64,000 nucleotides of DNA from Terriglobia bacterium (GCA_965206645.1 CBDBKE010000002.1:480001-544000), one strand, 5' to 3'. Shown: positions 1 through 64,000, counted from the first letter of the stretch. Numbers and translations are program-made. Notes: generated by a model not told the origin, from the letters alone.

Positions 1-239
1 TGGGAAAAGACGCCGTGCCTAGCCTGTGTTCTGTGGGAGGAAAGTTCCCGAAGGGTGTGGGTGGTAAGCCGGCCCGCCTCTTGAAAAGGACTCGGTTCGA
101 GCGCGAAAAGTTTTGTGTAGCGGCCCCTCCGTATGGTCGCAGTTTCCACCGTATATAGTTTAGAGTAGAAGCTGAAGTTCCAGTGACGCAGCACAACTAG
201 ACGTTCACGTGAGTCAAGTCTCTTTTTACGAGGGCACCC

Positions 240-2354
240 ATGCGCACTTTTATCAGCACCGTTTTTGCCGCATTTTGCTTGACCCTGCTTGGCTGCCAGT
301 CTGACGAGAAAGTCGAACCACCCATGGCAAAGATGATCCCGAAAAAACTCGAGAAACACGGCCACGTCCGCACGGACAACTACTACTGGCTTCGCGAGCG
401 GAACAATCCCGCGGCGATCGCCTATCTCGAGGCCGAGAACGAGTACACGGCAGCGATGATGGCGGATACCCGAGGTCTACAGGAAAAGCTGTTCAACGAG
501 TTCAAGGCCCGTATCAAGCAAACGGACATATCGGTGCCCTACAAGAAGGACGATTACTACTACTACACACGCACCGAGGAGGGCCAGCAGTATCCGATCT
601 ACTGCCGCAAGAAGCGTTTTGGGCGGGCTGCCGAGCAAGTCATGCTCGATGTCAACAAGGTCGCGGAAGGACACGACTTCTGCTCGGTGCGCCGGCCCGA
701 GATCAGCTCTGGACAAGACATCATGACCTACGCCGTCGATACCGTGGGCCGCCGGTTCTACACCATCTATTTCAAGAATCTCACGACTGGCAAGTTACTA
801 GACGATGTGATCCCGGACGTGACAGGAGCTATGGCCTGGGCCAACGACAACAAGACGCTATTTTACTCGAAGCAGGATCCGACAACGCTCCGCTCCTATC
901 GCATATACCGGCATGTGAGGGGAACTGATCCTCCCAAAGACGAACTAGTCCATGAGGAAACTGATGAGACGTTTAGCTGCTTTGTATTCAAGACCAAGTC
1001 CAAGAAGTACATCATGATCGCCTCGTTTCAGACGCTGGCAACGGAATTCCGCTATCTGGAGGCCGATGATCCCCAAGGTGAATTTCGGATTTTCCTGCGC
1101 CGCCAAAGAAATCACGAATACCGGGTCGATCACTACCGAGATTACTTCTACGTCAGGACCAACCACGAAGCGAAGAATTTCCGACTGATGAAAGCGCCAG
1201 TTGCGAGGACTGGAATCGAGCACTGGGAGGAAGTTATCCCTCGTCGCGACGATGTGTTCCTGGACGAGTTTGAGATTTTCAAGGACCATCTCGTGGTGAT
1301 CGAGCGAAAAGACGGTCTGCTCCAGGTGCGCATCATGCCGTGGTCCGGTACGGGGGAGCACTACCTGGACTTCGGTGAGCCAGCTTATGTGGCATACCCC
1401 AGCGACAATTATGACTTCGATACCCCGCTTGTTCGCTACACCTACAGCTCGATGACCACGCCGAAGTCGGTCTATGACTACAACATGGCGACCCGGGAGA
1501 AGAACCTGCTCAAGCGAGAAGAAGTGCTGGGCGGGTTTGATTCCGCGAACTATCAGACGGAGCGTATCCAGGCCACCACAAAGGACGGCGTACGGGTTCC
1601 GATCTCTCTCGTCTACCGCAAAGGCTTCAAGAAAGACGGCACGAATCCGCTTCTACTGTATGGCTACGGCTCTTACGGAGCCAGCATAGATGGCTGGTTC
1701 GATGCCTACCGGATTAGCCTGCTCGACCGAGGCTTCTTGTATGCTCTGGCCCATATCCGCGGAGGGCAGGAGTTGGGACGCCAGTGGTACGAAGATGGCA
1801 AGCTGCTAAAGAAAAAGAACACATTCACCGACTTCATTGCCTGCGGAGAACATCTAATTCGGGAGAAGTACGCCGACCCGAATCGCCTCTTCGCCATGGG
1901 AGGCAGTGCCGGCGGGCTGCTGATGGGGGCTGTGATCAACATGCGCCCGGAGGTTTTCAAAGGCGTGGTCACCAAAGCCCCTTGGGTGGACGTCGTGACG
2001 ACCATGCTGGATGATGACATCCCGCTGACCATCAGCGAATACGACGAGTGGGGCAACCCGAACGACAAGCAATACTATGACTATATGCTGTCTTATTCGC
2101 CGTACGATCAGGTCAAAGCCAAGGACTACCCGAATCTTCTGGTAACGACCGCGCTGCATGACTCCCAGGTCCAGTATTGGGAGCCCGCCAAGTGGGTCGC
2201 CAAGTTGCGAGCACTGAAGACCGACAACAACCGGCTGTTCCTCAAGACCGAGATGGAAGCCAGCCACGGTGGTGTCTCGGGACGCTACAAGAAGTACAGG
2301 GAGATGGCTTTCAACTACGCATTTCTACTCGATCTTGCAGGGATGGGCGAGTAG
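240..2354 (+). CDS. ptrB: Oligopeptidase B (S9A), probable lipoprotein
   Basis: 704 aa; GGSAGG nucleophile motif, YGYGSYG, HDSQV and HGG motifs; N-terminal LLGC lipobox. Confidence 0.93.
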   Translation: MRTFISTVFAAFCLTLLGCQSDEKVEPPMAKMIPKKLEKHGHVRTDNYYWLRERNNPAAIAYLEAENEYTAAMMADTRGLQEKLFNEFKARIKQTDISVPYKKDDYYYYTRTEEGQQYPIYCRKKRFGRAAEQVMLDVNKVAEGHDFCSVRRPEISSGQDIMTYAVDTVGRRFYTIYFKNLTTGKLLDDVIPDVTGAMAWANDNKTLFYSKQDPTTLRSYRIYRHVRGTDPPKDELVHEETDETFSCFVFKTKSKKYIMIASFQTLATEFRYLEADDPQGEFRIFLRRQRNHEYRVDHYRDYFYVRTNHEAKNFRLMKAPVARTGIEHWEEVIPRRDDVFLDEFEIFKDHLVVIERKDGLLQVRIMPWSGTGEHYLDFGEPAYVAYPSDNYDFDTPLVRYTYSSMTTPKSVYDYNMATREKNLLKREEVLGGFDSANYQTERIQATTKDGVRVPISLVYRKGFKKDGTNPLLLYGYGSYGASIDGWFDAYRISLLDRGFLYALAHIRGGQELGRQWYEDGKLLKKKNTFTDFIACGEHLIREKYADPNRLFAMGGSAGGLLMGAVINMRPEVFKGVVTKAPWVDVVTTMLDDDIPLTISEYDEWGNPNDKQYYDYMLSYSPYDQVKAKDYPNLLVTTALHDSQVQYWEPAKWVAKLRALKTDNNRLFLKTEMEASHGGVSGRYKKYREMAFNYAFLLDLAGMGE

Positions 2355-2500
2355 CATCACGTTCGATGTCCTCGCAATCTGCTCCCGCCCCGAACCTGAA
2401 CATAACAGATTCGCATTAGAAGCGAAGCAGGCTCCTGTTGTTCCACCGGCTCTGATCCGGCGTTTGGCGGGCCGCACTCGGTTTGCCTAGGAGTGATTTC

Positions 2501-2670
2501 TGACAGCCAATTTGACAGCCAACAGGATGGACGACAGCCAAACGCCATGGACGAAATGGAATGAAATCGCATGTAAGTTGCTAAAGAATAGACACCCGTG
2601 AACGCGGTGGACATACTTCCCCCGGTTTCGGGACCAGGGGGTCGGAGGTTCAAACCTCTCGCCCCGACCA
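2501..2670 (+). repeat. att-like remnant: 3' half of tRNA-Pro preceded by integrase arm-type repeats
   Basis: 2627-2670 matches the 3' end of the tRNA at 57527-57603 with a 1-bp deletion, in inverted orientation; (T)GACAGCCAA occurs three times at 2501-2541. Confidence 0.85.
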
Positions 2671-2973
2671 ACAAAATAGCAATCACTCCGACGCTCGAAG
2701 AACCAGGACTTGTAAATTATCGTTCGCTCAAAGCTGCACGATCAGATCATTTCTGCGTTGGGCACTCTCGACGCGATGTACTTCTTTCTTCAGCCATCTC
2801 ATATAAACCACGAACGGCTCCAGCAGATAAGGGACGGATTCCGGCACGCGCCATGAAGAGTCCGCTCTGACACCCTCGACGAGCTTCAGAGAGAAATCAA
2901 ATGGCTCCGCAAGGAAAGCGGCGCAATCGCGAAAAGTTCGTTCTTTCGAGAGGCGCTAGAGGAAGCTCGGGGG

Positions 2974-3289
2974 ATGGCTGCAAGGGGTCAAGTATTCATC
3001 TCGAAATGGCAGATCGAGCGGCGGCTCTTCAGCAGGTTCGACCGGGTAATTGCCAGATGGCCCTATGTCAAGCCCCATGCAATGGTCATCTACGATCCGA
3101 GGGACTACAACGTAAGGCAGCAGGTGTTTGAGCTTGAGGGGGCATTGTTTGGCGACTCCGAAACTCTTCTGGAACAATGCAGAACATTTCACAAGGGGGT
3201 TGAAGATTTCAGGCAGCGGCCCCGCGACGCACATTTCCTACTCCATACGTATCTTCGAACCACTGCGACAGTGATCTTTCATTTTCTAG
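2974..3289 (+). pseudogene. Hypothetical protein truncated by an IS1380 end
   Basis: ORF runs into the IS1380 terminal repeat CCCGGATTTCC at 3290. Confidence 0.3.
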
Positions 3290-3789
3290 CCCGGATTTCC
3301 TTTTTGAAAACGCAGCGGCAACCTTCAGCTAACCTCCAACGTCAATGTTGATACTGGTTGCAGCATCAATCGGAGCGTTCGGAGGCGTAAACCCAATGGG
3401 TGAGAGCGGAAAACAGGGATTTCAGCTGTCGTTCAACCGATTCCTGCGAGTCGGATTTCAGGGATCACGGGTGACTTCCAATGGTGGACTGATTCTGGTC
3501 CGGGAGTTGGATGAGCGTCTGGGATTCAGCGAACTCATTGACGAGCACCTGACCGATTCGCGGGCAAACAATGCTCGGTTTTCTTTCGCGGACTTGCTGC
3601 GGCAGTCGGTCTACAGTCGCCTAGCTGGATACGAGGATGTAAATGATGCCGAGCGGCTGTCGCAAGACCCGACCTTTCGGCTGATTGGTTCAGAGAAGAC
3701 TTGGGAACGAGGCGCGGCGCTGACCTCCAGGTTGCAAACTTTCGAGACGGAGATGCTGGCGAAGGTGGAGAACTTCGTCGGGTTAGCCT
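3290..3789 (+). mobile_element. IS1380-family 5' fragment
   Basis: Left end CCCGGATTTCC; near-identical to the copies at 30002 and 38297; breaks after ENFVGLA. Confidence 0.92.
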
Positions 3790-3974
3790 GACCGCGCTTC
3801 GGGCCTGTCACAGCCGCCCTGGCCCTTACATTCGTTGTGGCCTTTACAGACGTGCTTGGCCTTCCCTTCCTCGCCAGCAGCGAATGCCCGGCCGGGGTCG
3901 CCGATAACCTTGGCGCCGACTGCCATTCCCGTCACCGCCGCTCCCATTAGCTTACTGAACGTTCTGCGATCCAT
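3783..3974 (-). pseudogene. Tat-exported Cys-rich peptide (BufA2/bufferin-precursor-like), truncated
   Basis: MDRRTF twin-arginine signal, AFA cleavage site, CKGHNECKGQGGC; cut at the IS remnant. Confidence 0.6.
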
Positions 3975-4188
3975 TGATTCTTCTCCTCCCTCAGTCGCCG
4001 GCAGAAAAAGCGCCGGGTTAAATTCCCGTTGCTGAAACTAGGCCCACAGCCAACCTTCTTGGGGGATTAGCCGAAGACACGCTTCGCCTCCTTCGCAGCT
4101 ACACGTAATCGGGAACTCCCCATTTCAACCTTTGCTCGGGCCAGGATTCTGGGCCAGCCGCCATGTCAAGTCAATCTCAATCGGTAAA

Positions 4189-4971
4189 CTAGCTTTTCTT
4201 CCCCATTTTCGTATCGACCGTCAGGTCATTCGTCACCTCGAAGGCCAATACACCGGTGCGTACAAGGCTCTCGGCCAGTTGCCGCTCCAGCTTCTGCGCC
4301 ACCGCTCCCTTGAGGGTGATGTTGCCGTTCTGGACGATGACGTGGATGGGAGGCAAGCGCCGGTTGGCGTATCGCAGGAAAGCCGGATGGCCGTAGATCG
4401 CCCGCACGGCTGCAACGCGTATCTGATCGTCGAAAGGGGAAGTGGGTAAGATCTCAACCTCATTATTGACCCTGCGAACTCCCGGCACGGTTTCGACCAG
4501 TCTTTGGTAGTCGTCTTTCCGCCAGGGTTCCCTCACCCAACCCTTAAGATTGACCACGCCATTGCGGACCTCGCCTTCGATCCAATCGAAGATGTCGTAG
4601 AAGACAAAGCTGCGGATCGAGCGCGCCGCGTGGTCGGCAATCTGCTGATCGGAGCGGTCGGACGCCTCGATAACCAGGTGATTCTCCACCCGTGCTACAT
4701 CCTCCACCCGGCTGGCCTCCTGTTGCGCCCGCTTCTTCTCGGCAAGGCTCAAAACCGTTCCCTCCAAGGTGACCATATGATCGTCCACGGACACCCGGAT
4801 GTTGTCCTCCCGCTGCAATTCGTGCTTGATCAGTTGGTGCTCGACCAGGGTCTTGATCATCGCATCCGAAAGTGGGTCGTGGCGGCCTTGAACAGTGCTT
4901 ACACTTACAAACAGCCCCACAGCTAGCAAGATCGGCAACATGCCCTCGATGGTCCTTAGTTTGGTTTTCAT
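4189..4971 (-). CDS. Secreted multi-BON-domain protein
   Basis: Signal peptide; three BON-like repeats (VTLEGTV, VNLKGWV, ITLKGAV...VTNDL). Confidence 0.85.
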   Translation of the reverse strand: MKTKLRTIEGMLPILLAVGLFVSVSTVQGRHDPLSDAMIKTLVEHQLIKHELQREDNIRVSVDDHMVTLEGTVLSLAEKKRAQQEASRVEDVARVENHLVIEASDRSDQQIADHAARSIRSFVFYDIFDWIEGEVRNGVVNLKGWVREPWRKDDYQRLVETVPGVRRVNNEVEILPTSPFDDQIRVAAVRAIYGHPAFLRYANRRLPPIHVIVQNGNITLKGAVAQKLERQLAESLVRTGVLAFEVTNDLTVDTKMGKKS

Positions 4972-5065
4972 TTCTGGTTCCCTTTCTCAAGTCCCGTTCT
5001 ATTCCTCTCCCCTTCTGGGAGGGAACCCCAGCAAAGTCACGGGTTTCTCCCCGGTCTTGGAATCT

Positions 5066-5860
5066 TCAATTGCGGGTCCGGTTGAACTGAGATTTCAGGA
5101 CCAGCAAGGTTCGGTCGTCGTTGGCCGGCCTCCCTCCTGCAAAGGCCTCGACCACTTCGAGCAAGGCCTGGCCGGTCTCCGCCGGGGATGTGACTGGAAC
5201 CCCGGCTGCCGCCCGCATCAGTCCTTCGTGCCCTAACTCGTCGTCGATTGGGCTCCTGCCTTCCGTCATCCCATCGGTGTAGAAAACCAGCAGGTCGCCG
5301 TCCTCCAGCTGGAAGCCGCTTTGCTGGTACTCGGTGCCGGAGATAAGTCCCAGGGGGATGTCGGAAATGGCGGACAAAGATCTGGGGCTATGATCGGACA
5401 CCCAGTCCCAGCGCCGTTCCCTGGCGTGATACCAGAGGGGGGGATAGTGCCCGGCGTTGGTCACCAGCAGTTGGCCGCGGACGGTGTAGAAGCCCAGAAC
5501 CAACATGGTGGCAAAACCGACGTGGGCCGATCTCCGCGGGAATGACCGGTTCAGTTCCCGAGCGAAGTCCGATTGATCCCAGACATTGATGTATTTCCTC
5601 ACTAGCTCATGGAGCGTTTCCGCCATCGGGCTGACGGCCTGCCCATGCCCCTCGACATCCGCCAGCACAATCCGCGAGAGCGCTCCCTTGTTGCAGACCG
5701 ACAAGTAGTAGACATCCCCGCCGCCAGTGCCAGGACCGAGAGGAGCAGAGTGAATCCATCCGGAAAGGCCGGGAAGCTCAAACTCACAATCCACCTGGTG
5801 ATTCCCGCCCCATACTTCCATGCAAGCCAATTGGAAGCCTTTCTGCTTTGCGCTGAGCAT
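5066..5860 (-). CDS. PP2C/SpoIIE-family phosphatase
   Basis: GGDVY, LADVEGHG, NAGH, FYTDG, DDRT motifs; start estimated near MLSAKQ after an AGGAGG RBS. Confidence 0.85.
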   Translation of the reverse strand: MLSAKQKGFQLACMEVWGGNHQVDCEFELPGLSGWIHSAPLGPGTGGGDVYYLSVCNKGALSRIVLADVEGHGQAVSPMAETLHELVRKYINVWDQSDFARELNRSFPRRSAHVGFATMLVLGFYTVRGQLLVTNAGHYPPLWYHARERRWDWVSDHSPRSLSAISDIPLGLISGTEYQQSGFQLEDGDLLVFYTDGMTEGRSPIDDELGHEGLMRAAAGVPVTSPAETGQALLEVVEAFAGGRPANDDRTLLVLKSQFNRTRN

Positions 5861-5868
5861 CGTTCCTC

Positions 5869-6120
5869 CTAAATCTCGTCTGTCCGAAGCCGTGTTGGCA
5901 TCCACAGGCTGAGCTGCCTCCGCTGTTTCCACTGAGGCCGCTGCAGCAGCGGGGCGGTGGCAAAATTGACCCCGAACCGCCGGCACCATACCGTCACCGC
6001 ACGATATTTGGCCAGATCGTAGCGCTCGAGGATAGTGTCTTCGGCCCTATACACCACTCCCATGCCACCGGCGCCCAGCTTCTCCAAGACGCGGTAGTGA
6101 GAAGTTGTCTTGCCAGTCAT
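5869..6120 (-). pseudogene. Chimeric fragment: Ser/Thr kinase N-terminus fused to a DM13 C-terminus
   Basis: HYRVLEKLGAGGMGVVYRAED followed by DLAKYRAVTVWCRRFGVNFATAPL. Confidence 0.75.
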
Positions 6121-6238
6121 GGGGAGTGCCTTGTTCCGGTCTCCCATGGAATGAAGTTCATAGTTGCCTTAGATGCAGAGATGGGCGGGCAGGATTCACC
6201 GGGAATTTCTGAACTCCCCGGATAGCAGTGCTCGCTGA

Positions 6239-6328
6239 GACCCGCTCACCTGCCCTGAGGATCGCATCCGCGACACCAAAGCCCTGGTGGCCATGGTGGA
6301 TGGCCGCATCGTCCACGAAACCCAATAA
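6239..6328 (+). pseudogene. Amidohydrolase C-terminal fragment
   Basis: DPLTCPEDRIRDTKALVAMVDGRIVHE*. Confidence 0.55.
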
Positions 6329-6502
6329 GCTGACGATTGTGGTGGGCAGTTAGACGGTGGCTCGGGAGTACTGCCGGGGTTTGAACTCCGTCTTTGCGCC
6401 TTCCATCGGGAGACACCGGCCTGGACTACGCCATGGCACACTCCCACTCGGCCACCATTGCGCCCTTCCTCATCTCTGACCCTTAGGGCCAACATGCGGG
6501 TC

Positions 6503-6559
6503 AACAGCCACCAACCCTTCAACCGCTATAGCTACGTGTAAAACGACCCGCTCAATTTC
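6503..6559 (+). pseudogene. RHS-repeat core remnant
   Basis: Translates QPFNRYSYV*NDPLN, resembling the RHS core motif NxYxYxxNNP. Confidence 0.5.
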
Positions 6560-6623
6560 AGAGGTCCTGCTAAGAGCGCGCTTGAGCCGACGGCACGGCT
6601 TCGGTCGCGTGAGCGTCCCGCGT

Positions 6624-6701
6624 TGTCATTCTGAGCGCGTGCCAAGAATCCCCGCAGTTAGTAAGGAACTACTGAGACCCTTCGTTGCGCTCAGGGTGAC
6701 A
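6624..6701. repeat. REP-like palindromic miniature element
   Basis: TGTCATTCTGAGCG...AAGAATC...GAGACCCTTCG...CGCTCAGGGTGACA terminal inverted repeat. Confidence 0.7.
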
Positions 6702-7070
6702 GCATGGGAACCTTCGCAGACATCATGAAGTGATGCGCGCGCCACCCGCCAAGATGCTTCGCCCGTCGGCACGTCACTCGCCACTGTCCATAGGCCGAGG
6801 GTTCGTCAACGCCAAAAGCCCACGGCATGAACGCCATGCAAACCTAGCCCGCCCCGGTAAACAGTCCTCTCAGTTGTTAAGCTCACTTAAGTGCAGCTGC
6901 AGTTGCAACCGAACAGTATGCCATTCTGCAGGTGTTTACCTTGATGATTTCGCGGTTGTGCGTACCGGCTGGGCATAGACTCCGGAGCCCAGGAAACTTG
7001 AAATCGAAAATCCCGGTTGCGTGATGTCCGGGTGGAGTCTTGGCCCGCTGGAAGGATTCTATGCAGGTCA

Positions 7071-7089
7071 GCCTAAACAGGAGTTATGC
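7071..7089 (+). other. Integron attI-like simple site
   Basis: GCCTAAA-CAGGA-GTTATGC has the 7-5-7 geometry of attI1 (CCCTAAA-ACAAA-GTTRRRY). Confidence 0.6.
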
Positions 7090-7107
7090 CGCGAGGTTCG
7101 AACCATT

Positions 7108-9065
7108 ATGAAAGAGGTAACTAAGCCCGGATTTCCTTTATGAACTATCGGCGGCAACCTTCTGAATGACTCCAACGTCAGTATTGATAGCCCGCGGGTC
7201 CTCCAGTTGTTAATCAAGCTGCATTGCCAGTTCCGGAGGTGTACACCGAATGGGTAGAGAGCCAAAAACAGTTGCGTGATGTCCGTTTCAACTGTCATTC
7301 AACCGGTTTCTGCGGGTCACATTTCAGGGATCGCGAATCACTTCCGACGGCGGTCTGATTGTGGTGCGCGAGTTGGACGAACGTTTGGGGTTCGGCGAAC
7401 TTATCGAACAGCACTTGATCGACTCTCGGGGGAAGAACACCCGGTTGCCCCTCGCTGACTTGCTGCGGCAGTCCATCTACAGCCGCTTGGCAGGATACGA
7501 AGACGTCAACGACGCCGAGCGGCTTTCCCGAGATCCGACGTTCCGGGTGATCGGTTCGGAGAAGATCTGGGAACGTGGCGCAGCCCTGACTTCCCGGTTA
7601 CAGTCGTTCGAGACAGAACTGCTGACGCAAGACGAGAACCTTGCTGGTTTGGCAGCGATCAACCGGGATTTGATCGCCAAGGCGGAAGCTATGGATGCGC
7701 CGCGCCGGGTGGTGCTGGACATGGACAGCACCGAGATCCCGGTCTACGGCGAACAGGAGCAGAGCGCCTACAACGGGCATTTCGAGTCGAGTTGCTATCA
7801 CCCGTTGTTGCTGTTCAGTCGCGAGGGTGACTGTCTGGCGGCCAAGCTGCGACCCGGCAACGTGCACAGCGCCGAGGATTGGGAAGAACTTCTCCTGCCA
7901 GAGATCGAACGGCAGCAGAAGCTGGGCAAGGAAGTGGTGTTTCGCGCCGACGCCGCCTTCGCCAAGCCGGAGATCTACGACGCACTGGAGGAGCGGGACG
8001 TGAAGTATGCGATTCGCATCCCGGCCAACGACAGTCTGGAGAGGGACATCGCGGAGTTGTTGACGCGGTCAGTGGGGCGACCGAGCCACAAGCCGGTGGT
8101 CTGGCACAAGAGCTTTCTCTACCAGGCAGCCAGTTGGAAAAAGGCGCGGCGGGTGGTGGCGAAGGTGGAGTTCCACTTTGGCGAACTGTTCCCTCGCGTG
8201 GGGTTCATCGTCACCAATCTGGAGACCGACAGCCGGGCGGTGGTCCGGTTCTACAACAAGCGGGGCACCGCAGAGCAATGGATCAAGGAAGGCAAGCAGG
8301 CGGTAAAGATGACCCGGCTGAGTTGCCATCGGTTTCGGTCGAACGAGGTGCGCCTATGGCTGAGCCTGATCGCCTACAACTTGGGAAACCTGTGGCGGCG
8401 GCTGGTGCTACCGAAGAGGATCAATAACTGGTCGCTGACGAGTTTGCAGCAGCGGCTGGTGAAAACGGGCGGACGGCTGGTGAAACATGCGCGATATTAC
8501 TGGCTTTTGCTGGCCGAAGGGCACTTGAGCCGGAGGCTGTTCAGCAGCATGCTGCGAACGATCTCGGCACTGCCGCTGCCAGACGGCTAGCGACCCAGGA
8601 GAGAGGGTAATTTTAGGTGCTCAGAAGTGGTCGGGCCGGACAAGTGTCAGCGGCGAGGCAGGCTGGGCAGGCGAAACCCGCACAGCGACTCCGAAGAACA
8701 GCCAAAATGTGCCGCACTACCACCTCAAAGAGGCCCGGGCGATTTGCGATTGACACGACAGGGTAAGAGGCATAGGTTTTCGGGTGAAGGGGAAGCTCAA
8801 AATGGAAATTCCGGCTAAGGAAGAATTCAAAAAGTTGCACTTCAAACTCGGCGGTGGAGCCGCCACAGGTTGGGATCGCGACTATTGGAACAAGTTTTTT
8901 GCGCACAACGAAAGAACTGACATGGAGTACTTAGTGGAAGAACGGGAAACGCCGGAGCACACCAGAATGATGATCGTCACTGACAATAGCGCGAAAGAAT
9001 ATCGTCTGTTCTTTTTAACTGAAGAGGCGGAGGATCGCTTTCTTGAGTTTCCGGAGGAAAGCTGA
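7108..9065 (+). pseudogene. Integron-cassette-like hypothetical gene interrupted by IS1380
   Basis: Removing 7126-8814 and one CTAAG restores MKEVTKEEFKKLHF...FPEES*; flanked by GTTATGC and GCATAAC. Confidence 0.75.
7126..8814 (+). mobile_element. IS1380-family element, transposase ORF 7361-8590 (5' end disrupted)
   Basis: Ends CCCGGATTTCC / GGAAATTCCGG; 5-bp TSD CTAAG; DMDST, FRADAAF, AEQWIKEGK motifs. Confidence 0.95.
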
Positions 9066-9071
9066 AGTGCG

Positions 9072-9096
9072 GCATAACAGGGCGCTGCTCCCGACG
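9072..9096 (+). other. Left half of an attC-like site
   Basis: GCATAACAGGGCGCTGCTCCCGACG 6 bp after the stop codon; GCATAAC is complementary to GTTATGC at 7083. Confidence 0.6.
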
Positions 9097-9340
9097 AGGC
9101 TTTTTGCTTACAGCAATGGACAGCGCACCAGCCTGCTTTAAGGCTTGCCCAATTGCTTTGACAACGAACTGCTTAAGCGTGATGCCCGCATGGCAGCGGT
9201 AGCCTTTGCCCGTCGCAACAGATCCCTAGAAGTCTATGGGGCTGCCTTTCGCGGTCCCGCCTTGTAGTTCCTCCTAGGCTTTCTTGCGACCAGCTTTCGT
9301 TGCTGCTGGATTCACTTTACCCGAATCAACAGAAATATTC

Positions 9341-9466
9341 GGCGGGACCTATCTACTCTCAGCTATTAAAGTGACGCTGCCTCCAGGTAGGCACTTGTCC
9401 GGATAGCCGACTATACGTCCAAGTGAAACCGGGATTGATAACGCTAGCCCGTTTGTGGCGACCTAT
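9341..9466 (+). repeat. Palindromic site cluster: Y half-site, X site (9392-9425), Y site (9433-9466)
   Basis: CACTTGTCCGGATA-GCCGAC-TATACGTCCAAGTG and GATTGATAACGCTA-GCCCGT-TTGTGGCGACCTAT; recurs in the window. Confidence 0.85.
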
Positions 9467-9534
9467 CAGGCTTTCCTGGACATGCGACCCGGCAGGCGAT
9501 AATCTTTGGTCCTTCCCCTCCGAGGGGGACAGAC

Positions 9535-9945
9535 ATGCGTAGGTTCTTGATTCGTTCCATAGGGCCGGGAATGGCACTGCTAGCCCTGGGGCTGCTCGCC
9601 ATCGGCCTAGTGGAGATGGACTTCCGCCCCGTCCTTGCCGACAAGCAATACTCCGTAGCGAAAACTCCAGCGGCCACCAAGCCGCAGGTGGTGGAGACTT
9701 TCGGGAAGCTGCCTCTCTATTTCATTGAGAACCAGGGGCAGCTCGACCCTCGCGTCGCCTACTACACCCAGGGTGGCGACAAGAACATCTACTTCACTAG
9801 CCGCGGGGTGACGTTCGCGCTGACACGCGCCGGGGAGGGAGAGCCCTCATCGGAGGCCCTCGTGCACCCCGTCTCTTACCGGGGGACCGGCGGCGCCAAG
9901 GAGCACGGTTCGCAAAGGGAAGCGCAGCGCTGGGTGTGGTCATGA
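9535..9945 (+). pseudogene. 5' fragment of an SBBP-repeat-type secreted protein
   Basis: FGKLPLYFIENQGQLDPRVAYY motif; truncated after RWV; inverted paralog at 29427-29832. Confidence 0.75.
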
Positions 9946-10155
9946 TCAAAGGGACCAGCACCCTGCTAAGCTGGATGTACAATCAGCAGACGCTCCCAAG
10001 GGGGTAGCTATGAGGAGGTGTACAATCTTGCCAAGGCTTCGAGGGCTTCTGGGAGTTTAATCCTCAATGGGTGGTGAAAAAAGCAACACGCCCGGCGACC
10101 AGCCAGCGAGGCAGTGCTTGGAAGCAGGAATCGGACCTTGGGCCGTTTCGCCAGT

Positions 10156-11451
10156 CTATCTCAGATGATGATCCGCGAAATCCAGAAAGCGGCGCCAGTC
10201 GTAGAGCTTGACCGAATGACCACCGCGGCGAATGTGGTATCCCACGTCACTCTCGATGATCGGTTGGTCGGGTTGCGGAGACGCTTCCGACTCCAGACCT
10301 TTCTTACCTAGGAGTCGATACACCTCGCTCGCGTGGTGCGCGGACAAATACTCCCCGCGCGGGTCGGCCCAACGATCCTCCACCGCACTTGCGACGTAAA
10401 CCGGCCGCGGAGCCATCAACGCCAGCAACATGTGTTGGTCGACGGGCAAGTCGTCTTCGCGATTGACGAACTTCCGCGCGTTCCCGCAGAGCCAATACGG
10501 GAAGCGGCTGCTCATCTTCTCGAGCGTCTCGCCGATTCTCCGGCGCCAGAGCGCCGCGCCGCCGGCACCGGATTGAACCGAGATCACCAGGGCGAAACGC
10601 TGGTCCTGCGCAGCGGCCCACAGCGCCGCCTTGCCCAGCTTGGAATGGCCCATCAGCAGCGTCCGGGTATGATCGACCTCGTCGTCGGTCGCGAGGTAGT
10701 TCAATGCGCGCATCGCTCCCCATCCGCATGCGGCCAGCACGCCCCACTCGCTCTCCTTGGGGAAGCTCTGCCCTTTCTTGTAGAACAACCGATGGATGGC
10801 CTCCTTGGGGGGGCTCTCTTTTGCCTCGGGGTGGAAGAACCCCCAATAGGGGCCGCGTTGGAAGTCGACTTCGTTGTTCGCGACAAGGTCCTGATGATAG
10901 ACCGACACGAAGGCGTACCCGCGGTCCAAAATCTCCCCGAGAGGCAAACCGATTTTGAGCATCGTTGGATGGCTCGGATCGACCTCGAGAAATTCGGATG
11001 TGTTGTCAATGAAGTTCAGAACCATGAAGGCGGGGGCGGGCTTTTTCTTCTGGGCCGGCACAAAGACCAGAACTGTCATGCGCGCCTCGCCGTATCGGTT
11101 TCGAAAGCGGATCGACACCCGTTTGCGAACGGCCTTGCCGCCCATGAAGTTCCGGTCCACGGCCTCGATCGTGAAGTCGGTCTTGATCGGGTCGGCAGGC
11201 ACAGGCACGCGCCCATAAACGAGATTCGCGAATAAAGACAGGATCTGCGGACGCCTCACGTGCATCCACTCTTCCGCCGTCTTGATCTCGTTGCCTTCCG
11301 CCGAGCCCAGCAGCGCCGGAAGGTTGTAGGGGACGATCTTGCTCTCGTCGTAATTGACGTCGCTGTCAAGCTCCTTCAGTTGCTGGGCCGGGAGAGTGAC
11401 GGCCCACGCGCAGACCGCTAGCAAACCGAAACGTGAGAGAACCCTCCTCAT
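10156..11451 (-). CDS. CE15-family (glucuronoyl-esterase-like) secreted esterase
   Basis: GHSKLGKAALWAAAQDQRF, LPVDQH, WADPRGE, YHIRRGGH; signal peptide from MRRVLSR. Confidence 0.85.
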   Translation of the reverse strand: MRRVLSRFGLLAVCAWAVTLPAQQLKELDSDVNYDESKIVPYNLPALLGSAEGNEIKTAEEWMHVRRPQILSLFANLVYGRVPVPADPIKTDFTIEAVDRNFMGGKAVRKRVSIRFRNRYGEARMTVLVFVPAQKKKPAPAFMVLNFIDNTSEFLEVDPSHPTMLKIGLPLGEILDRGYAFVSVYHQDLVANNEVDFQRGPYWGFFHPEAKESPPKEAIHRLFYKKGQSFPKESEWGVLAACGWGAMRALNYLATDDEVDHTRTLLMGHSKLGKAALWAAAQDQRFALVISVQSGAGGAALWRRRIGETLEKMSSRFPYWLCGNARKFVNREDDLPVDQHMLLALMAPRPVYVASAVEDRWADPRGEYLSAHHASEVYRLLGKKGLESEASPQPDQPIIESDVGYHIRRGGHSVKLYDWRRFLDFADHHLR

Positions 11452-11461
11452 TCCAATCCTC

Positions 11462-12328
11462 CTATCCGAAGATCCTGCTGAAGCCTTCGAAAGACGCTCG
11501 GAACCCATCCTCAAACGTTCCCCCTTCGGGCCGATAAACGCTCTCAAACGACACTACCCCCTCGTAGCCGTCGCGCTCGAGAGCGGTCGCGAGGTTCTCG
11601 AAGTACGGCGCCATCTGACCCTCGCCGAAGCGGCATTGCGCGACCGTCGCCCTGGGAATGTCCACCCGACAATCCTTGATGTGCAAATGGCCGAGGTAGC
11701 CCCCGCGCAACGCTTCGTATCCGTCCGGATAGGCCGACTCGGCGCAGTAGAGACTGTTGCCCGGGTCCCAGAGAATCTTTAAATGGTCGCTGCCCATATC
11801 GTCGACGAGCTTGCTGCCGAGGTAGCCGGACGTGATCATCGCGTTGTTGCCCGTCTCGACGACAAGAGTGACTCCAGCATCCTCGGCCAGCCGGATGGCC
11901 GGCGCCAGCAACTGCTTCAGCTTGTCCCAGGCTCCGATGCTGACGTTCCAGACCTCGGCGCCGCCCGAACCGAACAGGATCATCTCCTTGCGGAAGCTCA
12001 TGATCCGAACCAAGCCGCAGTCTAACGCCTTCGCCATTTCGATACAACGCCCGAGCGCCGCCATGTGACGGCAGTGAGCTTCGTCGCCGACTTCGGTTTG
12101 CCCCACGAGCATCCCCGCGAAGTTGTGGCGGGAGATGCAGCAGACTTCCATCTCGTACTGCTCGATCAGGTTTTGCGCCCGCGCCATTTGCGCGTCGTCG
12201 AGATCTCCGACCTCCTTGTCCCACAGAAACTGCAGTTCGCCGTACCTCAGCCTGAACTCCTTCATGACTTCGAGTGCGTGTTCGAATTCGCGGCTGATAC
12301 TGTCGGTGATGACTCCCAGCTTCCCCAT
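11462..12328 (-). CDS. Sugar-phosphate isomerase/epimerase (xylose-isomerase-like TIM barrel)
   Basis: VETGNN, LWDPGN, HLHIKD and SFE metal-binding motifs. Confidence 0.85.
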   Translation of the reverse strand: MGKLGVITDSISREFEHALEVMKEFRLRYGELQFLWDKEVGDLDDAQMARAQNLIEQYEMEVCCISRHNFAGMLVGQTEVGDEAHCRHMAALGRCIEMAKALDCGLVRIMSFRKEMILFGSGGAEVWNVSIGAWDKLKQLLAPAIRLAEDAGVTLVVETGNNAMITSGYLGSKLVDDMGSDHLKILWDPGNSLYCAESAYPDGYEALRGGYLGHLHIKDCRVDIPRATVAQCRFGEGQMAPYFENLATALERDGYEGVVSFESVYRPEGGTFEDGFRASFEGFSRIFG

Positions 12329-12341
12329 GCCTCAGCCCTCT

Positions 12342-13232
12342 CTACCAAGTCACTTTCGTGCCGGCAATCTCCTCGAGCAATTTTACGATCGACCAATTGT
12401 CTTCGTCGGGAAACCTCGAGATTCCCGCCTGGAACAGCTCGTACGCGGCGCTAGTGGTAAACATGGCCGCGCCGGCGTCGCGCGCGAGACTCATCGTAAT
12501 GCCGAGATCCTTATACATCGTTCCGATATGGCTGCCCGTCCCCTTGAACCTGCGATCCATGATGAGACGCGCGGAGTTCTCGAACAGCGGGCTGCCGGCG
12601 GCGCTCGAACGGAATACGTTGAACAGCATCTCACCCTTGACGCCGGCCTTGTGGCCGAGGACGAGCGACTCGAAGATGGCCGCGAAGGTCGCGCCGATGA
12701 AAGCTTGCAGCGCGGCCTTGACGGTCTGGCCTTGTCCGATCTCTTCGCCAACGTGGAAAACCACTTTCGAAATGGCGTCAAGCAAGTCACGATTCGCTTC
12801 GAGGACGTCAGCTTTGGCGGCGGTCATCAGCGTCAGGGAGCCGCCCTCGGCCCCCGACTTTCCGCCGCTGACCGGCGTGTCGATCAGATGGACGCCCTTC
12901 TCGGCCAGAGGCGCTTCGAGCACTCGCACTTCGGCCGGCATGATGGTCGCCGAGACGATGACGGTCTTTCCCGGCGCAAGGCCGGCCAGCAAGCCGTCAT
13001 TCCCGATCACCGCATCGCGCACCTGGACGCCGTTGAGCACCATGACGAACATTGCGTCACAGGCCTTTGCCAGCTCCGCACAGTTCGCCGCGCGTCGCCC
13101 ACCGGCGGCCTCGACCGTGGCGAGTCGCTCTTCGCGCAGGTCGAAGCCGACCAGCGGAAATCCGGCCGCCAAGACGTTCTTTGCAATGCCTAGGCCCATG
13201 TCACCCAGGCCGACGACTCCAACAATCTTCAC
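12342..13232 (-). CDS. NAD(P)-dependent oxidoreductase, 3-hydroxyisobutyrate/L-threonate dehydrogenase family
   Basis: VGLGDMG, DTPVSGG, GQGQTVK, MYKDL; GTG start after GAGG. Confidence 0.88.
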   Translation of the reverse strand: MKIVGVVGLGDMGLGIAKNVLAAGFPLVGFDLREERLATVEAAGGRRAANCAELAKACDAMFVMVLNGVQVRDAVIGNDGLLAGLAPGKTVIVSATIMPAEVRVLEAPLAEKGVHLIDTPVSGGKSGAEGGSLTLMTAAKADVLEANRDLLDAISKVVFHVGEEIGQGQTVKAALQAFIGATFAAIFESLVLGHKAGVKGEMLFNVFRSSAAGSPLFENSARLIMDRRFKGTGSHIGTMYKDLGITMSLARDAGAAMFTTSAAYELFQAGISRFPDEDNWSIVKLLEEIAGTKVTW

Positions 13233-13347
13233 TTTGCTATCCTCGCTCTCCTGACCGGGCGGAGCCCGCACGGATAAGCTTTGAGAATAGACTAGTCCGA
13301 GGGTCTGCGGGCATGGAAGAATTGAGCTCCTGTACGTTGGCCGCAAA

Positions 13348-14352
13348 GTGTTTTTGACTCGTCATCGCGCCATCGCCTTTGTGTTTCTCGCGGTCACTCT
13401 CGGAGCATGCTCCGGCCGTGACTCTACGTACCGTTTCCGCTACGCCAACGCCCAACCGGTGCAGCATCCGCGCAGCGAGTCAATGGTGTTCTTCGAGCGC
13501 GAACTGGAGCGCAGAACGGACGGCAAGATCGAGGTCGAAAACTACTTTTCCGGCGTCCTGGGCAACGACCGGGAGATGATGGACATGGTCGCCACCGGCA
13601 TCTTGCAAGGCACTCGCGGCGGTCTGTTCCCCGACGCCAACCCCAAGTACAATCTCTTCCTGCTGCCGTTCTTGGTCGAGGACTGGGACCAGGCGCTGCG
13701 GCTGATCTACAGCGACTTCACCGCCCGCATCAACCGCGAAGCGCGTGCTAACGGCTTCCACATTCCAGCCTGCGGCATCTCCCAGGGCTTTCGCGCTCAC
13801 ACGACGAGCGTTCGGCCGATTCGGTCACCCGGCGATCTCGTGGGCCTCAAGATGCGCGTCCCACCGCAGGAGGTCTACGTCGTCACCGCGCAAGCCTTCG
13901 GTGAGAATCCGCAGGAGATCCCCTTCATCGAGGTCTATCAGGCGATCAAGGCCGGGGTCATTGACGGCCAAGACAACGCACCCTCGAACATCTGGGACAC
14001 GAAGATCTACGAGGTCCAAAAGCACATGTCCATCACCAACTACAGCACCGGCCCCGACCCCTTCATCGTCAATCTCGATTGGTACGAAACTCTGCCTGCG
14101 GAGCTGCAAGTTCTCTTCGACCAAGTCGCGGTCGAAGCGATCCGATACAGCGATCGGCTGAACCGCGAGAGCGAGGCTGATTACATCAAGCGGCTCTCCG
14201 ACGAGCTTGAGGTCAACTACGTCGCCGGCGAGGCGCTCGAGCAGTTCCGCGAGAAAGCGCAAGCCGTTTACGAACACTTCGTCAAGAAGGGGTACTTTAC
14301 CTGGGAGGAGATCGAAGAGGCTCGCCGCGTTGCGCGAGGGGAAGCTCCGTGA
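13348..14352 (+). CDS. dctP: TRAP transporter substrate-binding protein
   Basis: Lipobox LGAC; DLVGLKMRV, EVYQAIKAGVIDGQDN. Confidence 0.92.
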   Translation: MFLTRHRAIAFVFLAVTLGACSGRDSTYRFRYANAQPVQHPRSESMVFFERELERRTDGKIEVENYFSGVLGNDREMMDMVATGILQGTRGGLFPDANPKYNLFLLPFLVEDWDQALRLIYSDFTARINREARANGFHIPACGISQGFRAHTTSVRPIRSPGDLVGLKMRVPPQEVYVVTAQAFGENPQEIPFIEVYQAIKAGVIDGQDNAPSNIWDTKIYEVQKHMSITNYSTGPDPFIVNLDWYETLPAELQVLFDQVAVEAIRYSDRLNRESEADYIKRLSDELEVNYVAGEALEQFREKAQAVYEHFVKKGYFTWEEIEEARRVARGEAP

Positions 14353-14849
14353 CCGTCATGCAGTCGCTGTACAGGTTGGAGGCGGCTCTCAGCCGGGCGC
14401 TCGAGGCGGTGGCGGCGGTCTGCCTGTGCGTCCTTTTTGGGCTGATCGTGACGCTGGTCTTGTTGCGGTACCTGTTCAATACGGGCATCGTCGGCGCCAA
14501 CGAAACCGCGACGGTTCTCTTCGTCTACGCGACTGCCTTGGGAGCCGCCGTCGAGGTGGGGCGCCGCGAACACATCGCCGTCACGTTCTTCGTGGACAAG
14601 CTCGGCGAACGAGCCCGCCGGGCGGCCGCCGGTCTCGCCTTCGCGCTGGTCGCGCTCATCAACGGCGTCATCGTCTGGCAGAGCCTGCGTTGGATCGCAG
14701 TGACCGGCGGCTACCTGATGCCGGCCACGCAAGCGCCGCGAATCGTTGCTCAGCTCGCCGTCCCGGTCGGTTGCGGGCTGGCGGTCGTCTACTGTCTGAT
14801 CGGGATCGCAACGACGCTGAAGGGAGACCGCGGGACTTCCCGGGTGTGA
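14349..14849 (+). CDS. dctQ: TRAP transporter small permease
   Basis: Four hydrophobic segments, RYLFN, EHIAV; overlaps the dctP stop. Confidence 0.88.
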   Translation: MTVMQSLYRLEAALSRALEAVAAVCLCVLFGLIVTLVLLRYLFNTGIVGANETATVLFVYATALGAAVEVGRREHIAVTFFVDKLGERARRAAAGLAFALVALINGVIVWQSLRWIAVTGGYLMPATQAPRIVAQLAVPVGCGLAVVYCLIGIATTLKGDRGTSRV

Positions 14850-14853
14850 CGTC

Positions 14854-16131
14854 ATGCTGGTCCTACTCGTCGCACTGCTGATCCTGATCGCTTTCGGCGT
14901 GCCGGTCGCCTACTCGCTCGGGTTGTCCGCTCTCGTCTTCTTCCTGATCGACGACCCTGCGCTGGTCCAGGTCCTGCCACAGCGGCTGTTTGCCGGGATG
15001 GACTCCTACGCCTTGATCACCTTGCCTTTGTTCATCCTCATGGGGCTCGTGATGAACGCCGCACAGATCACGGCGCGTCTGCTCGAGTTCGGCTCACTCT
15101 TTGTCGGTCGTCTCAAAGGCGGACTGGGTCTGGTCAACGTGTTTGCCAGTATGCTGTTCGGCGGGATCTCCGGCTCGTCCGCATCCGATACCGCGTCGAT
15201 CGGTTCCGTGTTGATCCCCGAGATGGAGAAACGCGGCTACCCGCTCGACTTCGCCAGCGGGATTACGGTCGCGTCGTCGACAATGGGGATGATCATTCCA
15301 CCCAGCATCCCGATGGTGCTCTACGCGGTGGTGTCACAGGCGTCTGTCGGACGGCTCTTTCTCGGCGGTGTCATTCCCGGCATCCTAATCGGCGTCCTCC
15401 AGTTGGGCATGGTGGTGGCGATCTCTCGGCGGAGGGACTACCCGCGTGAAGAAGTCGCGCCGGGATGGCGTCACGCGATCCGGGAGACGGGCCGCTCGGC
15501 ACCAGTGCTGGCGATGCCCCTCTTCGTCGTCGGCGCGGTCGTTCTCGGCGTCGCTACCGCGACGGAATCGGCGGCCTTGGGGGTGCTCTACGCGCTGGCA
15601 ATCGGCTTCTTCGCGACCCGCGTGATGACGTTCGGTGCTTTCCGAGAATGCTTACGTCAAAGCGGGCTCACCAGCGCCAAGATCATGCTGATCATCGCCT
15701 TTTCGCAGGTCTACATCTGGGTCCTGGCGCTCGAGCGCGTCCCCGAGGCTGTCGCCGCCTTCGTCGTCGAGCTCGGTCTGGGGCCGACGGCGACGTTATT
15801 GGTCATCGGCCTGATAATCCTGGTCGCGGGGACGGTGATCGACGTGAGCCCAGCGATTCTGCTGCTGACGCCCGTCTTCCTGCCAGCGGTGACCGAGGCC
15901 GGCATCTCGCCCGTTCATTTCGGCGTCATCCTCGTCTCCGGCCTGGCCGTTGGCGCCTGCACCCCGCCCGTCGGCAATTGCCTGAACGTGTGCGCAGCGA
16001 TTTCCAAGCTCGGCATCGGCTCGATCTTTCGCGGCGCGGCTCCGTTTCTTGCAGCGAACGTTGCCGTCATGCTGCTTATCACGCTCTTCCCGAGCTTGGT
16101 GCTGTGGCTGCCGGCGGTTCTGATGGGATAG
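14854..16131 (+). CDS. dctM: TRAP transporter large permease
   Basis: GGISGSSASD, IIPPSIPM, TPPVG. Confidence 0.93.
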   Translation: MLVLLVALLILIAFGVPVAYSLGLSALVFFLIDDPALVQVLPQRLFAGMDSYALITLPLFILMGLVMNAAQITARLLEFGSLFVGRLKGGLGLVNVFASMLFGGISGSSASDTASIGSVLIPEMEKRGYPLDFASGITVASSTMGMIIPPSIPMVLYAVVSQASVGRLFLGGVIPGILIGVLQLGMVVAISRRRDYPREEVAPGWRHAIRETGRSAPVLAMPLFVVGAVVLGVATATESAALGVLYALAIGFFATRVMTFGAFRECLRQSGLTSAKIMLIIAFSQVYIWVLALERVPEAVAAFVVELGLGPTATLLVIGLIILVAGTVIDVSPAILLLTPVFLPAVTEAGISPVHFGVILVSGLAVGACTPPVGNCLNVCAAISKLGIGSIFRGAAPFLAANVAVMLLITLFPSLVLWLPAVLMG

Positions 16132-16521
16132 CTCTAGTTCCACCAAGGACGGTGTGTGCTCGGTTTCTCCTCCTAGCCTTCGTCTTGCGGGGAATGCTTC
16201 TCGCCCTCGGGCGGCCGACGCTGGACCGTCTCTTCTCAGTAAGCGCGTCCTGGAGCGAGCTCGGTTTGTCTTTCCTGTGGGCAAGCTGGCCCAAACTTTG
16301 GCACGGGGAAATGGGGGCTGGGGTGCCCCACCAACAACCCACCATTGCCCTCTGGTTTCGCGTCCCGCAACGTGGACGATTACGGCATGTCCTTCTTCCG
16401 TTGCCTCGTTGGCCATGGACAGGGAGAATCAACCGCACAACACTTGATTTCCCCAAGCCTCGCCGTCGAATCTATTCCTCTGGAAGCTGGCGAGATACCG
16501 CCTTCTCACCAGCAATGCCGG

Positions 16522-16705
16522 ATAGATCCCCACTAACGGCCTAGCGTTTATCAATCCCGGTTTCAGTTGGACGTATAGTCGGCTATCCGGACAAGTGACC
16601 CTCTACGCCCGCCAGGGTAGTGGGTCAGTTTCCGATAAGCGCGTTATACATCCAAGTAACCGGCGTGGCAGCATCGGTAAACACTAACCGTCTAGTGGGA
16701 CCTAT
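16522..16705. repeat. Back-to-back junction Y(-) X(-) hairpin X(+) Y(+)
   Basis: Y 16522-16555, X 16564-16597, hairpin 16596-16627, X 16625-16658, Y 16673-16705. Confidence 0.85.
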
Positions 16706-16762
16706 CCACCGAATCTGAGGTAAACGTCTTTTACTCATAGACTTGGGCTGAGTCGAAGCAGG

Positions 16763-17472
16763 CTACTCGACGGCAATGGTGACGGTGTTGGAGGTGACGC
16801 CGCCAATGGTTAGAACCACATCCACCGCATCCCCCGTGGGGGCGTTCTCCGGAACCTGCACGTTAACCTGATAGAGCCCCACGAAACCTGGAGCCAGGCC
16901 GGAGAAGGTCACGTCGGCGGCTATGCCGGCGATGTTCACCATCGGCAGGCTAACGGTTCGCGCCAGCGGCTCAGCGGTGGGTGCAACCTGGCCGGACTGG
17001 ACTTCGGGCTGTACCGGACCGAACCCAGTGCAAAAGATCAGGAGGAACTCGCCGGGCTGTGCGGGCGCACTGTCGTTGACTGGCTGAAAATCATCCGCGT
17101 GAAGAATTGCCCCTGGACCGGTACCCTGCTGGTTCAGCGTAAAAACACCCGGCGATACGGCCGCCATCCCAATCGGCTGCGCCGTGCTCGTTTCACTACC
17201 TCGTTTCACCTGCACCGTGACCGAACCCGTTCCCTCATCAGCTCGAACGGAACCTGCGCATTTATCTGCGTACCCGACACGAAAAACAGCGGGGCCGGGA
17301 TATTGTTGAAGGTCACGCTGGTATCCCCCAGCGTGGTGGGAAGAGGCACGTCCGATGCCACCTGGGTATCACTCGCCAGGTCCGTCCCAAAGATGGCCAC
17401 AATCGCGCCGGGAGGGATGGCTCCATTCGGGTCCGTCGCCGCCCGATTGGCGGTAGCCCGAAAGACCCCCAC
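16763..17472 (-). pseudogene. TIGR03437-type (Solibacter) C-terminal domain fragment, frameshifted
   Basis: PLFFVSGTQINAQVP and FSGLAPGFVGLYQVNVQVP lie in different frames; no N-terminus. Confidence 0.8.
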
Positions 17473-17693
17473 CGTGCGAACGGTTCACAAGCTGGCGCGG
17501 TCCCAAAAGGAAAGGAGAGGGAACCACACCCCAGTGGCGACCCGATAAACCTTTTGCCCGTCTCCGGAGATGGATGGCTCCGCGCGTGGCGGCATAGACC
17601 TTGGCGTGATCCCGATCCTGAATCCCACGCGCCAGGTCGTGCTGGCCGGAGTAATATCACATAGTTCACTGGGCAGTTCCGTGAGGTGGCGAA

Positions 17694-18487
17694 ATGACTA
17701 AGTTCCAGAAGAAATATGGTCCCTGGGCGTTGGTGACGGGCGCCTCGTCTGGCCTAGGCTCCGCGTTCGCGAAACTGCTGGCCGCGAAAGGTCTCAACCT
17801 TGTTCTCGTCGCACGTCGGGAGGATCGCCTGCGGGCCCTGGCAGACGAATTGCAGAGGACCGCGTCCGTTGAAACGCGGGTCGTTTCCGCGGACCTGTCC
17901 CGAGGTGACTTTCTTCCGCAGATCGCGGAGGTAACCGAGAGACTCGAGATCAATCTGTTAGTCAACAACGCCGGTCAAACGCTAACCGCCCATTTCCTCG
18001 CCAACGAGCTTGAATCCGAGTTAGGCATGTTCCATCTCAACTCTCGCACGCCTCTGATCCTGACCCACCATTACGGCAGGCTGATGCAGAGCCGCGGGCG
18101 CGGAGGCATCATCTTTCTGGCTTCGGTTGTTGGACGCCCTCGTGGAGCAACTACGCTGCGACCAAGGGCCACAACCTCTTGTTCGGCGAAGGTCTGGGTG
18201 AGGAGCTGAAGCGCGACGGCGTCGACGTGCTGGTCGTGTCCCCTGCGTTCATCCGGACCGAATTCATGACCCTGTCGTCCTTCGGCAGAATCCTCTCGCT
18301 GGAGCCGGAGGCCGTCGCCAAGGTTGCGCTGGCAAGCCTAGGGAAGAAGCGCGTTGTGACGCCGAGCTTGCTTCACAAGTTCATTGCTTTCTCAACCAGA
18401 CTTCAGCCGCGTTTTCTCAATACCAAGATCTTTGGCGCCGTCGTCTCGCGATCCCACGGCTCGGGAACCTCAACGGTTGGTGTTTGA
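17694..18487 (+). pseudogene. Short-chain dehydrogenase (SDR), frameshifted
   Basis: TGASSGLG and NNAG in one frame; YAATK and the C-terminus in another after about 18130. Confidence 0.85.
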
Positions 18488-18559
18488 GAGCGACACATAG
18501 GCGTCGCTGGCTAAGGCCCCGACGCCGCCGACACTACAAATCTCAAAAAGGAGAAGCCC

Positions 18560-19651
18560 ATGTCTGAGAAAGAACACATCCTGGTGACTTCCGCCGCAGG
18601 GCACACTGGTTCGGAAGCCGTTCTCCGATTGTTGGAACAGGGCTTCAAAGTTCGCGCGTTCGTCCGTCGAAGGGACGGCCGTTCCCAACGCCTCCACGAA
18701 GCGGGCGCTGAAGTTTTCGTCGGGAATCTTCTCGACATGCGCAACCTTCGTACTGCGCTGAAGGGTGTGCAGCGCGCTTACTACTGCCCGCCCATGGCGC
18801 CGAACTTGCTCCATGGCGCGATGCTCTTCGCCCTTGCGGCCGAGGAAGCAAAGCTCGAGGTCGTGGCGCTGATGAGCGGCTGGAATCCACATCCGAGTCA
18901 CCCGTCGATCATCACGCGTGAGCATTGGATCGCCAATAACATCTATCGGTGGATGCCCACGGTAGATGTCATCTACGTCAACCCGGGTCTTTTCGCCTTT
19001 ACATACTTCTTCGGCTTGCCCGCGGTCTTGCACTTCGGAATGTTGATGCTCCCCTTCGGCGAAGGACTGAACGCACCGCCTTCTAGCGAGGATATCGCCT
19101 CGGTCGTCGCCGGAGTCTTGGCGCGACCTGCACCGCACATCAGCAAGTGCTATCGCCCGACGGGCCCGAGCCTTATTTCCGGCCACGACTGCGCCGAGGT
19201 GTTTTCCCGGGTCCTCGGTCGCAAAGTCCGCTATCGAGACATTCCGATCCGAATGTTTCTCAAAGCCGCCAAGGCGCAAGGCCTCTCGAACTTCGAGATC
19301 GCTCAAATACGCCACTACGCTGAGGAAATTCGCGGCGGAACCTTCGCCATCGGTGCGCCCACAGATCACGTCGAGCAGGTGTGCGGGCGGCCCGCGGAGG
19401 AGTTCGAAATCACTGCGCGCCGTTACGTGGAACACCCAGAGTTGGTTATCCCCGGGTTTAAGGCGAGCAACAAGCTCGGAGCGCTCTGGCTCATGTTGAG
19501 AACCATGCTGACGCGGCCGCCAGACCTGGACCAGTGGGAATCCGAGCGCGGGTGCCCGATGCTGGCCGGGCCCGTGCTGGCTCACAACAGTAAAGAATGG
19601 CGCATTGCGGCTGAGCAGAAGCAACTTGCACTTCTCGAGCCGAGGCGTTGA
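18560..19651 (+). CDS. NmrA-family NAD(P)-binding protein
   Basis: ILVTSAAGHTGS; EDIASV...TGP motif. Confidence 0.85.
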   Translation: MSEKEHILVTSAAGHTGSEAVLRLLEQGFKVRAFVRRRDGRSQRLHEAGAEVFVGNLLDMRNLRTALKGVQRAYYCPPMAPNLLHGAMLFALAAEEAKLEVVALMSGWNPHPSHPSIITREHWIANNIYRWMPTVDVIYVNPGLFAFTYFFGLPAVLHFGMLMLPFGEGLNAPPSSEDIASVVAGVLARPAPHISKCYRPTGPSLISGHDCAEVFSRVLGRKVRYRDIPIRMFLKAAKAQGLSNFEIAQIRHYAEEIRGGTFAIGAPTDHVEQVCGRPAEEFEITARRYVEHPELVIPGFKASNKLGALWLMLRTMLTRPPDLDQWESERGCPMLAGPVLAHNSKEWRIAAEQKQLALLEPRR

Positions 19652-19811
19652 CGAGAATCAAAACAGCCAACCACCAGCCAAAGAGCCTTCGCACGACCGG
19701 AGCAAAGCCTCTCGCAGCTCGGCTGCGAATCCGTAATCCAAGAAAGGTGACCCAAGAGATGGCAACAGAAGATCCTATGAGAGTTTTTCTCGCCGACGAC
19801 GCTCCCGACGG

Positions 19812-20801
19812 CTAGAGCTGGATGCGGCTTCCTACAGCGCTCTGGACAAACGCGTCGGGGAACCGAGCGGCAAGGCGTTGCATAGCCTTCCAGCCCGTGC
19901 AGTGGGCCGGGACTAGCAAGGACGGGGAGAGGGTGGCGAGCCCGTCGACCGTCGAATCGATGATCGGCTCGAACATCGGGCCGCTCAGGTGGAAGCCGCC
20001 GATGATCGCGCACACGCGCCGCTCGCCTGTCAGCTTGAGTGCGTAGCGGACGGTGTTCACGATCCCGGCGTGCCCGCAACCGCTGATCACGACGAGGCCT
20101 CGATCGCGGAGCCTCAGGACGAGTGTTTGGTCGTCGAGGATCAACGGATCGGCCTGCCACGCCCCGTCGCGATGCGCCTCATGGCCGGGGAAGCCGATCT
20201 CGAACTCGGTCGTCCGATCGACCTCGCCAGTAATGAGCACCGAGCCATCGAGGAGAAAGGACGGGTGACGCTCCTCGACGATCTCAAAGCCGATGCCCTC
20301 CAACGCTGAGCGGCTCGGCGACGGCAGCTCCAGCGGATGGATGCCGGGGAACGCGAGCCGCCGCATGCTCCAGAACTCCGGATGGATGAAGACGGGCAGG
20401 TTTCTTCGGCCGAGTTCCTTGGCGATTCCCTCCATGCCCGTCACGTGATCCCAGTGACCATGACTGAGAACGATCAGCTCGATGTCGCGGAGCGAGAGCT
20501 CGAGTCGGTGCATGTTCTCGACGACGCCGTACGGGCTCACGCCCGCATCGAAGAGGGTCCGTTGCTCGCGGTCAGCCTTTGTGACCGTGACGAGGGCCGA
20601 GAAACCATGCTCGGCCACGAGCTGGGCGGGCGCTTCGACGCCGGTGAGCACCGCCGCCGGCACGCGGGGCCCCGATGCCATGCTGAAGAAATTCGCACGC
20701 TTGACCGGCCCGGCGTCCAGGAGCGTCGGATCCGTGACGTTGTCCATCAGCACCTGGACCGTGAGTGCATCGACAGGCTCGAGCTCGATCGGATCCAACA
20801 C
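19812..20801 (-). CDS. MBL-fold metallo-hydrolase
   Basis: AEHGFS, LSHGHWDH, GCGHAG, GGFHL, PAHCTG; start estimated. Confidence 0.85.
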   Translation of the reverse strand: MLDPIELEPVDALTVQVLMDNVTDPTLLDAGPVKRANFFSMASGPRVPAAVLTGVEAPAQLVAEHGFSALVTVTKADREQRTLFDAGVSPYGVVENMHRLELSLRDIELIVLSHGHWDHVTGMEGIAKELGRRNLPVFIHPEFWSMRRLAFPGIHPLELPSPSRSALEGIGFEIVEERHPSFLLDGSVLITGEVDRTTEFEIGFPGHEAHRDGAWQADPLILDDQTLVLRLRDRGLVVISGCGHAGIVNTVRYALKLTGERRVCAIIGGFHLSGPMFEPIIDSTVDGLATLSPSLLVPAHCTGWKAMQRLAARFPDAFVQSAVGSRIQL

Positions 20802-20865
20802 GCGTTCTTGGCTCCCCACGGCGACTACCGAGCGGCGCAGGTGGCGGCGCGCAGAGGCCTGGCCT

Positions 20866-21414
20866 TCATGGTTGTGCCCCTTCGCGTAGCGAGGCCGGCG
20901 CGAAGGCTTCGCGCACGCGCCCGTCGGTGACGTCATAGACGTAGCCAGCAACGACGAGGTCGTCCGGTAGAGTCGCGGCGGCTCGGAGCCGGTGGAGGTC
21001 CTCGGCCACGCTGGTCTGCGGGTCGATGATGGCAAGCCTTTCGATCGCTGCCTCGCCGGTCCCAGCGGCTTGGCCCAACTTCTGCCTAACCTGAGGGATG
21101 GCGAAGCGGCTGGCGCCACAATCGGTGTGATGGACGACGGCCACCTCAAGGGCAAACGAGCCGCTCCCAACGAGCGCGGCCAACGCCTGGAGAATCGCGA
21201 TCTGCTCGATGACCTCGTCGGTGACTCGCCCACCGATGTTGCGCATCACGACGGCGTCGCCCAGCTCGAGACCGAGAACGTGCGCCGGGTCAACTCGAGC
21301 GTCGACACATGTCAGCACCAGCGTCGACAGACGGGGCAGGATGGTCAAGTCCCCCTGGTCGAAGCTGCTGGCAAACTTAAGGTTGCGAGCGATAAGGGTT
21401 TGCACATCAGTCAT
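20866..21414 (-). CDS. Beta-class carbonic anhydrase
   Basis: CVDAR, RNIGG and HHTDCG zinc ligands. Confidence 0.88.
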   Translation of the reverse strand: MTDVQTLIARNLKFASSFDQGDLTILPRLSTLVLTCVDARVDPAHVLGLELGDAVVMRNIGGRVTDEVIEQIAILQALAALVGSGSFALEVAVVHHTDCGASRFAIPQVRQKLGQAAGTGEAAIERLAIIDPQTSVAEDLHRLRAAATLPDDLVVAGYVYDVTDGRVREAFAPASLREGAQP

Positions 21415-21451
21415 GGTATGTCCTCCCCAAACAACCCCGCGAGATTCCTGC

Positions 21452-22325
21452 TCAGACTGTCATTCGCTTCATCCATTGGATGATCGCCTCTGATGCGTCG
21501 TCGGCTGCCTCCTCTTGCCAGAAGTGGCTTGCTTTCAAGAGGATAGTTTTGTGATTCGGGAATACTCGCTCGAAATGTTGACGCTCATCGTCACGAAACG
21601 CAAAGTCCTTCGTACCCCAAGTCAGGAGCACGGGCATATCCTTGATCTGGTCCAAGCCGACCTCTACTTCGTGGAGGTAGTCCGCGGCCTTGAACAGTAG
21701 CCGAGGCGAGATGGAGGTCTGCCTGCGGTTTTTGCGGTCTTTGAACGGCGCGAGGTACATTCGCATTACTTCCTTTTCTGGTCTGTGAATCACAGCCCGC
21801 CATAAAGAAGAATCTCGCTACACCATTAAACAAGTAGGCCATTGCTCTGCCGATGGGTCTCCCCATCACCCAGCTAAAGATTTCGTTTCTTTTTCCTTCT
21901 AGAGGCCACGCGAATGTATTTCCGATAATGGCCCGCTTCACAAGCTCGGGTCGTCGCCCAGCAAGTCCGAGTCCCCCCGGTCCGGCCCAGTCCTGAACAA
22001 CGAGAGTCAGATCCTTGATGCCGAGTTTGTCAACGAAGTTCTCAATATTCCCGCTGTGTTCGCGTGGCGTAAATTGATATCCAGGTGGCGCCTCGGTCAG
22101 CCCAAATCCTGGGTAGTCCGGCGCGATACAGCGGAAAGTGTCTCGCAATCTCAGGATCAGCTTGCGGTACAGGAATGACCACGAGGGGTTCCCATGAAGC
22201 ATGAGCAGGTTCTCCCCATTTCCCTCGTCCACATAGTGCATGTTGATGCCATTTCCGAGTTCCAGAAACCTGTGCTCGAACGGATAAAGCCCTCTATTCA
22301 CATCAAACTTTAGCCGTTTGGTCAT
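21452..22325 (-). pseudogene. Haloalkane-dehalogenase-like alpha/beta hydrolase, frameshifted
   Basis: HGNPSWS, PDYPGFG, QDW; C-terminus (WGTKD, SHFWQE) in another frame near 21790. Confidence 0.82.
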
Positions 22326-22438
22326 AATGGCTGAGCTCCCTGCCGGCGACTTGATATTCCTTACACAGTACGCTTCTCCAGGAAGCGGTAGTAGCCGAGG
22401 CTCTGGCCAGCCGTAGGAGGAGCCCCCTCTTGTCGGCC

Positions 22439-22510
22439 ATGCTACGCCCCACCTGCGGGCAAGTCAACGCGGGGAGCCAGCCAGACGTGCCGATGGTCTT
22501 TCGCTGCCGC
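22439..22510 (-). promoter_or_regulatory. Repeat Z carrying a sigma70-like promoter
   Basis: TTGACT-17-TAGCAT on the minus strand; homologous to 47589-47660 and 52652-52685. Confidence 0.6.
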
Positions 22511-22744
22511 ACTGGAGGAGTCCAAGCGACAACCACCGTAGTTTGCCTCTAACCTCCCAGTTCTTTCCGGTCCGTCTGCCAACTCCCGAATGGTCGCCGA
22601 CTCGGAAAGCACCTCAGCGCCTTGCGGCTCCTTCTCTGACTGGCAGCGGTCACTTGGCCGCCGGCTGCGCGTGGCTTCGTGGTACACTCGGTCTCCCTTA
22701 TTCACAGGACGCAGTCTCCCGTCGCTCCTGAATTTGGTGCTCCG

Positions 22745-24028
22745 ATGAGAGATGCTGATAAATCGAAAAAGCAGCTCCTCCGTGAATTAGAGGAGATGCG
22801 CGAGAGAGTATCCGAGCTCGAATCGTCAAAGAAACAGCGCGAACGGACTGGAGAGGCTTTGGGCAGAAGCGAAGAGCCGTTTCGAAAAATCTTCGAGAAT
22901 TCCAATGATGGAATTTTCGTCGTCGATCCGGACCGGGATGAGATCATCGACGTCAACTTTAAGGCCTCTGAGAGGCTCGGCTATACTTGCCAAGAGCTTC
23001 TCTCCATGCCTGTGTCGGCTATCCATCCGGATGAAATGCCCAAGTTCCGGGCCTTTGGGAAATCCGTTTTCGAAAAGGGAGCGGGTTGGACCAACGAACT
23101 CACCTGCTTGACCAAGTCCGCAGGGAAACTGGATGCCGAAATTTCGGCCTCTGTTATCGACATTTCAGGCCGAACCCACATGATCGCAATGGTTCGGGAT
23201 ATTACCGCCCGTAAAAGAGCGGAGGCAGAACTACGGAAGGCCAACGAACGGATGAAGGCCGACCTCGAGGCTGCGGCCCAGATTCAGAAATCCCTCTTTC
23301 CAAGCGTGTCTCCTGTCGTGGAGGGGGTAAGGTTCGCGTGGGAAGTCAAGCCGTGCGAGGAGCTCGCCGGGGACATTCTCAATATCTTTCGCTTGGATGA
23401 GCACAATTTGGGTTTCTACATCCTTGACGTAAGTGGCCACGGTGTTCCTGCGGCCATGCTTTCCGTCGCACTCCACAAAGTTCTATTGCCTTTCGCCAGC
23501 CCGACCTCTTTATTGACCCGGCATAAGGACGAGGGGTCCGGATTCCAAATTGTGTCCCCCGCTGAAGTTTGCCAGCAATTGAACGTGCTTTTCCCGATGA
23601 ATCCCGCGACGGCGCAGTACTTTACCCTGCTCTATGGAGTCTTCGACTTGAAAACGAGAGAATTCCGATCCGTCTCCGCAGGCCACTGTGCTCCCATTTA
23701 TTTGTCCCCTGGACGGAAGCCTTTTGCGATTGAAATACACGGTTTTCCGATAGGCCTTTTCAAAGAGGCCTCCTATGAGGAGCAGGTCATGAAAACAGAG
23801 CCTTGCAGTCGGCTTTACTTGTATTCCGATGGATTGACGGAAGCTGTCAACCTGCAGGGAGAAGGCTTCGGTGAAGATCGGCTTCTACGTACCATAGAGG
23901 AGAGTCGGAGTCGGCCTTTACAAGAAAGTCCCTGTTATATCCTGGACCGCGTCCAGGAATGGAGTAGCAGCACCAGGCTGGAAGACGATGTTTCCCTCCT
24001 GGCGCTGGAATTGGGTGTTGATTTATAG
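22745..24028 (+). CDS. PAS-domain PP2C/SpoIIE (RsbU-like) phosphatase
   Basis: PAS/PAC ending RDITARK; LAGD, DVSGHG, SAGH, YSDG, EDD. Confidence 0.9.
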   Translation: MRDADKSKKQLLRELEEMRERVSELESSKKQRERTGEALGRSEEPFRKIFENSNDGIFVVDPDRDEIIDVNFKASERLGYTCQELLSMPVSAIHPDEMPKFRAFGKSVFEKGAGWTNELTCLTKSAGKLDAEISASVIDISGRTHMIAMVRDITARKRAEAELRKANERMKADLEAAAQIQKSLFPSVSPVVEGVRFAWEVKPCEELAGDILNIFRLDEHNLGFYILDVSGHGVPAAMLSVALHKVLLPFASPTSLLTRHKDEGSGFQIVSPAEVCQQLNVLFPMNPATAQYFTLLYGVFDLKTREFRSVSAGHCAPIYLSPGRKPFAIEIHGFPIGLFKEASYEEQVMKTEPCSRLYLYSDGLTEAVNLQGEGFGEDRLLRTIEESRSRPLQESPCYILDRVQEWSSSTRLEDDVSLLALELGVDL

Positions 24029-24030
24029 CA

Positions 24031-24522
24031 TCAGTCGTCTGCTCTGGCAGGGTTGCTTGCTGATCGCACGGCTACTGATCGCAGAGCAGCGTCCGAGACT
24101 ACCTGAGGCACCGACACGTTCTCGGCCAAATACTCCTTGGCCAGGTCACGCTCCCGGCGAAACTTCGGGAGTTCACGCGCACCGAGGCCTCTTCCAGCCC
24201 ACACCTGGGTGAGTAAATACTGATCCTCATATCGGTTGAAGATGAACGTCGGAGAATTATTCTCTCTCGATTTGGCTGGCACGGTGTTGGACCAGAGCAG
24301 CGTCCTTCGGCTTCCGTCTTCTCCAATATGAATCACGAACACACCCTGTGGATTAGTGTACTGAACAGCGTAGCTGCCGGTCGGATACGCTGTATTCCCG
24401 ACCATGAAATCAAACGGGATATCCGCCCAGACCTCATTGTCAGAGTCCGCGTGGACAGAGACAACTGCGAGCATGGCCAGGAGACTCCCCATCGCCAGAA
24501 CAGTTAGAGCCTACTTTTTCAT
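24031..24522 (-). pseudogene. Secreted hypothetical protein with a stop at codon 4
   Basis: ATG AAA AAG TAG then signal peptide; IPFDFMVG...FNRYEDQYLLTQVW. Confidence 0.6.
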
Positions 24523-24697
24523 AGTGACCTCCTTAAGGTTTTGAGAAGAAGCGGGCCACCCCGCCATTTCCGATTTCGCCGCTTTTTCTTTTCGGCTGAT
24601 GAGTAGGATGCAAACATTAGGCGATGAGATTCACGCTCAAATCTAGAGTTCAAAAGCCTCGACTGGTAGCTACTCCCTGAACAATTCGCCTTATTTC

Positions 24698-24731
24698 TTC
24701 CCCGATGTTGTCAGCTAGTGTTTACTTATGC
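24698..24731 (-). repeat. Y half-site
   Basis: Minus strand GCATAAGTAAACACTA-GCTGAC matches the Y left arm and core. Confidence 0.65.
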
Positions 24732-24882
24732 TTTCAAGCAGGAGCCGCTGAGGAACGGCACGATCCTGCCCATTCTCAGACAACCATCCACCTTGCCGGC
24801 GACCTAGACAACTACAACGATGGCTTAGACTGTCTTTGTGTGGCCGGTCTGGAGGACGAGTTCGGGCTTGGGGTGCGCAGGG

Positions 24883-25281
24883 CTATCGGTTCGGGTCTGC
24901 GTCAAGAGTCGCGTTCCCGAGCCACGCGTTAGCCAGTGTCAGATTGGCAGGCAGGCGGCAGGAGGGCAGCTTGCGCTCGTTCCCAAGCTTGCCTTTGCGC
25001 ACCTTCACCGAAGTCGCCTCGAACTGGACGTCGGCATTGGCCAGAACCTTGGCCGCGCGCGATTCAGGACAGAAAATGAAGGCGGCCTCAGAATTCTTGC
25101 CGGTCAGGACGCGGTCGCCGGCCCCAATCAAGTCGGCGGTCCGCGCGGGAACTGGGCTCTTCTGCTCCGCCCTCACGATCTGCACGTTGCCTGATACCAT
25201 GGAAAGTATCCCCACCGGGGCCGCGGCCTGCGCGGCAGCGCAAAGACAAAGCAGCGCAGTTACAGTCCGATAGATCATCAC
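24883..25281 (-). pseudogene. Secreted protein N-terminus (FecR-like), probably truncated
   Basis: Signal peptide; VSGNVQI...GDRVLTG motif. Confidence 0.45.
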
Positions 25282-25799
25282 TCACGACCTTTAACCGGAA
25301 TTTCCGACTTCAACCTTTTACTCCTCGTTTCGCGCCGCTCAAGTGAGAATGGCCTGAGCTCTGCCAGAGCCCAGGCTTCGGGCTCCAAGAACCTTGGGAG
25401 GGCACGCAAGTGAGGGGCAGGCGTGTAGAAGAATGGAGCCAGCGGGAGCAGCTCCGCCGCTGGCTGACGGGTCCGACTCTTGTTTCTGCTTCAATTCGTG
25501 CATGAACCCCACGCTCACTTGTCGGATGCGGTGGTGGGGCGAAAAGTCGCACTGGTGAGGAACAGGTTGTGGGAAAACTCTCGAGGTGGAGGTCGGCTTC
25601 GACCTTGACCGCCTCGGGCAGATGCTCAGCCGCCTCAAGAATCAAACGCCGGTGTGATCTTTCGGCTGAAGGGTGCAGGGCAGGTGCCCCACCGGCACGG
25701 CGCAATCGGCTACCTTGCCCACCCAGGGATCGGCGTGATGGCCTTCCTTGCCCACTACTGAATCCCCAAGTCACACCCGGTCATCGAATTGATTGAAAT

Positions 25800-27079
25800 T
25801 GACCTGCCGGCTTTCTTCGGACCACCGATTACTGGAGAACAGCGCCAGTCGGCATGGTTAAGTCGCTCTCGTGTTCTTCTTGGTCAGCGTGAGCCGGCAT
25901 CGCCGGCGAGCGCCCACCGTCATCCGAGCCAGCACGGAGCTGCGCTTTGAACTCGGCTGGCGTCAGATAGCCAAGGCTCGAGTGCGGTCGCACGTCGTTG
26001 TAGTGCCGTCGCCATTGCTCGATCCCCACCTTCGCGTCCACGCGGTTCCGAAACCACTGCAGGCTCAGATACTCGTCGCGGAACTTCCCGTTGAACGATT
26101 CGTCGGTCGCATTCTGCCACGGCTTCCCCGGCTCGATGAGCGCGGTTTCGATCTGCGCCTGGAGCAGCCACCGGAGAATCGCACCCGCGACAAACTCGGG
26201 GCCGTTGTCGGACCGGAGGTAACGTGGGGCTCCGTGGACGCTCACGAGCTGCGTGAGCACCTCGATAACGCGCCCGGACCGAATGCCGCCGGCCACGTCG
26301 ATCGCGAGTGACTCGCGGGTCCATTCGTCGACGACGGTGAGGCACTTGAGCGTCTGCCCATTCGCGCAGGTGTCGAACACGAAGTCGTACGCCCAGACGT
26401 GATTGACCGCAGTGGCGGGCACCGGGCGGGGCCGGCTCAGGGCGACCCGGCGCCGCGGCCGCCGCCGAGGCACCTGCAACCCCGCCTGGCGCCAGAGGCG
26501 ATGGGTCCGGTCCGTGCTCATCGTGTGCCCTTCGCGTTTTAGGAAAATCCGAATCCGGCGATAGCCGTACCGCGGATACTGCGCCGCCAGACGACGCATC
26601 GCGGCCAGCGCCGGGGCATCCCGGTCGACCAGCCGCGACTGGTAGCCCAGCGTGGACCGTGCGACGGAGAGCAAGGCGCACGCGCGGCGACCCGACAGAC
26701 CGCGTGCACGTGCATACGCGACCTGCGGCCGGCGCACGCGTGCGCCTACCATTTTTTTCGGGTGATCTCCTTGAGCACGTCGATCTCCAGATCTCGATCG
26801 GCCACCATCTTTTTCAGCCGGCCGTTCTCCTGCTCGAGCTGCCGCAGCCGCTTCACATCGGCGGGCTCCAACGTGCCGAAGTGTTTCCGCCAGGCGTAGA
26901 GCGTCTGGGCGCTGACGCCGTTCTTTTTGGCCACCTCCGGAACGGGCCGCTGATCGGCCTCGCGGAGGATCGTCACCATCTGCTCTTCGGTAAACCGGGT
27001 CTTCTTCATGGCTCCCTCGTTTCTCCGAGGGCGCCATTCTCTCAGGCTTCAGCTGGTCCGGAAATCGCCAGGCAGGTCA
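25800..27079 (-). mobile_element. IS3-family element (orfA 26746-27009, orfB ending 25829)
   Basis: TGACCTGCC inverted ends; TSD AAAT; A7 slippery site at the orfA/B overlap; WAYDF, SDNGPEF, ESFNG. Confidence 0.95.
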
Positions 27080-27081
27080 AA

Positions 27082-27357
27082 ATGGCCAGGAAAACCATTC
27101 GTATCACCCATCGTACAAGTGGGATTAAGATCGCTGAAGGCCCACTCGGATGGGGAATCACGCCCTTTGAAGGCAGCCCATACACGGCCGCAAGTATCTA
27201 TTAACAAAGGGGTTAAAGCCGAACTTCATTTCCGGGCTCTGCCCCTACAAGTTCCTTTATGTTTGGCTCGATCTCAAGCTGCCGGATGGCAATCAGGTCA
27301 AGAATCTCGGCTGGCTGTATTGGCTACCTAATCCGCTATTCCCTTTCATTTGTTGAG
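27082..27357 (+). pseudogene. DUF427-like gene remnant
   Basis: GITPFEG, then GLCPYKF...LGWLYWLPNPLF in a shifted frame. Confidence 0.45.
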
Positions 27358-27690
27358 ATAATTTAGGACCATTGGAAAAGCGACAGGTCGCTACCCGCCT
27401 CACCTTCTGCGCTCCGCCCTGCGCGCTGGCCATCACTCTAAGCAGACAAACCACAATCTACCTCTTTTCGAAACTGAAGAAGTCAACTTGGAGTGCGACC
27501 TTGTGGCCGGCTACCTGGAACGCCTGCTTTTGAACCTGGAGCGACCTACCGAACGCTCCGCCGAAACCCTCACTGTTGATCGTTTGATCCAGGAAGGCTT
27601 CTGAAATCAAAGCACGGTCACCGGACCCTTGTCTACTTGCTGGAGCGGCTTTGCTCCAGTATAAGGGTGCTGGGAAAAGGAGAGGAATCC

Positions 27691-29124
27691 ATGAGTCTTA
27701 GAATGTGCTTGTCTTTGGTCGTCCTGGCATCTGTTGTCTGCCTCCCTGTCTCGGACCTTGAGGCCCAACCTCGGCCGAACAAGCAGCATCGGAATGCTCT
27801 GGCGGAGTTGAGCAGCTCGTTCCAGGCCGTGTGCGGCCGTGTGAGCCCGGCGGTCGTTCAAATTTCCACTTCGGGCTACGCCACTATACAAAAGGGCGCA
27901 GGAGCCGGCACGGGGTTGGTGACCCGACATCGCGGCGTAGGGTCAGGGGTCCTGGTTGACCCGGACGGTTATATCGTCACCAACGCCCACGTGGTTGAAG
28001 GTGTCCGGCGACTCCAGGTCTTGCTGGCGGTTCCCCCCGACGAGCGAGCCCAGTGGCGCTCTATTCTCAAGCCCCGGGGGAAAGCCGTTCCGGCCAAGAT
28101 TATCGGAGTGGATCGGGAGACGGATCTCGCCGTATTGAAGATAGAAGAAACGGGGCTGCCCTCGCTGGAGTTGGGGGACTCCGACCAGCTACGGCAGGGA
28201 CAAGTCGTGCTGGCGTTCGGCAGTCCTCTCGGGTTGGGGAATTCGGTCACCATGGGTGTGGTGAGCTCCGTCGCACGCCAACTTCGGCCCGAGGATCCGA
28301 TGATCTACATCCAAACCGACGCCACCATCAACCCGGGCAACAGCGGCGGTCCGCTGGTGGACAGCGAAGGACGGGTGGTTGGGATTAACACTCTCATCGC
28401 GTCGCTGTCCGGCGGCAGCGAAGGGATCGGCTTCGCCGCCCCGAGCAACATTGTGCGGCACGTTTATTCACAAATCCGTAAGTCCGGCCGGGTTCGCCGC
28501 GGCCGACTCGGGGTGGCAGTCCAGACAGTGACACCCACGCTGGCAGCCGGATTGGGATTGCCTCAAACCTGGGGTGTGGTGGTGGCCGATTTGCTCCCCG
28601 GCGGGCCGGCCGCAATCGCCGGGGTCGAGACCGGCGACCTGATCCTGACTCTCGATGGGAAAGTTATGGAGAACGCACGCCAGTTTCAGGTCAACCTTTA
28701 CCCGCGCTCCATTGGCAATGCAGTGACCCTGGAGCTGCTGCGTGGCTCGCAGAAGCTCACGAAGATTGCATCGTTAGTGGAGCGTCCGAGCGCCCCCGAC
28801 CATTTCGCCGATCTTGTAACCCGAGGGACAAGCCTGATTTCCAAGCTGGGTGTTTTGGGAGTTGAGCTGGATGACCGAGTCACGGGAATGCTCCCGACCC
28901 TGCGAGAACCCACCGGCATTCTGGTGGCAGCCCTGGCGGCGGAAGCTCCCACCGGAGGCGCAGGGTTTCAGCCAGGCGATATCATCCATTCGATCAACCG
29001 CGCACCGATCCGGGACCTGGCCGGACTCCGATCCGCGGTGGGCCGCCTCCACGCGGGTGATCCGATTGTCGTTCAAGTCGAACGGCTTGGCCAGTTCCTG
29101 TTCATTGCCTTCCATGTGGAATAG
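27691..29124 (+). CDS. HtrA/DegP-family serine protease with two PDZ domains
   Basis: GSGV, TNAHV, TDLAVL, QTDATINPGNSGGPL; signal peptide. Confidence 0.93.
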   Translation: MSLRMCLSLVVLASVVCLPVSDLEAQPRPNKQHRNALAELSSSFQAVCGRVSPAVVQISTSGYATIQKGAGAGTGLVTRHRGVGSGVLVDPDGYIVTNAHVVEGVRRLQVLLAVPPDERAQWRSILKPRGKAVPAKIIGVDRETDLAVLKIEETGLPSLELGDSDQLRQGQVVLAFGSPLGLGNSVTMGVVSSVARQLRPEDPMIYIQTDATINPGNSGGPLVDSEGRVVGINTLIASLSGGSEGIGFAAPSNIVRHVYSQIRKSGRVRRGRLGVAVQTVTPTLAAGLGLPQTWGVVVADLLPGGPAAIAGVETGDLILTLDGKVMENARQFQVNLYPRSIGNAVTLELLRGSQKLTKIASLVERPSAPDHFADLVTRGTSLISKLGVLGVELDDRVTGMLPTLREPTGILVAALAAEAPTGGAGFQPGDIIHSINRAPIRDLAGLRSAVGRLHAGDPIVVQVERLGQFLFIAFHVE

Positions 29125-29426
29125 CATGAGAGCGCCGACAGCACCCGGGCAGGGCACCCCGGGCGTCTGCCCTATCCTACTGGTGAAGTAATATGGCCGG
29201 TGGAGGGAATCGAGCTGCGCGGAATCCGGAATCGCGACTTCTCTCGATAGCCGGCAGGAGTCGCCTCGGCCAAGCCCACGACGCCGTCCTCACTCGCCAG
29301 ACACAGATGCCATGCCCATCAGCATAGGCCACGGTCCCTCAAGACCTCCTCCTCCGCCTGAACCTCCCGGAGTAAGCCTTCCGCGTTGACTTACCCTTAA
29401 CCTGCGAGTCAAGGCCACAGCACCTC

Positions 29427-29832
29427 TGACCACCCATCGCTCCGCTTCCCTTTGCGGAGCGTGCTCCTTGGCGCCGCCGGTCCCCCGGTAAGAGGCGGGG
29501 TGCACGAGGGCCTCCGATGAGGGCTTTTCGTCGCCGGCGTCCGTCAGCGCAAAGGTCACACCGCGGCCAGTGAAATAGATGCTCTTGTCGCCACCCTGGA
29601 TGTAGTAGGCGACGCGGGGGTCGAGCTGCCCCTGGTTCTCGATGAAATGGAGAGGCAGTTTTCCGAAAGTCTCTACCACCTGCCGCTTGTTGGCCGCTGG
29701 AGTTTTCGCTGCGGAGTATGGCTTGTCGGCAAGGACAGGGCCGGAACCCAGCTCCACCACCGCGCTGGCTAGCAACCCGAGCGCTAGCAGCGCCATTCCC
29801 GGCCCTATGGAACGAATCAAGAACCTACGCAT
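29427..29832 (-). pseudogene. Second SBBP-type 5' fragment
   Basis: Inverted paralog of 9535-9942, ending at the same point. Confidence 0.75.
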
Positions 29833-29900
29833 GTCTGTCCCCCTCGGAGGTGAAGGACCAAAGATTATCGCCTGCCGGGTCGCATGTCCAGGAAAGCCTG

Positions 29901-29975
29901 ATAGGTCGCCACAAACGGGCTAGCGTTATCAATCCTGGTTTCAGTTGGACGTATAGTCGGCTATCCGGACAAGTG
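29901..29975 (-). repeat. X site (29942-29975) and Y site (29901-29934)
   Basis: Reverse complement of 9392-9466 with few differences. Confidence 0.85.
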
Positions 29976-30001
29976 CCTACCTTGCGGCAGCGTCACTTTA
30001 A

Positions 30002-33000
30002 CCCGGATTTCCTTTTTGGAAACGCAGCGGCAACCTTCAGCTAACCTCCAACGTCAATATTGATACTGGTTGCAGCATCAATCGGAGCGTTCGGAGGCGT
30101 AAACCCAATGGGTGAGAGCGGAAAACAGGGATTTCAGCTGTCGTTCAACCGATTTCTGCGAGTCGGGTTTCAGGGATCACGGGTGACTTCCAATGGTGGA
30201 CTGATTCTGGTCCGGGAGTTGGATGAGCGTCTGGGATTCAGCGAACTCATTGACGAGCACCTGACCGATTCGCGGGCAAACAATGCTCGGTTTTCTTTCG
30301 CGGACTTGCTGCGGCAGTCGGTCTACAGTCGCCTAGCTGGATACGAGGATGTAAATGATGCCGAGCGGCTGTCGCAAGACCCGACCTTTCGGCTGATTGG
30401 TTCAGAGAAGACTTGGGAACGAGGCGCGGCGCTGACCTCCAGGTTGCAAACTTTCGAGACGGAGATGCTGGCGAAGGTGGAGAACTTCGTCGGGTTAGCC
30501 CGGATCAACCGGGAACTGATCGGAAAGGTCGAAGCCTTCCAGTGGCACTACCGAGCGGTGCTGGATATGGACTCAACCGAGATTCCGGTCTACGGGGAGC
30601 AGGAACAGAGCGCCTACAACGGGCGCTTCGAGTCCACTTGCTATCACCCGCTGCTTTTGGTTCAAGAGAGTGTCTCACCTTTAGTTGAAAGTTGAGCGGC
30701 GGTTCGCTGACCTGGTTCCGTAGAATCGGGTTGGGAAACTTTCTGGAAAGGGGAACCGCCGTGCAGAGAAGCTACCACATCCTAGGCCGGAGCGATAGCC
30801 GAAGCTCCCGCAAACTGGCTGCCTACCTGGCTCGCCACGGGCAGTTTCTGCTGCCCTGGGTGGAGTTGATCGAACAATCGCGGTTAGCCGTCGACGAGCT
30901 GATCGACGTGGTGGGTAGGGCGGCGATTGAAGCGGTGCTGGAGTTGTCGGCCGCGCAGGTGGCCGGTCCACGCCGTCAGGGCCGGCGGCGCCGTGGGGTG
31001 GGCTGGTATGGGCGCCAGCGGGGACGGGTGCGCCTGAAGGAGAGAAAGCTGGCCGTGCACAGGCCACGGCTCCGGCGGCCAGGCCGGGGAGCGGGGAAAG
31101 AAGTTCCCCTCCCGGCCTACGAAGCCATGCAGGAGGGCGAGGGTCTGGGGGCCCGGATGTTGGATATCTTGCTGCGGGGCGTCTCGACCCGGCAGTACCA
31201 GCGGGTGTTGCCGGAGATGGCGGACACCGTGGGTGTGTCGCGCTCCACGGTCAGCCGGGAAACGATGGAGGCTGCCGCAGCCGAGTTAGAACGTCTGTTG
31301 AACCGCCGCTTCGAGGAAGTAGAGTTGCTGATCCTCTACATCGACGGGATGGTGTTTGGCGACCATCACGTGATTGCGGCTGTGGGCGTGGATGCGGAAG
31401 GGCACAAGCACGTGCTGGGGATTCAGCAGGGGGCTACGGAGAACGCCGCGGCCGTCCAGGACTTGCTGGAAGGTTTAGTGCGGCGAGGGGTGCAGCCGGC
31501 CCAGAAACGGCTGTTTGTGATCGACGGCTCGAAGGCCTTGCGGGCGGCGATCCGCGCCGTGTTCGGGGCCGAGCAGCCGGTGCAGCGCTGCCGCGCCCAC
31601 AAGTTGCGCAACGTCCTGGACCGGTTGCCGGAGCCAGAGCGGGACCAGGTGCGGGCGGCGATGCGGGCCGCCTGGCGGTTGGATCCGAAGACCGGCAGGG
31701 CCAAGCTGGAGAAGTTGGCCCAATGGTTGGAGCGAGATTGTCCGGCCGCGGCGGCCAGCTTACGGGAGGGTCTGGAGGAATGTTTCACCATCAACCGGCT
31801 GGGGCTTCCGGCTTCGCTACATCGCTGTCTGGCCACCACCAATCTCATCGAGAGTCCGCAGGCGGGAGTGAGGTTGCGAACTCGCCGGGTGTGCCGCTGG
31901 CGGGATGCGGCCATGGTCCAGCGCTGGGTCGCCTCCAGCTTCCTGGCCACGGAGAAAAACTTCCGCCGCCTGATGGGGTACCAGGACCTGTGGATGTTGA
32001 AAGCGATCCTCGAAGGATCAAAGTCGGCCACTCGACGGGAGGTGGCGTAGTCGGATGGCTCCGAACCGCCGCTACGAACTTTCAACTGAGTTCAGGACAC
32101 CCTTTTGTTCAATCGAGACGGCGACTGTCTGGCGGCCCAGCTGCGCTCAGGGAATGTCCACAGCGCCGAGGACTCGGATGAACTATTGCTGCCGGAGATC
32201 GAACGACAGCAGGCTGAAGGCAAACAGATCACCTTTCGCGTCGACGCCGCCTTCGCCAAGCCGGAGATCTACGAGGCGATGGAAGAGCGTGGCGTGGACT
32301 ACGTGGTCCGCATTCCGGCCAATAGGACCTGGAGCTGGAGATCGAGGACATCCTGTTTCGGCCGCCGGGCGGGCCCTCCCGCAAACCCTTGGTGCGCTAC
32401 AAGAGTTTCCGCTATCAGGCGGGGAGTTGGTCGAGGGCCAGAAGAGTTGTCGCCAAGGTGGAGCATCACCAGGGCGAGCTATTCCCGCGCGTCGGATTCA
32501 TTGTGACGAGCACGAGCTTGCCGAGTCGCTCGTTGGTGCGGTTCTACAACAAGCGCGGCACGGCCGAGCAGTGGATCAAAGAGGGCAAGCAGGCGACGAA
32601 CTGGACGCGTCTGTCGTGTCATTGTTTTCGGGCCAACGAAGTGCGGTTGCAACTTGCAGTGCTGGCGTACAACCTGGGGAACTTGTGGCGACGGCTCGGG
32701 CTGCCTCACAGGATCAAGACGTGGTCACTGACGAGTTTGCAGCAGCGGCTGATGAAGACCGGCGGGCGGCTGGTCAAGCATGCCCGGTATTATTGGCTGC
32801 TGCTGGTTGAGAGGCATCTGAACCGGCAACTGTTCGGAGCGATGGTGGGGCGGCTAGATGGGCTGCCGCTTCCGTCGGGACAGCTCAGGCTGTGGCAGCA
32901 TCCAAGAAAACGATTCCGCTATCTCCCCAGGAATGGAGAGTTGCCGCTGACCAGACCGATTTTTTCGAGAAATGGTCCTTGATGAGCCTCCAGCAGCGGC

Positions 33001-33347
33001 TGGTGAAAACCGGAGGACGGCTCGTAAAACACGCACGGTACTACTGGCTCCTGCTGGCCGAGGGCCATTTGACCCGACGGCTGTTTGCCAGCATGCTGGG
33101 GCGGATCGATGGATGGGCACTCCCGTCGGGATAGCCTGGGCTACGGCACACAAGAAAACGATGCCGCTATCCCCCAGGTATGGAGAGTTGTCTGAAAAAG
33201 CTGGGTTTGGATGCTGATTGGACGGTTTTAGGGGACCCCGAAAGGGACGCTCGGAGCCGATGGTCCTCTCGGAGAAAACATTGTACTCGCTGGGACGCAG
33301 ATGCGTGTATATTTTCAATCGCCGGAAGGCCAAAAAGGAAATTCCGG
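30002..33347 (+). mobile_element. Disrupted, mosaic IS1380 copy
   Basis: Left end 30002, right end 33347; interrupted by IS256; 32140-32947 is a divergent IS1380 variant; 3' end duplicated. Confidence 0.88.
30666..32104 (+). mobile_element. IS256-family element (transposase about 30761-32050)
   Basis: RGVSTR, YIDG, VIDGSKAL, QRCRAHK, TTNLIES; inverted ends; 8-bp TSD TGGTTCAA/TTGTTCAA. Confidence 0.92.
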
Positions 33348-33555
33348 TAGAATACTAGCACCGCACTGCACAAAGGTATCGCCAATCGAATCAGTACTGC
33401 AATGCCGTTTCGTAACACTTAACGTCCTTATAACACCCAGACGAAGCGACCTTGAAGGAAGTCATGCGGCGGTTCGGGGCGATCGGGCTCCCGACCTACG
33501 TCATCCTTGAGCCGAACACGCTACGCCAGCCGCCCCCCGAACCGACGGCCAAAGG

Positions 33556-36282
33556 CTAGGCGGTCGCCGATTTGCGCGGGAGGCCGGCCTTTGCGGTTTT
33601 TGCCCGAAGCTGCTTGATGCTCTTCTCCATGCGTTCGGCCATCTCTCGCTCGTGCTTCAGCGCCTGGAGCGTATTCTGCGACTCCTGCATGGTGAAGTCG
33701 ACACGGGCCAGTTTCTCGGTCAGATTGTCGATGATCGACTTCTGCTCGACGAGTGTTTCGAGATTCACGCTCACGTCCTCGAGCAGGTTCGAGATGAGAT
33801 TCGTTTTCGCCTGAACCTCGTCCACCGTTTCCTGTCGCCCTTCGATGGCGGCGACCTTCTCCTCGGTTTCTCGCGCTGTGGTCAGAAGATCGTTGATCTG
33901 ACTCCGCACGGCAGCCACCTCGTCCCGGTGATCTGTCACGAACTGCAGGTCCGCCCGGCTGCGCGCGCTGATCTCGTGGACGCTGTCCACTTCGGTCTTG
34001 ACGGCCCCCACCACCGCCTGTCGCGCGAGAATACCCTTGATCGTCTGATCGAGGGTGCCGGCTTTGTCTGACAGCTCGGCCATCTTCGCTTCGACGAGCG
34101 CGACCTTCTTTTCCGAGAATGCGAGCAGGCCCTGCCGCTGCTCGATCTGCTTGTACATCGTTTCAGTGCGCTTGACCTGATCCTCGGTCGTCTCGACCTG
34201 CGCCGTCGCGTCCCGCTGGCGGGTTTGGATGCGCGCGAGTTCTGATATCAACTCATCTTTCATGGCGGCGGCACGGACCAGTTCGTCGTTCAGCGCCTGG
34301 GTCTGTTTCATTCGCTCGCTGATCTCGCCGGCCAGCGCGCGGCTTGTTTCGACACATTCCGCCAGTCGCGTCTCCTGCTCGCGCAGGACAGCCTCGTCTT
34401 GCTGGACCTCCTTGACGCGGCTGTGAGTCGCCTCAATGCGCGTCTCGAGGGCGGACAGGCGATCGGTGACGGGGAGCAGCTCTCGCTGCCGTGCCGCCAC
34501 CGACTCGATCTTCTGCTGCGCATCGAGCGTCTGCGCGAGGACCGCGTCGCACTGACTCTTCAGGGTGTCGAGCTCGGAGCGGCGGGCGAGCTGCTCGGCC
34601 AGCTTGCCGTCCACTTCAACAGTGAGCGTGTGCAGGCCGTCGATCCGGGCTTCCAGCTTGTCGACGAACTGCGTCCGGTCTGAAAGCCGATCCATCTTGG
34701 TGTCCAGCTCACCGGCCAGTTCACCCAGCCGGGCCGTCTGCTTGATCCCTTCATCGGCCAGCGCCAGCTTTCCATTGATCGCGTTCAGCATGGCGTCGAG
34801 CTGCGGCGTGCGGGCCATGAATGCCGTGATCCGCTCGCTGAAGGCTTCGAGCGCGTCGCGGTCGGCTGCCAGCTTGTCGCCAAGCCGGGCGACCTGGGCG
34901 TGGGACTCGTGGAACTTATAAATGTCCCCGCGCAGCGTCTCGAGCTCCTGTCGCCCCTGCTTCAGCGTCTCCTGTTGCAGGACCGTCCGTTTCGCCAACT
35001 CCTCGACCTGCGCGAGACGGCCCTGCAGCATATCGAGTCCAGCCTGCTTCTTCGCTAGTTCGTCTGCCTGCACAGAGAGTTCCTGGAAGCTCTGGTTCAG
35101 GACATCCGCCTTCTGGTGGAGCTGGGAGAGATTCCGCTCCTTAACGCCGAGTGCCTCCATGCTGGCTTCGGCTTCCTTGACCGCGTCCTGCAGTGCGCGC
35201 AGCCGCAAGTCGAGCGCCTCGAATTCCTTCTTCTCGAGCGCAACGCGCTCGAGGGACGCGCGCAAGCTATCCATGAGCGCCCGCCCATCCTTTTCAAACC
35301 GCGCCGACTCGCGCGCCATGTCGTCGCGGGCCTTTGTCACCCCTTCGACCGAGGCGTTGGTCTGCTGGACGAGTGTCTCAATGCGGCCGATGGTCTCCTC
35401 GCTGCGGTGGACCTCCTTCGCGCCTTCGTTCAGCCGGTTGATCTGAACGTCCATGTCCCAGACCATTTCGTTCAGTCGCTTGGCTTCGACGACGGCCCGT
35501 TCCACCGTCGATCGCTGGCTCTCGAGGGCCTTGGTCTTCTGTGAGACATGCTCGGCCATGGCGTTGAGGCCGGCAAGCTTCTCTTCGGTCGTCTTGCTCA
35601 GCTCCTGGATCTGCATCAGCGGGCCGAGTTTCCGCTCCAGTTCCTTGAGCGACTCCGCGGCTGCAACGGAATCCTCGCGTACTTCTTTGGACGCGTCGCG
35701 CAGCCGCGCGTAGTCCTGCGATAGATGGCCGGCGGTACCGCGGACCTGATCGAGCTCGGCCTTGACCACCGCGGCGTCGTCGATCGTGCTCTTGACCTCA
35801 TCCTGCGTCTTGCGCAGTTCGGTCCGGGCCTCCTCCAGGGTGGCCTGCTCTTGCTTGAGGGCATCAAGGCCTGCCTGGGTCTTGAGCATCTGCGACGAGA
35901 GGTGCTGGACGGACTTTCGGTGCTTCTGTAGATCACTGCCAGGAGCCAACAAGCCCTCCGCGTTCTGCTGAGCTTGCTCCGCGATCGCCAGCAGCGCCTG
36001 TATGCGCGCATCGATCTCCGCAAATGTCCGGGTTCGTTCCTCAAGGCCGGCGATGCGCTTGTCGACGTCAGCAACCTTCTGGCCCGTCGCGACCGTCTTC
36101 GCGTCGAACTGTTCGAGCGTCTTGCCGACCCGGGTCAACGTCGAACCGCGCAGGGTAATCTGTGCGAGCAGGGCGTTGAGGGCGCTTTGTTCTTCCTTCG
36201 CCGCCAGGATCAAGGCCTCGAAATCCGCGGCCTGCTTTCTCGTCCGGCTAGCGCCCATCAAATTCTTGAGTGCATCGAGCAT
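33556..36282 (-). CDS. Long coiled-coil protein (about 908 aa), function unknown
   Basis: E/Q/K/L/A-rich heptad pattern throughout; no Walker A motif or TM segment seen; AGGAGG RBS. Confidence 0.8.
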   Translation of the reverse strand: MLDALKNLMGASRTRKQAADFEALILAAKEEQSALNALLAQITLRGSTLTRVGKTLEQFDAKTVATGQKVADVDKRIAGLEERTRTFAEIDARIQALLAIAEQAQQNAEGLLAPGSDLQKHRKSVQHLSSQMLKTQAGLDALKQEQATLEEARTELRKTQDEVKSTIDDAAVVKAELDQVRGTAGHLSQDYARLRDASKEVREDSVAAAESLKELERKLGPLMQIQELSKTTEEKLAGLNAMAEHVSQKTKALESQRSTVERAVVEAKRLNEMVWDMDVQINRLNEGAKEVHRSEETIGRIETLVQQTNASVEGVTKARDDMARESARFEKDGRALMDSLRASLERVALEKKEFEALDLRLRALQDAVKEAEASMEALGVKERNLSQLHQKADVLNQSFQELSVQADELAKKQAGLDMLQGRLAQVEELAKRTVLQQETLKQGRQELETLRGDIYKFHESHAQVARLGDKLAADRDALEAFSERITAFMARTPQLDAMLNAINGKLALADEGIKQTARLGELAGELDTKMDRLSDRTQFVDKLEARIDGLHTLTVEVDGKLAEQLARRSELDTLKSQCDAVLAQTLDAQQKIESVAARQRELLPVTDRLSALETRIEATHSRVKEVQQDEAVLREQETRLAECVETSRALAGEISERMKQTQALNDELVRAAAMKDELISELARIQTRQRDATAQVETTEDQVKRTETMYKQIEQRQGLLAFSEKKVALVEAKMAELSDKAGTLDQTIKGILARQAVVGAVKTEVDSVHEISARSRADLQFVTDHRDEVAAVRSQINDLLTTARETEEKVAAIEGRQETVDEVQAKTNLISNLLEDVSVNLETLVEQKSIIDNLTEKLARVDFTMQESQNTLQALKHEREMAERMEKSIKQLRAKTAKAGLPRKSATA

Positions 36283-36649
36283 GATCAACCCTCCTATGTG
36301 GCACAAATAAAAGCGCTATGGCGCTTCTCCCAGCGAAAGAATCCGAGATTCCCATTTTGGTCGCCGAGTCAGGGCCCATGAACACTGAAACCACCTCCAG
36401 ACGGCCGAATCAGACGGCGGGTGCGGCGCTTGCGGGCGGCGTTGCTCCCGAGGCCGAGGCGCAGTCATGGCGCTCGGCTCGGCATATAATATGCCAAGTC
36501 AAAACGCTCGTTGGATGTCAAGCCTTTTGTCGAGATATCCATAATCCGTTGGTCGCCATTCCTGAACTTCCCAAACAGACATGCGCACGCGCAGCGTCCC
36601 GCTCACCGTGACGCGGGACGGTCGAAACCGTCCCATATTAGCCAATTTA

Positions 36650-38297
36650 CCGGAATTTCCTTTTTGGCCTTCCGGCGATTGAAAATATACACGCATCTGC
36701 GTCCCAGCGAGTACAATGTTTTCTCCGCGAGGACCATCGGCTCCGAGCGTCCCTTTCGGGGTCCCCTAAAACCGTCCAATCAGCATCCAAACCCAGCTTT
36801 TTCAGACAACTCTCCATACCTGAGGGATAGCGGCATCGTTTTCTTGTGTGCCGTAGCCCAGGCTATCCCGACGGGAGTGCCAATCCATCGATCCGCCCCA
36901 GCATGCTGGCAAACAGCCGTCGGGTCAAATGGCCCTCGGCCAGCAGGAGCCAGTAGTACCGTGCGTGTTTTACGAGCCGTCCTCCGGTTTTCACCAGCCG
37001 CTGCTGGAGGCTCGTCAAGGACCATTTCTCGATTCTCTGTGGCAGCACTAGCCGTCGCCATAGGTTGCCCAGGTTGTAGGCGATGATCGTCAGCCAAAGC
37101 CGTACCTCGTTAGATCGGAACTTGTGGCAACTGAGCCGCGTCATCTTCACCGCCTGCTTGCCTTCCTTGATCCACTGTTCTGCGGTGCCGCGCTTGTTAT
37201 AGAACCGCACCACCGCCCGATTCGGCAGCGTCAGATTCGTTACAATGAACCCCACTCGCGGGAACAACTCCCCGGAATGATGCTCTACTTTCGCCACCAC
37301 CCTTCGAGCCGTCTTCCAACCGGCTGCCTGGTACAAGAACCCCTTGTACTCGACCAGCGGTTTCTTGGTGGGCCTTCCCACGGGGCGTTTCAGTAGCTCT
37401 TCGATGTCTCGCTGCAGAATATCGTTGGCCGGGATGCGAATTGCGTACTTCACACCCCGTTCCTCCAATGCCTCGTACACCTCCGGCTTGGCAAAGGCCG
37501 CGTCCGCCCGAAACGCAATCTCTTTTCCCATTCTTTGCTGGCGCTCAATCTCGGGTAACAGGAGTTTCTCCCAACCCTCGGCACTGTGCACGTTGCCCGG
37601 ACGGACCTGGGCCGCCAGACAGTCGCCGTCTCGATTGAACAAAAGCAGCGGGTGATAGCAAGTGGACTCGAAGTGCCCGTTGTAGGCGCTCTGTTCCTGC
37701 TCCCCGTAGACCGGAATCTCGGTTGAGTCCATATCCAGCACCGCTCGGTAGTGCCACTGGAAGGCTTCGACCTTTCCGATCAGTTCCCGGTTGATCCGGG
37801 CTAACCCGACGAAGTTCTCCACCTTCGCCAGCATCTCCGTCTCGAAAGTTTGCAACCTGGAGGTCAGCGCCGCGCCTCGTTCCCAAGTCTTCTCTGAACC
37901 AATCAGCCGAAAGGTCGGGTCTTGCGACAGCCGCTCGGCATCATTTACATCCTCGTATCCAGCTAGGCGACTGTAGACCGACTGCCGCAGCAAGTCCGCG
38001 AAAGAAAACCGAGCATTGTTTGCCCGCGAATCGGTCAGGTGCTCGTCAATGAGTTCGCTGAATCCCAGACGCTCATCCAACTCCCGGACCAGAATCAGTC
38101 CACCATTGGAAGTCACCCGTGATCCCTGAAACCCGACTCGCAGAAATCGGTTGAACGACAGCTGAAATCCCTGTTTTCCGCTCTCACCCATTGGGTTTAC
38201 GCCTCCGAACGCTCCGATTGATGCTGCAACCAGTATCAATATTGACGTTGGAGGTTAGCTGAAGGTTGCCGCTGCGTTTCCAAAAAGGAAATCCGGG
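36650..38297 (-). mobile_element. Intact IS1380 element (transposase 36863-38191)
   Basis: Both ends present; uninterrupted DDE ORF. Confidence 0.95.
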
Positions 38298-38315
38298 TTT
38301 AATAGCTGAGAGTAG

Positions 38316-38399
38316 ATAGGTCCCGCCTAGTCGGCTAGATCCACGTCACACCATCCAGGCAGAACATAGGTAAACACTAACTCGTTAGGCAGGATCTAT
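38316..38399. repeat. Two Y sites, (-) 38316-38349 and (+) 38366-38399
   Basis: Cores GCCGAC and ACTCGT; flank CACACCATCCAGGCAGAAC shared with 49723-49741. Confidence 0.8.
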
Positions 38400-38528
38400 C
38401 CGCGTTTGGTGGTCAGAAGTACTGTTGTCGCCACGTGTCGATTGGCCAGCACTAGGTTTCTCGAACAAAACCTGAATTGGGGTTACGCCGAGCGGACGGT
38501 GACGTAGCAGTTCGCTTCACCTCCGGGC

Positions 38529-40913
38529 CTAACCGTCGACCACGATCAGCTCCCGTGTTGCGGTCCCGCCCTCGGTCAGGCCGATCTCCTCATCGTTGTG
38601 CCAGATCGTCAGATCCCGCCCCCTACGCACGTGGTAGGTCACTTGCGCCGCGTCACGGTCCATCGTGACCACCAGTTCCTGGCTGCGCACCCGCAGCGGG
38701 AAACTCAGCTTCTTGAACACTCGGGGCAGCCGCGGCTGAAACGTCAGGCGGCCTCCGTAGTCGCGCATGCCTGCAAGTCCGTAGGTGAACACCATCCATG
38801 TTCCGCCCATCGAGGCGATGTGGCACCCGTCGCTCACGTTCTCGCCAACGTCGGCTAGGTCCATCAAAATTGCGTACCGACCGTACTCCAACGCTTTCTG
38901 GTACTGGCCAATCTCGGCGGCGACGATGCTTTGGATACAGGCCGACAGCGAGGAATCCCCCGTCGTCAGCGCATCGTAGTACTCGAAATTGCGCTTCTTC
39001 TGCACATTGCTGAAATCGTTGCCCAGCAGGAACATGGCTAGCACGATATCGGCCTGCTTGATCACCTGGTGGCGATAGATCACCAGCGGGTGGTGGTGAA
39101 GCAGCAGCGGATACTTCTCCGGCGGGGTGTTGGCGAAATCCCAGATCTCGTGCTCTTGAAAGTCCTCGTCCTGCGGGTGGATGCCGGCTTCCTCGTCGTA
39201 CGGCACGTACATGTTGTCGGCAGCTCGTTGCCACTGGTCCGCCTCGCCCGCCTCGAGCCGCGTGGCGTGAACCAGCCTTTCGTAGAGCGCCGGGTGCTCC
39301 ACCTTCAGTGTGCGAACTGTCCGAGCCGCGTAACGCAGATTCTCACGGGCCATCAGGTTGGTGAACGTGTTGTTGTCCACCACCGTGGTGTACTCGTCCG
39401 GACCCGTCACCGAGTGGATGCAGAATTTCCCTTTCTTCTCGTTGAAGAACCCGTAGTCCACCCACATCCGCGCCGTCTCCACCAGCATCTCCGCTCCCTG
39501 CACAAACAGGAAGTCGATATCCCCGGTGGCGTTCACGTACTTCTGCAGCGCGTACATGATATCGGCGTTGATGTGGATCTGCGCCGTCCCTGCCGCGTAA
39601 TACGCCGAGGCCTCGGCGCCGTTGATTGTCCGCCACGGAAACAAAGCGCCGCGGCTGTTCAACTCCTTCGCCCGTTCCCGCGCGAGGTTCAGCATGCTGT
39701 GCCGGAACCGCAACAGATTGCGCGCAATCCTGGGTTCCGTGTAAATCAGGAACGGCAGCACGTACATCTCCGTGTCCCAGAAGTAGTTCCCGTCGTATGT
39801 CTGCCCCGTGAGCCCCTTGGCCGGGACACCGGCTCCCTCGGCTCGGGCGGTTGCCTGCAGGATCTGGAACAGGTTCCACCGGATCGCCTGCTGGAACGTG
39901 CCGGCCGGCTCGTCCATCAGCTCCGGGTCCTCTTCCACGACCACATCGCTGCGGCGCCAAAAGTCATCCAGGAATCGCCGCTGGGTCTCCAGCAGATCGG
40001 CAAAACCGTGGCGGGTCGTGCGGTCGAGGGTACGCTTTGTCCGATCCATCAGCTCTCTCACCGGCGCCCCGCGAGAAGAATGGTAGGCGAGGTATTTGAA
40101 GATCCGGATCGTTTTGCCCGGCTCGGCGTCCACCGTGAAAACCACCTTCCCATACTCCCCGTTCAACTCGGTGTGATAGGTCATCGGGCAGGCCGTCTCG
40201 ATCTCATGGTCTATTCCGCAAGCCAGTGTCATTCCGCTCCGCCGGGTCCGGTAACCCAGGATCACCCGCCGGTTGCAGTGATCGTGAACTTGCGGAACCA
40301 ACGGAGACTCGGCGAACCCTTTCGCCTGCCGCGGATCGCCGCTGTCGTTTTGTCGCTTCGCGATGGGGAGGTTGACCAGTTGAGAAGACACCAAAACCGG
40401 CGCCTTCGCGTTGACGACGGTCACCTCGTAGCAGATCGCCGCCACGTGCCTGTGCTCGAACGATACCAGGCGCTGTGACCTGACGTGCACCACCTTCCCC
40501 GCCGCCGTCTCCCAAACCAGGTCCCGTTCCAGCACGCCGTTGCGCATGTCCAGTGCCCGCTCGAAAGTCGACAGGTCCGCCGTCGGTAAGTAGAGCGGCT
40601 CATCATCGACATAGAGCTTGAGAAGGCGGCCGTCCGGCACGTTGACGATCGTCTGACCCGTTTTGGGAAATCCGTACGCCTCCTCGCCATAAACAATCGG
40701 CCATGTCTCGTGAAATCCGTTAATGAACGTCCCGCTCTGATGAACCGGACGCCCCTCTTCGAAATTGCCCCGCATGCCCAGGTAGCCGTTCCCGACCGAG
40801 AAAATCGTTTCGGTTTGCGCCAGCAACTTTGGATAAAAAGCCCGCTCAACCATGCGCCACTTGTCGACCGGGTACACGTACCTAGGTGGGCGTTTCGTTT
40901 TGTGACGGATCAT
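38529..40913 (-). CDS. GH65 glycoside phosphorylase (trehalose/maltose/kojibiose type)
   Basis: GNGYLGMRG, KGLTG..Y.G.YFWDTE, GPDEY, KQAD, DSSLS. Confidence 0.93.
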   Translation of the reverse strand: MIRHKTKRPPRYVYPVDKWRMVERAFYPKLLAQTETIFSVGNGYLGMRGNFEEGRPVHQSGTFINGFHETWPIVYGEEAYGFPKTGQTIVNVPDGRLLKLYVDDEPLYLPTADLSTFERALDMRNGVLERDLVWETAAGKVVHVRSQRLVSFEHRHVAAICYEVTVVNAKAPVLVSSQLVNLPIAKRQNDSGDPRQAKGFAESPLVPQVHDHCNRRVILGYRTRRSGMTLACGIDHEIETACPMTYHTELNGEYGKVVFTVDAEPGKTIRIFKYLAYHSSRGAPVRELMDRTKRTLDRTTRHGFADLLETQRRFLDDFWRRSDVVVEEDPELMDEPAGTFQQAIRWNLFQILQATARAEGAGVPAKGLTGQTYDGNYFWDTEMYVLPFLIYTEPRIARNLLRFRHSMLNLARERAKELNSRGALFPWRTINGAEASAYYAAGTAQIHINADIMYALQKYVNATGDIDFLFVQGAEMLVETARMWVDYGFFNEKKGKFCIHSVTGPDEYTTVVDNNTFTNLMARENLRYAARTVRTLKVEHPALYERLVHATRLEAGEADQWQRAADNMYVPYDEEAGIHPQDEDFQEHEIWDFANTPPEKYPLLLHHHPLVIYRHQVIKQADIVLAMFLLGNDFSNVQKKRNFEYYDALTTGDSSLSACIQSIVAAEIGQYQKALEYGRYAILMDLADVGENVSDGCHIASMGGTWMVFTYGLAGMRDYGGRLTFQPRLPRVFKKLSFPLRVRSQELVVTMDRDAAQVTYHVRRGRDLTIWHNDEEIGLTEGGTATRELIVVDG

Positions 40914-41015
40914 GACTCCACACCGAGCTATCCTAGAATTCCCAAGTTCGTGAAGGCCAGCGTTTCAGGGTGCCTCGGCGCCGGTCCGCCTCAGCCTGCC
41001 CAAACGGGTACTGCC

Positions 41016-41753
41016 TTAGCAGCCGAACTCTCTCAAGTCTTCCACGACGATATCGGCCCCCGCCCGGCGCAATCGGTCCGGGTCGTGATGACGGTCCACG
41101 CCGATCACCAGACCGAAACCGCCCGCCCTGCCCGCCTGCACCCCGGAGATCGCGTCTTCCACCACCACCACCCGCGAAGGCTCCACTCCCAGCTGTCGCG
41201 CCGCCTCCAGAAATGAGTTCGGCGCCGGTTTGCCGGCCAAGCCCAGACGGGCAGCCACGTGGCCGTCCACCCGGCAGTCGAACAGGTCCGCAATCCCCGC
41301 CGCTCCGAGGGTCAGCTCACAGTTCTTGCTGGCCGAAACCACGGCCGTCTTTACTCCGATTTTCCGCAGGTGCCGGACCCACCTGATCGAGCACTCGTAG
41401 GTCTCCACTCCGCAGGTCCGGATCAACTCCACCACGAGATCGTTCTTCCGGTTGCCGAGCCCGCAGATCGTCTCCCGGTCGGGCGGGTCCGGTGGCTCGC
41501 CTTCGGGCAACTCGATGCCCCGCGAACGCAGGAATCCGCGCACGCCGTCATAGCGCAGCTTGCCGTCGGTGTACTCTCGGTAGTCGGTCGCAATCTCGAA
41601 GGGAACAAACTGCTCTCCAGCGCGCTCGGCCCGCTGCTTCAGATAGCGGTCGAACATCTCTTTCCAGGCCGTTGCGTGAACCTTGGCGGTCTGCGTCAAC
41701 ACCCCGTCCATATCGAACAGCACAGCGTCCCATTTTTCCCGGTCGAATTTCAT
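41016..41753 (-). CDS. Beta-phosphoglucomutase-family HAD hydrolase
   Basis: FDMDGV, SASKN, GKPAP, VEDA; adjacent to GH65. Confidence 0.88.
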   Translation of the reverse strand: MKFDREKWDAVLFDMDGVLTQTAKVHATAWKEMFDRYLKQRAERAGEQFVPFEIATDYREYTDGKLRYDGVRGFLRSRGIELPEGEPPDPPDRETICGLGNRKNDLVVELIRTCGVETYECSIRWVRHLRKIGVKTAVVSASKNCELTLGAAGIADLFDCRVDGHVAARLGLAGKPAPNSFLEAARQLGVEPSRVVVVEDAISGVQAGRAGGFGLVIGVDRHHDPDRLRRAGADIVVEDLREFGC

Positions 41754-42179
41754 GACGCTGATCCCGCTGACTCTCCGCTGACGGCCCACCGCGTCTCATA
41801 CGCAAGGTAGCCGTTGCCGGCACGGAAGTAGCCATCACTGTCCGCTAGAGCGGACGCAACTGACAAAAGCGCCCAAGCGATCAAGACTGCGGTGGTCACT
41901 CTCATGATCGAACGTTACCTCATGTCGTTTAACTGATGTTTAGGCCGACCTGGATAAAAGGGGTCCTGATCGGCCTGAGACGAAACCGCCAGCGGCGAGC
42001 CGGGCCGGCAACCGCTTTGATTGTAACGATTTCTCCCATGTCCGACAACTTTCCTCCCAGTGTTAGGCCGACCGGTCAGTCCCGGATAATCCCGCCTGTC
42101 GCCAAGAATGCCGGATATATCTCGTCTGACGCCCCAGTTCTTTCCGATCCTGCTGCCAACTCCCTTAAAGTCGGCATAG

Positions 42180-42249
42180 CGGAAACTGACCCTCTACGCC
42201 CGCCAGGGTAGTGGGCCAGTTTCCGATAAGCGCGTTATACATCCAAGTG
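42180..42249 (+). repeat. Complete hairpin followed by an X site (42216-42249)
   Basis: CGGAAACTGACCC...GGGCCAGTTTCCG then ATAA-GCGCGT-TATACATCCAAGTG. Confidence 0.8.
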
Positions 42250-43738
42250 GCCCACCGCGGCAGGTGGGGGTTGATCATTCTGGGGTTTATTATCGTCTTG
42301 AAAAAACCCGGACTCACGTCCCGCCGCGCTTCGCTGGAGACTGTTTCTCAAAGCGAAGCCCTCCCTAGTTGCTTCCGATTGAGACTAATGCGGCATTGCT
42401 CTGGATGCCATCGGCCGTGAGGACGATCTCGTGTTCACCCAGAGGCAACTGGGGGACTTCGATGTTCACCTGCATGAGGCCAGCGAAATTGGGCGCCAAG
42501 CCAGCGAAAACAACGGTCGCTTCCATGCCGCCAATCGTTGTCGTGACAGGCTCGACCACCTCCGAGAGCGGGTCCTGAGGCGTTAGTTCGCCAGCGGGTA
42601 CCGGGTTTGTGACGGCTCCCAGGCCAGTTCCATAAACAATGACAAAGCTCCCAGGCTCGACTGGATTATTGGGAAGATTCAAGCTGAAATCAGGGAAGTT
42701 CTGAACCGCAGCTCGGTTGTCTCCGGCCACGGACGGATCCAAGGTAAAAATACCGGGACCCGCCTCGCCGATAACGACGGTGACGATATCACTCGGGCGG
42801 TCGTTGACCATGATGACGACGGAGGCTGGCCCCAATTCCGTCTGATCCGGGACCTGGAAGTTGATTTGCCCCGGCCCAACGAAGTACAGAGGCGCCGCAC
42901 GCCCGTCGATCAACACCGTCGCCCCATTGAGCGTCGTCGGGAGAACAACATCTTGGTTTGCGGCGCCTTCGCTGAAGAGGGCAGCGACTTGCAAGTTATT
43001 TCCTCCCAACACTTCATTGAAGAGACCGAAAACCGTGGCGATCGCCCCTTTCGTCAATACCTTGCCAACAAATCCTGCCGCATTCACCAGAGCTTCCCCA
43101 ATGACTTGTGCTGGAGAGGTGGGAGCGTTCTTCGCCGCTTCGGTCACCGATTCCGACATGGAGAAGCGAATCTCCCGTCCGTTCACACCGAGATTCACCA
43201 TGCCGTCGCCGTCGGTGTCTGTGGTGAAAACATGCACGGTCTCCAACCCGAAACTGTCATTGCTCTGGGCACCGTCATGCAAATACTTGATCCAAGGCAG
43301 ACCCAGGGTTTTGCCGCAGCCGAAAACTCGCACTGCGTGTCCTCCGGTGGGGTTACCGTTCGCGTCGTCGTAGCTGAAAATCAGCTCGACGTCCTCTCCG
43401 GCTTTAATCTGATCGCAGATCCACTTCCAAGTCACTGTAGCGCCGTCATCGGTGGAAGTGATCCCGCTTGCTGTGAAATTCCCATTGGGAAGCGCCTGCC
43501 CTGCGGCCGCGTTGCTCCAACCTCGTCCCTGGTGGCGGTTAACCAAGCTGTCCTTCAGATCGTTGTTGTTGAGGTAGGAGAACTTTCCTTGCAACATCGG
43601 CGGGAACCAAACCCCGGAGCCATTATTCCGCGAGGGGGCGGTTCGATTCATTCCTGTATCAAGCTGCCCCACCAAGGTGTTGTCTCCCCTCAGACCTGCC
43701 TGGTGATTGTTGGGTACGTCTATACCGTAGCGCTTCTC

Positions 43739-46670
43739 TGACCAGACCGATTTTTTGTACCAACCGTAGTGAGAGTTCACATCGCAGCCTGGGGCTGTGA
43801 AACTGGTTTCAGTGGCAGGGGAGGGCTATAGGCCCCCGGCGCCGGGGGCCTATAGCCGAGCGCCGAGTGCGGCCGCACCGTGTTGTATTGCACCCTCCAC
43901 TGTTCAATCACCACCTGTGCCTCCTTCAACGAGTAGAAGATCTCTCCATTCAGGCATTCGTCCCGCAGCTTCCCATTGACGGGAATCACCTCAATTAAAC
44001 CGGAATTTTCATTTTGAGCTTCCCCTTCACCCGAAAACCTATGCCTCTTACCCTGTCGTGTCAATCGCAAATCGCCCGGGCCTCTTTGAGGTGGTAGTGC
44101 GGCACATTTTGGCTGTTCTTCGGAGTCGCTGTGCGGGTTTCGCCTGCCCAGCCTGCCTCGCCGCTGACACTTGTCCGGCCCGACCACTTCTGAGCACCTA
44201 AAATTACCCTCTCTCCCGGTTCGCTAGCCGTCTGGCAGCGGCAGTGCCGAGATCGTTCGCAGCATGCTGCTGAACAGCCTCCGGCTCAAGTGCCCTTCGG
44301 CCAGCAAAAGCCAGTAATATCGCGCATGTTTCACCAGCCGTCCTCCCGTTTTCACCAGCCGCTGCTGCAAACTCGTCAGCGACCAGTTGTTGATCCTCTT
44401 CGGTAGCACCAGCCGCCGCCACAGGTTTCCCAAGTTGTAGGCGATCAGGCTCAGCCATAGGCGCACCTCGTTCGACCGAAACCGATGGCAACTCAGCCGG
44501 GTCATCTTTACCGCCTGCTTGCCTTCCTTGATCCATTGCTCTGCGGTGCCCCGCTTGTTGTAGAACCGGACCACCGCCCGGCTGTCGGTCTCCAGATTGG
44601 TGACGATGAACCCCACGCGAGGGAACAGTTCGCCAAAGTGGAACTCCACCTTCGCCACCACCCGCCGCGCCTTTTTCCAACTGGCTGCCTGGTAGAGAAA
44701 GCTCTTGTACCAGACCACCGGCTTGTGGCTCGGTCGCCCCACTGACCGCGTCAACAACTCCGCGATGTCCCTCTCCAGACTGTCGTTGGCCGGGATGCGA
44801 ATCGCATACTTCACGTCCCGCTCCTCCAGTGCGTCGTAGATCTCCGGCTTGGCGAAGGCGGCGTCGGCGCGAAACACCACTTCCTTGCCCAGCTTCTGCT
44901 GCCGTTCGATCTCTGGCAGGAGAAGTTCTTCCCAATCCTCGGCGCTGTGCACGTTGCCGGGTCGCAGCTTGGCCGCCAGACAGTCACCCTCGCGACTGAA
45001 CAGCAACAACGGGTGATAGCAACTCGACTCGAAATGCCCGTTGTAGGCGCTCTGCTCCTGTTCGCCGTAGACCGGGATCTCGGTGCTGTCCATGTCCAGC
45101 ACCACCCGGCGCGGCGCATCCATAGCTTCCGCCCTGGCGATCAAATCCCGGTTGATCGCTGCCAAACCAGCAAGGTTCTCGTCTTGCGTCAGCAGTTCTG
45201 TCTCGAACGACTGTAACCGGGAAGTCAGGGCTGCGCCACGTTCCCAGATCTTCTCCGAACCGATCAGCCGGAACGTCGGATCTTGGGAAAGCCGCTCGGC
45301 GTCGTTGACGTCTTCGTATCCTGCCAAGCGGCTGTAGATGGACTGCCGCAGCAAGTCAGCGAGGGGCAACCGGGTGTTCTTCCCCCGAGAGTCGATCAAG
45401 TGCTGTTCGATAAGTTCGCCGAACCCCAAACGTTCGTCCAACTCGCGCACCACAATCAGACCGCCGTCGGAAGTGATTCGCGATCCCTGAAATGTGACCC
45501 GCAGAAACCGGTTGAATGACAGTTGAAACGCCTGTTTTTGGCTCTCACCCATTCGGTGTACACCTCCGGAAGGCAATGTTGATGCTGGAACCCGCATCAA
45601 TACTGACGTTGGAGTCATTCAGAAGGTTGCCGCCGATAGTTCATAAAGGAAATCCGGGATTGAAACTCTCGCAGTACCCGTTCTCCCAGGGACTGCCCGG
45701 TTCGATGTACAGTGTCCCGGTCCCTAGATTTGCACCACTGGCGCAGTTGTTTGGCAATGAACTCGGGACCATTGTCGGATCGAATCTGTTCCGGTATCCC
45801 TCGCCACAACATCACGTCCGACAACGCCTCAATGATTTGTTGGCTGCCCATCCTCCGCTCCACCCGGATCGCCAGGCATTCCCGCGTGTACTCATCCAGC
45901 AAGGTCAGCAGCCGCAGCGTTCTCCCCTCGTGCGTTCTGGCACTCATGAAGTCGTAGCTCCACACGTGGTTCGGTCGCTCCGGCCTCAGTCGTACACAGG
46001 AACCGTCGTTCAGCCACAGCCGTCCTCGCGGCCTTTGTTTTTGCGGCACTTTCAGCCCTTCCCGCCGCCAAATCCGCTGCACCCGGTCCTTGCCCACTTC
46101 CCAGCCCGCACTCCGCAGCAACGCTGTGATCCTCCGGTAGCCATATCGCCCGTACTTCGCTCCCAGGGCAATGATCGCTCGGGTCAGAGCATCCTCGTCC
46201 ACCCGATGAATCGGCTCGTATCGTTGTGTCCCTCGCCATTGCCCCAGCAGCCGGCAGGCATGCCGTTCCGACAACCCGTGTTGCTCCCACGCACGCTCCA
46301 CCGCACAACGCCGCCGCTCAGGGCTCAGAAGTTTCCCTGTGCCACATCCCGCAGTACCTGCTTCTCCAGAGAAAGCTCCGCTACCAACCGCTTCAGCCGC
46401 GTGTTTTCCTTCTCCAACTCCTTTAGCCGTTTTGCCTGCACCACCTTCAGCCCGCCGTATTCCTTCCGCCACCGGTAGTAGGTTTGGGTGTGGATTCCAG
46501 CTTCTTTGCAGGCTTGGGGCGCAGTCTTCCCGTTCCCCATCTGCACTTCTATCTGCCGTAGCACCGCTACAATCTGCTCCGGCTTGTAACTCCTTGTCGG
46601 CATGACCTCACTTCCTTCTCAAGTGGATTCTCTCTCTTTTCACTTGGTACAAAAAGTGCCGGTCAGGTCA
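43739..46670 (-). mobile_element. IS3-family element interrupted by IS1380
   Basis: TGACCAGACCG/CCGGTCAGGTCA ends; TSD TCTC; orfA 46325-46603. Confidence 0.95.
44000..45658 (-). mobile_element. Intact IS1380 element (transposase 44224-45552)
   Basis: Same IS as 7126-8814; TSD ATTGA at 43975-43979 and 45659-45663. Confidence 0.95.
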
Positions 46671-47480
46671 TCTCGAGGTATTGCAAGCTGTTCGCGACCG
46701 ACATCGGAACACACTGGTTGACTGCCGCCTCGACATTCACGCTATTGGGCAAGACATGGGAGAAGGTTTCACCCAGGAGCAGGAATTCAAAGAGGTGGGG
46801 CGGGGCCGTTGAGCAGTGGGACCAACTCGCTGGCTCCCGCGGCGCTCCATATATGGAAAGCAACTGGGAAATTGCTGAAGGTGTTGCCAGAGAACTCCGG
46901 CAGCGGCTTGGGAGTGTACTCCACCCAAGCGGGCAAAGTCGTGACGATCTGAGGCGCTGACACCTCCAGACTGAAGTACGTCGTGAACAACGGTGGCGGT
47001 TGAGCTGTGTTGAGGATAATGACTTCGGTGTGATCCAGGTGCATGTTCTGGACAACCCATCCCGATTCTGTGATGACGTTGACGTAGCCTCTATGCAGAC
47101 CCGTTGTTTCGGCAAGAACGCCGAGATCAGCGACTAAGCGACACCAGTCGCTGTTGGCTTCGGGCATTGCGAAGTCGAACGTCATTTGCTCGAAAGCAAC
47201 TCCGCCTCCGGGTGGCACAGTAACAGCATGAGCCATCGGCACAACTGCCACAAAAGCGATTGCCAGGGCTCGGACAACTTTCGTTGCAACACGCCGTTTC
47301 TTCACGAGATCTCCTGCCGCTGTTCTTGGCCAGGGTTTTCCGTCATTTTGGCCGTCGCGGCGCCGGTAGGATAGCCGAGCGAGCGCCCCTATGCAACGGC
47401 TGTTCGGGCATTGTCAAGTTAACTGGCAGCCAAGGGACCAAGCCCAAGCCACTCTATCGAGTATTGAGGCGAAGCCTCGC

Positions 47481-47562
47481 TTCAATGTCGGTGAACATGA
47501 TGGTGGCCAGCTTTCTCTGTGGAGTTTCAGCCATGGTAGTGCCCGAGCGTCTGTTCGCTCAT
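47481..47562 (-). pseudogene. Micro-fragments of kinase and adenylate/guanylate cyclase N-termini
   Basis: MSEQTLGHY, then MAETPQRKLATIMFTDIE. Confidence 0.55.
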
Positions 47563-47588
47563 CGCGAGGGTGCTCTCTCTTGCCACCG

Positions 47589-47771
47589 ATCCTAAGCCCC
47601 GCCCGCAGGCAGTCAACGCGGGGAGCCGGCCAGTTGCGACGGTGGTCTTTCGCTGCCGCCTCTAACGTCCGCGGTCACTTGGACGTATAGTCGGCTATCC
47701 GGACAAGTGACCCTCTACGCCCGCCAGGGTAGTGGGTCAAGTTTTCGATAAGCGCGTTATACAGCCAACTG
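47589..47771. repeat. Repeat Z promoter plus X(-) hairpin X(+) junction
   Basis: TTGACT-16-TAGGAT (minus strand); X 47676-47709; hairpin; X 47738-47771. Confidence 0.85.
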
Positions 47772-47817
47772 CATTACTTCCGAGTGCGCCGTGACACGAA
47801 TCAGGAAAAAATACGAC

Positions 47818-49605
47818 TCACGCTCCGAGCTCTGCGTCGACGACGGGGAGGCTGTCATCGACGATGTCGACCGCCAACTTCCCGCCCCGGGTGAGCGGAG
47901 CATTCGCCTCCCGCGGGATGAACCGCACAGCCCGGCGCGAGCTCCGCGGCCCGCAGTAGTGCAGATCAATGGCGTCGTGCGCGCCAGCGTTCCGGACGAC
48001 ATGGATGGTCTCTGCTTCGGAGATCTCGGTCATCGACGATGGGCCGAGCCTGCTCCGCTGGACGACACGGAGGCTTTCTTCGGCAGCGCGCTCGAACTCG
48101 GTGATCTCGACCGTGCCCTCGATGCGGCGGCACACGGCCGAGTAGTCATGGGAGTGGATGTGCGCGGTCGTGCCCGGGGTCCACAGGATGCCGACCAGCG
48201 ACGAGCCCTGTTGCACGCTCCGCCAGAAGGTGAGCCGCCGATAGTTGATGCCGCCTTGAATCGTACTTTGGCGTAGCGGCACCAGCTCGCCGATGGCCGG
48301 CTCGACCCGCGCGAGCGCGCGGCGGGCGACGCCGGCATCGAGTGCGCCGCCGCGGTCGAGCAGGTCGAAGAGCTCAACCATCTCCCGCACCGAGAACGGC
48401 TCGCCGCCGTCCAGTCTCGCGCGCAGGGAGATCGGACGAGGCGCCCACCGGTGAAAGAGGACGAAAGCGAGGCCGACCGTTCCGAACCCCGCCGTCAGAC
48501 CGATGACGGTCGCGTCATGCAAGAAGGCAAAGAGCATCCCAAGCGAGAGCGCCGCCAGGGTGCCCCAGGCTGCGCCGGCGGCGACCGCCGTTCGCCAACC
48601 CACCTCGATGAGGGTCTGGATGTGGATCCGCAACCCGATCGTCGCGCAAACAGCGACGATGGCGATGTTGACGACGAGATCGTTTGCATCGAGAACGGCC
48701 GTCCACACGACCTCGGCCGGTGTTCCCTCCGTCAAGAAGAAGGAGTCGCCAAGCAGACGGAAACCTAACAGGAGAAAGTAGCCGATGACGAAGAGCGGCA
48801 AATGCGCGGCGAGGCGCAAGCGCGCCCTGCCCTCGGCGGGTGCCCGCCGACGAAGGAGGCTGAAGCCGATCAACAGCGGGCCCAGCAGCAGGATGCGCGT
48901 GGCCTTGGCCATCGTGGCGATCAAGCTCTCGTCTTCGCCGAACTGGCTCCCCACGGCGACACTCGACGACAGATCGTTCACTGCGACCCCCGCCCAGAGC
49001 CCTGCCGATTCGGTGTCAAGCCCGAGCGCCGTCCCAAGCGGGAGGAACGTCAGCAGCGCGACCACGCTGAAGAGGTAAATGGCGGTGACCGCGAGCCCCT
49101 GGTCCCGCCGGTGCGCGAACACAGCCGGAGCCAGCGCATTGATGGCCGACGCGCCACACACCATCGTGCCGATAGCCACAAGGTCGGCCATCTCCCGACG
49201 GAGCCCCAGCAGACCGGCTGCGGCATGCGCGACGAAGAATGTCGCGGGGAGCGTGAAGACCAGGACGAGCAGGACCTAAAGCAGGAGCTGCGCCTTGAGG
49301 ATGTCCGTCTGGACCTTCAGGCCCATCAAGATGATGGCGAGGCGCAACATCCACTTCCCCGTGAAGCGGAGGCCGCGCTCGTACGGGTCGCCCTCGCGAC
49401 CGCCAGCGACGTTGAGCCCAATCCAGCGCGCGACGCGTGAGTTGAGCACCAGGGTGCCGAGCCCAATGGCGACGACGATGTCCGGAGCCCACGGCGAACC
49501 TCGAAAAACCGTGCGTACCAGGAAGAGCGCCACGAGCGCCAAGGTCAGCGCGAGCCCCAGCCCTCGGAACTCGCGTTGGGAAGGAAGCCAGGCGGGCATG
49601 GGCAC
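47818..49605 (-). pseudogene. YeiH (putative sulfate exporter) fused to a cysteine-dioxygenase-like cupin, one in-frame TAG
   Basis: LRLAIILMG, IGTMVCGASAI, MAKATR; C-terminal HIHSH...IHVV...DLHY; TAG at 49276-49278 in frame. Confidence 0.8.
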
Positions 49606-49741
49606 TTCTCAGGCGGGCAGGAGCGAGGGGCGCTGTTGTTCATTCATGGCAGCGGGCCGACTCTATGTTCTCACATTATAAGCACGCATCCCCCGAGGCC
49701 CACAACCGGAGTCAAGGAACGCCACACCATCCAGGCAGAAC

Positions 49742-49898
49742 ATAGGTAAACGCTAGGCCGTTTGTGGGGACTATCGGCCTTGTGCGCGAGGCCTACTTCC
49801 CCTAAAGGGAATCCAGGCACTTGTCCGGTTAGCGCGTTACACGTCAAAGTGGGCGGCGTGGTAGCATAGGTAAACACTAGCCGACTAGCGGGGACCTA
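49742..49898 (+). repeat. Y (49742-49774), X (49818-49851), Y (49866-49898)
   Basis: Cores GGCCGT, GCGCGT, GCCGAC. Confidence 0.85.
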
Positions 49899-50154
49899 TC
49901 TGCCGAGTCTGAGCCAACTCGTGCCGTTTCAGAGGATTACTGCAGCCTGAGAGGGTATCAGCGGCGAGGCGAGATTGGAGGTGGGAAAATACACCAAACA
50001 AGCGCCGGGGTCAGCTAGGCAGGTGAGCGAAATTGCGGACCAAATTCGGAAGCCTACGTTAGAACCCGCAGTGAACACGCAGAGAAGATGAGAGGCCCCC
50101 GGGGTCTCGCCTCGACGATGGACGAGACCCCAGGAGCCAGTGGCGCAGGAGATC

Positions 50155-50370
50155 CTACGGATTCGTGCAAGCGAAGGCAGTAGGGTCGGAATTACACGGA
50201 TCGAGCGGAGCAGGATCTGCCCCGTCCGGAACAAGGTCACGGTCGGTGTCCGGGTTGCAAGGATCCGTTCCGACCTCACAGGCCTCTTGCAAATCGGTGA
50301 GGCCGTCGCCGTCCTCGTCCCCGCTGCCATCGCGGGTGATGGAGCCGTCGCCGTTAACGTCTGCGCCGGC
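50155..50370 (-). pseudogene. Acidic Ca-binding (TSP3-like) repeat C-terminal fragment
   Basis: DEDGDGLTDLQE...GTDPCNPDTDRDLVPDG; hairpin downstream at 50101-50131. Confidence 0.6.
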
Positions 50371-50521
50371 CGCCGGAGGCGATTGATTCTGCTGGACCGG
50401 CTATGGCGCTTGATGGCGTGTCGAAATCAGATGTTTTTCACACAGGGGGGAAGGGGCCTCGGAACGGAGTGTATACTCTCAACCGCCGGAGAGCCAAAAA
50501 GGTAATTCCGGTTGAAGACGA

Positions 50522-52258
50522 ATGGTCGCGCTTGGCGGCCCGATAGTGAAGGTAGTTATGTCCGAAGTCGGCGGATCCTTCATCCCGGTCTCTGCGGTGC
50601 ACGACAGAGACGGCCCTCCGGGTTCCTTTGCACCCCTGGGACCCGAAATCAAAGTGCTTCTTGTCTGGCCTCGTTTCCCGCCCTCGTTCTGGGGTTTCGA
50701 AGGGATGCTCGAGATCATTCCAGAGAGCTCGATCATGCCTCCGCTTGGCCTCATCACTGTTGCAGCTCTTTGTCCGGCAAAGTGGCAGCTACGCCTCATA
50801 GACCGCGCCTTTGAACCGCTGACGGACGAGGACCTGAATTGGGCCGATTTGGTAATGGTCAGCGCGATGTTCGCGCAGCAGGCGGACGCTCGTGTGGTGC
50901 TGTCGCGGGCGCGTTCGCTCGGGCGGCGCACGTTCATCGGCGGACCGTGGGCCAGCAGCCAACCGGAAGTGCTCGTCCACGAGGCGGACCACGTCCTTGT
51001 GGGAGAAGCGGAGGACATGTTTCCAGCGATTGCGTCCGCACTGGAAAACGGAACAGCGCCGCGCCTCTATGTGGCTTCCGAGAAGCCGGACATGACCCGC
51101 AGTCCTTTGCCTCGATACGACCTGCTGGAACTCAACCGCTATGCAAACATGTCCGTGCAATTTCCGCGCGGCTGTCCCTTCCAATGCGAGTTCTGTGACA
51201 TCATCACGATCTATGGACGCCGTCCTCGCGTCAAGATACCCGCCCAGGTGCTGCGCGAACTCGATCTGTTGTGGAGGCTCGGGTGGCGGAAAGAAGTGTT
51301 CATGGTCGATGACAACTTCATCGGAAACCACAAGCGTGCGCTCGAACTGACGCGGGAAATCGCAGCATGGCAGCAGTGTCATGGCTATCCGTTCTACTTC
51401 TACACGGAGGCCTCCATCGACCTTGCGGAACGTACGGAATTGCTGGCGGCGATGAGAGACGCAAACTTCCTGAATGTGTTCATCGGGGTGGAAACACCGT
51501 CGCCGGAATCGCTTGGGGAAGCACGGAAATTTCAGAACCTAAGGAGCGATAACCTCCAGCAGATTCGAACCATCCAACGCAGCGGGCTGTGGGTCATGGG
51601 CGGATTCATCGTCGGCTTCGATGCCGACGATCAGCATATCTTCGAACGCCAGTGGCAGTTCATTGAAAACGCAGCCATCCCGTGGGCGATGGTGGGCATG
51701 CTTCAGGCGCCTCCGACGACTGCGCTATACGATCGGATGCTCCGCGAGGGTCGGCTCATCCATGATTCCGACGCTACCACCAACTTCAGCATGCCGAATT
51801 TCCACACGCGGCTGCTCTTGCCGGTCCTACTGGATGGAATGGCTCGCCTGCTGCTGCGCTTATACGATCCGCCGGCGTTCTTCGATCGTGCGCTTCGATC
51901 GCTGGTGGCGTGGCACCCACGACCCACGCAGCGGTTCCCGAGACTTCCGGTGATCTACACGTTGCGCCTGCTCGCGTTTTCGATCTGGAAACAGGGCATC
52001 AGGAGCAGCTATCGCCGGTGCTATTGGAGATTTCTGGCGTCCGCTGTCCGGCTTTGGAGGAACGAGCCGGTCAAGCTGCGCATGGCAATCTTAGTGCTGC
52101 TGTCGGGCCACCACTTTCCGAGGTATGCTCGCTTGGTTGCCGATGAGCTGACGGCAGCGCGCCGCGATCTCGCCTACAACGGTCGCGACGCGCCGGCAGG
52201 GTCCGCAATGATTCCTTCAGCTTCGCCGCAGAGTGGCGTCACCGCTGGTCGTACCTAG
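50522..52258 (+). CDS. B12-binding radical SAM protein (DUF4070/HpnP-like clade)
   Basis: PPLGLITVAA, RGCPFQCEFC, DDNFIG, GFIVGFD; start uncertain. Confidence 0.88.
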   Translation: MVALGGPIVKVVMSEVGGSFIPVSAVHDRDGPPGSFAPLGPEIKVLLVWPRFPPSFWGFEGMLEIIPESSIMPPLGLITVAALCPAKWQLRLIDRAFEPLTDEDLNWADLVMVSAMFAQQADARVVLSRARSLGRRTFIGGPWASSQPEVLVHEADHVLVGEAEDMFPAIASALENGTAPRLYVASEKPDMTRSPLPRYDLLELNRYANMSVQFPRGCPFQCEFCDIITIYGRRPRVKIPAQVLRELDLLWRLGWRKEVFMVDDNFIGNHKRALELTREIAAWQQCHGYPFYFYTEASIDLAERTELLAAMRDANFLNVFIGVETPSPESLGEARKFQNLRSDNLQQIRTIQRSGLWVMGGFIVGFDADDQHIFERQWQFIENAAIPWAMVGMLQAPPTTALYDRMLREGRLIHDSDATTNFSMPNFHTRLLLPVLLDGMARLLLRLYDPPAFFDRALRSLVAWHPRPTQRFPRLPVIYTLRLLAFSIWKQGIRSSYRRCYWRFLASAVRLWRNEPVKLRMAILVLLSGHHFPRYARLVADELTAARRDLAYNGRDAPAGSAMIPSASPQSGVTAGRT

Positions 52259-52477
52259 CGTGTACGTACCGTGGATTGTATTGCCATCGGCGAAGGAACC
52301 GCGCTATAGCTTTGTTGGGTTACCCGAGGAGGCATAGGGTGTTTAGAGAGACTCGGTGCTCAAAGCATACAGGGCCTAACTAGCCCGTGGATACTCTCCC
52401 TCGAACCCGAGCGTCTCCAGAACCCGATGGGCACCGCCGGAGAGGATCCTGTTCGCAGGTAACTCTGGCGTGGCAGC

Positions 52478-52511
52478 ATAGGCAAACACTAACCGACTAG
52501 TGGAGACCTAT
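52478..52511 (+). repeat. Y site
   Basis: ATAGGCAAACACTA-ACCGAC-TAGTGGAGACCTAT. Confidence 0.8.
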
Positions 52512-52751
52512 CCAGGGAAACTTGACTAAATGTCTACGGCTCAGACACTTGAAGCCGCTATGGAGCCTGGCAACTGGACGAAATCAATTCATTGCCAGAT
52601 GCGGATTTCGCGAGGGGAATCGAGCGCCTGCACGATTGCGCCCGTCATTAGTCCGCCCCCGCAGGCAAGTCAACGCGAGCGCGGCCTACTCCGAGAAGTC
52701 TAGGCGGTGCAGGAGGGAGTGGAAGCGAGGGTGGGGGTACACGCGGTCGAA

Positions 52752-54494
52752 TCAGGGGTCCACTTTAAGCTTGACTGGGCCGCGGTCTCGCTCCTTAGAG
52801 GCGTGATCCTGCCAAGCAGACGCCCGGTCCTTCTCGCCTAAGGCACCTTCCGGCTGCTGCCACGGCCCCCGCGGCACTTTCAACTCCGGCATGGGGGCCG
52901 CCTGAAACAATCGTCGGCAGGGTTTCGCCAGCCACCGCGCCCACTTAGCGGCGCGATTCACCTGGGCGCTGTCGGCGGCGATGCCGGTGTTGGCGTACAT
53001 CTGTCGGTAGAGTTTTGAAATCAACACAAAAGTAAGCCGGGCCCGTAGGGACCTTATGAAGAGGGATCGCTTCCAAATCGATCGCAAGCGATAAAAACGG
53101 TCCCAAACATCCTGGGTGCGCCGACGGATCTCGTCGGCGGACATGACCGGATGGGACATGTACATCTTCGGTCGAAGAGCCTGGGGAATCAGCCAGTAGC
53201 GCGTCAGCGGGATGCCGGCAATCCGGGTGGTATTGCTCTCCATCTTCTTTTCCCAGCGCTGGAAATCCACCGTTCCGGGGAAAGGCGTCAACAACACGAA
53301 CTGCGCAAACGTCACCTCGGCCTCCTGTGCCAGAGCGGCGGTAGCCTCAAAGGTATCCGGCCGGTCGGTGGGGAGCCCAAAGATGAATGAGCCCAGGACG
53401 TGTACACCGTGTTCCCGAAAAGTGCCGAGCTGACGAACCAGGCTGTCGCCCGCGGAGTTGAACTCCTTGTGGACAGCCTTCAGTCCTTCCGGGGTGACCG
53501 ATTCAACTCCCACCAGCGCTCCCTTGATCTTGGCTCTGCGCATTGCCTCTAGGAATTCGGGATCGTCTGCCGCCTCCATGGTGATTTGCGTGAAGAACAC
53601 CATGTCCTTGGGCAGCTCCGCCAGGCGCGCCATCAATTCGAACCGTTCTTCGCGCAGGGCCAGCAGCTCGCTCAGCCGTTGTTGGTTGTTCTGACGCTCG
53701 GCCAGTCTCAGGTCCTCAAGTGTAACCGGATAAAAGTTGTCGTCGGCGAGCGCAATGAACCGAAATCCCCGGCGGCGTAGTTCGACAATTTCCTGAATGA
53801 CCACGTCCGAAACACGCTGGCGTGGGCGCTGGCCGTCCGTACGCCAGACCGAACAAAACGAGCAGTGCTTCGGGCATCCGCGTACGGTTTGGACCGAGGC
53901 CCACATGTATCTATCGGGCGGCAGCAACTCCCAACGCGCTGGCAGGAACTGGTCGGCCTCGATGCGCCCGCCCTCGTAGAGGTGCTGGGGCCCTCCGTTC
54001 GTGCAATCGGCCAACACCCTCGCCCAAACCACGTCTCCATCGCCTTTCACCACCGCGTGTGCACCTCCTAACTCGTACGCTTCCTCCGGGTAGAGGCTGG
54101 TGTGAATGCCACCGAAGATCACGTAAGCTCCGCGTTCACGAGCCATCTGCCCTACTTCGTAGCCGCGCAGAGCATTGCCGCTATGGATCCCGATTCCAAC
54201 CACGTCGCCCGGTTTGATCTCCGTGAAGTAGGTTGGCTCGAGCGATTCGTCGACAAGTAGGGGGTCTCCGAAGGCGTGTGGGGTAGCAGCAGCAATTACG
54301 TAGAGCCATCGTGGCGTAATAACGCCTATACCAAACGATAAGTGATTTGGATTGACCAAGTGCACACGCACGGAGCTATTCTTCTCCCCTGAAATCCGAT
54401 TCTGAACAGGAATTTCCGATTCCAACTTTACCTTTAACATACAATCATACGCCAGTCGCCCTCTTGTGCCAAGCTCACATCGCCATGGCCGCAA
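52752..54494 (-). CDS. B12-binding radical SAM protein
   Basis: FGGIH, RGCPKHCSFC, DDNF, TPFPGT; true start probably downstream of 54494. Confidence 0.88.
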   Translation of the reverse strand: MRPWRCELGTRGRLAYDCMLKVKLESEIPVQNRISGEKNSSVRVHLVNPNHLSFGIGVITPRWLYVIAAATPHAFGDPLLVDESLEPTYFTEIKPGDVVGIGIHSGNALRGYEVGQMARERGAYVIFGGIHTSLYPEEAYELGGAHAVVKGDGDVVWARVLADCTNGGPQHLYEGGRIEADQFLPARWELLPPDRYMWASVQTVRGCPKHCSFCSVWRTDGQRPRQRVSDVVIQEIVELRRRGFRFIALADDNFYPVTLEDLRLAERQNNQQRLSELLALREERFELMARLAELPKDMVFFTQITMEAADDPEFLEAMRRAKIKGALVGVESVTPEGLKAVHKEFNSAGDSLVRQLGTFREHGVHVLGSFIFGLPTDRPDTFEATAALAQEAEVTFAQFVLLTPFPGTVDFQRWEKKMESNTTRIAGIPLTRYWLIPQALRPKMYMSHPVMSADEIRRRTQDVWDRFYRLRSIWKRSLFIRSLRARLTFVLISKLYRQMYANTGIAADSAQVNRAAKWARWLAKPCRRLFQAAPMPELKVPRGPWQQPEGALGEKDRASAWQDHASKERDRGPVKLKVDP

Positions 54495-54503
54495 TGGGGG
54501 GGG

Positions 54504-55753
54504 TGACCAGACCGATTTTTTGTACCAACCGTAGTGAGAGTTTACATCGCAGCCTGGGGCTGTGAAACTGGTTTCAGTGGCAGGGGAGGGCTATAGGCCC
54601 CCGGTGCCGGGGGCCTATAGCCGAGCGCCGAGTGCGGCCGCACCGTGTTGTATTGCACCCTCCACTGTTCAATCACCACCTGTGCCTCCTTCAACGAGTA
54701 GAAGATCTCTCCATTCAGGCATTCGTCCCGCAGCTTCCCATTGAAACTCTCGCAGTACCCGTTCTCCCAGGGACTGCCCGGTTCGATGTACAGTGTCCCG
54801 GTCCCTAGATTTGCCAACCACTGGCGCAGTTGTTTGGCGATGAACTCGGGACCATTGTCGGATCGAATCTGTTCCGGTATCCCTCGCCACAACATCACGT
54901 CCGACAACGCCTCAATGATTTGTTGGCTGCCCATCCTCCGCTCCACCCGGATCGCCAGGCATTCCCGCGTGTACTCATCCAGCAAGGTCAGCAGCCGCAG
55001 CGTTCTCCCCTCGTGCGTTCTGGCACTCATGAAGTCGTAGCTCCACACGTGGTTCGGTCGCTCCGGCCTCAGTCGTACACAGGAACCGTCGTTCAGCCAC
55101 AGCCGTCCTCGCGGCCTTTGTTTTTGCGGCACTTTCAGCCCTTCCCGCCGCCAAATCCGCTGCACCCGGTCCTTGCCCACTTCCCAGCCCGCACTCCGCA
55201 GCAACGCTGTGATCCTCCGGTAGCCATATCGCCCGTACTTCGCTCCCAGGGCAATGATCGCTCGGGTCAGAGCATCCTCGTCCACCCGATGAATCGGCTC
55301 GTATCGTTGTGTCCCTCGCCATTGCCCCAGCAGCCGGCAGGCATGCCGTTCCGACAACCCGTGTTGCTCTCACGCACGCTCCACCGCACAACGCCGCCGC
55401 TCAGGGCTCAGAAGTTTCCCTGTGCCACATCCCGCAGCACCTGCTTCTCCAGAGAAAGCTCCGCTACCAACCGCTTCAGCCGCGTGTTTTCCTTCTCCAA
55501 CTCCTTTAGCCGTTTTGCCTGCACCACCTTCAGCCCGCCGTATTCCTTCCGCCACCGGTAGTAGGTTTGGGTGTGGATTCCAGCTTCTTTGCAGGCTTGG
55601 GGCGCAGTCTTCCCGTTCCCCATCTGCACTTCTATCTGCCGTAGCACCGCTACAATCTGCTCCGGCTTGTAACTCCTTGTCGGCATGACCTCACTTCCTC
55701 CTCAAGTGGATTCTCTCTCTTTCCACTTGGTACAAAAAGTGCCGGTCAGGTCA
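54504..55753 (-). mobile_element. Intact IS3-family element (orfA 55408-55686, orfB ending 54542)
   Basis: Same IS as 43739-46670; no TSD (flanks GGGG / GACA). Confidence 0.95.
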
Positions 55754-56225
55754 GACACTGTTGCCAAGAGTCCGAGCAGCGCAGGTTTCCAAGTTGCTCT
55801 TATGGTTCTAACTAGAACGAGTTTTGTAGAGCTTGACAATGTTGCGTCCTCTTTCGTTTTGAGTTGCAGTTTTCATTGCTTCGGGTCCAGACGCTCAGCG
55901 CACACTTCTCTGTTGGGCTGTTAGCGGCCAAGGATGTTAGCTCCCGAGGGGCCGAACGCGAGATTGGTGGGACGGGCATACCCCTGAAAGTCCCCCTGAG
56001 CTTGCGGGTAGTGTGTTATTCGACAAAGCGGCTGTCAAGTGTACAAAAGTCCTATTAGTGCTAATTATCGGGAAGTTCTGAGGGAAATACTCTAACGGTT
56101 GTCCCTAGGAGTTTCTCTGAGTTCCCACGATTTCCGATTTGAGCTTCCCCTTCCTCCATGTGAGCTTAGCCGTTCCGCTGACTGACCTTAGTCTGTGTCC
56201 AGGTCCTCCGGCGCGCAGATTCTTC

Positions 56226-56253
56226 TTGACAATAAATCTAAACAGCTTAAGAT
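56226..56253 (+). promoter_or_regulatory. Sigma70-like promoter for the small ORF and integrase
   Basis: TTGACA-16-TAAGAT ending 9 bp before the ATG at 56263. Confidence 0.6.
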
Positions 56254-56262
56254 AGTATTAAA

Positions 56263-56424
56263 ATGACCAAGGCTGAACTGAAGCAGTTCACAAGCTGGCT
56301 TGGCAGGCGCAGCTACAGGGCAAGGCTGAAGCGGTTCGGAATCAAACGCATACAGGAAATTGCGCGGGAGAATGGGAAGTTGGGTGGTAGGCCGAAGGGT
56401 AGCGGAAAAAAGAAAGGAGCTTGA
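56263..56424 (+). CDS. 53-aa basic protein, not in the ORF track
   Basis: MTKAELKQF...IARENGKLGGRPKGSGKKKGA*; ends 3 bp before the integrase ATG and contains its RBS. Confidence 0.7.
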   Translation: MTKAELKQFTSWLGRRSYRARLKRFGIKRIQEIARENGKLGGRPKGSGKKKGA

Positions 56425-56427
56425 TCA

Positions 56428-57510
56428 ATGGCAATCTATAAACGCGGCAAGACTTACTGGTACAAGTTCATGTGGCGGGGTGAGTCAATTCGAGAAAGCA
56501 CGAAGCAGGGGAATCCACGGGTCGCCAGGCAGATTGAGGCGGCCCACAAAACGACCTTGGCAAAAGGTATTGTGGGGATTCGGGAACGTCGGCCCGTTCC
56601 AACCCTGGCTGAGTTCGCCGAAAGAGATTTTCTCCCGTTCGCTTACTCCACCTTTGCTGCAAAACCTAAAACGCTTGAGTACTACACGAACGGGGTGGGA
56701 AACTTACTGGCCTACGAAGCCCTCGCCAAGATGCCAATGAGCGCCATCACAACCGAAAAGATTAGAGGGCACGTGGCCAAACGGCAGAATCAGGGCCTCC
56801 AGGTATCTAGCATTAATCGGGAACTGGAAGTCCTGCGCTGGATGCTTCGTCTTGCCTCGGAATGGGGCAAGGTGGAAAAAGCCCCACCCAGGGTGTCAAT
56901 GCTTTCTGGGGAACGGCACAGAGAAAGGGTCCTCACCAGGGAAGAAGAAACCGTCTATCTAGACGCCGCTCCGCCGCTAGCGCGGGATGTGGCCGCCATT
57001 CTGTTTGACTGTGGACTCAGGCCGGGAGAATGCTTCTCCCTACGCCCGGAAAACTACAGAGATGGCTCCATTCATATCCTGGACGGCAAGACAAAAGCGG
57101 CCCGTCGGCGGATTCCCGTTACCCAAAGGGTGGCTTCGATACTGGACATGAGGCTGACCAGCCTAGAGGGTGATTGGATATTTCCCGCCCCAACCAAGAG
57201 CGGGCACATCGAGAAGTCAAGCTTGAGGAAGCAACATCGGCGTGCCTGTAAGGAAAGCGATGATGTGGAGGCGTTCGTGCTTTACTCTATCCGGCACACC
57301 TGTCTCACGCGATGGGCGGCCTATATGGACCCACACACGCTCGCCTATCTGGCCGGACATAGCGACATGGCCACCACAAGACGCTACGTTCATCCAGAGG
57401 ACCACACCGTTCGAGAAGCCATGGAACGTGCACGGAGTGGGCACAAAATTGGGCACAGTGGCACCGCAGCCGTTCCTCGGCAGAACGTCGAGCAACCTAC
57501 AATCAACTGA
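56428..57510 (+). CDS. Tyrosine recombinase/integrase
   Basis: N-terminal arm-binding IYKRGKTYWY; GLRPGE, GKTK, YSIRH, LAGHS, TRRY; ends next to the tRNA 3' end; GGGCACA repeat pair at about 57439-57457. Confidence 0.93.
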   Translation: MAIYKRGKTYWYKFMWRGESIRESTKQGNPRVARQIEAAHKTTLAKGIVGIRERRPVPTLAEFAERDFLPFAYSTFAAKPKTLEYYTNGVGNLLAYEALAKMPMSAITTEKIRGHVAKRQNQGLQVSSINRELEVLRWMLRLASEWGKVEKAPPRVSMLSGERHRERVLTREEETVYLDAAPPLARDVAAILFDCGLRPGECFSLRPENYRDGSIHILDGKTKAARRRIPVTQRVASILDMRLTSLEGDWIFPAPTKSGHIEKSSLRKQHRRACKESDDVEAFVLYSIRHTCLTRWAAYMDPHTLAYLAGHSDMATTRRYVHPEDHTVREAMERARSGHKIGHSGTAAVPRQNVEQPTIN

Positions 57511-57526
57511 TGTTCAACGGGATAAA

Positions 57527-57603
<77 letters not shown>

Positions 57604-57941
57604 ACACGGAAAGAAACGCGAAAGGCCTGTTTGAGCCCAGTGTAGCTGGCACATCTCCGCTTGTCAAACCGGCGCGCATGGAGAGACTTCCTCCAGCAGG
57701 CTTCGGACATCCACCGCCGCGCAAATCAACCTTGTGGCCCGCCCCTGCCAGGGGCTAGTGGCCTCCAGTGGGAGGCATAAGAGGAACTCCCGACTGCCCT
57801 TGTTGCACTCGGCTGTGCTTCCGGCTGTAGCCCACGGAAGCACGCTGAGATAGACGAAATTGGCGGCAATGTACAGGACCAGCACCAAACCGGTGCCCAG
57901 CAGCAGCAGTTCTGCCCTTTGGGACACTGGGGTTGCAGGCT

Positions 57942-58613
57942 TCACCGGCCCGACCTCTCTGGGGGTTGGTCTTGCGACCGGCCTTGCAACTGGTCCAGGA
58001 ACTGGCGTGCGCCCTCGGCCACGTTGTCGGTGGCCAGCAGGTCGCGGGACACAGCCACCGCGTCGGCCCCAGCCTCCACTACAGCCCGGGCGTTCTCGAG
58101 AGTTATCCCGCCAATGGCCACCAGGGGCTTGCTCACCGCGGCGCGCACTGCAGCCACCCCCTCCAGGCCAACTACCGGATCGGGCTGCTCTTTGGTGCGG
58201 GTAGGAAAGACAGGACCGATAGCCAGGTAATTCACCGGCAGGCGATCGCCCTCGCGCGCCTGCTCCAGGCTATGGGTGGAGAAGCCAATGAGCGGTTTCG
58301 GCTCCCGGCGCGAACCCAGCAGGCGTCGGGCCAGTTCCGGAGGAAGGTCTTGCTGGCCCAGGTGCACCCCCGAGGCACCGGACAGCAGTGTCACATCTGT
58401 CCGATCGTTAATCAAGAACCCGGCTTCATACCGGCTGGCTAGTTCGGCAAGAGCGCAGCAGTTTTCCCAGCTGCGCCGCGTAAAGGGGGCCTTGTGCCGA
58501 TATTGCAGGAAGCGCACCCCAGCTCGCAGCAGTTGGTCGGCGACCGTCCGCACGTCCCGCGACTCCAGCAAGCGGGTATCGAGGATGGCGTACAGCCTCG
58601 AGGCTAAAAACAC
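57942..58613 (-). CDS. thiE: Thiamine-phosphate synthase
   Basis: QYRHK, INDR, GVHLGQQD, GPVFPTRTK, AIGGI. Confidence 0.92.
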   Translation of the reverse strand: MFLASRLYAILDTRLLESRDVRTVADQLLRAGVRFLQYRHKAPFTRRSWENCCALAELASRYEAGFLINDRTDVTLLSGASGVHLGQQDLPPELARRLLGSRREPKPLIGFSTHSLEQAREGDRLPVNYLAIGPVFPTRTKEQPDPVVGLEGVAAVRAAVSKPLVAIGGITLENARAVVEAGADAVAVSRDLLATDNVAEGARQFLDQLQGRSQDQPPERSGR

Positions 58614-58629
58614 GCCTGGCCGTCCCCCT

Positions 58630-60006
58630 CTAGACGGTGGCGACGAGCGCCGCCGGGTTGAACCGCTGGAGGAAGCCGACGTCGAAGCGCCCAGCACGGA
58701 AGTCCGGGTCAGCCAGGATTCGCTGGTGGAGCGGGATAGAGGTGTGGATGCCTTCGATCATAAACATCTCCAGGGCTCGGGTCATCCGGCTGATGGCCTC
58801 CTGACGGTCGCGGCCGCGGACGACAAGTTTGGCCACTAAAGAGTCGTAGTAGGGAGGGATGACACACTCGGCGTAAGCGGCCGTGTCCACACGGACGCCA
58901 GTACCCCCGGGGATGTGGAAAGTGGTGATGCGCCCCGCCGAGGGGGCAAAGGTTTGCGGATGTTCCGCGTTGATGCGGCACTCCAAAGCATGCCCCTGAG
59001 GAGGAACGTGGTCGCCGCTCAACGAGTCTTGCAGCAACAGATCCAGGGGCTCGCCGGCAGCAATGAGAATTTGGCTCTTGACCAAGTCAATGTTGGTCAC
59101 CATCTCGGTGACCGGGTGCTCCACCTGGATGCGGGGGTTCATTTCGATGAAATAGAGCTGCCCGTCCTCATCCATCAGGAATTCGACCGTCCCGGCGCTG
59201 CTGTAACCAAGGTGCGACAGAGCCCGCAGCACCTGCTTGCCTACCTCCCGGCGCTGGGCTTCGCTCAGCGCGGGCGAGGGGGATTCCTCCAGCAGCTTCT
59301 GGTGGCGTCGCTGGATGGTACACTCTCGCTCGCCGAGGTGAGCCAGGGACCCGAAGCGGTCGCCCAATACCTGGAATTCGATGTGGCGGGGACGCTCAAG
59401 GAATTTCTCTAGATAGAGGTCGCCGCAGCCGAAAGCCATCTCGGCTTCCCGTTGGGCGGCGGCAAAGGCGTCTGGCAACTCCGCAGGGTCGCACACGACG
59501 CGCATACCGCGCCCGCCGCCGCCGGCCACTGCTTTGAGCAAGGCTGGGTAGCCAATGGAACCGGCAATCTGGCGAGCTTCGGCCGCGTTCCGCACGACGC
59601 TGTCGGAACCCGGCAGGATCGGCACGCCCGCTTGCTGGAACACCTGGCGGGCTCGGGCCTTTTCTCCCATGATACGGATCAGTCCCGACGAGGGCCCAAT
59701 GAAGGCGATCTTGCTGGTTTCGCAAACCTCAGCGAAATTGGCGTTCTCGGAAAGGAAGCCGTAGCCGGGATGGATAGCATCCGCATTGGTGATTTCGGCC
59801 GCGCTGATCACACTGGGGATGTTCAGGTAACTATCAGCCGACGGCGCGGGCCCAATACACACCGCCTGATCGGCAAAGCGGACGTGCAGCGAATTCCGGT
59901 CGGCCTCCGAATACACCGCGACCGTGCTGATGCCCAGCTCCTTACAGGCACAGATGACCCGCAACGCGATTTCGCCCCGGTTGGCAACCAGTATTTTCTT
60001 GAACAT
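58630..60006 (-). CDS. accC: Acetyl-CoA carboxylase biotin carboxylase
   Basis: [30 protein letters not shown]. Confidence 0.96.
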
Positions 60007-60009
60007 CAG

Positions 60010-60531
60010 CTACTTTTTGCTAGCGGTGGGCCGGATCGCAAACAGAGCCTCTCCATACTCCACCGGCTGGGAATTTTCTACATAGCGCTGGATGACCTGG
60101 CCGGTCACATCGCTCTCGATTTCGTTCATCAGCTTCATAGCCTCGACGATGCAGAGCACCTGTCCGACCTCGACCCAGTCGCCCTGGTTGACCAAAGGCG
60201 CGGCGCCCGGGGAAGGCGCCTCAAAGAAGGTCCCAACCATCGGCGACTTGAGCTGGTGGAAATCTTCGGCCAGCACTTGGGCAGGGGCTGAGGGGGACTC
60301 CGGAAGCTCAGAGGCGACAGCAGGACCGTTGACTGCGGATGTCGGCTGGTACACCGGCTCGGGCGGCGTCGGCGCAGTGCCTTGCAGGCTCACCTCGGCA
60401 AAGCTCACCTGGGACATCGAGTTCGTCCCGCGCTTGATCCGCAGTCGGATTCCGCTGCGTTCCAACTCAAACTCGGTGATCCCTTTCTCGGTGATGAGAT
60501 CCACCAAGTCTTTGATCTCTTTCAGATTCAT
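60010..60531 (-). CDS. accB: Biotin carboxyl carrier protein
   Basis: SPMVGTF, EAMKLMN. Confidence 0.96.
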   Translation of the reverse strand: MNLKEIKDLVDLITEKGITEFELERSGIRLRIKRGTNSMSQVSFAEVSLQGTAPTPPEPVYQPTSAVNGPAVASELPESPSAPAQVLAEDFHQLKSPMVGTFFEAPSPGAAPLVNQGDWVEVGQVLCIVEAMKLMNEIESDVTGQVIQRYVENSQPVEYGEALFAIRPTASKK

Positions 60532-61595
60532 TCGATTTGCAGTAGCTCCTTCGGGGTGGGCGTCAACACCTCCGCACCCTGGTTGCGCACTAAGACGACA
60601 TCCTCGATGCGAACCCCACCGTAACCTGGAACGTACACGCCGGGTTCGATGGTGATGACGGCTCCGGCCGGCAGCCTTGTTTTCTCCCGTGCCGCGATGC
60701 CAGGCATCTCGTGCACCTGGATCCCCAAGCCGTGTCCCGTACTGTGGGGAAAGTGCTCCCCGTAACCGCGCCGGGCAATGTATTGACGAGCTGCGCGGTC
60801 CACCGCCGAACAGAACGCGCCGGCGCGCACGGCAGCAATGGCCCGCTCTTGCGCCTCCTTCACCACGCGGTAAAGCGCTTGTGCCCTGCGGGTTGCGGTC
60901 CCCAGATAAACGGTCCGCGTCATATCGCTGGCGTAATTAGCCAGTATAGCACCGTGATCCAGGAGCAAAAATTCCTTTTTCCCCAGCGGCCGCAAGCTGG
61001 CGCGGGCGTGAGGCCAGGCGGAACGCGGGCCGCTCACCACGATGGTTTCAAAGGCCGCCTGTTGGGCCCCGCAGCGCCTCATTCGGTACTCCAGTTCGGC
61101 CGCCACTTCTTGCTCCGTTAGGCCGGGTCGTAGCAAGGCCACCGTTTCCTGAAACACGCGCGAGTTGAGAGCCACGGAGCGGCGAATCTGTTCCAGCTCC
61201 TGCTCGTCCTTAATCAGGCGGAGCTGCTCCACAGCGTTTTCGCAGTATCTCAGTCGCTCGATCCCTACGCCCTCGGCCAGCAGGCGATACAGCCGGTAGT
61301 CTGCCGAAGCCTCAAACCCGACCCGACGCCAGCGCCGGGCGCGGCTCAGGGCCGCCTTGGTCGTGCCCGAACTCACAATCACCACCTGTGAACCGCGCAC
61401 TTCTTGATCCGCCTGCAGCGCGTAGCGGCCGTCCGTGTAAAGGGTGGAGCGGCGCTCGTCCACCAGCAGGAGGCCGGCGCTGCCGGTAAACCCGGTAAGG
61501 TAAAAGATGTTGGCCTGCTGGCTGACCAGCAGGCAATCCAGTTGGGCTTTGGCAAGCCGAGAACGTAGGGCGCTGAGGCGCGCGGGCTGGTTCAC
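60528..61595 (-). CDS. Xaa-Pro peptidase (M24B)
   Basis: YLTGFTGS, SDMTRT, HSTGHGLG, EPGVY, GVRIED. Confidence 0.92.
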   Translation of the reverse strand: MNQPARLSALRSRLAKAQLDCLLVSQQANIFYLTGFTGSAGLLLVDERRSTLYTDGRYALQADQEVRGSQVVIVSSGTTKAALSRARRWRRVGFEASADYRLYRLLAEGVGIERLRYCENAVEQLRLIKDEQELEQIRRSVALNSRVFQETVALLRPGLTEQEVAAELEYRMRRCGAQQAAFETIVVSGPRSAWPHARASLRPLGKKEFLLLDHGAILANYASDMTRTVYLGTATRRAQALYRVVKEAQERAIAAVRAGAFCSAVDRAARQYIARRGYGEHFPHSTGHGLGIQVHEMPGIAAREKTRLPAGAVITIEPGVYVPGYGGVRIEDVVLVRNQGAEVLTPTPKELLQIE

Positions 61596-61665
61596 GGAGT
61601 CGGACGTCGGATCGCGAGCTCCGAGCCGGGAGGCAGGTCCCTCCCGGCCCGAATGGATTCTCCTG

Positions 61666-62793
61666 CTAGACGATCTTAGGCGTGATGAAGAAGAGCAATT
61701 CGTTGGTCTCGGTGGATACACCGGTGCGCTTGAACAGGTGGCCAATCACCGGGATGCTGCCCAGGAGGGGTACCTGCTCGATGGTCAGGTTGGTCTGGTT
61801 TTGGATGACGCCCCCGAACACCACCGTGCCACCGTCCTCGACCAGCACCTCGGTGGCAGCCTCCGGTAGAGCCACTGTGGAGCTTTCCGCGGGCTCCGCT
61901 TTTGCCCCTCGCGCATGCCCCGTCCTCGCTCCCGGAGCTTGCAGTTCCACCTCCACGACATGACCGCGGCGGTGCACTTTGTAAGGCGTCATCGTGTCCA
62001 GGTCCAGGACCACGCGGGAAATAGGAGGATCGTTGCGAAACTGGGCGACCCGGATCCTTTGCAGCGGGGGCGTCCCTACCAGGATCTGGCGGTGGCCGGC
62101 ACGGTTCACGGTCTGAGGAATGTCCACCACCAGCCTTGGCGGGTTCTCCAATCGGAAAGAGCGATACTCGACCGCGCCGTTGGCACGGATCAGGACGCGC
62201 AACTTGCCCTCATCGCGAGCAAACGTCACCTTTTCAACTGCATTCCCTCTGTTGCGCAGCGCTAACGGTGTGGTTGCTGGCCTTTCCGCCCTCGTTACCG
62301 CTGGCGGCGGGGCTTCGTGGGCGCCAGGGACCGCTGCTGGCGTGCTTCCAGTGGCGGACACAAACGTAACCTGCAGCGCGCCCGGATTTTGCTGGTAGCT
62401 GACTTTGACCGGCTTCTTGAGTAAGACCTCCAGCCGGGCACCGCGCTGCCCCTCGTGGAAGTATGGCACTACCCGATAGCTGGAAACCAGGTCGGAGGGC
62501 AACAGGTGGCTGTCGGGAGGCCGCGTGGAAACAACGCCGGGCAAATCCACGAAAACTAGCTGCTCCCCGGATGTGCGGGGCGAATAAGTAAACTCTCCAC
62601 TGACTTCCAAAGTGAGGATGGCGGCCTGGGAAGAAACGGCGGCGCGCACCGTGCCCAATTGCAAGACGGGCGCCGGTGCCGGCGCGCTCGCCTCGTTATC
62701 CGCAGTGGCAAAATTGGGCTGTGCCAATCCCAGCAGCAACGCCATGCTGCTCACAACCAGAGTGGAGAAACCAGAACGAGGTGTCAGGTTCAT
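61666..62793 (-). pseudogene. pilQ: Type IV pilus secretin with a large in-frame internal deletion
   Basis: Two AMIN domains joined directly to the secretin C-terminal tip (VPLLGSIPVIGHLF, ELLFFITP); follows pilP. Confidence 0.8.
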
Positions 62794-62851
62794 TGCGTTA
62801 TCACTCCTGTCCCATCCATGTCACTTTAAGACGAAATCGGTGGCGCCCACC

Positions 62852-63394
62852 TTAAATTGCTTCGGCGGGCATTTTTTTAATTACCTCCCGCTTTTCGAGC
62901 TTGCCACTTAGGTCAAGCACGCTTTCCTCAAAGACAATGGAGTCGGGGGTGATCTGCAGCACGCGCCCGTTGCACAGTGTCGTTCCTTCGCGTAGGAAAT
63001 AGGTGCGTCCAGTATTGCTGGTCGTGATCACGGCGATCATGTCGGCAGGAGTCTGGACCACTCCGTCCAGTTCCGCCTGCCCGACGAGGATGCCGCGAAC
63101 ACCGGGGGGACAGTCATGGATCGGAAGCTGGCCTGTTTTGTCCAGCTTGATGGTGCTAACAAATGGGTCTCGCCGGTCACCGGATTCCGAGGCCGGGCGT
63201 TTCGATGCGGGTGCCGCCAACCCTTTTGCTTGGGACGCGGTCGCAGGGGCTTTCGACTTGGTCGCCCCCGCTCCAGGTGTCTTCGCCTTGGCTGCCTGGC
63301 CCAGGCCACGGGTCTGCGGGTTTTGGGCCACGGCAGCCAAGGCCACCCCAAACACCACTATCAGAGCCAATGTCATCAAACGCGCGTTAGGCAT
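62852..63394 (-). CDS. pilP: PilP-like pilus assembly protein
   Basis: RRDPF motif; lies between pilO and pilQ. Confidence 0.75.
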   Translation of the reverse strand: MPNARLMTLALIVVFGVALAAVAQNPQTRGLGQAAKAKTPGAGATKSKAPATASQAKGLAAPASKRPASESGDRRDPFVSTIKLDKTGQLPIHDCPPGVRGILVGQAELDGVVQTPADMIAVITTSNTGRTYFLREGTTLCNGRVLQITPDSIVFEESVLDLSGKLEKREVIKKMPAEAI

Positions 63395-63407
63395 AACTCG
63401 CTGTCCT

Positions 63408-64000
63408 CTACTGACCCGCCGGGGGGGCGGACTGGGGCTGGTAAAATGTCGTAGCCGTACAGGTCACCACAATGGTCTCGTTCGGTGTGATCGTGTATTT
63501 CCCACCGCCGGCGCCGACGGGACCCATGCGCAGGTTGCCCACATTGACAACGCGGCCGGCACGGCGCAGACGCCCAAAGTAGTCCAACGCCGTGAAATAG
63601 GTGCCGTCCAGACTCAGGTCGAAAGGCACCTCGACATAGAGCTCCCTCTTTATCTCTCCCCTGGCGGTAAAGCGGCGAAGATTGACTCCCGACTGTGACG
63701 CAGTGTCCTGCACCAACCGGATGTAGTCATCGGCCTTCTTCTCTTCAGGAACGATAGAGCTGAGGGTCGCTAGCTTAGCTTCCAGCTGTTTATTCTCCGC
63801 CATGAGATCCTTAAGCTTTGGCTCCCACTCCTCTAACTTCTTATTGGCTTCTTCCTGCTCGTTTACCTTTTCTTCTAGCGCCTGGTTGGCCTCGCGCCGC
63901 ACGTTCAGACTGTCCGTCGGGGGGAAGTAAAGGAACTCACCGGTGACCACAATGAGGGCGGCGGCCCCGAGCATGATGCCCAATTGCTGTCCAAAGGAGA
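63408..64000 (-). CDS. pilO: Type IV pilus biogenesis protein PilO (5' end outside the window)
   Basis: TM plus coiled coil; VPEEK, YVEVP, GTY, RVVNV. Confidence 0.85.
   Translation of the reverse strand, partial: SFGQQLGIMLGAAALIVVTGEFLYFPPTDSLNVRREANQALEEKVNEQEEANKKLEEWEPKLKDLMAENKQLEAKLATLSSIVPEEKKADDYIRLVQDTASQSGVNLRRFTARGEIKRELYVEVPFDLSLDGTYFTALDYFGRLRRAGRVVNVGNLRMGPVGAGGGKYTITPNETIVVTCTATTFYQPQSAPPAGQ

What the first reader, a model, noticed from the sequence alone, without database searches (positions are those of the whole stretch)
16522..16705. Two X-Y end types with swapped 6-bp cores, and a hybrid site
Type alpha (9392, 16564, 29942): X core GCCGAC, 7-8-bp linker, Y core G(C/G)CCGT. 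Type beta (16625, 49818): X core GCGCGT, 14-bp linker with GGCGTGG(C/T)AGC, Y core ACCGTC or GCCGAC. The core GCCGAC thus appears inside both X and Y arms. The 49818 site has the alpha-type left arm but the beta-type core and linker. Arm/core reassortment is what strand exchange at the core would leave (inference) and hints at left/right ends with two crossover points.
Basis: partly seen in the sequence, partly recalled or inferred. Interest (0 to 1): 0.75.

Follow-up and report, generated by a model that had tools for sequence, protein, structure and literature searches.

The report
Mosaic palindromic repeats, not crossover sites
The stretch is one full copy of a lineage-specific family of extragenic palindromic repeat units, much like the REP and BIME repeats of other bacteria, and its two "end types" are simply the two unequal arms of that palindrome.

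Summary
Window 16521-16705 carries an alpha arm (Y then X) and a beta arm (X then Y) in inverted order around a 28-nt central hairpin. The named 6-nt cores are there. The alpha X sequence occurs 4 times in the window against 0 expected by chance.

It is a dispersed repeat: 150 module hits in 87 clusters in this 4.4-Mb Terriglobia genome, dozens in all 3 same-genus genomes, and little beyond the genus.

The "cores" are the loops of stem-loop units. X units carry a GTAG tag on the centre side in 65 of 104. Clusters are extragenic in 86 of 87. Inverted X doublets resemble REPINs.

Arm/core mosaicism is real but one-sided and old:
- All four arm/core combinations occur (36/13/19/34).
- The core never separates from its outer flank (0 of 89).
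- The Y core never separates from its linker.
- The 49818 "hybrid" belongs to a tight subfamily found in three genomes.

Three orthologous comparisons place replacement junctions at unit boundaries, not in cores. No recombinase or RAYT gene is associated. This is a new member of a known kind, and the mobilising enzyme is unknown.

The parts
16468..16520 (+). Conserved lead-in to the left of the alpha Y unit
   Evidence: blastn of 16132-16530 in the own genome: repeated from about 16468-16497 at 5 other places. The same lead-in is seen before other Y-alpha copies.
16521..16562 (+). Y unit, alpha form (loop 16536-16541), plus the short linker to X
   Evidence: nhmmer module Ya. Sequence. Y stem pairs are Watson-Crick in 72% of cells over 111 distinct copies, against 16-23% with the partner column slid.
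16563..16597 (+). X unit, alpha form (loop/core 16578-16583 = GCCGAC on the other strand); an imperfect 34-nt palindrome
   Evidence: The exact form at 9392-9425 folds as DNA at -7.7 kcal/mol, z -4.4.
16598..16625 (+). Central hairpin C, holding the two facing GTAG tags (GTAG at 16617-20, its complement at 16603-6)
   Evidence: nhmmer module C. GTAG count. Fold.
16626..16658 (+). X unit, beta form (core GCGCGT 16639-16644); not a palindrome on its own
   Evidence: A near-identical copy does not fold (DNA, z +0.8).
16659..16706 (+). Beta linker (GGCGTGGCAGC, 16662-16672) and Y unit, beta form (loop ACCGTC 16687-16692)
   Evidence: The ACCGTC loop is a 1-of-111 variant of the ACCGAC class.
16707..16745 (+). 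Conserved trailing stretch with a further small inverted repeat, shared with other Y-beta copies
9343..9472 (-). Half element: truncated Y end and linker (9343-9391), alpha X (9392-9425), alpha Y (9426-9472)
29900..30001 (+). Alpha Y + alpha X + left part of the linker, cut by a composite transposon at TTTAA (29997-30001)
   Evidence: (pair I2).
38298..38420 (+). The other half of the element interrupted at 29997: TTTAA, the rest of the linker and two Y units
   Evidence: The uninterrupted form is at 9343-9392.
42099..42249 (+). Degenerate alpha arm, central hairpin and beta X
   Evidence: (D9, D10).
47675..47771 (+). Inverted X doublet without Y units (alpha X, centre hairpin, beta X)
49742..49899 (+). 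Composite of the 'hybrid' subfamily: Y (alpha type, reversed) 49742-49779, a 38-nt spacer, X with T1 arm and K2 core 49818-49851, and beta linker + Y 49852-49899
52467..52511 (+). Solitary beta Y unit
   Evidence: (D12).

Best explanation
The stretch is one complete copy of a lineage-specific family of extragenic palindromic repeat units. It is built like REP doublets (REPINs) nested in a BIME-like mosaic.

There are two kinds of roughly 35-nt stem-loop units:
- X, tagged by GTAG on its centre side.
- Y, without a tag.

The units stand in the order Y-X-centre-X-Y, so the whole is a roughly 190-nt imperfect palindrome. Alpha and beta are its two unequal arms. The 6-nt "cores" are the loops of the units, and they are the places where the two arms differ consistently.

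Shown here:
- The unit structure.
- The copy number.
- The restriction to one genus.
- The extragenic placement without bias to gene ends.
- The GTAG tags.
- The discrete subfamilies.
- Between close relatives, whole units or linkers are gained, lost or replaced, with junctions at unit boundaries.

Inferred:
- The units spread as non-autonomous DNA that folds as hairpin or cloverleaf in single strands. Their architecture resembles that of substrates of HUH (RAYT-type) enzymes.
- The mosaic arises from unequal recombination, slippage and conversion between homologous units, not from site-specific exchange in the loops.

The enzyme that moved them is not identified.
For: Family and distribution:
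- 83 blastn matches of the 221-nt unit in the own genome.
- 150 module hits in 87 clusters, of which 4 are full copies and 8 hold the X-centre-X doublet.
- All 3 other same-genus genomes have 21-31 matches. Outside the genus, 3 of 27 genomes have 1-4 weak matches.
- A public scan found 10 stretches, all in three Terriglobia/Acidobacteria MAG records.

Unit structure:
- The whole unit folds as one long hairpin: -101.7 and -107.4 kcal/mol, z -6.1 and -5.3.
- Alpha X folds on its own, z -4.4.
- In K1-type X the outer stem pair switches from C-G to G-C between subfamilies: T1K1 pairs in 31 of 36, T2K1 in 11 of 19.
- A GTAG tag lies within 14 nt on the centre side in 65 of 104 X units, against 1 of 104 on the other side and about 3% expected.

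Placement:
- 86 of 87 clusters lie outside crude gene calls. Their contexts are 42 tandem, 24 divergent and 20 convergent, which equals the shares of random non-genic positions: 53, 24 and 22%.

Subfamilies:
- Within-class identity is 0.80-0.94 against 0.57-0.79 between classes. The T1K2 class has a private signature in 12 of 13 units.

Junctions at orthologous loci:
- A 72-nt linker-plus-X unit is present in G000 and absent in G001, with the junction at the inner end of X.
- The outer neighbour of X is replaced, with the junction at the outer end of X.
- A whole X type is replaced, with the junction near the Y/X boundary.

Insertion sequences and literature:
- Insertion sequences sit in or beside the units.
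- REP traits as described in PMC3733652 (passages read) and REPIN traits as described in PMC3116915 (abstract and passages read) match on tag, doublets, extragenic spread and two alternative folds.
Against: - No cognate enzyme. The one good RAYT gene (NF047646, 117 bits against a cut-off of 80) and a second Y1-like gene are flanked by other repeats.
- G001 and G003 (96-97% complete) have no Y1_Tnp match, yet each holds about 30 element matches.
- None of 13 Y1_Tnp loci holds an X, Y or centre module with E below 0.3.
- Beta X does not fold and T1K2 X pairs only at its outer 6 bp. RNAalifold gives no consensus structure for X or Y alone. Y shows one-sided changes only, with no compensatory pairs.
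- The T1K2 subfamily lacks GTAG (0 of 13).
- No target duplication or clean filled/empty site for a whole element was found: 5 of 55 relatives' loci were collinear with G000 and all 5 shared the element.
- The complete linkage of core with outer flank, across a nearly identical outer arm, is not what free homologous exchange predicts. It fits descent of a few subfamilies better than frequent exchange.
- Many copies sit beside paralogous genes, so some copies arose by duplication of larger segments.
Confidence: 0.6

Rival explanations
1. X and Y are core-type sites of a site-specific (tyrosine) recombinase. Binding arms flank a 6-bp crossover region, and exchange at the cores reassorts arms.
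For: - Alpha X and the palindromic Y have a 14-6-14 layout like lox or dif sites (sequence; the comparison with lox and dif is recalled).
- All four arm/core combinations exist.
- The junction of reassortment lies between the centre-side arm and the core.
- The genome has 36 Phage_integrase-family matches.
- Elements often sit where synteny with relatives ends.
Against: - The X core never leaves its outer flank (0 of 89) and the Y core never leaves its linker, so at most one junction class exists.
- Hybrids form an old, tight subfamily.
- Three orthologous junctions lie at unit boundaries, none in a core.
- Beta X lacks dyad symmetry.
- Recombinase genes are not enriched near clusters: 5 of 36 within 5 kb against 4.8 expected.
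- The nearest recombinase ORF (56428-57510) scores 30.7 bits against a cut-off of 265 for integron integrase.
Confidence: 0.08
2. The unit is a structured RNA element (a small RNA, or a stabiliser or terminator in untranslated regions), and the repeats are copies of an RNA gene or motif.
For: - Strong predicted folds on both strands.
- Many G-T pairs in Y on the strand running outward from the centre, for example 52 of 111 at one pair.
- Some copies directly follow stop codons.
Against: - No Rfam match even at E up to 10.
- No terminator-like or promoter-like site in 16100-17000.
- No bias to convergent or tandem gene ends.
- No compensatory pairs in Y.
- Palindromes fold well by construction.
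Confidence: 0.1
3. The full copy is a miniature inverted-repeat element of a DDE insertion sequence. The Y ends are its terminal inverted repeats, and the half copies are broken elements.
For: - The ends of the full copy are inverted repeats.
- The genome is rich in insertion sequences of the IS1380, IS3 and Mutator families.
Against: - The conserved sequence continues beyond the Y ends.
- No target duplication was seen beside the four full copies.
- Recurrent partial forms have fixed module boundaries rather than random breaks.
- The insertion sequences seen here end in other sequences.
- A parent element was not searched for systematically.
Confidence: 0.08
4. The units are not mobile at all. 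They are conserved flanks of paralogous gene families, multiplied by segmental duplication and kept alike by gene conversion.
For: - A 571-nt inverted duplication (9366-9936 and 29431-30001, 91%) carries a gene start plus the alpha arm.
- Several copies follow the same paralogous gene ends.
- Elements at orthologous loci differ more than their flanks do: about 80-90% against 95-99%.
Against: - The units stand beside many unrelated genes and in all three kinds of intergenic context, in random proportion.
- X doublets occur without any shared flank.
- GTAG tagging and doublet architecture are those of known mobile repeats.
Confidence: 0.12

Closest known systems
REP sequences and REPINs (GTAG-tagged REP superfamily; REP doublets forming hairpins)
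   Same: - Imperfect palindromes of about 35 nt with a GTAG tag outside the stem.
- Head-to-head inverted doublets with a spacer.
- Tens of copies, spread over extragenic space without context bias.
- Two alternative folds, a long hairpin or separate unit hairpins.

Traits taken from PMC3733652 (passages) and PMC3116915 (abstract and passages). Tested here.
   Different: - No RAYT gene is flanked by these units, and two genomes of the genus have no Y1 transposase match at all.
- The beta X unit is not a palindrome.
- A second, untagged unit type (Y) is fixed outside each X.
- The loop types are swapped between the X and Y positions of the two arms.
Bacterial interspersed mosaic elements (BIMEs) of Escherichia coli (recalled, not read here)
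   Same: - Two unlike palindromic unit types stand in alternating inverted order.
- They are joined by a small set of conserved linkers.
- Many combinations are found in extragenic DNA.
   Different: - The sequences are unrelated and the units are nested (Y outside X).
- Binding of host proteins is not testable here.
- The family is confined to one Terriglobia genus.
TIR repeat families beside RAYT-like (TIRYT) genes of Acidobacteria (PMC3733652, passages)
   Same: The same phylum. The Y1 transposase genes of this genome are likewise flanked by their own inverted repeats rather than by GTAG REPs.
   Different: The X and Y units are not the repeats that flank those genes.
lox/dif/attC-type recombination sites (recalled)
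   Same: Alpha X and the palindromic Y have a 14-6-14 layout. The folded form has mismatch islands, as in folded attC sites.
   Different: - No recombinase is associated.
- Beta X has no dyad symmetry.
- There is no array of one orientation beside an integrase gene.
- The junctions lie outside the cores.
Neisserial intergenic mosaic elements and Correia elements (recalled, not read here)
   Same: Mosaic extragenic repeats that mark rearrangement points and attract insertion sequences.
   Different: Unrelated sequence and a different unit structure. No target duplication was seen here.

Membership tests
REP / REPIN-RAYT system | Short (20-40 nt) imperfect palindrome | tested here: inconclusive
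   Alpha X (34 nt) folds at -7.7 kcal/mol, z -4.4. Beta X does not fold (z +0.8), and T1K2 X pairs only at its outer 6 bp.
REP / REPIN-RAYT system | GTAG tag at one end, outside the stem | tested here: met
   65 of 104 X units have GTAG within 14 nt on the centre side, 1 to 5 nt from the unit. The other side has it in 1 of 104, and about 3% is expected. By class: T1K1 27 of 36, T2K2 28 of 34, T2K1 9 of 19, T1K2 0 of 13.
REP / REPIN-RAYT system | Inverted doublets with a spacer that fold as a hairpin | tested here: met
   8 of 87 clusters in G000 hold X-centre-X. Long-hairpin fold at z -5 to -6.
REP / REPIN-RAYT system | Extragenic, many copies | tested here: met
   86 of 87 clusters lie outside crude gene calls. 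66 X hits in G000.
REP / REPIN-RAYT system | A RAYT gene flanked by the same units | tested here: not met
   Both Y1 genes of G000 are flanked by other repeats. G001 and G003 have no Y1_Tnp match. None of 13 Y1 loci holds a module with E below 0.3.
BIME-like mosaic | Two or more unit types in inverted order joined by a small set of linkers | tested here: met
   Five recurrent centre-side contexts and six outer contexts of X. Printed clusters.
BIME-like mosaic | Binding of host proteins (IHF, gyrase, polymerase I) | not testable with these tools
   No binding data.
Tyrosine-recombinase core site (lox, dif) | Two inverted binding arms around a 6-8 bp crossover region | tested here: inconclusive
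   The layout is met in alpha X and the palindromic Y but not in beta X.
Tyrosine-recombinase core site (lox, dif) | A cognate recombinase gene nearby or co-occurring | tested here: not met
   5 of 36 Phage_integrase matches lie within 5 kb of a cluster, against 4.8 expected.
Tyrosine-recombinase core site (lox, dif) | Recombinant junctions inside the core | tested here: not met
   Three orthologous comparisons place the junctions at unit boundaries.
Integron attC array | Sites in one orientation between cassettes, next to an integron integrase | tested here: not met
   The sites are dispersed on all four contigs in both orientations. The nearby recombinase ORF scores 30.7 bits against a cut-off of 265 for integron integrase.
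MITE of a DDE insertion sequence | Terminal inverted repeats shared with a parent element, plus target duplication | tested here: inconclusive
   No duplication was seen beside the 4 full copies. The insertion-sequence ends read here differ. A parent element was not searched for systematically.
Any Rfam RNA family | A covariance-model match | tested here: not met
   No match over the whole window at gathering score except one tRNA. No match at E up to 10 in 16400-16850.

The most novel reading that the evidence does not exclude
The units could be the substrates of an unrecognised single-strand, hairpin-reading transposition or recombination system that is not a RAYT. In it, two hairpin-tip types would mark left against right:
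- One is the GCCGAC type, found in alpha X and beta Y.
- The other is the GCCCGT/GCGCGT type, found in alpha Y and beta X.

The two types stand in opposite order in the two arms. The fixed junction between the centre-side arm and the X loop would then be the place where the enzyme cuts and joins.
Probability: 0.1. Interest if true: 0.65.

Novelty: new member of a known kind. Interest (0 to 1): 0.3.

Why it matters
- It adds a well-resolved repeat family from an uncultivated Terriglobia genus to the REP/BIME class.
- The family carries GTAG tags and a doublet architecture but has no cognate RAYT gene, and two genomes of the genus have no Y1 transposase match at all. This bears on the open question of whether such repeats always depend on a RAYT.
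- Practically, the units mark synteny breaks and attract insertion sequences.
- They also break short-read assemblies, with depth 10 to 70 times that of the flanks.
- They should therefore be masked or modelled when genomes of this group are assembled and compared.

Tried and rejected
- **REP-RAYT link.** Looked for Y1 transposase genes flanked by the units. None was found.
- **Recombinase link.** No enrichment near clusters.
- **Rfam.** Nothing.
- **Plasmid collection.** No match.
- **Earlier findings of this scan.** Nothing to show.
- **Consensus structure.** RNAalifold gave no structure for X alone or Y alone.
- **Public runs.**
  - 20 runs of 11 studies hold part of 9000-17500, and no RNA holder is listed.
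  - Contigs of four runs laid on that stretch break inside the repeats (at 9370/9377, 16588/16596 and 16628).
  - Only two low-depth "opposite strands" joints appeared, both in one run (9376 with 16657, and 9398 with 16596; depth 4.3 and 2.0; 36-37 letters on the shorter side). The inverted repeat itself explains them.
  - This gives no verdict on inversion.
- **Clean filled/empty site for a whole element.**
  - Of 55 relatives' loci, 5 were collinear with G000 and shared the element. One showed the 72-nt unit indel. The rest had flanks mapping elsewhere or nowhere.
  - G000 loci C2:434-445 kb have no collinear counterpart in G001 or G003.
  - At C3:302 kb, G001 holds only the right flank, without modules and without the left flank.
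- **Cassette or transposon idea** (beta arm, genes, alpha arm with half centres at the ends). Dropped, because the segments hold ordinary unrelated genes and the outer sequences are again shared flanks.
- **Synteny break at 16206 with G001.** It lies 260 nt outside the repeat.
- How far those motifs are over-represented therefore stays open.
- **Supplements.** No supplementary files of any paper were opened.

Full report
**What is there**

The window is G000:C2:480001-544000 of a 4.41-Mb genome in 4 contigs. Several lines point to an uncultivated Terriglobia (Acidobacteriota) lineage:
- the titles of public records that share the repeat;
- a Solibacter-type C-terminal domain in the ORF next to the finding (TIGR03437, 150.9 bits).

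The alpha X (34 nt, core GCCGAC) occurs at 9392, 16564 and 29942. A fourth copy at 47676 was not listed. That is 4 matches at up to 3 mismatches, and none appeared in 100 shuffles.

The beta X (core GCGCGT) stands at 16626 and 49818. Further copies stand at 42213 and 47735.

The linkers and Y cores are also as described.

**The unit**

Window 16521-16705 is one element made of five modules:
- Y-alpha (16521-16562);
- X-alpha (16563-16597);
- a 28-nt central hairpin (16598-16625);
- X-beta (16626-16658);
- Y-beta with its longer linker (16659-16706).

The two arms are diverged inverted copies of each other. The stretch therefore folds as one long hairpin on either strand, with z -6.1 and -5.3.

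- Alpha X folds on its own (DNA, -7.7 kcal/mol, z -4.4).
- Beta X does not fold (z +0.8).
- The "hybrid" X pairs only at its outer 6 bp.
- Y hairpins are weak, z -1.5 and -2.1.

Conserved sequence continues on both sides, from about 16468 to about 16745.

**A dispersed family**

- The 221-nt unit gives 83 blastn matches in the own genome.
- Profile searches with the five modules give 150 hits in 87 clusters. Four are full copies, 8 hold the X-centre-X doublet, and many are halves or single units.
- Partial matches end at recurrent module boundaries.
- All 3 other genomes of the genus hold 21-31 matches. Of 27 genomes outside the genus, 3 have 1-4 weak matches.
- A Y unit is found in a genome of another family of the class (L006, E 2e-10).
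- Plasmid records hold nothing and Rfam holds nothing.

**Where the units sit**

With crude gene calls of my own, 86 of 87 clusters lie outside genes. The calls used open frames with a third-position G+C bias, and they recover the Pfam-supported ORFs of the window.

The flanking genes are tandem in 42 clusters, divergent in 24 and convergent in 20. Random non-genic positions give 53, 24 and 22%. So there is no preference for gene ends.

No terminator-like or promoter-like site lies in 16100-17000.

**REP-like traits**

X units carry GTAG within 14 nt on the centre side in 65 of 104 distinct units, at 1 or 5 nt from the unit in most. The other side has it in 1 of 104, and about 3% is expected. 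In the X-centre-X doublet the two tags face each other inside the central hairpin.

In K1-type X the outer stem pair is kept through a change on both sides. T1K1 has C with G in 31 of 36 units, and T2K1 has G with C in 11 of 19. K2-type X is not compensated, with only 2 of 34 pairing in T2K2.

These traits are the ones that define GTAG-tagged REPs and REPINs: the tag, head-to-head doublets, extragenic spread and two alternative folds. I read this in passages of PMC3733652 and in the abstract and passages of PMC3116915.

**The missing enzyme**

The genome has one good RAYT gene (NF047646, 117.1 bits against a cut-off of 80) and a second weak Y1-like gene. Both are flanked by other repeats.

G001 and G003 are 96 and 97% complete and have no Y1_Tnp match, yet each holds about 30 element matches.

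None of 13 Y1 loci from G000, G002 and G005 holds an X, Y or centre module with E below 0.3.

Membership in a REPIN-RAYT system is therefore not met, though the elements look and behave like such repeats.

I collected 133 X hits from G000 and from 55 loci of relatives. Of these, 104 were distinct with E at most 0.01.

The centre-side arm comes in two forms, T1 and T2, and the core in two forms, K1 and K2. All four combinations occur: 36 T1K1, 13 T1K2, 19 T2K1 and 34 T2K2, with 2 unclassified. A pattern-based count gave 36, 14, 18 and 35, with 1 unclassified. So arms and cores do not always go together.

The mosaic is one-sided, however:
- K1 is followed outward only by the alpha Y or two other contexts.
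- K2 is followed only by the beta Y or two others.
- There are 0 exceptions among 89 classified units.

For Y, I used 111 distinct units. The alpha linker goes with the GCCCGT loop class in 40 of 44 and never with ACCGAC. The beta linker goes with the ACCGAC class in 23 of 24 and never with GCCCGT. There is thus no second crossover point.

**The hybrid at 49818**

It belongs to the T1K2 class. This class has several marks of a discrete subfamily:
- a private inner-arm signature in 12 of 13 units, seen in 1 of 36 T1K1 and in none of the 53 T2 units;
- the highest within-class identity (0.94);
- no GTAG tag (0 of 13);
- members in G000, G001 and G003 loci.

It is an old subfamily and not a fresh recombinant. 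A few ancient events suffice to explain the four combinations.

**How units change between close relatives**

Three loci with orthologous flanks in G000 and G001 are informative.
1. At G000 C2:95.6 kb, G000 has a 72-nt piece (a linker plus a whole T1K1 X) that G001 lacks. The junction is at the inner end of X, where the sequences before and after the piece are alike.
2. At G000 C4:2128 kb, the left flank is 98.8% identical. The neighbour outside X is an alpha Y in G000 and another linker in G001, and the junction is exactly at the outer end of X. The far side maps to another G000 locus.
3. At G000 C2:894 kb, the alpha Y is shared but the whole X and what follows are of different types. The junction is near the Y/X boundary.

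None of the three junctions lies in a core. This is what unequal recombination, slippage or conversion between homologous units would leave. That last step is inference.

**Recombinases**

The genome has 36 Phage_integrase-family matches. Five lie within 5 kb of a cluster, against 4.8 expected from random placement. The ORF at 56428-57510 beside a tRNA gene is far below the integron-integrase cut-off (30.7 against 265 bits).

**Public reads**

Twenty runs of 11 studies hold part of 9000-17500. Contigs of four runs from four studies were laid on that stretch:
- They cover the flanks of the 16521-16705 copy on both sides.
- They break inside the repeat.
- They show 10 to 70 times the depth of the flanks over 9284-9567 and 16384-16667.
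- Two low-depth "opposite strands" joints in one run are explained by the inverted repeat itself.

This gives no verdict on inversion.

**The swapped loops**

- The loop and apical stem of alpha X match those of beta Y (the GCCGAC type).
- Those of alpha Y resemble those of beta X (GCCCGT against GCGCGT).

The stems therefore follow a palindromic order while the loop types do not.

This asymmetry is the main feature that a plain REP/BIME reading leaves unexplained. It is the basis of the novel case.

**Verdict**

The best reading is a lineage-specific, GTAG-tagged, REP/REPIN/BIME-like mosaic repeat family whose mobilising enzyme is unknown (confidence 0.6). Literature searches for such repeats in Acidobacteria (listings only, apart from the two papers named) found no description of this family.

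Noticed in passing
window 29997-38302: A composite transposon lies here.
- Two IS1380-family copies in inverted order (arms 29997-30659 and 37640-38302, 100% alike) bracket an 8.3-kb segment.
- Both ends are flanked by TTTAA. The uninterrupted target at 9366-9375 has a single TTTAA.
- The left copy is itself cut by a Mutator-family transposase gene (30692-32050).
- The cargo includes a 916-aa coiled-coil, SMC-like ORF (33556-36306).
- It is inserted in the linker of an X-linker-Y element.
   Followed up: partly
G000 C4:68653 and C4:1177193: A second element, with an end like that of the IS1380-family copies, abuts the outer arm of beta-type X within 2 bases of the same position at two separate loci. 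The units seem to be insertion hot spots, as REPs are in other bacteria (that comparison is recalled).
   Followed up: no
L011 1354-1983 (G000 C4, about 710 kb) and L012 1351-1938 (G000 C4, about 116 kb): One RAYT gene is flanked by a 20-nt perfect hairpin on both sides. A second Y1-like gene is flanked by copies of another roughly 24-nt repeat. Both repeats are unrelated to X and Y, like the TIR-flanked RAYT-like genes reported for Acidobacteria.
   Followed up: partly
window 1-64000: Only 10139-16206 is collinear with the closest relative G001 (94%). The rest of the first 20 kb is absent there or matches only repeats. The window holds at least five IS1380-family copies and several IS3-family copies. 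A tyrosine recombinase ORF (56428-57510) stands beside a tRNA gene (57530-57603, minus strand). All this suggests a large accessory region.
   Followed up: partly
window 9366-9936 and 29431-30001: A 571-nt inverted duplication (91%) carries the start of a paralogous gene (weak DUF7948 match) that abuts the alpha Y unit. At least six such gene starts in the genome stand about 20 nt from a Y unit, so their promoters must lie in or beyond the repeat.
   Followed up: no
L006 1505-1541 (G017, another family of the class): A Y unit matches with E 2e-10, so Y is more widespread than X and the full element.
   Followed up: no
window 9284-9567 and 16384-16667: In contigs of four public runs the summed depth over the repeats is 10 to 70 times that of the flanks, and contigs end inside the repeats. 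The family is abundant in those communities and breaks short-read assemblies.
   Followed up: no
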